From Mobula hypostoma (lineage: Eukaryota), in the NCBI RefSeq assembly GCF_963921235.1, contig NC_086104.1:20956001-21020000 (forward strand): a DNA stretch of 64,000 nucleotides. The letters are read 5' to 3'. How positions within the stretch are numbered: the stretch's first letter is position 1; the number at the start of each line of letters is the position of its first letter. The translations under genes and the position numbers were made by a program. Under the pieces are notes generated by a model that had not been told where the DNA came from, did not search any database, and saw nothing but the letters and a program-made list of their open reading frames with translations. Of the stretch, positions 1-64,000 are shown in pieces.

Positions 1-980
1 AGAGTAGTGGATGTGCAGAACACACTGCCATGGGGGCAGTTACATTAGTGGCATTTAAAAAACTCTGAATAATATAAAAAATGGTGTGTTATGTAGGTGG
101 GAAGGATTAAGTGGATTTTAAGCAGTCAGTACAACTTTATGGGCCAAAGAGCCTGTATTGTGTTATAATGTTCTATTTTCAATGTAATCAAATTCACTAA
201 AGCAGGTCACTCTGCACAGTGTAAAGCATATCAAAAATTGATGTGAGTTTAATTGCAAAATATTTTTTTGTTTAAATAACTTAAAATTTAAAAGCCTGGA
301 ATGGTCACTTGCCAGAGCTTCAAGAAAATGTTCTTTTTCATTACTTCATTTTCTCTTGTAATTCAGATTTATAAACACACCCACTACTTCAATATGCAAG
401 GTCCTCCCAGTTTAAGAATGCTTGACTTTGGAGAATACATACATATGGACAAACATTTGGGAGAGCAGTGGGATGGATCTGCCAGCTGCTGCAGTAATCT
501 TTAACAAATAGTTAACAGGAATGGAATTCTGCTGTAACCTGTGGAGGGCCTATACTTGTAAGTAATTTTTAACAATGAGCATCACTTTTGCACCTCAGGA
601 ACTTAAACATTGAATTTTCTTTTGTGATAAATCATCATTAATGAAGAAATGGTGGTGTGCCTCATAACTTACCCCAAACGTTAAACAAGTTTGTTTATAT
701 ATATTTCAGGAGTATACTAGGCTTAATCAGTGGAATGAAAAGAAACTGCAGCAGTTTTTTATCCATTTTCACATAGAATCCAAGACGTTTGGCCATTTTC
801 TTCAATTGTACATATTTACTCCACCACCCAAATTTAACCAAGTATTTAAAAATAATTTGAAATCAAATGAAATTGTGCAAATAACCTCGATACTATGAAA
901 AAGGTGCATTCTAAAGTTATAGCCAATACATCTAGGTAAGAATATTAAAGAAAATGTAACTACAAACATCTTATTTGCAG

Positions 981-986
981 TTTATT
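981..986 (-). terminator. Candidate YIPF4 polyadenylation signal AATAAA
   Basis: TTTATT on the plus strand, ~630 nt past the stop, in an AT-rich 3' UTR without obvious repeats. Confidence 0.35.
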
Positions 987-1617
987 TTACAAATGCCTAT
1001 GTTACTATTTTTTCCTATACAACAGCCAGTCAGCAGCTAAAGATAATCCAAGCGAAGGCACCCAACTTAAATTTCATTAAGAATTTGAACTCATCTACAC
1101 AAATTGAAGTTTTAAAATGCCTGGAATATATCCGTTTGCATTAAATAGATAAAATGTATCTACAGAATCAATTACACTTATTTTAATCTCATAAAACTGC
1201 ACATTTTAAAAAGTACAATTTCAAAATAATAATGCCTTAACTTTAATTTTTCTTCTCTTTAGGATGTTTCAGAATTTGTCAGAAATGCTTTTCCTTGGTT
1301 ATATCTTTCTTGATACTTTGGCACAGAGACTCAGCACTGTCCATATTCCATTGCATATTAAATTGATTGCAGCCGTCTCCTTTAGAAGCCATTTCCACAC
1401 AAACCAAAACAGCTTTAAAATACGAATTAAATACACATTTATGTAGCTGCTAAACACCAGAAGGTGTTTAAACCTTAGAACTAAGCTTTTAGACCCCAAA
1501 ATAACCACTTGCTGAAGAGGAAGAAATTCATTTTCTCTTTTAGGTAGAGTCATTAGCACTTCTTCCGAAACAATTGCCTTGTCACAGTCCTTATCCAACA
1601 GTCAGAGCCTTGGAATC

Positions 1618-1782
<165 letters not shown>

Positions 1783-3127
1783 TCACCTGCTCAATCATGC
1801 TCATTTCAGACTCTGTTAGGATCACTTGGTCAGTTCCAGATCTCAATGTAAATTAAGTCCAAGCATGGATAAAGAAACCCAAACTGCAAAGACAGTACAG
1901 GTGGCTGCCACCAGCATTGTGCTGAGTGCAGCATCAAAAGCTTCCAGTAAAATCAAAGACAATGAGGATCAAGGAAAATATCCTGAAGTTACACACTTTG
2001 ATGCTGGATTTTCCACAAAATGCAAGGTTTTGACAATTCATCGCCACTTTGTGGAGAACCTATATTAGGTTGGACTGGGCGCAGGATGTTACTACAGCGT
2101 CTCCACTGCTAGGTGTGGCAAAAGTCTTTATTGATTCCAATGGAGAGGAACTGTTGCAATTTGTTAAATCACATTTTGTTTGTAGTGCTTCAGATTTTAA
2201 ATATAAAAACTATCAACTTCAAATAGTTTCAACAGTACTTCAAAGTTTGAATATTTTTGAATCGAGGCAAGCAATTTATCTGGCTGCTGAAGATTTAATT
2301 TTTATATTTTTGGAGGCAAGGCACATATTTTGCCATATTTGCAACCCATACAACCCCATTAAGCCAGGTCCAGCACCTCACAGTGAGAGATCGTGCCAGT
2401 TCTGATCCACAAATAACTGCACTCTGTCATTATTATCCACAGATTCGCTGTCTGTAGATCTGTGTATTTACAAGGTCAGCCTCAGGCCCCATCTCAATTT
2501 CTGTTCAAATATATCAATGTTAATGTACCCACTGAGGAAACAACTGTGGTTTATACAAATGCAATGATCAGCTTCCAGGCACATGCCAAATGACTTTCTT
2601 CTGTATTCATTACAGAGCGGCTTTTATACACATATGTAACTTAATATTTCAAAAATCAATCACTGTTTGCAACTTTCAAAGGAAATAATTTTGTTAGCTA
2701 ATATTTCCTTTATATATTTGAAGAATTTAACATACATATTAATGCATGCTAAAGCTTCTTGAACATTACAGTGGAGACAGGGTCCTCAGGCAGGATTGAC
2801 ACAAACATGTCAACAATTCTTCCCCTTCCCTCACTTCCTGCTGATGCTGCTCAACACGCCAAGTTCTTTCAAAAGGCAATTGCATTTTTATTTGGAGGTG
2901 TAATGGTTGTAAGGAACTTCTTAGTGGCATATGTGATTTTTGTTTCCGGATATTTGTGCCCCTTTCTCTCACGGATAACAAGGAATTATTTGGTGCTATT
3001 CCCTGACAGGGAAGGACTAACATCATTTAATAGCAAATCGTCATGGTTCACTGAACAGCACAGACTCCCGGGCTAAATCTCTGCATAACAATCACATCTT
3101 TTTTAACTAGCAAGGTTATAATTTTCA

Positions 3128-3433
<306 letters not shown>

Positions 3434-3810
3434 CTATAAATAATAACAACTGTATGTTTAGTTCAAGACAATATTTTCATTCTACCAACAATTTAACTTT
3501 TTTTGAACAATTGACATAAAGGAAGATTATAAAGATTGGAAACAGAACAAAAATTCTTCAGAAGAATCAGAATCAGATTTAGTATCACTGTGAAATATCA
3601 TGAAATTTGTTTTGTGACAGTAGCACAGTACAATACATGGATTCATTGTCCATTCAGAAATCTGATGGCAGAGGGGAAGAAGCTGTTCCTAAAACGTTGA
3701 ATGTGTGTCTTCAAGCTCCCATACCTCCTCCTTGATGGTAACAATGAGAAGACCCCTTGTCCTGGGTGATGGGGGTCCTTAATGATGGATGCAGTTTTTT
3801 TGATCTTGAT

Positions 3811-3890
3811 CAGAGGTTCCCAATCTATTTTATGCCATGGACCCCAACTATTAACCGAGGGGTCTGCAGACCCCAGGTTGGGAACCCATG
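3811..3890. mobile_element. 80-bp hAT-type MITE
   Basis: TIRs CAGAGGTTCCCAA / TTGGGAACCCATG; no clear TSD. Confidence 0.65.
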
Positions 3891-4812
3891 TCCTGAGTAC
3901 TGGGGATGTGTTTGATTTGCCCCCTTTTTATTAGCCATTTGATTATGTCCCCTTGAAGATTTCCTCGATACTGAGGAAAGTATCCAAGATGGAGTTGGCA
4001 ACTTTCTGCAGCCATTTCCAATCCTATGCAGTGGTCCCTCCATACTAGGCAGCAATGCAACCAGTTAGAATGCTCCTCTCAGAAGATCTATAGAAATTTG
4101 CTAGATTCTTTCTTGACATACCAAGTCTCATCGAACTCCTAATGAAATATACCCCCTTTTCATGCCTTCTTTGTAATTGCATCACTATGTTGAGCCCAGG
4201 ACAGGTCTCAGAGATGCTGATACCCAGGAACATGACATTGCTCACCCTTTCCACTGCTGATTCCTTGATGAGGACTGGTGTTGTTTCCTTGACTTCCCCT
4301 TCTTGAAGTCCACATTCCTTAGTCTTACTGATATTGTGTGTAAGCTTGCTGTTGTTATGACACCACTCAACCAGCTGATCTATCTCACTCCTGTATGCCT
4401 CCTTGTCACCATCTGAGAATCTGCCAACAATAGTTGTCATCGGCAAACTTACAGATGGCATTTGAGCTGTGCCTAGCCACACAGTTGTGGGTGTAGAGAG
4501 AGTAGAGCAGTGGGCTAAGCACGCAACCTTGAGCTGCGCTGGTGTTAGTTGTCAGCAAAGAGTTGTTATTTCCAATCCACACTGTCTGTAGTCTCTTGAT
4601 GGGGAAATCAAAGATTCATTTGGAAAGGGAGATACAGAGGTGCAAGTTTTAGAGCTGGTTGATTCATACTGAGGAGATGGTGTTGATCACTGAGCTATAA
4701 TCAATATAATAGCAGTCTGATGTAGATATTCCTATTGTCCAGGTTTTGAGCCAGTGAAATTACATCTGCTGTTGACCTATTGTAGCAGGTCCAGGTCCAT
4801 GACCAACTTCTC

Positions 4813-5131
4813 TTTTTTTTTGGCGTGTGCCTGTGTGTGAGTCTATGCGTGTGCGTCTGCGTGTCTGTGCATGTGTCTGTGATGATGGATTTTTCATGGC
4901 TTTCTTACAAGACGCGGAGCGAGAGAGAGAGAGACTGCGTGGCGCGCCACTTCCCACACAGACATTTTTCACAGCATTTTCCCCTTTGTTTTATGAGGTC
5001 GAGTTGCGATCTCGACACTCAACCCGGCAGGGATGGAAAGCGTACTCGGGGGCAAACCCAACTAGTTTCGAACTCCGGAACCTCCGCTCCCGGGTCTGGC
5101 GCCGATGTCGTTGCGCCACCAGCCGGCCCAT
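4813..5131 (-). mobile_element. Young tRNA-derived SINE with 15-bp TSD
   Basis: TSD CATGACCAACTTCTC at 4798-4812 and 5132-5146; A-box-like TGGCGCAACG, B-box GTTCGAAAC; A9 tail; CpG-rich. Confidence 0.85.
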
Positions 5132-7014
5132 CATGACCAACTTCTCAAAGCACTTCATCAGAGTAGATGTGAGTGCAAATGGGCAATTCACCCTGCTCTT
5201 CTTAGGCACTGGTATGACTGCCACTCTTTAGAAGCTGACAGTAGCAATGAGAAGTTGAAGATATCCTTGAACAATCCCATCATCTAGTTGGCACAAGTTT
5301 TCAGTGACCCACCAGGGTCTGATGCCTTGCAAGGATTTACCCACTAGAAAGATGTTCTGATATCAGCCTCCAAGACAGAGATCACAGGGTTACCAGATGC
5401 TGCAGGGATTCTCCCTTTCAAAGCTTCACAAAAGGCATTGAGCTCATTGAGCAGTGAAGCATCACAGCCATTCAAGTTAGGTTTTGCCTGCAAACTCTTC
5501 CAGAACTGATTCTACTTCTAAACTCCATTAAAATTGTGGTTTTGCTCTTAAATAGATTTCCATAGACTTGACTTCTTGTATAGTTCTGGATCACTGGTGT
5601 TGAATGCTAACAGTTCCCCAGACTGCAAATCACCTGGTTCATAAAGGGGTTTTGGTTTGTGTCTGTCCGGTATGTTCTTGAAGGCACACACACATCCACA
5701 TAAGTCTTGATGAAGTCGGTGACAACTGTGGCATATTCATTTAGATTTGACTATGAATCCCTATATATTGTCTAGTCCACCGATTCAAAACATTCCTGTA
5801 AGCACTCCTCTGCCTCCCTTGTCCATAGCTTCGTGGTCTTCACCACTGGTGCTGCAGTTCTCAGTCTCTGCCTCTACGCTGGGAGTAGAACAGCCAGGTG
5901 ATCAGACTTGCCCAAAGCGCAGATGTGGGATGGCACGTTAAGTGTTCTTGATGGTGGTGTAACAGCAGTCAAGTGGGTTGGCTCCGCTGGTTCCACGGAT
6001 GGTATGTTGGTGGTAGTTGGTCAGAGACTTCAAGCTGGCCTGGTTAAATATCGAATTCTCAGTTTGATCCATACCATGAAAGCAGTAATTGCAAAAATTC
6101 TAGTTTACTATCAAAAGTGCAGTAATAAAATGTAGGTCAGTATTTTAATTCATTCTTAAAAAGATGGACATTACTGCAAGGCTGCATTTATTGCCCAGCT
6201 CTTCTTGCTTAGGAAGATGTCACAGGATTTCATCTAAAATAACTGCAATTTCTGGTGTTAAGGGACAGTCAGAATGCTATGGCATCTGCCCAATAACAAA
6301 GGATTGGCAGTCTGTGTCAAAATTAGTGTTCCACTTGGAGAACTTGGGTGTGGAGGCTGCAGGTTTTGCAAGTGCAGGTTTTGCAAGAGCATCGACCCAT
6401 AACAGCTGCTGATGAACTGCCAATCAAATGGACTGCTTTGTGCTGGATGACAATTATTACAGCTGCATCCATCCAGGCAAGAGCATCATGTACCTTCATA
6501 CTACCAACTTGCTTCTTATAGGTAGAAAGCTTTTGGTAATAAGGAAATTAATCACTTTGTTTAGCTGAAAGATTCAACAAAATCTGCAATAACTCAGATA
6601 GCATATTTTTATGGTGCTACAAAGTATATCTACATCTAACTCAGACTCCCATTACTGAATGATGTGCATTATGCTTCAGGAATAACCGCTGAAAAAATAG
6701 CTTCAGGAACAGCAAAAATTTGTGAAGAAAGACGGGGTGCAATTTCACCTATTCTTTTCATTAATTGGATATTGAGATTTGTACTTAAACTCCCATGTAT
6801 TAGGAAATTTATCAGTATTGAAAATTCAGTTCTAACGGCATACAGTTTTTTGGAGGAAGAATATAAAAAAAATTCTAGATCTTACTTGCAAAAAACTTAG
6901 TTCCAATTAATATATATTGTCCAGTTATTCTGAATTCCTCCACTCGGGAAACACATGCATTTTATCCATCTTATCAATATCCCCATTATTTGCGGATCCA
7001 GAAAGTTTGCATCA

Positions 7015-7281
<267 letters not shown>

Positions 7282-10200
7282 TTATTAAAAAGAAAGATTC
7301 CAACACCATCAGGAGCCAGGCCACAAAAGGGCATCTCCTAACCATTTAAATATTTTGTTGCAACCACAAGAATGAGTTTATAAAAATTATTTAGTTTTAT
7401 AAAGACAGCATGTAACTGAATGCTCAGTTGGGCAATATAGTGAAATTGCAAATTAATAATCCAGAGACCCATATTCAAATCTAAGTACAGTGTTAAATTA
7501 ACATTTTATTAATAATCACAAATTTAAAAACAATTCCACTAGCAATGATTACCATGAAACTATGATATAATTTCAAAATCTCAACTAATTCTCTGACATC
7601 CTTCATGGGAGAAAATATGCAGCTTAACTACTTTGGAGAAACTGGAATCAGATATAGACTCAGTTTTAAAATGGACTGAACAATGGCCAGCTTGGTGTTG
7701 GAAAAGTGGGTCCTTTGGAGGGTAGAAGGAAGTAAACTAGTAGTGCAGCACAGGGATCAGGTAATGGCCCACAATTTACATTAATGACCTGGAATAGTGT
7801 GGAAGATTTCCAAATTTGCTCATGATGCAAAAATCAGTGGAAAGACACATTGTGATGAAAAGTACTATGATTCTGCTGCAGGAGATAGCAAGTAGGCAGA
7901 ATGCTGGCAAATGGAATTTAATTTCAAATCATAATGAAGGGAGACTGCAAGTGAGTAAAGCACAGAGCGATTTCAATTCAATTCAAGTTTAATTGCCATT
8001 TAACACATTACCAACAGTTACACACAGTAAGCACACACAAGACCACAATCATACAATAAGTCCAGAGGCCCACTTCCAACACCACCCCTTCCCCCCGCGA
8101 AACCGTGGCTTGATGTATGCAAGACAGCAAACCCATATAGAATATCAGTAAAAAATACAATGACGCATCATACGCATGAGTCCAGATCCGCCCGACCACC
8201 AATATTATGTCGACTGGCCCCTGATGCCCACTAGGCAAATCCGTGGCTTTGAGGCTCAGTCCTTGAATATACAAGAACACATAGACTATTAGCAAAAACT
8301 CCGTCAGACAAATATATATGTACATAGTCCAGGTGCTTCAGTCCATTTTAAATCTCACGTCACCACAAATGTGCTATGCTGCCCCCAGCAGAGCGCGATG
8401 GCTTGTATGCCTCTCCTTCAGCAGCTGAAAAGCAAGCGACTCGAGTCCACTGAGTGCAGCTAAAAAAATCTGCAGTCGGCCACAACAGAGCTTGTCTTCT
8501 GCTGAGCGAAATCCTAGGAGGGCAGCTCCGACTCCGTTCTGGACACCGTGCCGACCCCCACTCCCCCCCACCGGGTGAAGCACAATGAGCGAGCTGCAAA
8601 CAGGTGACAGCAAATCCCCATTTGCTGCCTTCCTCTTACTGTTCAGACATCATACTCTGCAAATCCAATCTGTTTATTTCTTGCAATTTAACATTCTGTA
8701 CTTCTTCACCGTGGTTTCCAATGATGGTTGAGTACCTGTTTTGCAGGACACCTTTTTTCAGTCTTAAGTATGATTCTATTGGTTGTCTTCCACTTGCAGT
8801 TGCCATTCTGACCTGCCTCCAATACTTTTCTAGGGGAGTCAATAAATGCTTGAAGAACAACTCATCTTCAAATAGTCACATGATTTAGCATTTTCTAAAT
8901 TTCAGATAACTAGCAAATTCAGCTTTTGCATCTCACATTCCCAGTTTTAATTTTTTTTTTTGCAGATAATTTTGTCTTCAATTCACATCTTCTCCAGACC
9001 TACTGCGTTATTTCTGAAATGGCTTTTTCCATTTAATTTCAGACCTTTCAGCATGTAATCTTTCCTGTCCTCAATTCCATCACAGACACCCTTTTGTTGC
9101 CTCTCTTTTGTTTTAAGGTTTTACTTCTTTTTTCCGCTAGTTCTGATTTCAAAAAACTCTCAAGTAATAACTATTTCTCTCACTACAGGAGTTATATTAC
9201 TTGCTCAATACTCCATACTTTTTGTTGTAAATCCAGTAATCAAGTATTAGTCATACTTGATCAGTAGTGGAATGGACCTGAAAATTGTGCAGATCAAAGT
9301 TTTATTGATCAAGTAAACATAGTAATTTGCCATGTGTCATATACATAAGTAGTGGTCTTTAATTGAAAATTTTCAAGTTTCCTACTACCCAATACTAGAC
9401 TGAAGGCTCTGGCAATCCAGCATATGTAAATTGTGTTATAGTTCAGCAACTTCAATGTGTACAAAACATGGGTCTGCTTTTTAAGGGCACAGTGTGCTGC
9501 TGAAATCTCAAGTTTTAAGATTTGCTTGTATTTAGTTATAAACGTCTATTCAGTGATGATTCTTAGGCTTGTTCAATGGATAATTAGAAGAGGGGAAGCA
9601 TATTAACATTGTTAAGGATTGTTGTGGAGATTATCTGAAAAAATAATGAAAAATGTTGGAAATATTCAACATGCCAGGCAGCATCTATGGAGAGATAAGA
9701 GTAGTTAATGGCAAACATTGCCCTATCTCTCTTCTGAACACATTATGGAATGTGCTTTAATTTGTGATGTACTTTGTCCTGTTGCTTGTTTTTATCTTGG
9801 AGGGTGAATCAGAGCAGGTGCTTTCCCTGATATTTTCTTATGACATTTGTCATGATCTTTTTGCTACTCAGCAGACTGCCTCTTAACTTGAAAGCCTTCT
9901 TATTCATCTTTGAGTCTGGGCATAGCTGGCAAGGCATCATTTTATGGACCATTAGTGATCACACATGAACCTCTGGAGGACTGCGATTTGTGGCTCTGGA
10001 GACGAACGTGGGGGGGGGGGGGAGGAGAAGAGAAATCGGAGGGCGGTGCCTCTCAGAAGATCTCTGGCTGTGTGCCCAGACAGCAGAGATCTTTGGGCAC
10101 AGAGCTCAGAAAAAAGTGACGCAATCGACTTTTAACATCGTAAACCAGTGAGTTGCTTGTTATGTCTCCCCTCTCCCTGTGAAACGGAGACACCTCTTTC

Positions 10201-10491
10201 TCCCTTATAAGGGAAAGAGAGAGCCTGTGGTATGTCAAATACCAGGTGAACAAGTAGTCACTGAGGCTAAGTCGGCGTCTTTGCTGTTACTTTGCTCACA
10301 CCTGAGTGCCGATGTTTTTTTTTGCCGGTAGGGGGAGGGGGGAATTGTTGCTTGCTGCTGCTTACACACGGGAGGGGGGAGCTGGGAGGGACTTTGGGGT
10401 TCTAACATTTAACTGTCATTCATTCTTTGGGGGTACTCCGTTTTCGTGGATGGTTGCGAAGAAAAAGCATTTCAGGATGTATATTGTATAC

Positions 10492-13400
10492 TAGCGGTTG
10501 CCAACCGGTCAGTCGATCTTTGAGACTTTCCCAATAGATCCCCAAAAAAAAGAAAAATAAATACACAAATACATTATGCCTGACAAACCTTTTGATGAAA
10601 AGCAAATTTTACCCCTGCAGCGCATATGTGAGTCATATACAGTAACTTCTACTTTGGAAACGGACCACTCGACAACTTCATGTCCAAAGGAACAACTTTA
10701 TCTGGGACGGCAAAACCAATGCAGCAGAGAGGCTTATACACACATGCGCAGAAAAGACCGGAAGTAAAACCCCACAACCCCGGAAACAGCCTCTGTTTAC
10801 AAACAGCTTTCTGTAGCGGGAATATTGCTATATTACCATTATCCTAATTGGTATTAAGTTATCTTTATAATGGTCACATTACAACACTTTTAATTCTAAG
10901 TTTTATTATTTAATTTTATTTCAACACGAAAAATAAATGAATAAAAATTGACTGTTGCACTCAGTGTGATGACTGGGGCTGAATACTTTCTCCTAGTTCC
11001 CTGAAATTTGGCTCATAACTACAGACAGCCAGTCTGAGACAGTCTGTCAGTAAGACAGCTCCTGTACTTAGATTTAATAATTTTCCTCTGTGAAAATGCA
11101 ATTTCACACAGATAAGTTGACCCGAAGTAGGCACTAACTTTTAGTGCACGTGTGGTGAGATGAGGAAAGACTCCCTGACAAGCCCCCAAAAGTCACCGTC
11201 CCTTGATCTTGTTTTAAGCTCGATGTCATTTTGCAAATCAATTATTTCCATTTCAATATCACTTGGCATACCAATTACTTGCCGAAATTTGGCGGCTATC
11301 TGTTCTATATTGATCGGCAGAAATGGGTTTGAAATAAATGCAGCAATATCTTTCATGACTCCCCAAAATGCCGATCGAACTCCATTGCCAGTTTGTCTAG
11401 GTAAGCACAATACTGCTCAGGGCGAAAAGCATTTTTTTCCTTGATGGCCTATAACAGTTTCTCCAAGTTGGGAAAGTGTGTCAGCCTCCCGTTCTTTAAA
11501 TTTGAAATCCAAACACCGAGCTTGGCCTTAAACACATTTACTGCACTTATCATGTGGGGCAGGTGTTGGTCTTTTCCCATGAGCTCGCTGTTAAGTGCGT
11601 TTAATTTAGCCGTTAGGTCTGTCAGAAACCCAAAATCCAGTAGTCACGCATCATCTGACAGTTCGTCGTGGCCTCATTTCTTTATCTCAGGCAGCAAGTC
11701 AACAAACCGTTGCAGCACAGCGCCCTCGCAAACCTCCTGACAGACTGAATATTCGAATGGACAGTTTCCTTTGTTAGACTGAATGTTGAATCTGCCACGT
11801 TTTTCCAGTGTTTTGTATTGGTAAGCTGTTACTGAGACACCAGTATTAAGTTTCAGGTTGGAATTTAAAGGGGGAGATGTGCTGTAATGTGAGCATTATA
11901 AAGATAAGTTAACATCAATTAGGATAATGTTAATATAGCAATACTCCCGGTACGGAAAGCTGTTTGTAAACCGAGGCTGTTTCCGGGGTTGCGGTGTTTT
12001 ATTTCCGGTCTTTTCTGTGCATGTGTGTATAAGCCCCTCTGCTGCATTGGTTTTGCCATCCCAGATAAAGTTATTCCTTTGGACATGAAGTTGTCAAGTG
12101 GTCCTTTTTCAAAGTAGAAGTTACTACAAAAGGTATGAAGTACTGTAATATTCTTAAAGAAAGACAGCTATGGCCTGTTTGATATGCTAGTTACAGTGTT
12201 TTCTTGGTTGAATTAATTTGAAAGTTTGACAAAAGCATTTTATGTAATTCAAATACAATTAGCCCAAATAAACGGCCTCAAGTTGGAAGTACAATCTGAG
12301 TTGTTTTTTCTCTAAACCATTTAGTATGTTTGAGGATGTAACTAGTAGAGTGGATAGGGGAGAACCAGTGGATGTGGTATATTTGGATTTTCAAAAGGCT
12401 TTTGACAAGGTCCCACATAGGAGATTAGTGTGCAAACTTAAAGCACACGGTATTGGGGGTAAGGTATTGGTGTGGGTGGAGAATTGGTTAGCAGACAGGA
12501 AGCAAAGAGTGGGAATAAACGGGACCTTTTCAGAATGGCAGGCGGTGACTAGTGGGGTACCGCAAGGCTCAGTGCTGGGACCCCAGTTGTTTACAATATA
12601 TATTAATGACTTGGATGAGGGAATTAAATGCAGCATCTCCAAGTTTGCGGATGACACGAAGCTGGGTGGCAGTGTTAGCAGTGAGGAGGATGCTAAGAGG
12701 ATGCAGGGTGACTTGGATAGGTTGGGTGAGTGGGCAAACTCATGGCAGATGCAATTTAATGTGGATAAATGTGAAGTTATCCACTTTGGTGGCAAAAATA
12801 GGAAAACAGATTATTATCTGAATGGTGGCCGATTAGGAAAAGGGGAGGTGCAACGAGACCTGGGTGTCATTATACACCAGTCATTGAAAGTGGGCATGCA
12901 GGTACAGCAGGCGGTGAAAAAGGCGAACGGTATGCTGGCATTTATAGCGAGAGGATTCGAGTACAGGAGCAGGGAGGTACTACTGCAGTTGTACAAGGCC
13001 TTGGTGAGACCACACCTGGAGTATTGTGTGCAGTTTTGGTCCCCTAATCTGAGGAAAGACATCTTTGCCATAGAGGGAGTACAAAGAAGGTTCACCAGAT
13101 TGATTCCTGGGATGGCAAGTCTTTCATATGAAGAAAGACTGGATGAACTGGGCTTGTACTCGTTGGAATTTAGAAGATTGAGGGGGGATCTGATTGAAAC
13201 GTATAAGATCCTAAAGGGATTGGACAGGCTAGATGCAGGAAGATTGTTCCCGATGTTGGGGAGGTCTAGAACGAGGGGTCACAGTTTGAGGATAGAGGGG
13301 AAGCCTTTTAGGACCGAGGTTAGGAAAAACTTCTTCACACAGAGAGTGGTGAATCTGTGGAATTCTCTGCCACAGCAAACTGTTGAGGCCAGTTCATTAG

Positions 13401-13649
13401 CTATGTTTAAAAGGAAGTTAGATATGGCCCTTGTGGCTACAGGGGTCAGGGGGTATGGAGGGAAGGCTGGGTTCTGAGTTGGATGATCAGCCATGATCAT
13501 AATAAATGGCGGTGCAGGCTCGAAGGGCCGAATGGCCTACTCCTGCACCTATTTTCTATGTTTCTATGTTTCTATGTTTCTATGTAGATCTTGCCTTTCA
13601 CTACAGCCGAGGTAGGGGATCTTGGGCTTAAAAAGGTTGGCGACCACTA
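10492..13649 (-). mobile_element. hAT (Charlie/SPIN/GTF2IRD2-like) DNA transposon remnant
   Basis: TIRs TAGCGGTTGCCAACC / GGTTGGCGACCACTA; 8-bp TSD TTGTATAC/TTGTACAC; minus-strand transposase remnants FLTDLTAKLNALN, MEIIDLQND, FGSTYLCENAFS...KSKYRS. Confidence 0.88.
12326..13584 (+). mobile_element. 5'-truncated young CR1 LINE: open 383-aa RT fragment plus 3' UTR
   Basis: [25 protein letters not shown] motifs; no stops; 3' stem-loop and (TTTCTATG)4 tail. Confidence 0.95.
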
Positions 13650-14314
13650 TTGTACACCTTCGTCTGACATTAAATGTACCTTTGAAACTTTTGAATTGAA
13701 TTTAGCCAGAATCCATCTGGACCAGAAAACGAGCAAAGACTCAAGAAGCAGCACAACACCTGATCAAATCGCTGCTTTGCTTTCTTGCATCACTGGAGAT
13801 GCTAAGTCTATGTTGAAAATCCAATAATCACACACATGACTTTTTGACATAACCATCCTTTGTGTTGATTCCATCTTCAATCCTGTTTCAGTGGTTCCAT
13901 TTAATATCAGAGAACTTTTACAATATACAACCTGAAATTCTTACTCTTGACAGACAGCCTCGAAACAGAAGAAAACCCCAAAGAATGAATGACAGAAAAA
14001 AATTTAAAAACCCCAAAGCCCCCTCCCACACACAGGCAGCATCAATCCTCCCCCCTCCCCTCGCCCCCACTTTTGTCTGTCTGATATAGAGGTATAAATC
14101 GCTAGTGATGACCACAAAGGTGCTTTGATGGAGAAACATTTGAGCAGAAAGCCACATGCCCTATAAACGCCTTGTTATTTAGATAAATAGTTGTCACTCA
14201 GTAACATTGTTACATTAAAGGGATCAGGGGAAAAGACTTAGCTTTTATGAACAAATTCTCTAGGATTTCCTTTCCATTTAACAGCCTGCTTGAAAAATTC
14301 AACACTAACATTGA

Positions 14315-14545
14315 AGGTAGCACAGCAGCATAGCAGTTAGTGCAATGCTTTATAGCACCAACGACTAGGGTTCAATTCCCACCACTGCCTGTAAGGAGAC
14401 TGTACGTTCTTCGCGTGACCTTGTGGTTTCCTCCTGGTGCTCGTTTTTTCCCAGATCCTAAAGAGGTATGCATTAATAGGGTTAATCGATCTCATGGGTG
14501 TTCTTGGGTGGTGCAACTCCTTGAGCCAGAAGAGCCTGTTACTCT
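14315..14545 (+). mobile_element. tRNA-derived SINE (V-SINE-like)
   Basis: B-box GGTTCAATTCC and V-domain-like core; related copies near 18440-18690(-), 31185-31455(+), 34740-34970(-), 61580-61750(-). Confidence 0.65.
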
Positions 14546-14549
14546 ACTG

Positions 14550-15304
14550 CAGGGGTCCCCAACCTTTTTTGCACCGCGGACCGGTTTAATATTGACAATA
14601 TTCTTGCGGACTGGCTGACTGGGGGGGTGTGTTCAAGTAGGGTTAAACTCACCTTAACATGTCTTTTACAGTTAGGGTTGCCAACTTTCTCACTCCCAAA
14701 TAAGGGACAAAAGTAGCAGTCAAATCCTGGGACACTTTACCTCAGGAAAGACTACCATGACCATGAAGCCTTGCGCGGGCACCTGTGTGCGCATGCGTGA
14801 CGTGCACATGTGATCTGTGCATGCGCGTACGTGTTGATTTTTTCCCCACAAATTGGTTTTGCCTTCATCTTCCCAACTATACTGTACGTACATTATTTCT
14901 ACTTTATATGGGCTGTGTATTTATCATATCATTCCTGCTTTTACTATATGTTAGTGTTATTTATTTTTGGTGTTAGGTGTTATTTGGTATGATTTGTTAG
15001 GTTATTTTTTGGGTCTGGGAACGCTCAAAAATTTTTCCCATACAAATGAATGGTAATTGCTTCTTCGCTTCATGCCATTTCGGCACGAAAGGTTTCATAG
15101 GAAAGCTCTACCTTAGCAGGGGAAATCGGGACAAACTAATTTAACCCAATATAAGGGATGTCCCGGCAAATACGGGACAGTTGGCAACCCTGTGTTCAAG
15201 TTCAACAGTGTGTGACAGGGAATGAGGAAAGGTGCAGCTGACTCATATCGTTTCCTCACGGCCCGGTAGCACATGCTTTGCGGCCCGGTGGTTGGGGACT
15301 GCTG
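14550..15304. mobile_element. Composite hAT MITE
   Basis: TIRs CAGGGGTCCCCAACC / GGTTGGGGACTGCTG; TSD CTCTACTG/ATCTACTG; inner TIR pair AGGGTTGCCAAC / GTTGGCAACCCT. Confidence 0.85.
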
Positions 15305-16292
15305 ATCTACTGTATCTATAACACTGTGGGATAGGAATTACACTCAATTTTTAGTTTATTAATAGTTCTTGAAATTATCTGACTACATCTAAGTGTTTTA
15401 AAGAACACAAGAAAATGTAAGCAATTTAGTTTAATCCTGGCTGATTTATGCTGGCCTCAACTCCTCATCCATGCCATTTTCCATACCCCTCTATTTCTTG
15501 ACTGTCAAATAATTTCGATCTCCACTCTATAAATACTTAAAATGATCCAACTTTCATCTCCTCCCAGGACAGAAAATTCCAGAGATTTGGCACTTTCTGC
15601 AAGAAATTCCTCTACCTCAATTTTAAGTGATCAATATTTTATCTTGCATTTATGTTCCCTTATTAGCACCTCTCCCAATAAAGTAAAACATCCCAAAATA
15701 TGTCCAATCAGCCACCTTAGGATCATACGTTTAGATAAGGTTCCTCCTTATTCTGAGCGAATCCTAATAACTCTCAAAGTAGTATATTGTGACATATATG
15801 TACTTCGATAATATATTTACTTTGAACTTTTGAACTCCTCGTTTGCCTAAAATTCAAGGAGTAAACAGCCAAATCATTTAAAACTCTTCGTAGGATAATC
15901 CTCTCATCCTAGACATTCGCTTGGTGTGTTTCCTTTGCACTTCCTCCAATGTTACTATAATTTTTTTTTGTAGGGAACTAAAAATGTTTACAGTACTAGG
16001 TGCGACCTCACCAGCACCCTGTAGAATTGTAACAAATCCTACTTTTAAATTCTTACCCCATTACAATTCTGTTTGATTTCACAGCCACTTGTACAATTCG
16101 AGTAATTCCAAATGTTTCATATATTTTGTTCCATTTCAGACATCCAGCATTAACACAATTCTACTCTTAAAAACTTTATAGTAAACATCTTATCCAGTGA
16201 AGAGGTTCCCATTCGGTTACCATCTTAATTTCTGCTTGAAGTATTCACCTCTTAAAATATAATTATATTCAACATGCACAACTCAAAATTCA

Positions 16293-16490
<198 letters not shown>

Positions 16491-17044
16491 TCAAAATAGA
16501 TGGAATTCTTTTAAAATGTCACAGCATTTTGAAGTCCAGTTTCATATAAACTTCCTACAAGTTACTATTGACTACAGACATTTACTACAGACATTTTCTC
16601 CAGATCAGAAATTGATTGATAAACACCATCCAGCTCTACAGAAAAATCTTATCACTATTTTCACGAGATTATTTCCACAATCACTAATCTTAACTCCCTT
16701 ATTGATCTGCAGTAAGGTATACATACTCAAAACATAATAGTAGAAGATATGATGATAGCTCTGCTAATGATTCAGTACATAATTCCTTTCAAAGTTGTGG
16801 AACTTAAATTGTATTTCAGAATTCCAGATTATGTGAAAAGGATGACATTTTATATCAACCAAATTGACTAATTCTGTAGCCTTTAGCATCATATCAACTA
16901 CTTGCAGTTTATTCTGTAGTCCTAGGCTGTAAATATTCATGAATTTTCCAGAAATAACTTCCACAGTTCTACAAACGTATTCACTCCATTTCACATTCCT
17001 TCTCTCATCTTAACGAATAACAAATTTCACATTCTTTCTTTGGA

Positions 17045-18030
17045 ACATAGAAATCTACAGCACATTACAGGCCCTTCAGCCCACAACGTTGTGCCGTCGA
17101 TGTAGCCTACTGTAGAAACTGCCTAGAATTTCCCTAACACATAGCCCTCTATTTTTCTAAGCTCCATGTCTCTTAAAGGACCCTATTATATCTGCCTCTA
17201 ACACCGTTGCTGGTAGTATATTCCCTGCACCCACCGCTCTGTGTGAAAACCTTACCTCTAACATCTGCTTTGTACCTACCTCCAAGCACCTTAAAACTAT
17301 GCCCCCTTGTGTTAGCTACTTCAGCCCTGAGAAAAAGCCTCTGGCTACCCACATGATCAATACCTCTCATCATCTTATACACCTCTATTAGGTCACCTCC
17401 CATCCTCCGTTGTTCCAAGGAGAAAAGGCCAAGTTCACTCAACCTATTCTCATAAGGCATGCTCTCCAATCCAGGCAACATCCTTGTAAATCTCCTCTGT
17501 ACTCTCTCTATAGTATCCACATCCTTCCTGTAGTGAGGTGACCAGAACTGAACACAGTACTCCAAGTGGGGTCTTAGTTCTTTATATAGCTTTAACATTA
17601 CCTCACTGCTCTTGAACTCAATCCCATGATTGATGAAGGCCTTACGCCTTCTTAACAACACTGTCAACTTATGCAGCAGTTTTGAATGTCCTATGGACAC
17701 GGACCCCAAGATCTCTCTGATCTTCCACACTGCCAAGAGTCTTACTATTAATATTATATTCTGCCTTCAAGTTTGAACTACTGAAATGAACCATTTCACA
17801 CTTCCCTGGGTTGAACTCCATCTGCCACTTCTCAGCCCAGTTCTATCGCTGTCTCACTGTAACCACAGTCAAACCTGCAGACTATCCACAACACCCCCAA
17901 CTTTTGTGTCATCAGCAAACTCACTAATCCACCCTTCTACTTCCTCATCCAGGTCATTTATAAAAATCACAAAGAAGAGGGGTCCCAAAACAGATCTCTG
18001 TGGAACACCACCGGTCACCATCCTCCATGA
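17045..18030 (-). mobile_element. CR1 LINE 3' fragment
   Basis: RPHLEYCVQFWSPHYRKD...LERVQRRFTRML-like remnants. Confidence 0.88.
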
Positions 18031-21000
18031 AGAATACGAATGTATTTACACTATTCCTCAATGCATTTTCAATGTGGCACAGAAAAAAAAATCTACAGTT
18101 TGCATTTAAAGTAAAACATTATAGAAAATAATAATTTTGTTCATTAATCTTTACATTACAGTATAATTTTTAACTTAATTTTCATAGACCAGAGAGAATC
18201 TGCGAATCCCTATCCTGCTCAAGCATACCTGACATGCCTAACAAGGTTTACCAGTTACTAGTAATACTAGCTGCATTTAAACAATATTTTCATTCATTTA
18301 AAACGTCCTGAAGCACCCAATAGATGTTTCACCTAGCATTGGATATTGATTTACTTTATTAAATGGAAGAGCTGCCTGACATTTATTAGCAAGAGGTAAG
18401 CTTTGAGGGGCATCTTAAGTGGATTAAAGATTAGCTTTAATTAAAATATACAGTGAAATACATTGTTCATGTCAATGACCAACAGTCTGAGGACGTGCTT
18501 GGGGTAGCCGGCAAGTGTCGCTATGCTTCTGGCACCAACATAACATGCCCACAACCTACTAACCCGTGTGTCTTTGGAATGTGGGAGGAAACTGAAGCAC
18601 CTTGATGAACACCATGCAGTCACAAGAACATGCAAACTCCTTACAGACAGTGGCAGAAATTGAACCCCAATTCGGCACTAGCCGCTACACTACCCTGTCA
18701 ACCCAAGTTACCTCGCCATTGCTGGATTCTTGTTGTTTTTCATTTTAATTTTAATCCCTGTGGTAAATGGAGAATTAAAGACAAATTTATTGTGAAGAAA
18801 TTCCAGACCATAGCATTCAAGTGACTGGATGTTGCGGTGGCGGGAGGGGGGAGCGAGTTCTGAAGAGGGGAAGCAGGGAATGAATAGGTAACGGGTTGAT
18901 GTCATCATCTATATGCACTCTCACAGGACATCTTAAAAAACATAGACCAAAATTAAATCCACTACTCTACAAATATGGTGAGAAATAGCTGATTTACAAA
19001 ATTTACTGGTTACAACTCAATTATCATCTATTCAGTTAGCTAGCAGAGAGGTGGCAGGGTAGGACACATGAAGCTTTCAGAGGAGATAGTGTACCTTGGT
19101 TTTGATTCAGTGCTATGATAGCACAGTTGACAATCTAATCTTTTAAAAGCTATAAACTATTTGTCAAATCCATATCAACAAGCAATGTCATACCATTCAG
19201 AGTCAGAAATAGTGTTATTTCTTGTGAAACATCGTAAAATTTGTTGTTTTGTGGCAGTGTAGAACAAGACAAAAAAAACCATAAGATACAATATATAATT
19301 AAACAGTGCAAACAAGGAATAGTGAGGTCATAAATTGCTTAGAAATCTCATGGCAGAGGGGAAAAGGCTGTTCCTAAAACGTTGAGTGTGGGTCTTCAGG
19401 CTCCTTTACCTCCTCCCTGATAGTAATGAGAAGAGGGCATGTTCCAGGTATTGAGAATCCTTAATGATGGATGAGTATTTCAAATAATTCAATAGATCAT
19501 GGTTGCTCCAAATGTAGCTTCAGTTCCACATCTCCACCTGCCCCAAATAACTTTTCATTCTCTTGCTTTTCAAGAATTTATCTACCCCTGCCTTAAGGAT
19601 CCAAAAAACCTACTCGGTGAACCTACTCATTAAAAACGGAACTCCAACAACTTGTGATCGATTGAGAAATAATTTCAGCCCATCTTTAATCAGCAAGATG
19701 TTATTTTTTTTTAAAACAGTGATCCTTGGTTACAGTTTCTCCTAAATTAACAATATTCTTTACACATCCAAGACTCCTTGTCAAAATTCCTCACAGGATC
19801 CTGTTTCACAATATCTCCTTTCTCCCTTACTCTTTCTCATAAGGCAACCAAGTGCTGCAGTAAGCTTTCTGTGGACTGCTTCCAATGGATTACCATCCTT
19901 CCTCAGGAAAGGAAATCAAAATCGTACACACAACTTGACACCAGTACCCAATGTATCTGAAGCAAAACTCCCATATGTATTTTTCTATTTAATACCAATA
20001 AGAAACAAAATTTTGTCAGCTTTCCTAATTAGTTGTTGTACAAGCAAACTTGCCTTTCAATAAATACTATAGTTGGACATCCACAACCTTGAAATCTCTT
20101 AAATAATACCTTGTTTTTAAACTTCCCTACCAACAAAAACCAAGCACATTTTGCTTGTTATACATTTGATAGATCTTTGACCAGTATACTTTATCCCTTA
20201 TTTTTCTTCCTTGTAGCCACCTTATGTTCTCTTAAAAATTTTCCAACCTATCTTTGTGTTTTAGCAAATATAGCAAGCTATTTATTTGCACACGAGTTGA
20301 AAGCCTAATCTGGCAAGGTCTTTCATTGATTCTATTATGGTTATTATTCCAATATGGCCTTACTGAATAAACCCACAAACCAATGTGAATCTCAGGGTTG
20401 TATAGGGACATAGGGGCATAAATGTAGTTGATAATAAATTTACTTTGAACTTTGATTCAGTATTCATTATGTCTTGCAACTTAAATTTTGGACAGTCAAA
20501 CCAGGGTCTATGAATGATAACAGACAGACCAGCATTGTGGAACAGAAGGACCTGAGAGTGCAGTTTGCGGAAATTGGCCATACAAGTAGGCAGAGTGGTG
20601 AACGCAGCATGGCCACTAAGCTGTCAATTCCATTATCCAGATCATACATAACATGAAAAGTAGCGGTGCAAAACCGATACTTGCAGAACACCACTGGTTA
20701 GCAGCAGCCAACCAGAAGAGGTCCTCTTTGCCAGCAAAATCTTCTATCCATGATAGTACTTCTCCTGCAATCCCACTGGCTCCTATCTTGTTTAGCAGCA
20801 TCATGTGCAGCACCTTGTCAAAGGTCTTCTGAAATCCATGTAAACAGCATCCTCTGACTCTCCTTTGTCTGTTCTGCTGGTTTCCTCCTCAAAGAATTCC
20901 AACAGATTGGTCATGCCTTGTTTAAACAGATTTACAGAACATAGAGAACAGAGAACATACAATAGCACAGCACAGTACAGGTCCTTCGGCCCACAACGTT

Positions 21001-24000
21001 GTGTCGACCCTTAAACCCTGCCTCCCATATAACCCCCCGCCTGAAATTCCTCTATATACCTGTCTAGTAGTCTCTTAAATTTCACCAGTGTATCTGCCTC
21101 CATCACTGACTCAGGCAGTGCATTCCACGCACCAACCACTCTCTGAGTAAAAAACATTCCTCCAATATCGCCCTTGAACTTCCCACCCTTTACCTTAAAG
21201 CCACGTCCTCTTGTATTGAGCAGTGGTGCCCTGGGGAAGAGGCGCTGGCTATCCACTCTATCTATTCCTCTTATTATCTTGCATACCTCTATCATGTCTC
21301 CTCTCATCCTTCTTGTCTCCAAAGAGTAAAGCCCTAGGTCCCTTAATCTCTGATCATAATGCATACTCTCTAAACCAGGCAGCATCCTGGTAAATCTCCT
21401 CTGTACCCTTATCAATGCTTCCACATCCTTCCTTTAGTGAGACGACCAGAACTGGACACAGTACTCCAGGTGTGGCCTAACCAGAGTTCTATAGAACTGC
21501 ATCATTACCTCGCGACTCTTAAACTCTATCCCTCGACTTATGAAAGCTAACACCCCATAAGCCTTAACTACCCTATCCACCTGTGAGGCAACTTTCAGGG
21601 ATCTGTGGACATGTACCCCCAGATCCCTCTGCGCCTTCACACTACCAAGTATCCTGCCATTTACTTTGTACTCTGCCTTGGGAGTTTGTCCTTCCAAAGT
21701 GTACCACCTGACACTTCTCCGGGTTGAACTCCATCTGCTACTTCTCTGCCCACTTCTGCGTCCTATCAATGTCTCTCTGCAATCTTCGACAATCCTCTAC
21801 ACTATCTACAACACCACCAACCTTTGTGTGGTCTGCAAACTTGCCAACCTACCCTTCTACCCCCACATCCAGGTCATTAATAAAAATCACGAAAAGTAGA
21901 GGTCCCAGAACAGATCCTTGTGGGACCCCACTAGTCACAACCCTCCAATCCGAATGTACTCCCTCCACCACGACCTTCTGCCTTCTGCAAGCAAGCCAAT
22001 CCTGAATCCACCTGGCCAAACTTCCCTGGATCCCATGCCTTCTGACTTTCTGAATAAGCCAACCGTGTGAAACTTTGTCAAATGCCTTACTAAAATCCAT
22101 GTAGATCACATCCACTGCACTACCTGGTCACCTCCTCAAAGAACTCTATCAGGCTTGTTAGACACGATCTGCCCTTCACAAAGCCATGCTGACTGTCCCT
22201 GATCAGACCATGATTCTCTAAATGCCTATAGATCCTATCTCTAACAATCTTTTCCAACAGCTTTCCCACCACAGACGTAAGGCTCACTGGTCTATGATTA
22301 CCCAGACTAACCCCACTACCTTTTTTGAACAAGGGGACATCATTTGCCTCCCTCCAATCCTCCAGTACCATTCCCATGGATAACAAGGACATAAAGATCC
22401 TAGCCAGAGGCTCAGCAATCTCTTCTCTCACCTCATGGCGCAGCCTGAGGAATATACCGTCAGGCCCCGGGGACTTATCCATCCTAATGGACTTTAACAA
22501 CTCCAACACCTCCTCTCCCTTAATATCAACATGCTCCAGAACATCAACCTCACTCATACTGTCCTCACCATCAAGTTCCCTCTCATTGGTGAATACCGAA
22601 AAGAAGTATTCATTGAGGACTTTGTTCACTTCCATAGGCTCCAGGCACACCTTCCCACCTTTAATCTCTAATCAGTCCTACCTTCACTCCTATCATCCTT
22701 TTGTTCTTCACATAACTGAAGAATGCCTTGGGGTTTTCTTTTACCCTACTCACCAAGGCCTTCTCATGCCCCCTTCTTGCTCTCCCCAGTCCCTTCTTAA
22801 GCTCCTTTCTTGCTACCCTATATTCCTCAATAGACCCATCTGATCTTTGCTTCCTAAACCTCACGTATGCTGCCTTCTTCCACCTGACTAGATTTTCCAC
22901 CTCACTTGTCACCCTTGGCTCCTTCACCCTACCATTCTTTATCTTCCTCACCAGGACAAATTTATCCCTAACATCCTGCAAGAGATCCCTAAACATCAAC
23001 CACATGTCCATAGTACATTTCCCTGCAAAAACATCATCCCAATTCACACCTGCAAGTTCTAACCTTATACCCCTCATAATTTGCCCTTCCCCAATTAAAA
23101 ATTTTCCTGTCCTCTCTGCTTCTATCCTTTTCCATGACAATGCTAAAGGCCAGAGAGCGGTGGTCACTGTCCCCCAGATGCTCACCCACTGAGAGATCTG
23201 TGACCTGACCCAGTTCATTACCTAATACTGGATCTAGTATGGCATTGCCCCAGTTGGTCTGTCAACATACTGTGACAGAAATCTGTCCTGGACACACTCA
23301 ACAAACTCTGCCCCATCTAAACCATTGGAACTAATCAGGTGCCAATCACTATTAGGGAAGTTGAAGTCACCCATGATAACAACCCTGTTATTTTAGCATT
23401 TTTCCAAAATCTGCCTCCCAATCTGTTCCTCTATCTCTGCTGCTATCAGGGGGCCTGCAGAATATTCCCAATAGAGTAACTGCTCCCTTCCTGTTCCTGA
23501 TTTCCACCCATACTGACTCAGAAGGATCCTGCTACATTCCCCACCCTTTCTGTAGCTGTAATAGTATCCCTGACCAGTAATGCCACCCCTCCTCCCCTTT
23601 CCCCCCCTCTCTATCCCTTTTACAGCACTGAAATCCAGGAATATTGAGAATCCATTCCTACCCTGGTGCCAGCCAAGTCTCTGTAATGGCCACTACATCA
23701 TAATTGCATGTATGTATCCAAGCACTCAGTTCATCACCTTAGTTCCTGATGCTTCTTGCATTGAAGTACACGCACTTTAGCCCTTCTACCTTACTACTTT
23801 TACACCCTTTATTCTGCTTCTCTTTCCTCAAAGCCTCTTTATGTGTTAAATCTGGCTTTACTCCATGTACTATACTTGCAGTTCTTGCATGACCTTTATT
23901 CTCCTCCACCTTACTATCTGCTCTAACACTCTGGTTCCCCTCCCCCTGCAAATCTAGTTTAAACTCCCCGGAGCAGCACTAGCAAACCTTCCCGGAAGGA

Positions 24001-24470
24001 TGTTAGCTCCCCTCCAGTTCAGGTGCAACCGGTCTCAATGGAACAGGTTCCACCTTCCCTGGAACAAGACCCAATTGTCCAGAGACATGAAGCCCTCCCT
24101 CCTGCACCAACTCTTTAGCCACGTATTTAGCTGCATTATCTTCCTACTTCTAGCCTCACTAGCATGTGGCATGGGTAGCAATCCTGAGATTGCAACTCTG
24201 GAGGTCCTGTCCTTCAACTTTGCACCTAACTCCCTAAACTCTCTTGGCAGGACCTCCTCCTTCCTATCCACGTCATTGGTCCCTACATGGATCACAACAT
24301 CTGGCTGCTCACACTCCCTCTTGAGAATACTGAGAATTCGATCCGAGATATCGCAGACCTTGTCACCAGGGAGGCAACAGACCATCCAGGATTCTCCATC
24401 TCTCTCACAGAACCTCTTATCTATCCCCTTAACTATCGAATCCCCTATCACTACTGCTCTCCTCTTTTCA

Positions 24471-25683
24471 CATATATACACTATAGACTATACTTCTTCC
24501 CACCCCGCCACATGCAAAAACGCCATTCCCTATTCCCAGTTCCTCCATCTCCACCACATCTGCTCCCAGGATGAGGCTTTCTGTTCCAGGACATCTCAAA
24601 TGTCCTCTTTCTTTAAGGATCGTGGTTTCCCTTCTACCGTCATCAATGACACCCTCACCCGCATCTCCTCCATTTCCCACACTTCGGCCCTCACCCCATC
24701 CTCCCGCCACCACAACAGGGAAGAGTTCCCCTTGTCCTCACCTACCACCCCACCAGCCTCCGGATCCAGCACATTATCCTCCGCAACTTCCGCCACCTTC
24801 AACAGGACCCCACCACTAAGCACATCTTTCCCTCTCCACCCCTCTCCGCTTTCCGGAGGGATTGGTCTCTCCGCCACTCCCTTATCCACACGTCCCTCCC
24901 TACCGATCTCCCACCCGGCACTTATCCCTGTAAGCGCAAGTGCTACACCTGTCCCTACACCTCCTCTCTTGCCACCATTCAGGGCCCCAAACAGTCCTTC
25001 CAGGTGAGGCAACACTTCACTTGTGAGTCTGTTGGGGTCATCTTTTGCATTCGGTGCTCTCGGTGCGGCCTCCTCTACATCGGTGAAACCCGACGCAGAT
25101 TGGGGGACTGCTTCGTCGAGCACCTCACTCCGTCCACCACAATAGACAGGATCTCCCGGTAGCCACCCACTTCAACTCTGCTTCCCATTCAGATATGTCC
25201 ATACATGGCCTCCTCTACCTCCATGATGAGGCTACACTCAGGTTGGAGGAGCAACACCTCATATACCGTCTAGGTAGTCTTCAGTCCCTTGGTATGAACA
25301 TAGAATTCTCCAACTTCCGGTAATTCCCTCCCTCTCCCTTCCTCTATCCCTATTTCACTCTGCCCCCTCCCCCAGCTGCCTATCACCTCCCTCATAGTTC
25401 CCCCTCTTTCTACTACCCATTGTGTTTTCCCCTATTCCTTCTTCACCTTTCCTGCCTAACACCTCCCGGTTTCCCCTCCACCACCCCACTGTCTTTCAAA
25501 TTACTGGTTTTTCAACTGGACCTACCAGCCTTCTCCTTCCCACCCTCCCCCACCTTCTTTATAGGGCCTCTGCCCCTTCCCTCTTCAGTCCTGACGAAGG
25601 GTTCCGGCCCGAAACATCGACTCATCGTTTCCACGGATGCTGCCCGATCTGCTGAGTTCCTCCAGCGTGTTGTGAGTGTTGCT
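24471..25683 (+). mobile_element. Penelope-like element 3' fragment inserted in CR1 ORF1
   Basis: SSHPATCKNAIPYSQF RT tail; GIY-YIG VIFCIRCSRCGLLYIGETRRRLG; terminal repeat with hammerhead motif. Confidence 0.9.
25587..25622 (+). ncRNA. Minimal type-I hammerhead ribozyme motif (Penelope terminal repeat)
   Basis: AGTC-CTGACGA-A-GGG ttccgg CCC-GAAAC-ATC-GACT. Confidence 0.65.
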
Positions 25684-28600
25684 TTCTCCCTGTCTCCTGA
25701 CTTTTAGAGACAATTATCTCCCTGAAACTCCTGTCTATTTCTGCCTCTGCCTCACAAATGATCCAAAGTTCATCCAGCTCCAGCTCCCTAACTCAGTTTG
25801 TCAGGAGCTGCAGCTGGATGTATCTTTCACAGGTGTAGTCATCAGGGAAAATTGTGCTCGCCCTGACTTCCCACATATGGCAAATGGAGCACTCGACTGC
25901 CCTAACTGCTGCCTCCATTACCTACTTCTAAGTTAATTAGATTAATTAAAGGATCTTACATGGCCTTACCTCACTAGCAGCAAGCTCGTCCTCAGCCTCT
26001 GCTCGCTGAAGCCTCTCGAGCCAAAGCCTTCCTACTCTGTCTCCCACTACACCGTCGCTCGTTCCATTAATCTGCTCGCTTTTTTAACTCACCCGCTGTT
26101 CTCACAGGCTGACCTTCACGCGCTTGTGCAGTCGTGCCCTGTTCAAACTGCCAAAGAAATGACCTGAAACTTTGTTTAAATTTAAGGAAATCATGCTGAT
26201 TTTGGCCTATTAGATCTTCCAAATATGCTTCCAAGTATCCTGAAACTTCATCCTAATAATGGACTGACAAATCTTACCAATCACTGAAGTCAGATTAACT
26301 GGCCTATAATCTTTTGCCTCCCTATCTTCTAAAAGAGTCGACTGACATTAACAATTTTCCAGTCCTTCTGAACCATTTCTGACTCTGGTGCCTCCACAAT
26401 CTTTTCAGATACCTCTTTCAAAACACAAGGGTATAGTCTCCCTTGAGACCTTTGCTTCCCAAACACTTTCTCCTTATTAGTAGTGACTACACTCACTTCT
26501 GCTCCAAACCTCCTGATTTTCTGGCTGGTCTTCTACAATAAAGATTGATGCAAAATACTAGTTCAGTTCGTCTGCCACTCTTTGTTTCCCCACTACTATT
26601 TTTCCAACAGTCCAACATACACTCTTGCTTCTCTTACTCCGTAATACTGATACACCTGATTTTAGCTTCCTCGGCATTCCTTTACACCTTAAGCTCCCTA
26701 ATCAAATATGATTATTGTATAACATCAAATCCAGAATTGCCTTTTCCTTAGTGGGCTCGATCACAAGCTGCTCTAAAAAGGCATCCCATAGGCATTCTGC
26801 AAATAAATACCTCCCTTAGGATCTAGTGCCAATCTAATTTCCCTAGTCTTCTTAGATACTGAAGTCCCCATGATCACCACAACATTGCCTTTCCTGTTAT
26901 AATTTGTACCTTACATTCAGGGGGAGTTTTCACCCTTGCAGTTTCTTAACCTACCTAAAAGAAATCTATAATCTTCCAATCCTGTGCTACTTCTTGCTAA
27001 GGATTTGATTTCTTTTTTTTAAACCAACAGACCCACCACACCCTCACTGTCCACCTGGCTGTCATTTTGATCGGATGTGTAGACTTGGATGTTTAATTCC
27101 CAGATGTGATCTTTCAGCAATGACTGAAGCCCACAATGTCATATTGCCAATTTCAAAATATGCTATAAAAGCTCATCTACTCTGTTTGTACACCATGTGC
27201 ATTCAAATTTCACAATTTCAGTCCCATATTCACCTGTTCTCTTATCTTTGCACAACTACAAAATTCAGGAAGTTTAACTTATGACACAATTATGGTTTGC
27301 TTGTTTATTCAGATATTCTATCTAATTTAATTTGCAAAATAGAGGCTTGCAAGTAAAGCTGGTGTATTAGCAACATTAGCGAATATTAGTCCTGCCAAAA
27401 AGAACCTGGTGAGGCAACCCGGATCCAAAATACTTTATTCTTCACCTACTTGTCTGCTCATCATGATTCTCAAATTTGTGCTTCTGCATTTCAGATATTA
27501 TCATTGCAAATCGTCTCTGGTCATTCACTGAAGCTTTTCCAAGTGGTGACCGCAACAGTATGCAAGACTCTAGTGTGGTCCAAACAAAGTTAGACTCAAG
27601 TTGATCATAAATTTCCCTGATGTATTACAACTGTTTTTTTCAAGTGACAACATAATTTAAAGTGAAAATTGAAGAGCTATTGCCCCCACTGTATGTGGTA
27701 AGAGTTGCATCCGTCTTACTTCAGATAACGTTGTTTAGTAATAGCTAATTTTCATCTTGTGTTAATCTTTCCATCTGATCAGGATTATAGTATAGTATTT
27801 GAAATACATTAATGACACTTACACAACAGTATAAGTAGTTATTTTATTTTGGTATTGGGAGACTTCCCCATCAGTTCCAATTAATATGAACTTACTTCGG
27901 GAATGCCCAAATTCATCTGGGAACTGATCAAAACAACTTTGCATGTGGCTATTATTTCATTCAGTTTTTGCTACTTGCTTATCTAAGAAGCCATTAAAGA
28001 AAATGTAATTTTAAATTATAAAACACAATGAATTGAATTAATTTTCACTTCTTCACAATTCATAACAATTCGTTTCCTTTAACCATGACCACTCTTGCCT
28101 CCTACCCTCCCTCATCAGCATAATCAATCCCCATGAAATCAGATTGCACACATTTCACAGTGACCTCTTTGATCATGGGTTAAATCTAACAATAGCCCAC
28201 AAAAAAAAATGTTATAGCTCAAGTACTAAAGCTCGTGAACACTGGCAGCCTACAACGATGGATGAGGCAGATCTAGTGTTTCTGAGAATCTACTCAGGAA
28301 AACAGCACACTTGAAGGAAGGTGTAATAATTTTAGATCTCAATCTCGTTATCCTCTACACCCAAATTAAATGACTATCCCAAGAGGAACACTGGAAGAAT
28401 AAGCTATTTAGAAGTAACAAGGAAATAGCACGAAGATTAGAGCACAAGCAAAACCTAGTTCTGCATTTTGTAGGAATTATTGCACATAGATATGTCAGAC
28501 ATTCATCTTTAATAATATTGTGTGAGCTCATATGTAGGGATATCCAAAAGTAAGGCATTGTTTGTATCACTAGAAACAAAATTGCTACACTGCTGCTCAA

Positions 28601-28972
28601 TGTTATCATAGTGCCAAAAGTATCTACAATTGTTTCTCCCTCTGTTACAATATCAGTAAAGTTTGTCATAAAGTGATGCCACCATGTGGAGGTATTATTA
28701 TGGAATGGAAACTGATTTCAAAGTTCAAAGCAAATTTTATTATCAATGTACGTAAGTATACATCAGTAAATACACAGCAGCACACAAAATGCATAGTGTA
28801 ACACAAACCAGGATTGCATCACCTCGGTTAAAGTGGAGACAGCCATCTTAACTATTTGAATTGAGCATGTCAGTGTTTTAAGCATTTAGAGTTTCATCAT
28901 AATATGCTGTGTTGTATGATGAGGGAGATCATGATCTTTGGTAATGATTGTTCTTAACAAATTTTTCTGCAG

Positions 28973-29340
28973 AAGTTGTTTGCCGACAGTCTGCCGCCGG
29001 GACGCGGAGCGTGTTGTGTCGGGTCGGCGCCGCGGTGCCAAGCGGAGAACGGTGGCAGAATAGCGAGCGATCGGCGGCTTTCCCCACGATTGTGTCCGTC
29101 ACGCCCTCAACAGTGGATGTATTTCGAATATCTTCGGTGCGACATTGGGTACAGGCGATGGTCAATCCCAACTCTGCCTCTGCGAAGTGATCGGGCTTCT
29201 GTGAAATCGGTTCGTGTCTGGCTGGGCAAGTGATGCCTATTCATTCCTGCCCACTGGCTGTTGGAGGGGAGCGGTAAATTGTGGGGAGACTGTTTTCTTC
29301 GGCGAAGTGGTATCAGTGTTAGTAAGGCCCCAGTGTTACC
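28973..29340 (+). promoter_or_regulatory. CpG-rich 5' leader of the PAQR gene behind a candidate splice acceptor
   Basis: ttcttaac...tttttctgcag| ends at 28972, followed by a sharp switch to CpG-dense sequence. Confidence 0.5.
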
Positions 29341-30399
29341 ATGACGACCGTGGTGATGGAACAGATTGGTAGACTCTTCATCAATATCCAGCAGATCCGT
29401 CAGATCCCAAGCCTGGTGGAGCAGTCCATTCCCAGCCTGCCGTGCACCGTGAAGGATTGGGAGGTGCCGCGGATATTCCGGGAGCCGTACATCCACTCTG
29501 GCTACAGACCGGTGGAGCAGAGCTGGCGATACTACCTGTTCACCTTGTTCCTGCGGCACAACGAGTCCATCAATGTCTGGTCCCACCTCTTCGCTGCGCT
29601 GATCATCCTCCTGAAGCTGCAGGAGTTCTCCCGGACGGTGGACTTCTGGTCGGACCGGCACGCGTTGCCACTGCTGATCCTCCTCCTCTCTGCCTTCTGC
29701 TACCTGACCTGCAGCTCCCTTGCCCACCTCCTGCATGCCCGTTCGGAGCTCGCCCATTATTCCTTTTTCTTTGTGGACTACATCGGTGTGGCGGTCTATC
29801 AGTATGGGAGTGCTTTGGTCCACTATTACTACTCCATTGAAGAGGAGTGGTACCACGTCATCAAAATGTTCTACCTCCCCATGGCCACCTTGTTGGCTTG
29901 GATGTCCTGTTTAGGATCCTGCTATGCAAAATCTAATGCCAAGTTGCTGCACCCTTGGTCACGCAAACTCTACCAGATAGTCCCAGCCGGGCTGGCCTAC
30001 ATGTTGGACATCAGCCCTGTGGTGCATCGGATATATAGCTGCTACTCGTCGAATTGCACTGACACTGCCATTTGGTACCACCAATGCCAGATCATCTGCT
30101 TCCTCGCAAGTGCTCACTTCTTCTCGTGTCCTCACCCAGAGAAGTGGCTCCCCGGAAAATGCGACATCTTCCTGCAGGGGCATCAGATTTTCCATGCCTT
30201 TATGGTCCTCTGCACCCTGGCCCAATTGGAAGCTATCCATCTGGATTACAAACACCGGCAGCATTTCTATCAGACGTGGCATAGCGACTCCACCTGCTCT
30301 GTGCTGCTCTGTCTCGCAGTGATCGTTTCCTCCAGCGTTGTCACTGCCGTTTACATGAGGCACCTCATCAAAATCAAACTCGGCCTCAAGGAGAAGTGA
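29341..30399 (+). CDS. PAQR7: Membrane progestin receptor alpha-like (PAQR7/paqr7b type), 352 aa, intronless, nested in YIPF4 intron 1
   Basis: Intact ORF with accATG Kozak context; N-terminus MTTVVMEQIGRLFIN closely resembles teleost mPR-alpha; PAQR motifs EPYIHSGYR, HNESINVWSH, SSLAH, DYIG, PEKWLPGKCDI, HQIFH; multiple hydrophobic segments. Family is secure; PAQR7 versus PAQR8 orthology needs a tree. Confidence 0.88.
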   Translation: MTTVVMEQIGRLFINIQQIRQIPSLVEQSIPSLPCTVKDWEVPRIFREPYIHSGYRPVEQSWRYYLFTLFLRHNESINVWSHLFAALIILLKLQEFSRTVDFWSDRHALPLLILLLSAFCYLTCSSLAHLLHARSELAHYSFFFVDYIGVAVYQYGSALVHYYYSIEEEWYHVIKMFYLPMATLLAWMSCLGSCYAKSNAKLLHPWSRKLYQIVPAGLAYMLDISPVVHRIYSCYSSNCTDTAIWYHQCQIICFLASAHFFSCPHPEKWLPGKCDIFLQGHQIFHAFMVLCTLAQLEAIHLDYKHRQHFYQTWHSDSTCSVLLCLAVIVSSSVVTAVYMRHLIKIKLGLKEK

Positions 30400-32754
30400 A
30401 GATGGGTGCTTCTCAATCCAGCATCTCACCTATCGTGAATATACCATTCATTGGGGAGTGGCGGAAGGGTAGCGGAAAAACTGACTCTGGTTTCCAGCTG
30501 GCAGTGGACTCTGTGCCTGGGAGTTCGATTCTTGGACTGAAATCAACAATGATTTCTACGGCATTTTCACATGAGACTGGCCGTGATTTTTGGCAAGCAT
30601 CAAGGACGTGCAAGGATTTGTCAAATACTGTAATACTGAATGCCTTATATCTTTACATAGCACCTACCTTGTAATTGGTGAATTTGTTCAGTTGGCACCT
30701 GTTCAAGCAGAGCAGGGCCAAGCGTGGTCATGACTCCCTGCGGAGCAGAGTTGGCCAATGAGTAACTGCTAGCTTCTGGTATCTTTATCCTTTCCGGTTC
30801 TGATAAATTTGAAACAGTTACTGTGTTTCTCTTTGAACATGATTTGAGATTAGTGGAATTTATAATATCCAAAGTTTACATTGAATGCACTACACAATGA
30901 CGTTGGTTGATGCTGAGAAAGTCATTGATCTAAATCAACATCAAAAGCCAATATCTGGATGTGCAAGGATATGAAGTATATCAGTGTTACAGAGCTGTGG
31001 CTGATGTGGAGATAATCAGTGCTGTCCACGTGTTAAAAGGTGTACTGCAGTAAAGAATTAATCTATCATATCTCCCAGACCAGAATGCTCTCAATTATCA
31101 GTTCCATTCCAGCCCTTTCTATTCACTCCCTGAACCACTGAATAGCTTTTGGCGATGTTCTATATACCTGTATTTCCTGATCAGTGCCATGATAGTGTAA
31201 TGCTTAGCCCGACGCTATTCCAGCTCGGGGCGTTGGAGTTTGGAGTTCAATTCCACTGTCATCTGTAAGGAGTTTGTATGTCCTCCCTGTGGAATGCGTA
31301 GTTTTCCTCCAGGTCCGCTGGTTCCCGCCCATAGTCCAAAGACGTACCGGTTAGTAGGTTAATTGATCATTGTAGATTGTCCTGCGTTTAGGCTGGGATT
31401 AAGTTGGGGGTTGCTGGGCAGAGTGGCTTGAAGAGCCTATCCCTGAATAAATAAATGAAATCAGTAGAAGGAGACCATTTGGTTCAAGTCTACATTGGCA
31501 CTCAGACTAATCCCAGCCACCACTGTTTTTCTCTGTTACTTATCCTCCCACGTTTCCTTCAGCTTCTCCCATCCCCTCCCCAATTTTATCATGTGTGTAA
31601 GAACTAGGGGCAGTTTGGCCGGGTAACCTACCAAATTGCACATTTCTTAGGATGAGGGAGGAATCAGGAGCATCTGAAGGAAACCCATGTGGTCACAGGG
31701 AAAATGTCAGATTCCACACAAAGTTCTCAGCGGAGCTGTCAGTCACCATGAGACTACAGGTTTGATCTGGCTTGTCTCAGCTCTCTGTGTATTCATTATC
31801 ACAGGAGGTAGTTGGACGTTTTAAACAACTTCCCTGCTCTGTAAATAATGCCATAGGATATTTAACATGCACCTGTGCAAACAATGTTGGTCATTGGATA
31901 GCTCTGATCCTGGCCGACAACTCTTCAGATAGTTGGTGCCTGCCCTTGCCAAACATTACACATTGGTATTACTGATGGTTGACTCTTGAGAACTATCGAG
32001 GCTGTCCAAATGTGAAAGAACATTTTCTGTCTGTGTAATGTTGTGCTCCTCAAGTTCAAAGTCAATTTTGGAAAATTATGTATTTCGATGGCATGCCAGG
32101 ATTAAACACTTCCCGTGTAATTATGGTCACTTGGTGTTTTGCCTCCTGCCAAGTCTGAACTGTGCCGGAAACCTTCCCTGTCGGTTCCATGTACAACAGT
32201 TGCTGCTTCTGTGGCTCGTGAAGAAAAGATTGGAGGTGCAAACGATTATAAAGTAGCAAAAATGGAAGCTTGTGTATGTCTGCTTTAGTGACGTGGGTTG
32301 AGAGCTGTCAGTCTGTTTCCCTTGAAATAAATGTCATTAAATTTTCTGTGTTCACCTGAGTTTACAGCACATCCAGAAAATGTGTGGTCTGGGGTATCAC
32401 GCAAATTTTTTTTTAAAGTAATGGGCTGAAACAGGAGTGCATCCAGCTAAGCCATGAAGGACAACCACCCAAGAGCAGAAACCGCTTGCTGGATACAGCG
32501 CACATAATGTTCAGTTGACCTCATTGTTCACAAAGAGTGAAAGGTTACGCTGAACAACTCCTCTGCTGTTTTTTTTCCCCTTGTTGCACTGTTTTGCAAT
32601 ACTCCCGCTATGATATTGGAAAGGAAGATGATCTTTGTGGTTGCCTTCTATTTCCAACTGTTGGGGAGAAGGGGTGAAGCTCTGGGTGTAATTGACTGAG
32701 GCAGCACTGTTTATGAAGCAAAACTTTCAGCCTTTCAACATGTGTACCCATGCA

Positions 32755-32760
32755 AATAAA
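32755..32760 (+). terminator. Candidate PAQR polyadenylation signal
   Basis: AATAAA, then an A10 run 16 nt later and GT-rich sequence. Confidence 0.4.
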
Positions 32761-33801
32761 ATCATATTCAATGTTTAAAAAAAAAAGTTGTTTGCCATTG
32801 CCTTCTTCCGAGCAGTGTCTTTACAAGATAGGTGACCCCAGCCATTATCAATACTGTTCAGAGATTATCTGCCTGGTGTCAGTGGTCGCACAACCAGGAC
32901 TTGTGATATGCCCCAGCGGCTCATTCGACCATCCACCACCTGCTCCCATAGCTTCATATGACCCTGATCAGTGATTGGGGGTGGGGGTGGGGGTTCTAAG
33001 CAGGTGCTACACCTTGCCCAAGGGTGACTTGCAGGCTAGCGGAGGGTAGGAGTGCTTACACCTTCTTTGGCAGAGACGCATCGCCACCTGGCATTCGAAT
33101 TTCAGCATAGCCCACTCAGGGTAAATTTCACAGTAAAAGCTTCAATAACTAAAAAGGACATTAATAAATTATTGGAACAGTAGTATGTTTAAAATAAAAA
33201 TCATTCAGTGAAAAATCCCAAATGAAACTTAGAATTCCCATTTTTTCTATAAATTTAAATTAATTCCCTCAATCTGCATGTGTACCATGCACATGCATAG
33301 TTTCTTGTATAACAGTTATCAGCCAGACGAGTCACAGATGACATTTTTATGATTGTGGCAGTGGTGTCAGAGATTTGCACAGCAGAGATACAGGTCTTTT
33401 TGCCTAGGGTGTCTGTGCCAGCCGTCATGCCTAGCTATACCAATCCCACTTGCCTACATTAACTTCCTAGCTATGTCCTTCTCATTCAAGCTGAGACTTC
33501 ATTATTGTTACTGTCCCTGCCTCCTCCACCGAATTCTGTCAGCTCTGTTAGAAATTCTACTGTGTGAAAAATTTACTGTTCAAATTCTCTTTGAACTTTC
33601 TCATTTCATATTAAACCTATACTCTCTTGTTTTGGAAACCTCTTACCATAGGAAACAGGTTCTGGCAATCACCCTAATGTCTCTGATATTTTATACACTT
33701 CCATCATGTCACCTCTTAGGCTCTTTTTGTCTAAGGAAAACAGAGCCAGTCTATCTAGTCTCTCATGTAACTCAAGCCCCCCAATCCAGGCAGCAGACTG
33801 A

Positions 33802-34171
33802 GTAGAGTACCAACACAAAGCCTGTGTACAAGGTCCAGAGTCGTACAGTACCAACACAAAGCCCGTGTACAAGGGCCAGAGTCGTACAGTACCAACACAA
33901 AGCCCGTGCACAAGGGCCAGAGTCGTAGAGTACCAACACAAAGCCCGTGTACAAGGGCCAGAGTCGTACAGTACCAACACAAAGCCCGTGCACAAGGGCC
34001 AGAGTCGTAGAGTACCAACACAAAGCCCGTGTACAAGGGCCAGAGTCGTAGAGTACCAACACAAAGCCCGTGTACAAGGGCCAGAGTCGTAGAGTACCAA
34101 CACAAAGCCTGTGTACAAGGGCCAGAGTCGTAGAGTACCAACACAAAGCATGTGCACAAGGGCCAGAGTCG
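33802..34171. repeat. 41-bp minisatellite, 9 copies
   Basis: Unit AGTACCAACACAAAGCCCGTGYACAAGGGCCAGAGTCGTAS starts at 33806, 33847, 33888 ... 34134; no spacers. Confidence 0.97.
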
Positions 34172-34720
34172 CCTGCACTTTCTGAGGGGACTGAGGTCCT
34201 TTGGAGTATGCAGCTCTCTCCTTCACATGTTCTACCAGTCTGTTGTCGCCAGTACAATCTTCTATATGGTGGTGTGTTGTGGCAATGGCATCAACATGGG
34301 TGATACCAACAGGCTCAATAAACTGATTAGAAAGGCTGGGCTCTATTAGCAGAGTCAAACTGAACACACTGGAGGCTGTGGAAGAACAAAGGACCCCACG
34401 GAAAAGCCAGACAATTCTAGACAATGCTTCTTACCCTCTGCATGCCACCTTGGCTGAATAGAGGAGTACTTTTAGTAATAGACTAAGACAACTGCACTGC
34501 TCCAAAGAGCACTGTACGATGTCATTCTTACTCTTGGTCATTAGGCTCTACAATGAGTCAACCTATAGCCTGGGAAGTGATGACCCCTCCTGTAAGATTG
34601 TTTGAGGTGGCTTTTCTTTTCTTTCTTACTTCTCTTCTAATATTTGTATATCTATGCACTTGCAATGCTACTGTGACATGTTAATTTCCTTTGGAATCAA
34701 TGAAGTATCTATCATTTATT
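34134..34720 (+). mobile_element. LINE (Rex-Babar/L2-like) 3' fragment
   Basis: KGQSRLHFLRGLRSFGVCSSLLHMFYQSVVASTIFY. Confidence 0.75.
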
Positions 34721-37700
34721 GTTTGTATACTTATTGAGAAACAGCATAGAATAGGCCCTTCAGGCCCTTTGACTTGCGCCACCAAGCAACAGCCAATTTG
34801 ACCCTAGCCTAATCATGAAGCAATTTACAATGACCGATTAATCTACTAAACCAGTACATCTTTTGACTGTGGGAGGAAACTGGAGGACTCGAAGAAAGCC
34901 CACGCATTCCACGGCGAGGACGTACAGACTCTTTGCAGGTCATGCCAGAATTGAACTCTGAACTCTGAACAACATGCTTGAGAAACTTTTCTGCACCTAC
35001 TCTTAATCATACAGTACATTTCCCTTAGTAAAGACAGACTGCGTGCAAACATACAAGTGTAGATTAAGCAACATTTTGTACAACTGTAACATGGAAATCT
35101 GAAAACTTGTACCCAAAGCCTTGGCTGATGAAGACGTGTATGCCATACGCCTTCTTCACTATCCTATCTATTTTGCCACATTCAGGGAACCATGTACTTG
35201 TACACCCAAGTCAATGTTCAACAACACTCCCCAATATTGTGCCATTCATTGTGTATGCCCTGCCCTGATTTAACTTCCCAAAATAAGTCAAATTCCAAAC
35301 CTTTGGTCACTTTCCCAGTTGATCAATATTCTGTTATAACCTAAGACAACCTTCTTCACTGTCCAGAATACTATCAATGTTGATTGTCACCTGCAGATTT
35401 ACTAATCATGACATGACAAACAAATCACCAATCCCTGTAGCACACTACCGATCAAAGGCCTAATCTGAAAAATAACCATCAATTATCACCCTTTGCCTCC
35501 TATCACCAGCCAATTTTGTATCCAGTTGACTAGTAGTTCTCACTGGACATCATCAGTGTCGAAGTCCATGTAGACAAGACCTACAGCCCTGCCTTTATCA
35601 TCTCTTCAAAAAAAAAATTTGTGAGACAGAATTTCCTGCACGAAAAGCCATGCTGACTATTGCTAGTTATTCCAAATCATCAAATGCAAATAAATACTGC
35701 CCCTCAGAATCCCTTCTATTATCTTTTCCATTGTTGATGCAAGGCTCACAAGCCTGCAGGCCTCTGGCTTAGCCCTGCTGCTTTTCTTAAATAAAGATAC
35801 CACACCAACTATCCACCAGACTTCTGTGGCTGACAAAATTACAAAAGTCTTTACCAGAGCCCTACCAGTCAGCTTCCTTGCTTCTTATAATGTACTAGAA
35901 CACATCTGGCCAGATCCTTGGAACATCTATTTTTAAATGCAATTCAGGACCTCTAACACCTCCTCCTTTGTAATGTTGCTATCCTCTAAATTATCACTAC
36001 TCCATTCCCTGAAGACACTAGCTTTTATGTCCTTCTCCACAGTAATCTGTGCACTCTTCTTCATTAATTCTGGCCTCTTTTTCTGTTCAGTACATCTTGC
36101 TCCCCCAAAAACTTTTATTTCAGTTGTTTAGCCTGAGCACTCAGCTGTGTATGCATTGCTATCTATCCAACTAGTGATAGCTTTGCTTCCTCATTGTTAC
36201 TTCTTAAAACCCTGCCCCTAAAGATTCATTTCTCAGTGGTCTGCCTCCCCAGAGACCTCTCAAAATATGATTAACTTCATCTGCAAGTGTACCGTCCCTC
36301 CAGTGCATGTTTTCAGTCCACAATTAATGTCCTCCCCCCCCGCAAAAAAACAAGTGTTGCATCATGTAAATCAGTGATAATAAACCCGATTCTGAAAAAC
36401 CATTTCCTTCAGTCAAAAACTAGCCAGATCAAAGCCATTGTTTGCAGACATTCAGAAATCTGGCACTCCTGTCACAGCTCTCGATACCCTTATAAAATTG
36501 AATCTTGACCTCACAACCTATCTCATTATGACATTGCACCCCTGTCTACCTGTACTGCACTTCCTCTGTAACAATATTCAGTACTCTTATTGTTCAACCT
36601 TGCACTACAGCAATGCACTGTTGCAGTGAATTGATCTGTATGAACATATTTGAGACAAGCTTTTCACTAACCCTTGGTACATCTGACAATAAAAACCCAA
36701 TCTATCAATTTAACAATTTGATTAAATTACATAATTTGAACTGGCGCCTAATTTCTAGCTCCATATTTGCAACACAAATGACAAAATCTGTTGTTGGCAG
36801 AATGTCAGATAGCGATGAGGCTAGTGCAGTGATGTCACAACAACAAACTTGCAACAGCAGCAAGACCAAGGAATTCAGAAAGGAAAAAACTGATGGAACA
36901 CATGCTTGTTGAGGGCTCACTGGTGGAAAGGTGAGCAGCTTCAACTCCTTAAGCATCAACACTCAGGGGATCTATCTTGAGCCCAATACATTGATGCAAT
37001 CATAAAAAGCTTGCAGCTGTGCTGCTTCATTAGGAGTCTGAGAAGGTTTCATACGTCACCATATATTGTCACAAATTTCTACAGATGTACAGAGCACAGC
37101 ATTCTGACCAGTTGCATCACAACCTGATATGGAGGCTCAAATGTACAGAACTGCAAGAGAATGCAAAGTTGTAGCATCAGCCAGTTCCATCTTGGGTACA
37201 AGCCTCCCCACCACTGAGGACATCTTCTGGAGGCAGTGCCCCCAAAGCAGCAGTGGTCATCATTAAAGACCCTTACCATCCAGGACGTCTTCTTTGCATT
37301 GGGGAGGAGGTACAGGCAACTGAAGCATTTTAAGGACAGCTTCTTCCCCTCCACTATCAGATTTCTGAACAGTCCACAAATAACAGTCCTGTTATTCATT
37401 TTTCCCTCTACTGCATTATTGTAAATTATAGCAAATCTTAGTCTTGCATTGTACTGCTGCCAAAAGCAATTTTACATCATTTTTAATAAACCTGTATTAT
37501 TCACATTCATTCTTCAGAATGATTCCCAACGTTCTGAAATTTAATATTCCCATCTTTTTTTTAAAAATGTGTTATCAAACACTTTAGTTCCCATCTTTGG
37601 CCTCTTTCATTTCCTTTGCCTAATCACAGCCAACCATATGTTCTAAATAAGTTGCAAATGTATGCTTTTCACTTTCCCTGTCCTTTAAGTCAACCCTTCA

Positions 37701-38459
37701 CTCTTAAACCACTCATTTTATTAGGACTTTGTTTTTCACTGACTTGCACAATTGTGAAGTGCCTGCAGCGTTGGTTCCCGTCGTTTTTGACAATGATGTT
37801 TGTAGAGCTGCACGGAGAAAAACCTGTACAGGAGGAGTTTTACAGTAAAAAAGCCATTGCACTGGTGCCATACCACTCTCTCAGCCTCAAAAATATCTGT
37901 CCAATGGTCCAAAATTATCACGTCTACAGACTTCCTCGGCTGCAGTGGATAGCCATGACATCTACTGTGCCTTGTCATGCTCTTCGCTCTCCACGAAGTG
38001 TTGCAGCACCACCACCTTAGCTGTTGGATCTTCCGGTTTATCTCATCCGCCCAATCTGCTTGAACTGGCTTCGCATGCTGTGGCAGGCATATCCCTATCT
38101 CACTGGGGTTGGAGGTTCCCAGCTAACCTCACCTGGTTTAGTCCACCTGTCAAAGCAATGTACCGGGGCGTGGCCACTGTTGCATGCAAACAGTTACTTG
38201 GAGGCTTAGGTGAGAACCAAAGGTGGACAAGCTGCCCCTGGGCAGAGCATGGCAAGCCCGCCACGAGAGGTGCTACCCCTCCCTGCAGTTGTTACTCTAT
38301 AAGAATACAATCTATTGAATTACCAGCAGTGTTTACTGTATTTGCAAGAGCAATTTGACATATTATTCCAAAACAGAAGTACTACACCCATTAGAATAGC
38401 AGAAAAAAGTGATGTGTATTTTCCATAGAGCTTTGCAGTTAGTTGAACTTTTGAATGTA

Positions 38460-39325
38460 CAGTTGGCCCTCCTTATCCGCCAGTACCGCATGCGCGAATT
38501 CAACCAACCGCGAATTGAGAAAACCCAGAAGTGCTCTTCCAGCACTTGCTGTTCNNNNNNNNNNNNNNNNNNNNNNNNNNNNNNNNNNNNNNNNNNNNNN
38601 NNNNNNNNNNNNNNNNNNNNNNNNNNNNNNNNNNNNNNNNNNNNNNNNNNNNNNNNNNNNNNNNNNNNNNNNNNNNNNNNNNNNNNNNNNNNNNNNNNNN
38701 NNNNNNNNNNGAAAAAAAAATGGGAGTTCTCTTACTAAGTAAGTTGGAACAGGTACATCTGGTATTATTTAGTGTCAGCTAGTCAAACGTTTGTCTTAGT
38801 ATATAGTATATATTTTACCTTTCTATGCATATAAAATACTTAAGAAATGTACGTTTCAGCGCTGGGCTCGGGAACAGAAGTTCCCGAGTTTGATCTAGTG
38901 ACAGATCGTTCCCGAGTGCACTGTCCATCCCTGCCAGGTTGATGTGGAGGATCAAAAATCCAAAACCCCAAAACCCAATAATTAAACCACTGCGTTGCTT
39001 AGTAATAATTGTAGCTTTAATCGGGCAGGGCCTTTCTAGTTTTATCCTTTAAAATTGTTCCGGTCGTTGCCCAACTGCAGCCTAACGCTTCTTCAATGAC
39101 CGATGGTGTTTCACCTCTTTCTGATTGCTTTATTATTTCCACTATATTTTAAACTGCAATCGTGATTATTTTCGTGAACAGAAACACTGCGGATTCAGAG
39201 CTCTGCCACCGAGTCCAAGGTCCACTGCATTGAGACAGGTTGAATAAGGAACTTGAGCATCTGCGTTTTTTGGTATCTGCGAGGGGTCCCGGAACCAATC
39301 CCTCGCGGATAAGGAGGGCCGACTG
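38460..39325. mobile_element. Tigger/pogo-type non-autonomous element spanning the assembly gap
   Basis: TA followed by TIR CAGTTGGCCCTCCTTATCCGC; matching right TIR GCGGATAAGGAGGGCCGACTG. Confidence 0.8.
38555..38710. other. Assembly gap, 156 N
   Basis: Run of N. Confidence 1.
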
Positions 39326-40189
39326 AAGTCATATTCATAACATAATGAAAGCTGGGACTGGTAATGGGGATAAGCTGAAGGCAGTTATAGCCGGGGTTGG
39401 TCATAGGGACAAACTCCCACTACCTATTAAATGCCCCTAATGGTGTGCGCCTCAAACAGCCTCTGACAACTAAGACCCCAGGGTCTCGGCCTGAAACGTC
39501 GACTGCGCCTCTTCCTATAGATGCTGCTTGGCCTGCTGCGTTCACCAGCAACTTTGATGTATGTTGCTTGAATTTCCAGCATCTGCAGAATTCCTGTTGT
39601 TTTCTGACAACTAAGTCCAGCTCCTGGCCTTCAAGTGGCTTAGCTACTAAACCCAGTAAAACTGTTTCTACTGACAAAAGGAGGCACAAAGGAGGCTTAC
39701 TGGTGCCTTAAAACTATTTGCTTCAGGCAGAGGGGGCTCATCAGCCGTGGTTGGCAGCTCATCCAGAAGGAAAACTCTGATCTCAAACCCCTGCTGCCTT
39801 GCGCTTTACCTACTCATTGGGGAGGGTTCAGGTGTAAACCCCAAGGCAAAAATCCGGAGCTGCAGTCCCTAAGGCAGTCCTACGTTGTGTTCAATGCTAC
39901 TTGGCAACTCCTGCAATATTGCTGGTACTAAACTGTATGGGTCTCTACTGTTCCATTGAGTTTATCAGATGTGTGGAGAGGGGAAGCTTACTGCCTGGGC
40001 ACCAGCTTGCTCTCCATATTATACTGCCAAACCTGCACATCTAGACAGCTAGGACACAATATCCACAGTCAACCCTGACCAATTGAGGCTTCAGACTCAT
40101 AAAATAAAGGCAGCACCTCTGAAGGAGCAACGTGATAACAATCATTCTTTCAATATTGTGCAATGAAGAGTAAACAAAGTTCAAAATTC

Positions 40190-41290
40190 AAAGTAATTTT
40201 CAGTATCAGAGTACATACTTGTCACTGCATAGAATCCTGAGATTCATTTTCCTGCAAACATACTCAGTAAATCTATAGAATGGTAACTATAACAGGATCA
40301 ATGAAAGATCAACCAGAGTACAGAAGACAACAACTCCGCAAATGCAAATATAAATAAATAGCAATAAACAACAAGAACATGAAATAACAAGGTGAAGAGT
40401 CCGTAAAGTGAGATTATTGATCGTAGGAACATCTCAGTGAATGGGCAAGTGAGTGTGGTTGAGGGGTCGTAACTGTTCTTAAACCGAGTGGTGCGAGTCC
40501 TGACGCACCTCTACCTTCTATCTGATGCCAGCCACAAGAAAAGAGCATGGCTAGGGTGTTGGGCATCGCTGCTTTTCTACAACAGCATTTCATGCTGATA
40601 TGCTCAGTGGTTGGGAGGGCTTTACCTGTGATGTACTGGGCTGAATCCACTATATTTTGTAGGATTCTCTTTTCAAAGGCATTGGTGTTTCCTTAACAGG
40701 CCATGCTGCAGCCAGTCAACACACATCTATAAAAACTTGTCAAAGTTCTTGATGTCATGCATATTCTCCGTAGACTCTAAGGAAGTAGAAGCGCTGCCGT
40801 GCTTTCTTTACATGCTAGGTCCAGGACAGATCCTCTTAAATAGTAACATCCAGGAATTTAAAGTTGCTGACCCTTTCCACTTTGGATCTTTCCATGATTA
40901 ATGGCTCATGTACCTCTGGTTTCCCTCTCCTGAAGTCTACAATCAGTTCCTTGGTCTTGCTGATGTAGAGTGAAAAGTTGCTATTATGACGCCACTCAGC
41001 CAATTTTTCAGTCTTCCTTCTGCGTGATGATTCATCACCACCTTTGATACAGCCCACACCAGTGTCATCAGCAAACCTGAATATGGTATTGGAGCTACGT
41101 TTAGCCACACAGTCATAGGTATAAATCAAGTAGAGCAGGAGGCCAAGCAGACAACCCTGTGCTGATGGAGATTGTGAAGGAGATGTTTTTGCCAATCCAC
41201 TTGGATTGGGGTTTACAAGTGAGGAAATCCAGGATCCAATTGCAAAAGGGGGTATTGAGGCCCAGGTCTCGGAGTTTATTCCCTCAGGTT
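40190..41290 (-). mobile_element. Degenerate LINE RT fragment (L2/Rex-like)
   Basis: [18 protein letters not shown]...FADDT...SKTKELIVDFRR. Confidence 0.8.
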
Positions 41291-41343
41291 TGAAGGTAAC
41301 TTGTGCAGAATCAGAATTGTTATGGGAGGATGCTACTTAAGTA

Positions 41344-42606
41344 CAGGTGGCCTCCGTTTTCCGAACGTTCTGTTTACGACATCTCGCTGTTACGAAAGAC
41401 CTACATTAGTTACCTGTTTTTGCTAACAGGTGTTTTCACTGTTACGAAGAAAGGCAGCACGTGAAAAAAGATAGCGCGCGAGAAAAGGCAGCACGCGCCC
41501 GAACAGCCGAGCTCCTCCCCCGGAACTGCATTCTAGCCAGCACTGCTTAAACACGTGCTTTATCTCGATTTATTTTGTGCATCCATTAGCAAGATGAGTT
41601 CTAAGGTATCAGAAAAGCCTAAAAGAGCTCGTAAGGGTGTTACACTTAGCGTAAAACTGGACATAATTAAGCGTTTCGATCCTGGTGAACGAAGTAAGGA
41701 CATTGTCCACGCGGTGAACTTGCCTGAGTCCACTATTCGCACTATTTATATGCAGAGAGAAAGAATTTTGAAAGCTGCCGATGTTACTGTTGGTTCTGCT
41801 CATAGCAAAGTGGTCTCTCTTCGTCGGCATCCAATAATGGATAAAATAGAAAGTCTATTGCTTGAGTGCATTGATGGGTGTACAAAACGTGGTGTTCTGT
41901 TAAGTTTTCTTATACTTAAGGAGAAATCAGACAGTCTATTTAATAAGCTGAAACAGAAAGCACTGGACGACGGTGATGAAAGTGTTGCGAAAGTGGAATT
42001 TAAAGGTAGTCATGGGTGGCTTGATCAGATTCTGAGGCGAGGGCAGCTTCATAGTTTAAACAGTGGTCCCCAACCTCCGGGCCGCGGACCGATACATTGC
42101 TGCGAAGAATGCAATGGTGCAGCGGTAGTCAGAACACACCCAGCACATCTTTAAGAAAAAAGCCGAAATAAACAAGCTAATTAATTAGGTGCCGCCCGGC
42201 ACGTAAATGTCAGCCCAGATCAGAGGCGATTGCCGATTGCGTCAGGTGGTTATTCGTATAAGTGTTTAACTGTGACGAAACTGCAATTTATTGGAGTCTT
42301 CCTGATTCCGGTAAGTGAAACTACATTGTACATACATTATTTCTACTTTATATAGGCTGTGTATTTTTGTGTGTTACTTGGTATGATTTGGCAGCTTCAT
42401 AGCTTAAAGGTTACTGGAGAGAGTGTTTCTGCCGAGAGCGCTTCCGCGAGATTTTCACTGCACTAGCCAGTGCTGCAGAAAAGTATTTCTACTTTATACA
42501 GGCTGTGTATTTATATCATTCCTGCTTTTACTATATGTTATTGCTATTTTAGGTTTTGTGTTATTTGGCATGATTTTGTAGGTTATTTTTTGGGTCTGGG
42601 AACGCT
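41344..42606 (+). mobile_element. Truncated and rearranged Tigger (pogo) transposon
   Basis: TA|CAGGTGGCCTCCG end; ORF from 41594 with psq-HTH and CENP-B HTH (RKGVTLSVKLDIIKR...LPESTIRTI...FKGSHGWL); FNCDET remnant ~42266. Confidence 0.85.
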
Positions 42607-44487
42607 ACAATTGAATCTGCTTTCCTTAATAAATACCCTGGGTAGTTTACACCAGACTTTTATCATTCACAGCATCAAAAGAATTGTCTCCATGTCACTT
42701 TTAGTTCCTCAGCCCATCATCTTCAGATTTTTACCCCCAGTTATGATCCCACCAATGATGGGAACAGTTCCCTGTTATTTTGTCTATCTTCGTGATTTTT
42801 AAATACATTCCTTCAACTTTTCTGGTTTCAGGGAGAACAATCTCATTTTCTCCAGTATATACACATCACTGAAGCCCCCCTCCCTAAAAGTAATCAGATT
42901 CAGGGACAACAGTCCCAGTTTCTCCAGTATATCCACACAAATTAAGCCCCCACCCTGAAAAACATTTCGGTATCTGCACATCTGCGCCTTCTCCAAAGCC
43001 TTTGTCTTTCCTGAAAGGAACAGTACACATTCTCCTATTATATAGTCAAACCAGTATATTATAGAAATTCATTCTGACTGCCCTAATCATATACTACATA
43101 CTTTTATTTATAAGGCCAGGATCTCATATGCTTCAATTTAAAGCAAAACTTCCTCAACCTGCTCTGAGCTCTAATCTAAACTTTCCATCAATCTCCCTAT
43201 TCTTCTATCCTCTAATTAAAACTGTAAACTGATATTGTAAATACGAGGAAATCATATTGTATCATTTTTCATTACTGAAATATCAAACACATTTGGTCAA
43301 AGTAAACTTAATCTGTCACCAATCCTCCCTTTCCACCACTTTCAATCTCTTTTAAGTCTGTCATCTTTCTCACAGTACATGACACCTCCAAGTTTTATAG
43401 CACCTGCAAATTTGGGGGTTCAGGACATAATTTCCAAGTCCAAATCACAGGTACATTATAAAAAGCAGCAACCCTAGCACTGATCTCTAAGAAACTTCTC
43501 TATGCTCTCCCCTCCCATCTGAAAAAGCAAACATTTTATTGCAACTGCCAATATTATCGTTTTTCATTGCATAGACTCCATTCTTAATTACAGGTCTATT
43601 GCATGGAACCTTGTCAAATGCATTACTCATTGTCAAATTAACATCATGGACTCTTCTACCCAAGGGAAGAGATGGCACCACAATTTAACCCCTGGTTGGA
43701 AAGCCAGCAACTCTGCTAGCAAACAAGAACCTCTGCAGATGCTGGAAATCCAAAGCAACACACACACACAAAATGCTGGAAGAACTCAGCAGGTCAGGCA
43801 GCATCAATGGAACTGAACAAACAGTCGACATTTCAGGCAGAGACCGTTCTTCAGGACACAGATCTTAGCCCAAAACTTCGACTGTTCATTTTCATGGATG
43901 CTGCCTGACCTGAATTCCTCTAGCAGTTTATTTATGTATGTAACTGATAGCATCTCATTCCTAACATACTGTGTTGGAGAGGCGCAGTCTTCTCTTCCTA
44001 CAGATGCTGCTTGGCCTGCTGCGTTCACCAGCAACTTTGATGTATGTTGCTTGAATTTCCAGCATCAGCAGAATTCCTGTTGTTTGCCTCTGGAACATAC
44101 TACCTTCTGCTTCAGTGACTAGTATGCTTCCTACCGAGCACAGCTGACATTTGCGAGTTAATTATTAGGGCATATAAGAGCAGGTACAGAGAGAATCCAT
44201 AATATTCCACGGGAAATGGGCTTGGAACATCTTAGCTCAGAGGCCATGGATCCATAGTATTTACCTTCCCCTCTCCACAAGTGTTGTCTGATGTGGTATT
44301 CCACCATTTTTGTGTTTATTTTCAAGGCCCAGACTTTGGCGATGTTGGAACGATTAAACAACAAAACTAGCAGCTGAGAAACCATCTCACCCTCCTGGCC
44401 CGGGCATGGATCGAGCTCAATCAGCCGTCCCCCGCACTGTCATCTCGCCCCAGTACCCAAAACAACATCTCAAACTTTACGGCCTAC

Positions 44488-44563
44488 CTTCACCGTCGGC
44501 CGAAGAGACGAAGGTGAAATCCCCGTTGTTGGCAGCAAAGTGCTGCCGCTGCAGGCCGCTCAT
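44488..44563 (-). CDS. YIPF4: YIPF4 coding exon 1 (MSGLQRQHFAANNGDFTFVSSADGE)
   Basis: ATG in gcgccATG context; NGDFTFVSSAD matches the YIPF4 N-terminus as I recall it; donor G|GTAGGC; 76 nt, phase 1. Confidence 0.93.
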
Positions 44564-44906
44564 GGCGCCGGCTCGGCTTGAGCGCCGCTGACTGCGAGGG
44601 CCGGGACTCCGGAGCGGCGCGAGCACCCGCCGTTCACCGCCTCCCCCCCACTCGATGCCCGTGCACCCACCGACTCCGCCAACGTCACTCAACTACTCTG
44701 CGATCCCGATCCGCCGTCATTGCCGGGGCCACTAAGCACGCCGGGAAAAGTACAAACCCCGCCCCCAACGGGGGGAAAAAAAGGAGCCAGAGAGCATTCT
44801 GGTTGGGCGCTACCTTGGCCTATCGGAATCGACCTTCATCAAATTTGACTCCCCCAAATTTGGCGGTAAATGGTGATGGCTTTTTAAATGTCTGCCTGGC
44901 TTTCAG
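44564..44906. promoter_or_regulatory. Bidirectional CpG-rich promoter of YIPF4/EXO1, with a putative non-coding EXO1 exon ending at 44906
   Basis: CpG-dense; GC box CCCCGCCCC ~44757; E2F-type TTTGGCGG at 44859-44866; plus-strand donor CAG|GTGAGT at 44906/44907. Confidence 0.75.
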
Positions 44907-45380
44907 GTGAGTTTATACATATCAAAAAATTACCCTTCTCGTCCCGGGCTGCTAGAGAGTGGAATAAATGCCTAAGAGACTAGGGCTAGGCGTAGAAATG
45001 AGGCTGGGTAAAATATTTGCTGTCAGTTTAAACTGCTAAATCATCTTGTTTTCGGCCCGAGCTCCGGACAAGGGTAAGATTATGGCGGGCAGCTGCAAGG
45101 GCATGGAAGAGGGGTCCGGGGCTGAATAAGAGTGGAAGCTTTTCTACCTTAAAGCGAAGTTTCTGAAGGCTTCGTCAGATCTGAATGGGAACAAATTTCA
45201 ACGTTCATTAATGAAGGGGGAATCCGATTTAAAATTGAATCGACGTAAATTACTTCTTTAATATTACTGATATATGTGAATTAAAAACTCTAGTTTTCTT
45301 GCCGTTTTGTGTGTGTATATATTTCCATAAGTTTTGGCCATTTATGTACCTATTGCACCATAATTGAAGACAAAGCTTCA

Positions 45381-46350
45381 GAACCTTTTGTAATTACCTG
45401 TTTTTCTGCATAAATTACTCATAAAATGTGGTCTGATCTTCATCTGAGTTACAATAATAGACAAACATAATCTGCCTAAACTAATAACACACAAAAATTG
45501 TATGTACTTTTCATGTCTTTATTGAAAACATTGTTCAACCTTTAACAATCCAGGCTGGAAAACAGTATGTGAACCCTTGTATTTAATAACTGGTAGAACA
45601 TGCTTTAGCAGCAATAACTTTCATCAAATGTTTCCTGTAGCTGCTGATCAAACTTGCACAATGGCAAGGAGGAATTTTAGACCATTCTTCCATATAAAAC
45701 TGTTCAGTTCATCAACGTTTCTGGATTATCTTGTATGAACAGCCCTCTTCAGGTCATACCACTGCATCTCAATTGGTTAAGGTCTGGACTCTGACTTGGC
45801 CATTCCAAAACACAAATTTTCTTTTTAAACAGTTCTGATGCTGATTTACTCTTGTCACAGATCTTTGTCTTGCTGCATTATCCAACTTCTATTAAGCTTC
45901 AGGTGACAGACCACTACTCTACATTCTCCTGTAGAATGTCTTGATACAATTTTGAATTCATTGTTCCCTCAACGATTGCAAGCTGTCCAGGCCCTGAGGC
46001 AGCAAAGCAGCCCCAAACCACGATGCTCCTTCCACCATGCTTCGCAGTTGCGATGAGGTTTTGGTGTTGGTGTGCAGTGCCCCTTTTCCTCCAAACAGTT
46101 CAACTTTTGTTTCATCTGTTCACAGAACATTGTTTCCGAAGCATTGTGGAACATCCAGATGTTTTTTTGCAAACTTGAGACTGTGATTATTTAAATGGTG
46201 TACTCAGCATTGATGAGAAAAAGTACAATTGTCTGTACGTTATTAGTTTAGGTAGATTGTGTTTGTCTATTATTGTGACTTGGATGAAGATCAGACCACT
46301 TTTCATGAGTAATTAATGCAGAAAACCAGGTAATTGCAAAGGGTTCATAA
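45381..46350 (-). mobile_element. Tc1/mariner remnant in the EXO1 5' intron
   Basis: ~125-bp terminal inverted repeats; transposase remnants KHGGRSIVVWGCFAASGPG and WPSQSPDLN. Confidence 0.88.
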
Positions 46351-46953
46351 ATGGTGAGTTCCTACCTTTGCTTGTTTGAGAATCATCCCTTAATTCATAC
46401 TTTTAATTTTGTAACTAAACACCATTTTAACATCTGAGTTTTATTTCCACATAGTTGCAATATTCCTGCAAGCAAGAATGCAGATGGCTGCGCTATTATC
46501 CTAGCAATCAAGTTTGATCTCTGCATTGCAATTATTTTTGAGATTGAATGTATAGGTATATTTGAAGAGCAGGCATCCTTTACTTATTGTTGGAGAAGTT
46601 GTCTTACTCTTACCTGGAGAAGTTGCTGTAGGTCGTTTACTCTTCTCTACGTTTAGACTTTATTAAGTAAAACTGTCATTTAGTTTATTATTCACTGTGA
46701 ATCATGCATCTGCGTCTCCTTCGGCTTACACTCTGTCCCAATAAGTTTTGTGATTTTTACATCTATGCTTCAGAGTCTCTTCACAGTTTAACCACTTGTT
46801 TGTGCTGCAGTCCTTTTGAATTCATGAATAATACCTCGGTGATTTCATCTGTCACTCCTTGATTTAAAACTAACATTTACTTTCTGAATCACAGCTCATC
46901 CATTTTAACCTGAGAACACTAATGAAAGATTTTGAGAAGAGAAAAGTCACACC

Positions 46954-47114
46954 ATGGGGATTCAAGGATTGCTACAGTTTGTTAAGGAAGCATCAGAACC
47001 AATTCACATCAAAAAATACAAAGGACAGACTGTGGCACTGGATATGTATTGCTGGCTTCATAAAGGTGCCTTTGCATGTGCTGATAAATTAGCAAAGGGG
47101 GAACCAACTGACCA
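46954..47114 (+). CDS. EXO1: EXO1 coding exon 1 ([53 protein letters not shown])
   Basis: XPG-N start MGIQGLL and DxYCWLHKG; upstream acceptor at 46894; donor gtaagt; 161 coding nt. Confidence 0.96.
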
Positions 47115-47216
47115 GTAAGTCTCTCTTGCCTGTCTTGATGTTTGTCCCACTGTTAAGCAAAAATCTTGATCTAGAGTGCCCTCCATGTGGAGTTAACAAA
47201 TTATTTCTGTTGGTTT

Positions 47217-47833
47217 CAGCCATCCCACCCTGCAAAAACTCATTTCAGGGAGGTAGTACCATCAATTTGCTGGAGACTCCCGGAACTTCCAGGAGAGGTG
47301 GGATGTCTGCAATAGAGTAGCTCCTTAACAGCTAGCCAGCTAGTTTAAATAACGTTAGCTATGCTAGTGAACGGATGACACCTGTTAAACTCACCTCAAC
47401 ATGTCTTTTACAGTCTTAACCCACTATGGCCAATAGAAAAGTCACTGTCATTATTTTTGACCCCTATTAGGCAGGGGTACACTTTAGTGTAGTCTGGGGT
47501 GACGTACGTTTTATATTTTCTTTTTTTGGAACACCCTGCCATGCTGACTTTTTTTTAGAACTCTCTCGCTCTTGCTCTCTATCGTGTGCATGCATGCGCT
47601 GTCTCGCTCGTGGTCGCTCTTACTCTCTCTCGCGCTTGCTTTCTCGCTCTCTCTCGTGGTTGCTCTCTTGCGCTTGCTTTCTTGCTCTTGCGCTCGCTCT
47701 TTCTCGCGCGTTCTCTCACGCTCGCTCTCAAAAATATCAATTTTCGGGACATTGTATATAATTTGCGGGCATCAGGGAGCCACTATTAATTTGCGGGAGA
47801 CTTCTGGAACTTCCGGGAGAGGTGGGATGTCTG
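47217..47833. mobile_element. MITE with 6-bp TSD
   Basis: TIRs CAGCCATCCCACC / GGTGGGATGTCTG; TGGTTT on both flanks; internal copy of the right end at ~47265-47309. Confidence 0.8.
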
Positions 47834-48253
47834 TGGTTTGCTTCTGGGTATCCTTGTTCCCTTCCACATGCCAGAGGTAAACTTGTTACCAGGTTAATAG
47901 GCCAATATGAATTATTAAAATGGGTCACAGAGGAATAGCTGATGAAAATGCTACAAGGAGGTAAAATGGGGTAAATGGGTGCTTGATCGTCAATGTGAAT
48001 CTGGTAGGCTTAAGTGCCCTTTCTACACACTGTATGACTGTTTTCTTGTGCATGGTAAATGTCATTGACGAAAACTGCAGTCCCTAATTAAATAATGTTC
48101 AGTTTCATCACATTTTCCAATGAAGTTGCAGCATTAGTAGTGATCGTCACTTTCACCCTTAGATATAACACGATCTAGAAAATTCCATCTAACTGCATAC
48201 ATGAGTGGCATTTTTAATTTTTTTTTCCCAAATGTTAATTTGTTTTGTTCCAG

Positions 48254-48373
48254 ATACGTTAGTTATTGTATGAAATTTGTTGAAATGTTGGATTCCTTTG
48301 GTGTTAAACCAATCCTGGTTTTTGATGGATGCACATTACCTTCCAAAAAAGAGGTAGAAAAAGCCCGAAGCAT
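48254..48373 (+). CDS. EXO1: EXO1 coding exon 2 ([39 protein letters not shown])
   Basis: Catalytic VFDG motif; cag|...|gtaagt; 120 nt. Confidence 0.96.
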
Positions 48374-48492
48374 GTAAGTATAATTCAGTCCGAATATTAA
48401 CATCTAGAAGATACAGATTATTTTTTAAACTGAACAGCTGTTTGTCCATGTGGTTTAGAAACATTATGCTTTGGTGATTTTCTGCATTACAG

Positions 48493-48616
48493 ACGTAGGC
48501 AAACAAACTTGCAGAAAGGGAAGCAGCTCCTACGTGAAGGCAAGACAGCAGAAGCCAGAGAGTGCTTTACTCGCTCTGTCAGTATAACACCTGCAATGGC
48601 TCGTGAGGTTATAAAG
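48493..48616 (+). CDS. EXO1: EXO1 coding exon 3 ([41 protein letters not shown])
   Basis: Helical-arch region; cag|...|gtgagt; 124 nt; frame consistent. Confidence 0.96.
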
Positions 48617-48731
48617 GTGAGTGACCTCCATTTTATTTTGCCTGTGGTTTGTGCAGAAAACAAGTTGCTTCCAAATTATCTTTATATCCTACTGATTTTC
48701 TTACTTTTAAAAATGTTTAAATAATAAATTG

Positions 48732-48999
48732 CAAACATGAGGAAATCTGCAGATGCTGGAAATTCAAGCAACACACACAAAATGCTGGTGGAACGCAGCA
48801 GGCCAGACAGCATCCACAGGAAGAAGCACAGTTGACGTTTCGGACCGAGACCCTTTGTCAGACCTTTCAAATCTCTCACTATCCCTTCTTTCAGTTAGTC
48901 CTGACGAAGGATCTCGGCCCAAAACGTCGACTATGCTTCTTCCTATGGATGTTGTTTGGCCTGCTGTGTTCCACCAGCATCTTGTGTGTGTTGCTTGAA
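48732..48999. mobile_element. Inverted pair of Penelope-derived terminal repeats
   Basis: Arms 48763-48861 and 48901-48999 are near reverse complements; each carries a decayed hammerhead core. Confidence 0.85.
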
Positions 49000-49479
49000 A
49001 TAATAAATTGGATGGGTGGGGGTTGGATTTCTGGCTCGACAGAGGGAGAATAGAAGATGTGTGCAGCTGTACTCATTACATGAAATTTGCTACATAGAGA
49101 AAAGCCTTTTGACTCAATTGCATCTACATACCCTTCTCTTCCCTCCTTTAGTTTCTCTTTAAACTATCTGCTTACTGTAAATAGTGACAAGTTTCATGTT
49201 CAGATTGCTCCTCATTTCTTTACTAGGTTAAGGGTGACCAATGAAATTTGTCTTCTAGCTTTGGAAACACAAACGGATCTTCTCTGCAAAAATAACAAGC
49301 CCCTTCTTGATTCTAGATACTTGCATTGGATCCCTTTTCAGCCCTTTGTTTTGGAGCAATGGCCATTCAATCTTACCTGACCATTCTAGTATTTGCCCTC
49401 TCAGGTGCTTTCTAATCTTGCTTTTAGTCTGGAGTTCAGAAACATAGGTAGAGCTTAATGTTGCTATGATTTTATTTTG

Positions 49480-50657
49480 TACTATTGGGAACCATAAACT
49501 AGTAAGCCTAACATCTGTGGAAGATAACTTACTGGAGAGGATTTTGAGGAATGCATCTGGAAAGGTGGTTTGATGGAGGAAGTCAAGACAGCTTTGGCTG
49601 GGGAAGGTCATGCATCAGGAACTTGACTGAGTTTTTTGAACAAGAGGTCAATAAGGGGAGGGGAGTTGATATCAACTTCAGTAAGGCCTTTAAGATTCCT
49701 CATTGTAAGCTAGTCTGGAAGGTTAAATCACACAAAATCTAGGGAGAGTTGGCTAATTAGATGCACAATTGACTTAAACCATAAGATGCAGGAGCAGAAT
49801 TAGGCCATTTGGCCCATTGAGTCTTCTCCTCCATTCAATCATGGCTGATCTTTTCTTCCCTTCTCAGCCCCACTCCCCGGCCTTCTCACTGTAACCTTTG
49901 ATGCCGTGTCCACTCAAGAACCTATCAAGCTGTGCCTTAAATAACCCAATGACCTGGCCTCCACAGCTGCCTGTGATAGCAAATTCACCACCCTCTGGCT
50001 AAAGAAAGTTCTCTGCATCTCTGTTTTAAATGCACGCCCCTCTATCCTGAGGCTGTGCCCCCTTGTCTTAGACTCTCCCACCATGGAAAACATCCTTTCC
50101 ACATCCACTCTGTCCAGGCCTTTCAACATTCAAAGAGTTTCTATGAGATCTCCCCTCATGCTTCTAAATTCCAGCGAGTACAGACCCAGCACTACTAAAC
50201 ATTCTTCATATGATAACCCTTTTGTTCCCAAATCATCCTGTGAACCCTCACCAATGCCAGCACACCTTTTCTTAGATGAGGAGCCCAAAACTGTTCATAA
50301 TACTCAAGGTAAAGCCTCACCAGTGCCTTATGTAACCTCAGCATCACATCTCTGTTCTTGTATTGTAGACGTCTTGAAATGAATGCTAACATTGCATTTG
50401 CCTTCCTCACCACTGACTCTGCCTGCAAGTTAACCTTTAAGTTGTTCTGCACCAGGACTCCCAAGTCCCTCTGCATCTCAGATTTTTTGGATTTTCCCTG
50501 TTTAGAAAACAGTCAGCACATTTATTTCTACTACCAAAGTGCATGACCATGTATTTTCCAACATCGTATTTCATTCGCCACTCTCTTGCCCATTCTCCTA
50601 ATCTAAGTCCTGCAGCCTCCCTGTTTCCTCAACACTATCTGCCCCTCCACCAATTTT
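49480..50657. mobile_element. CR1 LINE fragments in both orientations
   Basis: NLTEFFE...NFSKAF on plus; QRDLGVLV...KANAMLAFI and TRGHSLRIEG on minus. Confidence 0.85.
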
Positions 50658-50659
50658 GA

Positions 50660-53600
50660 CGGTAAGAAGCAGAGAATGATAGTGGAAGCGCAAACACGAG
50701 GAAATCTGCAGATGCTGGAATTTCAAGCAACACTCATAGAAGTTGATGGTGAACGCGAAATAGTCGCGAAAACATACAGCCTGCTACAGAGCATGTTAAC
50801 CCCTGAAAAGCCAGCTGACAGAACGTTCAAGCAAATACTCCAACAGTATTTGAACCCCAAACTGATGGTTATTGCTGAAAGATTTAAATTCCATAAACAA
50901 AATCAGAGCAAAACTGAAAGCATTTCTGAATATTGTGCTGAATTGCGCAAATTATCAGAACATTGTCAATTTGGAGCTGGTCTGTCAGACGCATTGAGGG
51001 ACAGGTTAGTGTGTGGCATGCACTGTGAAACCACACAGAAGAAGCTTCTGTCTGAAAAAGACCTTACGTTCGAGGAAGTGCTAAACATCTCAATATCATT
51101 AGAAACAGCTGCACGAGGTGCTTCCGAGATACAACAAAATCTACGGAATATGCCACAGATAAAATGTCACTGAACAGAAGTGAAGGAAAGAAATGTTGCC
51201 ATTGTGGGAACAGGTCACACGACCCTGATGATTGGTTTAAAGATAAAGAATGCAGAAACTGTGGCAAACAGGGCCACATTGGCAGAATATGCAAAGCTAG
51301 TTAGCAGCAGAAAAAGGACAAAATACAGAGAAACAAAGAAACCCCAGAAAGGAAAATACAACAATGTGCACAAAATGAAAGAAAACAATGCTGATGAAAA
51401 CTACTCAGACAAAAGTGAATTGTCTTGTCTGCAACCTCACAGCGTGAAAGACACAGATGATCGAAGAGTAATATGGATCTTTCTCTCTGGCTATCCATCC
51501 CATAGGATGATGATGGTTCCTTTCAGTTACTCCTCAGAAAGGAATAGCACGTGCGTGAATGGATTTTAGGTGAGTAAGGGGTTGCACAGGTCCAGACCCA
51601 CCCTATCGACATCCCCTCCCGGATCCAGTGGCATGGTGGGGTCCAAGGCGGACCAAGCTTCGATGCAAGGGATGCCCTTTCCGCGCTTCACAGCTCGTAT
51701 TTGCTAGATGGCAGTTGACCCTACGAGAGGGTTCATCTGCCCTTTCACGGGTCTTGTTTTTTGTCCTGCAGGGTTCTAGCCATCCTCCTCACCAGGCAAG
51801 CCTGGTGGGGGAGCCGGTTTAGTCACGACAGGTAGTACTGGGTTACATGGTACCAGTAGCACTCAGACGAGTGACCTGACTTATGGATCACTCCACAAGT
51901 GGCAGGCGTGAGACTGAAAATGGAGATGGACACAGGCTCAGCTTTAACAGTAATCTCTGTATACGGCCTCAATCGACTGTTTTCTCACATACCTCTGAAA
52001 TGAACTGAACTACTGCTGAAGACTTACACAGAACAGAAAGTGCGTCCCAAAGGTAAAATTAATGTGACAGTGACCTACGGAGACAAAACACAGCAGCTGA
52101 ATCTCTATGTACTGAAAAATGGAGGACCACCATTGCTGGGACGTGAATGGCTCAGGAAAATTCAGTTGGATCGGCACACCATCAAGGCACTAGATGTGTC
52201 AGCAAAGGCGGGCAGCAAGGCTACCTCTGAGAGACTGTCACAAATAATTGCTAACTCTGAAGAAGTGTTCATGAAAGGAATAAGAAAACTTCAGGGCATG
52301 AAGGCAAAGATTGAGATTCAGGAAAATGCATGTCCAAAATTTTACAAAGCCAGACCAGTGCCATATGCAATCCGTCCAACAGTAGAGGCAAAGCCGAAAA
52401 ATCTGGAGCAGACTGGGGTCCTGTCAAAGGTGGATTGAAGTGAATGGGCCACGCCATTGTTCCAGTGATGAAGAAAACCTCCAGCACAAAACCAGGAAAA
52501 CCAAGCAAGGTGAGCATACGTAGTGACTTTGAAGTGACTGTCAACCCAGTGCTCCACACAGTACAATATCCCCTATCCCGTATTGAGGACATTTTTGCTT
52601 CCCTGTCAGGAGGGGAAGATTTCACAAAAATTGACTTGACCCAGGCTTACCTCCAAATGGAAATCGAGGAAACATCCAAGAAACACCTGACAATAAATAC
52701 ATACAAAGGCCTTTACCAGTACAACAGGTTGGTGTTTCGGATAGCATCAGCGCCTACAGGGGATTCCAGGGACTCAGTGTTACCTGGATGACATCATTGT
52801 CACTGGCAAGGATGACAACAAACATCTTTCTAACCTAAAACAAGTGCTCACCAGGTTACGAGAATATGGGCTCAGAGCTAATCGACAGAAATGTGAATTT
52901 TTCAAAAAGGAAACCTCATACTGTGGGCATGTGATCAATAAGGATGGCTTACACATGTCTCAAGACAAGATAGAAGTGGTGCTTAAGGCACCACCACCTG
53001 AAAATGTGTCTCGGCTGAGAGCATATCTTGGTCTAGTGAACTACTAACACAAGTTCTTGCCTAACCTATCCACAGTCCTACACCCACTAAATGCATTATT
53101 ACAGACAGGGGCACAATGGAAGTGGACTGAGAGCTGTGAGAAAGCGTTTCAAGATACTAAAAGACTCATATCTTCGGAAGGGGTGCTCGTGCACTTTGAC
53201 CCCTCCTTCCCTATCCAACTAGCTTCTGATATCTCGCCCATGGGATAGGAGCTCTGTTATCGCACAAATTTCCAGATGGCTCCAAAAGACCAATAGCCTT
53301 TGCCTCAAGAACGCTAACTTCAGCTGAACAGATTGACAGAGCGGCCCTAAGCCTCATGTGGGGAGTTTAGAAATTCAGTCACTACCTATATGGCCAAAAT
53401 TTTACTCTGTTGACTGACCATCAGCCTCTCCTGTCGATCTTCAACCCAAGAAAAGGCTTTCCAGTAATGACAGCACGAAGTCTACAATGATGGTCCCTTT
53501 TCTTAGGAGGTCACAGGTATGACATTGAACACAAGGGGACCAAGCAACACAGATGGTTTGTCACATTTACCACTGCCCATTTCTGAGATAACTACGCAAA

Positions 53601-55297
53601 TACATTCAGCAGAGGTCTTTCACACAACAATAGTTGAACAAATACCAGTAACAAACAGCCTCTTTGAAAGAGAAACATGCAATGACCCTATGTTGTTAAA
53701 AGTGTATGACATCACGGTAAAGGGATGGCCAGCGCGGGGTAACACACTGTTTCCAGCCTTCTCAGCGAGGAAGGAGCAGTTGTCAGTGTGTCAAGCAGCA
53801 CTAATGTGTGGCTCACGAGTTGTGATTCCTCCCAAGCTACGCATCAGAGTGCTGGAGGAACTGCATGAGGGGCACCTGGGTGCCATGTAAATGAAAAATC
53901 TAGCCCGTGCCTATGTGTGGTGGCCAGGAATCGATAAACAGATTGAGGACTTGACCAAGAACTGCTCTGGATGTCAAAAGATCCAGAACACACCACCACA
54001 AGCGCCCCTCCATCCATGGGAGTGGCCCTCATCACCATGGCAACAAGTGCACATCGACTTTGCTGGACCATTCATGGACTCTATTTTTTTAATCACTGTC
54101 GGTGCACATTCCAAATGGCCAGAGGTCATCAGAATGAAGTCAATCACATCAGAAAAGACCATTACGGTTCTGAGGACCACGTTCGCCAGGAATGGCATAC
54201 CAGAACAAATCTGCACAGACAATGGATGACAATTTGTCTCTGAAGAATTCCAAAATTTTATGAAGAACAGTGGAATCAAGCACTTTACATCTGCCCCTTA
54301 TCATCCATCCACAAATGCCTTGGCAGAAAGATTTGTACAGACATTCAAGAAAGCCATCTAGGCAATGGACAACGAAAATCAACCACTGCAACACAAGATA
54401 GACAACTTCCTCCCTGCCTATCGTAATGCAGTATATGCAACCACTAATCAGACTCCAGCGATGATGTTTCTGAACAGGAACCTGAGGTCCCACATGGATC
54501 TTCTTAAACCAGATGTACGGTGTGATGTGGAGAACAGACAGTTCAAACACTTGAATGCTAAGTCAACACGGAGGTTCAGTGTGGGATAGTCAGTTCTTGC
54601 ATGTGATTACCGGACTGAAAAGTGGCCACCGGTACAATTTCCGCCATAGACAGACCACTAATGTATAGAGTACAGGTGGGAGAGAACGTATGTAGACGTC
54701 ATGTGGACCAAATCCTGGATGCTCAGGTGAAAAACTCAACAAAATCTTGCCCGGACTCCCTGGACATAGAAACAAACACACCTGATGTGACCACATCAGC
54801 CTCATGCACAGATAAGCCTGTCATCAGTGCTGAGGACCCACCTGATGTACCTGTGGAGACTATTTCCCCGAAGCAAACGTTTCAGGGCAGACGTTACCCA
54901 GAGAGGCAGAGAAGACCCCGCCAGAGACTTGAGTTATAATTATTATTATTATGTTACTTTATTATAATTTGATATTATTAAGTTACTAAGTAAACAATTA
55001 GTAAGCATTGTATGTTAAGGGTACACATATTTGTTTAGCGTAGTGCCCCCAGTAAAAAAAACAGTTGATACACTATTAAAATAAAAGGGGAGGATTATAC
55101 CATATAGTCTACTGTATAATATTGGACTACTTTATGTTGTAGTAATACATGGTATTGAGCATGTGCTATTAGGCGCGTATTGATCTGTACGTGTGTGTTC
55201 AGTTCGGTTTTAGTTAGTAAAGAACCCTGTTGATTTAACTCCCATCTCCAGCGTTTTATTTATAGCTTTGTTGTGTAAACCGGCCACATACACAACA
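50660..55297 (+). mobile_element. Decayed Ty3/Gypsy LTR retrotransposon (K02A2.6/Mag-like): gag, protease, RT, RNase H, integrase, 3' LTR
   Basis: Gag AERFKFHK...LRDRLVCG; CCHC knuckle CRNCGKQGHIGRIC; protease MDTGS; RT KIDLTQAYLQ; integrase VHIDFAGPF and TDNG; polypurine tract AAAAGGGGAGGA ~55083; many stops and frameshifts; 5' LTR not seen. Confidence 0.93.
51480..51881. mobile_element. ~400-bp retroelement fragment inserted in the Gypsy element
   Basis: TSD TATGGATC at 51472-51479 and 51882-51889; removing the insert restores VIWITPQVAGVRLKMEMDTGS. Confidence 0.75.
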
Positions 55298-55309
55298 AAT
55301 ACCTAACAA

Positions 55310-55950
55310 CTAGGAAACCTAGCAATGAGGAGGAACCCGTCGCTACTGCTGGCCTCCCTGATATTGCCATGGTTTCTGGGAGGATTACCAGAATCCTGAA
55401 GAAATACCAGATTAATACCATCCACAAACTCACAAGGAAACTCAAATCACAGCTTATGCAGGTCAAAGATGACTTGGGACTCAGGACGGCTGCCATTTGC
55501 AGGATTCCCTGTGAATGCGGAGCAGAGCATATCGGACAGACGGGTTATGTGGTGGAATCCTGCATCAAGGAGCACAGGAGGTGTATCAGTTTGGGATACC
55601 TGGAGAAATTGGTGGAAATGGAACATTGCGTTTCAAATGGCCTTAGGATTGACTTCGAAGGCACAAAACTCAGTGCTTTTGGGAAATAAAACTAGAGAAA
55701 AAGAATTTTATCAAAGACGAAGGTCTTGCTCTGAGTAAGAGCTGGAATTCAATTGTAAACGAGGTAGGACAGCAGAAACCTGATTGGATGAGGACTAACC
55801 AACCAGGAAGTATAGGTAACGGGGTATATATACCACCAGACTAGACATGCTGAGGTAACATCCCTGATGAAGGTGGCAGAGTTTGTCATCGAAACGTAGG
55901 TTAAAATCGATACCTGTGCCCAGCTGGAAGCCCAAGACGAATTTATTCAT
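55310..55950 (+). mobile_element. Second-family Penelope-like 3' fragment (GIY-YIG plus terminal repeat)
   Basis: ICRIPCECGAEHIGQTG...IKEHRRCI. Confidence 0.8.
55860..55902 (+). ncRNA. Minimal hammerhead ribozyme motif with intact core
   Basis: CC-CTGATGA-A-GGTGGCAG agt TTGTCATC-GAAAC-GTA-GG; stem I weak. Confidence 0.65.
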
Positions 55951-56464
55951 CTAAAATACCATATCACTATTCTTCTTTTGCACTTCTTAGTTATTTATCT
56001 TTATTGTAAGTTTTAGTAATTTGTTATGTACTGCTGTCATTAAATAACAAACTGCACAACTTGGGTCAGGTGACAATAAACCTGATTCTGATTATTGAGA
56101 GAGGTTGAACAGGCAAGGACTTTTCTACTTCCTTGAAGCATAAGAGATTCATTGGTGATCTTATGGAGATATAAAAAATCATGATAGATAAAGATAGGAT
56201 GAAATGCCCCTATCTCAGGGTTGGGGAATCAAGAACTGGAAGGTATTTGTTTAAGGTGAGAAGGGAAAGATTTAATAGGAACTGGAGCGGCAACATTTTT
56301 TCCACAGAGGATGGTGTGTATATGGAATGAGCTGCCAGCTGAAAAGTTTGGGGCAGGTACAATAACAATTTTTAAGAGGTGGTTGGACAGGTACGTTGAC
56401 AGGAAAGGTTTAGAAAGATATCAGCCAAATGCAGGCAAATTGTCTCGCTTGAATGGGCATTGGA

Positions 56465-58948
56465 CCAAAAGCAACACACATCAAAGTTGCTGGTGAACGC
56501 AGCAGGCCAGGCAGCATCTATAGGAAGAGGCGCAGTCGACGTTTCAGGCCGAGACCCTTCGTCAAGACTAACTGAAGGAAGAGTGAGTAAGGGATTTGAA
56601 AGCTGGAGGGGGAGGGGGAGATGCAAAATGATAGGAGAAGACAGGAGGGGGAGGGATAGAGCCGAGAGCTGGACAGGTGATAGGCAAAAGGGGATACGAG
56701 AGGATCATGGGACAGGAGGCCTAGGGAGAAAGACGGGGGGGGGGTGACCCAGAGGATGGGCAAGAGGTATATTCAGAGGGACAGAGGGAGAAAAAGGAGA
56801 GTGAGAGAAAGAATGTGTGCATAAAAATGAGTAACAGATGGGGTACGAGGGGAGGTGGGGCCTTAGCGGAAGTTAGAGAAGTCAATGTTCATGCCATCAG
56901 GTTGGAGGCTACCCAGACGGAATATAAGGTGTTGTTCCTCCAACCTGAGTGTGGCTTCATCTTTACAGTAGAGGAGGCCGTGGATAGACATGTCAGAATG
57001 GGAATGGGATGTGGAATTAAAATGTGTGGCCACTGGGAGATCCTGCTTTCTCTGGCGGACAGAGCGTAGATGTTCAGCAAAGCGGTCTCCCAGTCTGCGT
57101 CGGGTCTCACCAATATATAAAAGGCCACATCGGGAGCACCGGACGCAGTATATCACCCCAGTCGACTCACAGGTGAAGTGATGCCTCACCTGGAAGGACT
57201 GTTTGGGACCCTGAATGGTGGTAAGGGAGGAAGTGTAAGGGCATGTGTAGCACTTGTTCCGCTTACACGGATAAGTGCCAGGAGGGAGATCAGTGGGGAG
57301 GGATGGGGGGGGACGAATGGACAAGGGAGTTGTGTAGGGAGCGATCCCTGCGGAATGCAGAGAGAGGGGGGGAGGGAAAGATGTGCTTAGTGGTGGGATC
57401 CCGTTGGAGGTGGCAGAAGTTACGGAGGGTAATATGTTGGACCCGGAGGCTGGTGGGGTGGTAGGTGAGGACCAGGGGAACCCTATTCCTAGTGGGGTGG
57501 TGGGAGGATGGAGTGAGAGCAGATGTACGTGAAATGGGGGAGATGCGTTTAAGAGCAGAGTTGATAGTGGAGGAAGGGAAGCCCCTTTCTTTAAAAAATG
57601 AAGACATCTCCCTCGTCCTAGAATGAAAAGCCTCATCCTGAGAGCAGATGCGGCGGAGACGGAGGAATTGCGAGAAGGGGATGGCGTTTTTGCAAGAGAC
57701 AGGGTGAGAAGAGGAATAGTCCAGATAGCTGTGGGAGTCAGTAGACTTATAGTAGACATCAGTGGATAAGCTGTCTCCAGAGACAGAGACAGAAAGATCT
57801 AGAAAGGGGAGGGAAGTGTCGGAAATGGACCAGGTAAACTTGAGGGCAGGGTGAAAGTTGGAGGCAAAGTTAATAAAGTCAACGAGTTCTGCATGCGTGC
57901 AGGAAGCAGCGCCAATGCAGTCGTCGATGTAGCGAAGGAAAAGTGGGGGACAGATACCAGAATAGGCACGGAACATAGATTGTTCCACAAACCCAACAAA
58001 AAGGCAGGCATAGCTAGGACCCATACGGGTGCCCATAGCTACACCTTTAGTTTGGAGGAAATGGGAGGAGCAAAAGGAGAAGTTATTAAGAGTAAGGACT
58101 AATTCCGCTAGACGGAGCAGAGTGGTGGTAGAGGGGAACTGATTAGGTCTGGAATCCAAAAAGAAGTGTAGAGCTTTGAGACCTTCCTGATGGGGGATGG
58201 AAGTATATAAGGACTGGACATCCATGGTGAAAATAAAGCGGTGGGGGCCAGGGAACTTAAAATCATCGAAAAGTTTAAGAGCGTGAGAAGTGTCACGAAC
58301 ATAGGTCGGAAGGGATTGAACAAGGGGTGATAAAACAGTGTCGAGGTATGCAGAAACGAGTTCGGTGGGGCAGGAGCAAGCTGAGACAATAGGTCTGCCA
58401 GGACTGGCAGGTTTGTGGATCTTGGGTAGGAGGTAGAAACGGGAAGTGCGGGGTGTGGGAACTATAAGGTTGGTAGCAGTGGATGGGAGATCCCCTGAGC
58501 GGATAAAGTCGTTGATAGTGTGGGAGACAATGGCCTGGTGCTCCTTAGTGGGGTCACGATCGAGGGGTAAATAAGAGGAGGTATCCGCGAGTTGTCGCTG
58601 TGCCTCGGCAAGGTAGAGGTCAGTACGCCAGACTACAACAGCACCCCCTTTATCAGCGGGTTTAATAATAATGTTAGGATTAGTGCGGAGGGAGTGGAGA
58701 GCAGAGCGTTCCGAAGGAGTGAGGTTGGAATGGGGACAAGGTGCGGTGAAGTCGAGACGGTTGATGTCCTGTCGGCAGTTGGCAATAAAGAGATCCAGAG
58801 CAGGCAGAAGACCAGAGCGGGGTGTCCATGAAGAAGAGGAGGGTTGAAGACGGGAGAAGGGGTCATCGGTGGGGGTGGAAGAGTCCTTGCTGAAGAAGTA
58901 GGCTCGGAGACGGCGGAAGAAAAGTTCTGCATCGTGGCCCGTTTCCAT
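56465..58948 (-). mobile_element. Young Penelope-like element (RT plus GIY-YIG endonuclease), 5'-truncated, one frameshift
   Basis: KPADKG, LPKIHK, MDVQSLY, GVAMG, RYIDD motifs; VIYCVRCSRCGLLYIGET; terminal repeat with hammerhead motif at 56534-56569. Confidence 0.95.
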
Positions 58949-59478
58949 GCTGTAAGACTCTAACTCTATGACACATGGATGTTTATAAAATGCACCTTTC
59001 AGATTTTGATGTACTCTTTCTCAGAAAGAGGAAGAGCAACATCAAAACAAAAAAGCCATTGGCAATTCCCAGGAATAAATGAAATAAATTGAAAGAATCT
59101 ATAAATAAAGAAAACACAATTTGGAAGGACAGGCTTTAAAATTGTTTAAAATATTTACTTATAGTAGAGGTTTGTGATAGTATCAGATATTTAAGTTACA
59201 AATTCATGACCCTGGCACATCATTACTTGTCATTTTTGGAGTATGCATATGTAGCCTGTATTTTCAATTCCCTTATCACACAACCTCTACAGATATCTAT
59301 GCATGGGAAATAACCAATACAAATATTTGACCAAGGTTCAGCTTCATCAAATAATGATTTCCTTTTCCCTTGTGGAAGAATGCCTGGCTGGTACTTGCAT
59401 GATTTCACTGGTGTCAATGTGTTGGTACAGAAACAACACAAGCATGTTTAACAGCATTCTTTTTTGATATGGATACAG

Positions 59479-59616
59479 GCTGCAAGAGCAAAAGGAATGG
59501 ATTGTATTGTTGCACCTTATGAAGCTGATGCTCAGTTGGCTTATTTAAACAAGATTGGCATAGCTCAAGCAGTAATCACAGAAGATTCTGACCTGTTGGC
59601 ATTTGGATGTAAAAAA
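59479..59616 (+). CDS. EXO1: EXO1 coding exon 4 ([46 protein letters not shown])
   Basis: XPG-I motifs APYEADAQ and TEDSDLL; 138 nt; AG/GT boundaries. Confidence 0.97.
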
Positions 59617-60277
59617 GTAAGTGGAAAACCTTAAACAATTTTAATATAAAGGGATAAGATAACTACTTTGTCCTAATGTTAGTCATACAAAGTCAAATCA
59701 AGAAACTTGAAGAAGAGTGGTAGCTAACAGCAGTACTTCTTGATATTATTAGTATTATTATTATTATTACAGTTAATAATTGGAAAGGAGTAGATTGTTA
59801 TACAGACTTTTTCTCCCCAGCAGATATTAACTACTTGAGCATATATGGGATTTTAAGAAAATCAGTTTAGAATTTGGATTTATTCGCCTTGAAGATAGTA
59901 GTGAGCCTCCTTCTTGAACCAGTCTATTCTATCATGTTATAATATACTATTATCCAGGACTTAGATTTGTTGGCAAGAGGAAGATAGTGGTGCGAAGGAG
60001 AAATCTATATGCATTGATGTTCCCTTGCCTTTACAGTTAGATGGGGAAATGAGGCCAACCACCTTAACTATTTCTTATTTCTTGTGGTTGATAATTTATT
60101 GCTCTTGATTATTCTTTGCATGTCTGTCTGATTTTTCAAGGGCCAGTTGAAGAATCAATCTTTTTTTAAAAACATTCTGCACACTATATGAATAAGAGTA
60201 TTAACAGAAGTCAAGAAAAATTGTGATATCAAATCAGCTGAATAATTTGTAAGCGTCTTTTCTTACTGTGCTTTTAG

Positions 60278-60490
60278 GTTGTACTAAAAGTGGACAAGTG
60301 TGGGAATGGCATGGAAATTGACAAGGCTCGTTTTGGCAAATGCAAGCAACTGGGAGATGTCTTCACTGAAGAGAAGTTTAGATACATGTGCATTTTATCA
60401 GGGTGCGATTATTTGCCATCTATCCATGGAATTGGTTTGGCCAAAGCATGCAAATTGCTGCGGGTTGCTAACAATCCAGATATCATAACG
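60278..60490 (+). CDS. EXO1: EXO1 coding exon 5 ([11 protein letters not shown]...[23 protein letters not shown]...DIIT)
   Basis: H2TH/HhH motif [12 protein letters not shown]; 213 nt; tag|...|gtaggt. Confidence 0.97.
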
Positions 60491-60635
60491 GTAGGTCCAT
60501 TTGACCCTGAGATTTTGCCCAATTTGGCTTAATTTTGCTACTTTAATGGAAAGCTTTATCAAAATTGTGCAGTGTGTTTTGGATGGCATAAATTGTTTAT
60601 CTAACTACTGCTTATTCTTTTTGTCTCTTTTATAG

Positions 60636-60823
60636 GTGATCAAGAAAATGGGACAATATTTGAAGACAAATGTGATTGTACCAGATGAATATATAAATGG
60701 CTTCATCAGGGCAAATAACACATTTCTATATCAATTAGTGTTCGATCCATTGAAGCGGAAGCTTGTTCCTTTAAATGATTATTCTGATGGTGTTGATCCA
60801 AAATCTCTTGACTATGCTGGGCA
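60636..60823 (+). CDS. EXO1: EXO1 coding exon 6 ([10 protein letters not shown]...[13 protein letters not shown]...DYAG); gene continues beyond the window
   Basis: FLYQLVFDP motif; tag| acceptor; ends at donor GTATCCTTT; 188 nt. Confidence 0.94.
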
Positions 60824-60832
60824 GTATCCTTT
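60824..60832 (+). other. U12-type (minor spliceosome) 5' splice site
   Basis: GTATCCTTT matches the U12 donor consensus RTATCCTTT exactly, close to where EXO1 homology ends. Confidence 0.88.
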
Positions 60833-62894
60833 ACATTATTGTTTAACCAGATTTTTAAAAAATTTTTTTAAAAGTGCATTTATGTGAATGCAAAGAAAAC
60901 GGTCGCTTGTACAATATTAATGTTTGGGGTGGCTCTGAAGAAACAGGTGTGGGGGTGTGGAGGAAGTAAGCAGTTGCAGAAGTTAAGCAGATAGCTAAAG
61001 CTTGCAAGCCTGCCCTGGCAATATGTTGAAGTGGTATGGTAGTGATAAAATATAGTCTGGTATTCCTCACACCACATTCTTTATCATTTGAACACTTCGG
61101 CCCTCTTGCACTATTTGGATGTCAGTGCCTAAAATTTCGATTTAAAAATAGTGAATAAAGCTGAAGGAAGAAAGTGTAGGTGGAGAAACATTTGTACAAA
61201 GTTGCTTTGGAGTGCAAGATCCTGGCCTCGTTATCAATATCGTTTCCTTACACCATTCTTGAAATGACTTGTTTCTAGAATAACATTTGCAAGGTGCTGC
61301 AGCTGCTTGAAGGTGAACCACCCCACAGTATTTGGGTATTGCTTGCAGCTTCACCAAACTTCAACTCAGAAAAAGAAAGTAATCTATGTTGCAGAAGAAT
61401 CATTATTTGTGTATTGTGGTTATTGAGCTTAATTTATGTTAGCAGTCAGTTCAACCATGTTACCAATTTTGATTCCATGGTTACCAGAGAAAGGAAGGCC
61501 ATTTCTGGATAAAAGAAGATGAATTGTAATTTTTTATATGAAAGCACTGTACATACCATTGCAATTTTGCACATTAACCCTTGTCAATTATTGTAACTAA
61601 CCCTAACTCATACATATTTGGAATCTGGGAGGAAACCGGGCCACATGGAGGTTACGGGGAGAACATAAAAACTCTTTATATACAGCAGCAAGAGTTGAAC
61701 CCTAGTCTCATAACTGGCGCTGTAAAAGTTGTGCTAACCACTATGCTACAGTGGTATGATATAACATCTTTCTGCATATGCAGTCTGTGTTTTTTTATCC
61801 ATTCTTATGCAAATTTAAAAGAAGCAGATATTGTCATATATTTGTATGCATCATATTAATTTAGTTTATTTTCTAGTAATTCAAAGGTAAATCACTCTTG
61901 GAGCAGTGGGATTGGAAATTCCATTTAGGAATGAGATTCATTGAGTTTCAAAGTAAGCATTTCCCACAAAGCAAAAGAATAAGTACTAAATTCAGTGTTA
62001 CAGGTTGCAGAACAATTTTGTTGAAGTTTATGTTGAACACTCAGATTAAGATAGCTGAAAGCTTGGAAATGTGTAGAATATTTAGGAGCTAAATACAAAT
62101 TGGGAAATCAATTAAAATATTGGTAGGCTAAAATCTAAGAAAATACAATGATTTATGTGAACATGTAGAATGAAGGAGTAACTAAAGAAAAAGAGCCTAT
62201 TAGAGATCATACAGCGAACCCATATGTGTAATTGCAGGACACGGATATGATTCTTAACGGACATTTTGCACCTGTCAGCACAAAAGAAAAAGAACCATGT
62301 CAATGCATGAAGAAAATATTGCATGAGGGAAGCATTAAGAGGCTTACCATCTGTCAAAATGGGTATATGTCCAGGTGCACAAAACCATTAGAAATGGGAT
62401 TTGGAATGGGCCGCTTGGCCCCTCGTATCTGTGGTGCCATTAAATTAAGTCAAGAACAAAGAATATCACTGAGGTGAGCCAGGGTTGCCGTTGGTGATAA
62501 GATGTTGATGAAGCCATCTACGTGGGAAGGTCACGGGGGCAGTTTGAGAACACAAAGGGATATGTAAAAGGTTGTCAAATGCTGGTCCCAGTTATGTGAG
62601 TTACCCAGCAGATCAGGCACTGTAGGTTGGAAAAGAAAAACTGAGTTAAATATCATATATGGACAATCAATAACAAGACCAGCTAGTTCTGATACAAATT
62701 CTAAAAACGTAAGTCATGTCGAAGTGTAGAATTCTGTTTATGTGAGAAATGGCCAATTCTACTGTGAAGTGTCCATCTGTTTTTTTAAAGCGGAACCTCT
62801 GATAATTTTTTTATTCCCTTCTGGTTACACAAGATGTGTCAGAGAATTGAAAAACCTGTTAATGTGTCATTGTTCAAAAGGGAGAAATAATTGG

Positions 62895-63052
62895 GCTGAG
62901 CAGGCCAGGCAGCATCGATGGAGAAGAGTCGATGTTTCGAGCTGAGACCCTTCATCGGGACTTTTCCATAGGGGCTGCCAGGCTTGCTGAGTTCCTCCAG
63001 CATTTAGTGTGTATTGTTTTGATTTCCAGCATCTGCAGATTTTCCCTTGTTT
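62895..63052. mobile_element. Inverted Penelope terminal-repeat fragments
   Basis: Same family as 48732-48999 and 43730-44090; decayed hammerhead on minus at 62927-62962. Confidence 0.75.
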
Positions 63053-63589
63053 GTAATAATTGGGCTGTTGGCTTAATTTTAGTAGTTGGAATTGTACTGA
63101 ATTCTCAAGGATCAGTATAAGCCTGCACATGGGGAAAGTGCAGACTTAACAAATCCATTTGACCTATCTCTTTTAGGGGAATATCGTATCTGACCAATTT
63201 GTTTTAATTTTACTTGAGGAGTAACAAGAAGAGTTAACAAGGGCTGTGTGTTGATTGTCTGCCTTGATTTTCGTAAAGCTTATGATGAGTTGCCACAGGG
63301 CAGGCTTTTCAATGAAGTCCAAAGGAAAGTGACAATTTTGATCCACAGCCTTGAGTGTTAGACTACAGAGCATGATAGTCTGTCAATTGGAAGAAAAATT
63401 ACAAATCCAGGGAAATCTGAGGTAATTCACATGGGAGTTGTTCAAGGCAAAATAATATTCACTAAATGGGAGGATGTTAATGTTGTGGAACAACAAAGGA
63501 CCTTGAAGTGTAACAAAGAGCAGGACAAATCAATTAAACATACTGTAGAATATAGAAAGTACAGGCCTTGGGAAAAGTCTCTAGCTGTC

Positions 63590-64000
63590 AACTCTATCAC
63601 TGTCTTTTATCATTTCTTTGCACTTCTGTTAAGTCACTTCTCTTCTAAAGTGAGAAGCCCTAGCTCGCTCAACCTTCTTCATAAGACATGCTCTCTCATC
63701 TAGGCAGCATTCTGGAAAATCTCAGTTCCCTCTCTAAACTTCCACATCTTTCCTATAATGAAATGATCAGAACTGAACACAATACTCCAAGTTATATAGA
63801 ACTGCAACATTACTTCGAGTCTCTGGAACTCAATTCCCTGACTAATGAAGGCCACCACACCATACACCTTCTTAAACACCCTATCAACTTGTGCACCAAC
63901 TTTGAGGGATCCATAAATGTGGACCTCAAGATTTCTGTTTCTCCCCACTGCTAAGAATCTTGCTATTAAATCTACTGTATCTTCATGTTCGGCCTTCCAA
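63590..64000 (-). mobile_element. CR1 LINE fragment
   Basis: LEVHIYGSLKVGAQVDRVFKKVYGVVAFISQGIEF. Confidence 0.8.

What the first reader, a model, noticed from the sequence alone, without database searches (positions are those of the whole stretch)
28973..32790. Intact membrane progestin receptor gene nested antisense inside YIPF4 intron 1
Seen: a complete 352-aa PAQR ORF with conserved SxxxH, ExxNxxxH and HxxxH motifs lies on the plus strand between YIPF4 exon 2 (16459) and exon 1 (44488). Known: mPR-alpha mediates non-genomic progestin signalling such as oocyte maturation, and human PAQR7, PAQR8, YIPF4 and EXO1 are not neighbours. Inference: this is either an ancestral location for the fish-type mPR-alpha, a distinct paralogue, or a lineage-specific relocation. 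Overlap with a housekeeping transcription unit could couple or interfere with its expression. I cannot tell whether the arrangement has already been reported.
Basis: partly seen in the sequence, partly recalled or inferred. Interest (0 to 1): 0.75.

Follow-up and report, generated by a model that had tools for sequence, protein, structure and literature searches.

The report
Young retrocopy of progestin receptor gene
The intact membrane progestin receptor gene inside the YIPF4 intron is real, but it is a recent reverse-transcribed copy of the devil ray's own mPR-alpha (paqr7) messenger RNA, whose original gene still sits on another chromosome. This is an ordinary kind of gene duplicate, and it has not been shown to be used.

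Summary
A 352-aa PAQR reading frame (29341-30399, +) lies antisense in YIPF4 intron 1 (16461-44488).

It is neither an ancestral location nor an old paralogue. It is a young processed retrocopy of the paqr7 gene that NCBI names 'mPR alpha-B'. The evidence:
- **Parent retained.** The same assembly holds a 99.7%-identical gene on a 40.7-Mb chromosome. Every other ray and shark checked has its single copy on a 33-45-Mb chromosome, and where YIPF4 was placed it lies elsewhere.
- **Intron removed.** Similarity to the parental loci of sawfish, electric ray and sevengill shark starts at 29311-29314. That is where those genes have a splice acceptor; the window has exon-like sequence instead.
- **Poly(A) end.** Similarity to sawfish stops at the cleavage site after AATAAA (32755), followed by a run of ten A.
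- **Target-site duplication.** The 12-nt word AAGTTGTTTGCC flanks the unit (28973-28984 and 32785-32796).
- **Not shared.** No nested PAQR gene is called in the YIPF4 loci of Mobula birostris or Hypanus, and the sevengill shark locus has none by tblastn.

The RNA-like contigs differ from the window at 25 bases and one indel (0.67%). They encode exactly the parent's protein, so they show the parent's expression. Two runs do cross the copy's 5' junction, strand unknown. On its own lineage the copy has one conservative replacement (V77I) and one silent change. Function is therefore unproven.

The parts
28973..28984 (+). 5' copy of the target-site duplication AAGTTGTTTGCC
   Evidence: It is the only complex word of 9 nt or more shared between 28000-29340 and 32740-32900, and its second copy lies flush with the A-run. 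The flank 28788-28984 belongs to a repeat with about tenfold excess depth in the DNA run.
28985..29309 (+). 5'UTR part derived from the parent's upstream non-coding exon(s)
   Evidence: GC 59%, CpG observed/expected 1.1. It has no similarity to the 10 kb upstream of the coding exon in Pristis, Narcine or Heptranchias. Those loci have a polypyrimidine tract plus AG acceptor at this point instead. RNA-like contigs run colinear through it.
29310..29340 (+). 5'UTR part belonging to the parent's coding exon; the exon-exon joint lies at about 29309/29311
   Evidence: Similarity to L007, L001 and L006 begins at 29311-29314, about 31-34 nt before the ATG.
29341..30399 (+). Intact CDS of 352 aa, mPR-alpha (paqr7) type, with the derived residue I77
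   Evidence: It differs by 1 aa (V77I) from P0280 of the same assembly and by 2 aa from the M. birostris protein P0281.
30400..32776 (+). 3'UTR with the AATAAA signal at 32755-32760; it includes a repeat at about 31167-31465 that is absent from the Pristis 3'UTR
   Evidence: It is colinear with the Pristis parental 3'UTR (30881-31166 and 31466-32781 against L007 11651-13343), and the similarity stops at the cleavage site. RNA-like contigs end at 32750-32774.
32777..32786 (+). Remnant poly(A) tail (A10); the last two A overlap the repeat word
   Evidence: The Pristis genomic sequence continues differently after the cleavage site.
32785..32796 (+). 3' copy of the target-site duplication
   Evidence: It is followed by a very high-copy repeat (32797-33121).
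44489..44563 (-). YIPF4 exon 1 (host gene)
   Evidence: tblastn: 25/25 identical to Mobula YIPF4 P0259.
16305..16460 (-). YIPF4 exon 2 (host gene)
   Evidence: tblastn: 52/52 identical to P0259.
1621..7209 (-). YIPF4 exons 3 to 6 (7036-7209, 3140-3433 holding two exons, 1621-1788)
48434..48721 (+). Exon of the EXO1-type gene, head to head with YIPF4
   Evidence: Stop-free segment. An XPG_N/XPG_I gene of 833 aa is listed divergent from YIPF4 in the same assembly.

Best explanation
The unit 28985-32786 is a full-length processed retrocopy of the devil ray's own paqr7 mRNA (mPR-alpha; NCBI name 'membrane progestin receptor alpha-B'). A spliced, polyadenylated transcript of the parent gene was reverse-transcribed. 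The parent lies on a 40.7-Mb chromosome of the same assembly. The enzyme was most likely a LINE endonuclease/reverse transcriptase, which is inferred. The copy was inserted at a staggered break inside a repeat in intron 1 of YIPF4, antisense to the host. The staggered break left a 12-nt target-site duplication. The event is recent. The copy differs by about 0.67% from the parent-type mRNA. It is closer to this species' parent than to the gene of a related species, and no intact second copy is annotated in Mobula birostris. The ORF is intact and would encode a normal seven-helix PAQR with one conservative change (V77I, inside the ExxNxxxH motif). Nothing yet shows that the copy makes protein or is under selection. 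The most likely state is a neutral, young retrocopy that is at most weakly transcribed.
For: (1) Two copies in one assembly. The window protein P0273 lies on the 162,150,189-bp contig of GCA_963921235.1. P0280, 99.7% identical, lies on a 40,695,526-bp contig of the same assembly.
(2) Other cartilaginous fishes have one copy, on a 33-45-Mb chromosome. Where YIPF4 was placed, it lies on a different, larger chromosome.
(3) No nested HlyIII gene is called in the YIPF4 loci of M. birostris and Hypanus. Heptranchias intron 1 is 6.5 kb with no PAQR by tblastn.
(4) Intron loss. Similarity to the Pristis, Narcine and Heptranchias parental loci begins at 29311-29314, where all three have a polypyrimidine tract plus AG. 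The window has GC-rich exon-like sequence there.
(5) Similarity to Pristis is colinear through the whole 3'UTR and ends at the cleavage site after AATAAA, followed by A10.
(6) The 12-nt direct repeat lies flush with the A-run. Only 40 of 5000 shuffles gave a word of 11 nt or more, most plausibly A-rich words (not examined).
(7) mRNA-type contigs lie colinear on 28969-32774 without joints.
(8) A DNA contig bridges the 5' junction at single-copy depth (9.3), while the body has depth 17.1. At 29142 both letters are present at about equal depth, 8.9 and 10.8.
(9) A DNA contig from elsewhere joins 28961-28982 to a diverged version of 32797 onward. This looks like an uninterrupted copy of the repeat that was hit.
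Against: The parent locus of this species could not be read, because the assembly file was too large. The missing intron is therefore shown only by comparison with three other species, and the parent's first exon was not found within their 10-kb flanks. Absence from M. birostris and Hypanus rests on gene tables, not DNA. The DNA runs that support the junction probably come from the specimen that was assembled. The cleavage site preceding the repeat (CAG/AAG) is not the classic TT/AAAA site of mammalian L1.
Confidence: 0.9

Rival explanations
1. The copy is already a working retrogene. It is transcribed from its own or a recruited promoter on the plus strand and translated into a second mPR-alpha, kept by selection.
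For: The ORF and all PAQR motifs are intact. The 5'UTR part is CpG-rich. RNA-like contigs in X6 and X5 extend 67 and 16 nt beyond the 5' junction with no mismatch. Junction-spanning words are held by these two runs. Unique intron flanks (28000-28393, 33122-33900) have no RNA contigs. Simple host pre-mRNA read-through is therefore not the obvious source.
Against: At all 25 diagnostic sites the RNA contigs carry only the parent's letters, and they encode exactly P0280. The strand is unknown. At 0.67% divergence an intact ORF is expected by chance. The copy's own lineage has 1 replacement and 1 silent change, which is compatible with neutrality.
Confidence: 0.15
2. This is the ancestral or orthologous position of mPR-alpha in cartilaginous fishes, or a distinct old paralogue retained there.
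For: In the tree the chondrichthyan 'alpha-B' clade is separate from the bony-vertebrate PAQR7 clade. Bony fishes have paqr7b next to stathmin, which is not in this window.
Against: The window copy sits inside Mobula at 99.4-99.7% protein identity. The conserved chondrichthyan gene is on another chromosome in every species checked, including this one. The shark YIPF4 intron is empty.
Confidence: 0.01
3. This is a DNA-level segmental duplication or translocation of the paqr7 gene into the intron.
For: A duplicate on another chromosome is also what a DNA transposition would give.
Against: The limits coincide with mRNA ends. The 5'UTR intron acceptor present in three parental loci is replaced by exon-like sequence. 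There is an A-run exactly at the cleavage site and a 12-nt target-site duplication.
Confidence: 0.03
4. This is an assembly artefact: transcript or cDNA sequence wrongly placed, or a misjoin near the gap.
For: There is a gap at 38555-38710. The supporting DNA runs may be from the assembled specimen.
Against: A target-site duplication is not produced by misassembly. A short-read contig crosses the 5' junction at single-copy depth. The copy has its own diagnostic letters, distinct from the mRNA. The gap is 5.7 kb away.
Confidence: 0.03

Closest known systems
Processed retrocopies and retrogenes made by LINE machinery (as catalogued for mammals, e.g. PMC4772013, PMC5470649)
   Same: It is an intron-less copy of a spliced mRNA. 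It has a poly(A) remnant at the parental cleavage site and a short target-site duplication. The parent is retained on another chromosome, and the copy sits inside an intron of an unrelated gene.
   Different: The host is a devil ray, and the responsible element is unknown. The cut site is not the mammalian L1 consensus. The parent has only a 5'UTR intron, so the coding region alone cannot reveal the retro-origin.
PAQR7 / mPR-alpha (fish paqr7b, 'membrane progestin receptor alpha-B')
   Same: It has the full-length HlyIII/PAQR domain and all signature motifs. It is 99.7% identical to this species' annotated alpha-B, 56-59% to bony-fish paqr7b and 52-56% to tetrapod PAQR7.
   Different: It is a second, lineage-specific copy at a new site, carrying V77I. 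Progestin binding and signalling were not tested here.
Bony-vertebrate PAQR7 locus (stathmin-paqr7b adjacency in a cyprinid and in Amia)
   Same: It belongs to the same gene lineage by phylogeny.
   Different: There is no stathmin within the 64-kb window. This site is YIPF4 intron 1, beside EXO1.

Membership tests
PAQR / HlyIII family (Pfam PF03006) | Full-length match to the family profile above the curated cut-off | tested here: met
   181 bits against a cut-off of 26.2; residues 71-295 match profile positions 2-223 of 224.
PAQR / HlyIII family (Pfam PF03006) | Signature motifs that hold the metal-binding His/Asp residues (ExxNxxxH, SxxxH, HxxxH) | tested here: met
   ESINVWSH at 75, SSLAH at 125, HQIFH at 281. 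Aligned to AdipoR1 and AdipoR2 chains.
mPR-alpha (PAQR7) subfamily | Placement with PAQR7 orthologues rather than PAQR8 in a tree | tested here: met
   The window lies within the starred chondrichthyan 'alpha-B' clade, apart from the PAQR8 clade, which has a stem of 0.56. No PAQR5, 6 or 9 outgroup was included, so the root is assumed.
mPR-alpha (PAQR7) subfamily | Specific progestin binding and rapid signalling | not testable with these tools
   Needs a binding or signalling assay.
Processed retrocopy | Parental intron(s) absent | tested here: met
   The acceptor (polypyrimidine tract plus AG) lies about 34 nt before the ATG in Pristis, Narcine and Heptranchias. The window has exon-like sequence there, and mRNA-type contigs are colinear with it. 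The species' own parent locus could not be read.
Processed retrocopy | Poly(A) tract at the parental cleavage site | tested here: met
   AATAAA at 32755, similarity to Pristis ends at 32781, A10 at 32777-32786.
Processed retrocopy | Target-site duplication flanking the unit | tested here: met
   12/12 nt at 28973-28984 and 32785-32796.
Processed retrocopy | Parent gene elsewhere in the same genome | tested here: met
   P0280 lies on a 40.7-Mb contig of GCA_963921235.1.
Processed retrocopy | Empty orthologous site in relatives | tested here: inconclusive
   The site is empty in Heptranchias DNA. For M. birostris and Hypanus there are only gene tables without a nested gene. Junction words were not found in runs of the related organism B, but only 2 words were sampled.
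Functional retrogene | Transcription of the copy itself | tested here: inconclusive
   Junction-crossing RNA-like contigs occur in 2 runs, but all diagnostic sites show the parent's letters and the strand is unknown.
Functional retrogene | Purifying selection on the copy | tested here: inconclusive
   The copy's lineage has 1 replacement and 1 silent change. The parent's lineage has 0 and 3. These are too few to test.

The most novel reading that the evidence does not exclude
The retrocopy is a newborn, functional second mPR-alpha gene of one devil-ray lineage. On this reading it is transcribed on the plus strand from a promoter picked up in the YIPF4 intron, or from its inherited CpG-rich leader. 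That would give progestin signalling a new expression domain, or set up sense-antisense interplay with the housekeeping host YIPF4.
Probability: 0.12. Interest if true: 0.45.

Novelty: new member of a known kind. Interest (0 to 1): 0.25.

Why it matters
It corrects a tempting misreading. The nesting says nothing about the ancestral position of mPR-alpha in vertebrates. The copy is listed as a protein by public sources, and the parent has no coding-exon intron. Automated orthology and synteny analyses could therefore mistake this copy for the true paqr7 of the species, and RNA-seq mapping will split reads between two 99.3%-identical loci. It is also a clean, datable example of poly(A)-type mRNA retroposition in an elasmobranch: full length, with a perfect target-site duplication. 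Beyond that it is an ordinary young retrocopy.

Tried and rejected
(1) I first read the RNA-like contigs as proof that the nested gene is expressed. I rejected this: their 25 differences from the window reproduce the parent protein P0280 exactly.

(2) I considered the acceptor-like ttttctgcag just before 28973 as the start of a coding exon with an upstream UTR exon. I rejected it. No RNA contig shows a joint there, one contig runs straight through it, and the 12-nt word is repeated after the A-run.

(3) I looked for other uninterrupted copies of the flanking repeat in the window. There were none.

(4) I looked for stathmin or other bony-fish paqr7b neighbours in the window. There were none.

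(5) I looked for YIPF4 exons in the Narcine and cyprinid paqr7 loci. There were none.

(6) I looked for the parent's first exon within 10 kb upstream in Pristis, Narcine and Heptranchias. Nothing was significant.

(7) DNA of the Mobula, Hypanus and Scyliorhinus loci could not be fetched, because the files were too large. The coelacanth protein was not on record.

(8) Literature searches for paqr7b with yipf4, mPRAL1/2, Mobula with retrocopy terms, and PAQR7 with retroposition terms found nothing specific. The lamprey PR paper gives no PAQR7 synteny for cartilaginous fishes.

The N run was left untouched.
Full report
**1. What is in the sequence**

The ORF listing gives a 352-aa ATG-to-stop frame at 29341-30399 on the plus strand. 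It matches Pfam HlyIII/PAQR over the whole profile (E 3e-53). It aligns with the solved adiponectin receptors 1 and 2. It carries ExxNxxxH (residue 75), SxxxH (125), PExxxPG (266) and HxxxH (281).

YIPF4 proteins obtained from the databases map by tblastn to the minus strand:
- exon 1 at 44489-44563
- exon 2 at 16305-16460
- exon 3 at 7036-7209
- further exons at 3140-3433 and 1621-1788

Intron 1 is therefore 16461-44488, and the PAQR frame lies in it, antisense. An EXO1-type exon follows at 48434-48721 (+). The only N run is 38555-38710.

**2. Which PAQR it is**

The best database relatives are elasmobranch proteins named 'membrane progestin receptor alpha-B'. Next come bony-fish paqr7b (56-59% identity), tetrapod PAQR7, actinopterygian paqr7a and PAQR8.

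A 65-protein maximum-likelihood tree was built (quick search, SH-aLRT support only, root assumed). It puts the window in a starred chondrichthyan clade. That clade is separate from the bony-vertebrate PAQR7 clade (tetrapod PAQR7 plus actinopterygian 7a and 7b) and from the long-stemmed PAQR8 clade. If the root lies on the PAQR8 stem, the chondrichthyan gene is the PAQR7 (mPR-alpha) orthologue.

**3. Where the gene lives in other species**

In a cyprinid and in Amia, paqr7b lies 3-4 kb downstream of a stathmin gene. From my own knowledge, this is also the human STMN1-PAQR7 arrangement. The window has no stathmin.

| Species | alpha-B contig (bp) | YIPF4 contig (bp) |
|---|---|---|
| Heptranchias | 45,031,497 | 92,458,575 |
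| Heterodontus | 65,096,992 | 120,885,548 |
| Narcine | 179,661,875 | 321,486,706 |
| Pristis | 38,352,228 | 144,684,616 |
| Leucoraja | 32,980,643 | 75,805,852 |
| Amblyraja | 36,920,888 | 83,634,287 |
| Rhinoraja | 32,836,569 | 70,679,918 |
| Hemitrygon | 40,552,631 | 186,194,804 |
| Hypanus | 41,651,412 | 112,262,883 |

In every cartilaginous fish in this table, alpha-B and YIPF4 are on different chromosomes. The Heptranchias YIPF4 locus (L005) has a 6.5-kb intron 1 and no PAQR-like sequence by tblastn. It keeps the head-to-head EXO1 neighbour. The nesting is therefore not ancestral.

**4. Two copies in one genome**

The window's YIPF4 exons 1 and 2 are 100% identical to Mobula YIPF4. Looking up that protein returns two assemblies.
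- In GCA_963921235.1 (contig 162,150,189 bp), a 352-aa HlyIII gene is listed antisense inside YIPF4, 14,164-15,222 bp from the YIPF4 start. These are exactly the window's offsets, so the window comes from this assembly.
- In GCA_030028105.1 the YIPF4 locus has no such gene, and neither does the Hypanus locus.

The exact-sequence look-up shows that the window protein (P0273) shares a cluster with two other Mobula proteins:
- 'alpha-B [Mobula hypostoma]' (P0280, contig 40,695,526 bp)
- 'alpha-B [Mobula birostris]' (P0281, contig 40,474,110 bp)

One search places P0280 in GCA_963921235.1, the window's own assembly. One search places P0281 in GCA_030028105.1. P0273 is 99.7% identical to P0280 (one difference, I77 against V77) and 99.4% to P0281. 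It is 96.6% identical to the Hypanus protein and 90.3% to the Pristis protein. The devil-ray genome thus has the conserved gene on its roughly 40-Mb chromosome plus this near-identical extra copy.

**5. How the extra copy arose**

*Target-site duplication.* AAGTTGTTTGCC occurs at 28973-28984 and again at 32785-32796, flush with a run of ten A (32777-32786). The A-run follows AATAAA (32755) by about 20 nt.

*3' end.* The Pristis parental locus (L007) aligns colinearly with the window from 29311 through the coding region and the whole 3'UTR. The alignment stops at 32781, the cleavage site. After that point Pristis continues with unrelated genomic sequence, whereas the window has the A-run.

*5' end.* Similarity to Pristis, Narcine and Heptranchias begins at 29311-29314. 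Immediately upstream, all three parents have a polypyrimidine tract ending in AG, a standard 3' splice site about 34 nt before the ATG. The window instead continues with 325 nt of GC-rich, CpG-rich (observed/expected 1.1) exon-like sequence. The 5'UTR intron of the parent has therefore been removed.

*Colinear with mRNA.* mRNA-type contigs from three RNA-like runs lie on 28918/28969/29004-31291 and 31336-32750/32774 without any joint.

Four signs together define a processed retrocopy: a spliced leader, poly(A) at the parental cleavage site, a target-site duplication, and a parent retained on another chromosome.

The flanks are repeats: about tenfold excess depth on the left, and about 10^4-fold on the right. 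One DNA contig from elsewhere joins 28961-28982 directly to a diverged version of 32797 onward. This fits an insertion into one copy of a repeat family. Which reverse transcriptase did the work is inferred, not shown. The cut site (CAG/AAG) is not the mammalian L1 consensus. Earlier notes of this scan report other retrocopies in this genome; I did not check them.

**6. Age**

The RNA-like contigs differ from the window at 25 positions plus one 1-nt indel over about 3.74 kb, which is 0.67%. From the shares of 31-mers held, my own calculation gives these divergences:

| Source | Share of 31-mers | Approximate divergence |
|---|---|---|
| RNA-like runs of the window's species | 0.77 | 0.8% |
| Related organism B | 0.60 | 1.6% |
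| Related organism C | 0.43 | 2.7% |

The copy is closer to its own species' gene than to that of relative B. This suggests an origin after those lineages split. Junction-spanning words were found only in runs of the window's species. That search sampled only two words, so it is weak evidence.

**7. Is the copy used?**

Applying the five coding differences seen in the RNA contigs turns the window protein into exactly P0280, the parent. The contigs therefore report the parent's mRNA.

They do not exclude expression of the copy, because contigs drop minority variants. In addition, the X6 and X5 contigs extend 67 and 16 nt beyond the 5' junction without mismatch. Junction words are also held by these two runs. 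Unique intron sequence at 28000-28393 and 33122-33900 has no RNA contig. So some transcription crosses the junction, but its strand is unknown.

I polarised the coding differences with Narcine and Heptranchias as outgroups.
- The copy's lineage has one replacement (V77I, an x position of ExxNxxxH) and one silent change.
- The parent's lineage has three silent changes.

This is what a neutral young copy beside a constrained parent would give, but the counts are too small to test.

**8. Reality of the insertion**

- A DNA contig (28725-29022, no mismatch) bridges the 5' junction at depth 9.3, like the unique flanks (about 10).
- The body has depth 17.1.
- At 29142 both the window's and the parent's letters are present, at 8.9 and 10.8.

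This is as expected for two loci collapsed in a short-read assembly. These runs probably come from the assembled specimen, so they are not independent of it.

**9. Verdict**

The interpretation needs replacing: this is a lineage-specific, very young, full-length processed retrocopy of paqr7, inserted antisense into YIPF4 intron 1. It is not an ancestral location or an old paralogue.

I found no paper describing it, but the kind of event is commonplace. Its practical importance lies in annotation, orthology and synteny inference, and read mapping.

The most interesting reading still open is a newborn functional mPR-alpha retrogene. I give it roughly 0.12-0.15 (0.15 for the rival reading, 0.12 for the most novel version).

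Noticed in passing
window 44489-48721; L005 1-10087: YIPF4 and an EXO1-type gene (XPG_N/XPG_I) lie head to head in the window, in Heptranchias, in both Mobula assemblies and in Hypanus. From my own knowledge the two genes are on different chromosomes in human, so this is a conserved chondrichthyan arrangement.
   Followed up: partly
contig lengths: In Heptranchias, Heterodontus, Narcine, Rhinoraja and Pristis, YIPF4 is on a contig of the same length as the PAQR8-like ('beta-like') gene. This suggests chromosome-level linkage of YIPF4 with PAQR8, not PAQR7.
   Followed up: no
tree; L002, L003: Actinopterygian paqr7a and paqr7b both include sturgeon, gar and Amia, so the split predates teleosts. 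Both Amia genes are on contigs of the same length (38,047,193 bp). Stathmin lies 3-4 kb upstream of paqr7b in Amia and a cyprinid.
   Followed up: partly
window 32797-33121 and 28591-28787: These are very high-copy repeats. Summed contig depth in the DNA run is about 1.1-1.2 x 10^5 and 6.7 x 10^3, against about 10 for unique sequence. No tRNA-like head was found, and the family was not identified.
   Followed up: no
window 31167-31465: A repeat lies inside the 3'UTR of the copy, and of the parent mRNA judging by the RNA contigs. It is absent from the Pristis 3'UTR, though related copies occur elsewhere in the Pristis locus.
   Followed up: no
window 33672-34430: Overlapping long minus-strand frames repeat a peptide unit of about 33 aa (…LALVHGLCVGTLRLWPL…), which points to a tandem repeat of about 99 nt.
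   Followed up: no
window 12272-13474, 20619-23221, 50607-54936, 57293-59020: Long stop-free stretches here look like reverse-transcriptase or integrase frames of LINE and LTR-type elements. The zone 20-28 kb has strongly negative GC skew.
   Followed up: no
window 31678-32781 (DNA run X1, record 7): This is a 1723-nt DNA contig. Its first 1104 nt lie on the window up to 32781, inside the A-run. The remaining 619 nt are not listed on the laid stretch. They could be the parent's downstream genomic sequence or a repeat path; I could not read the contig.
   Followed up: no
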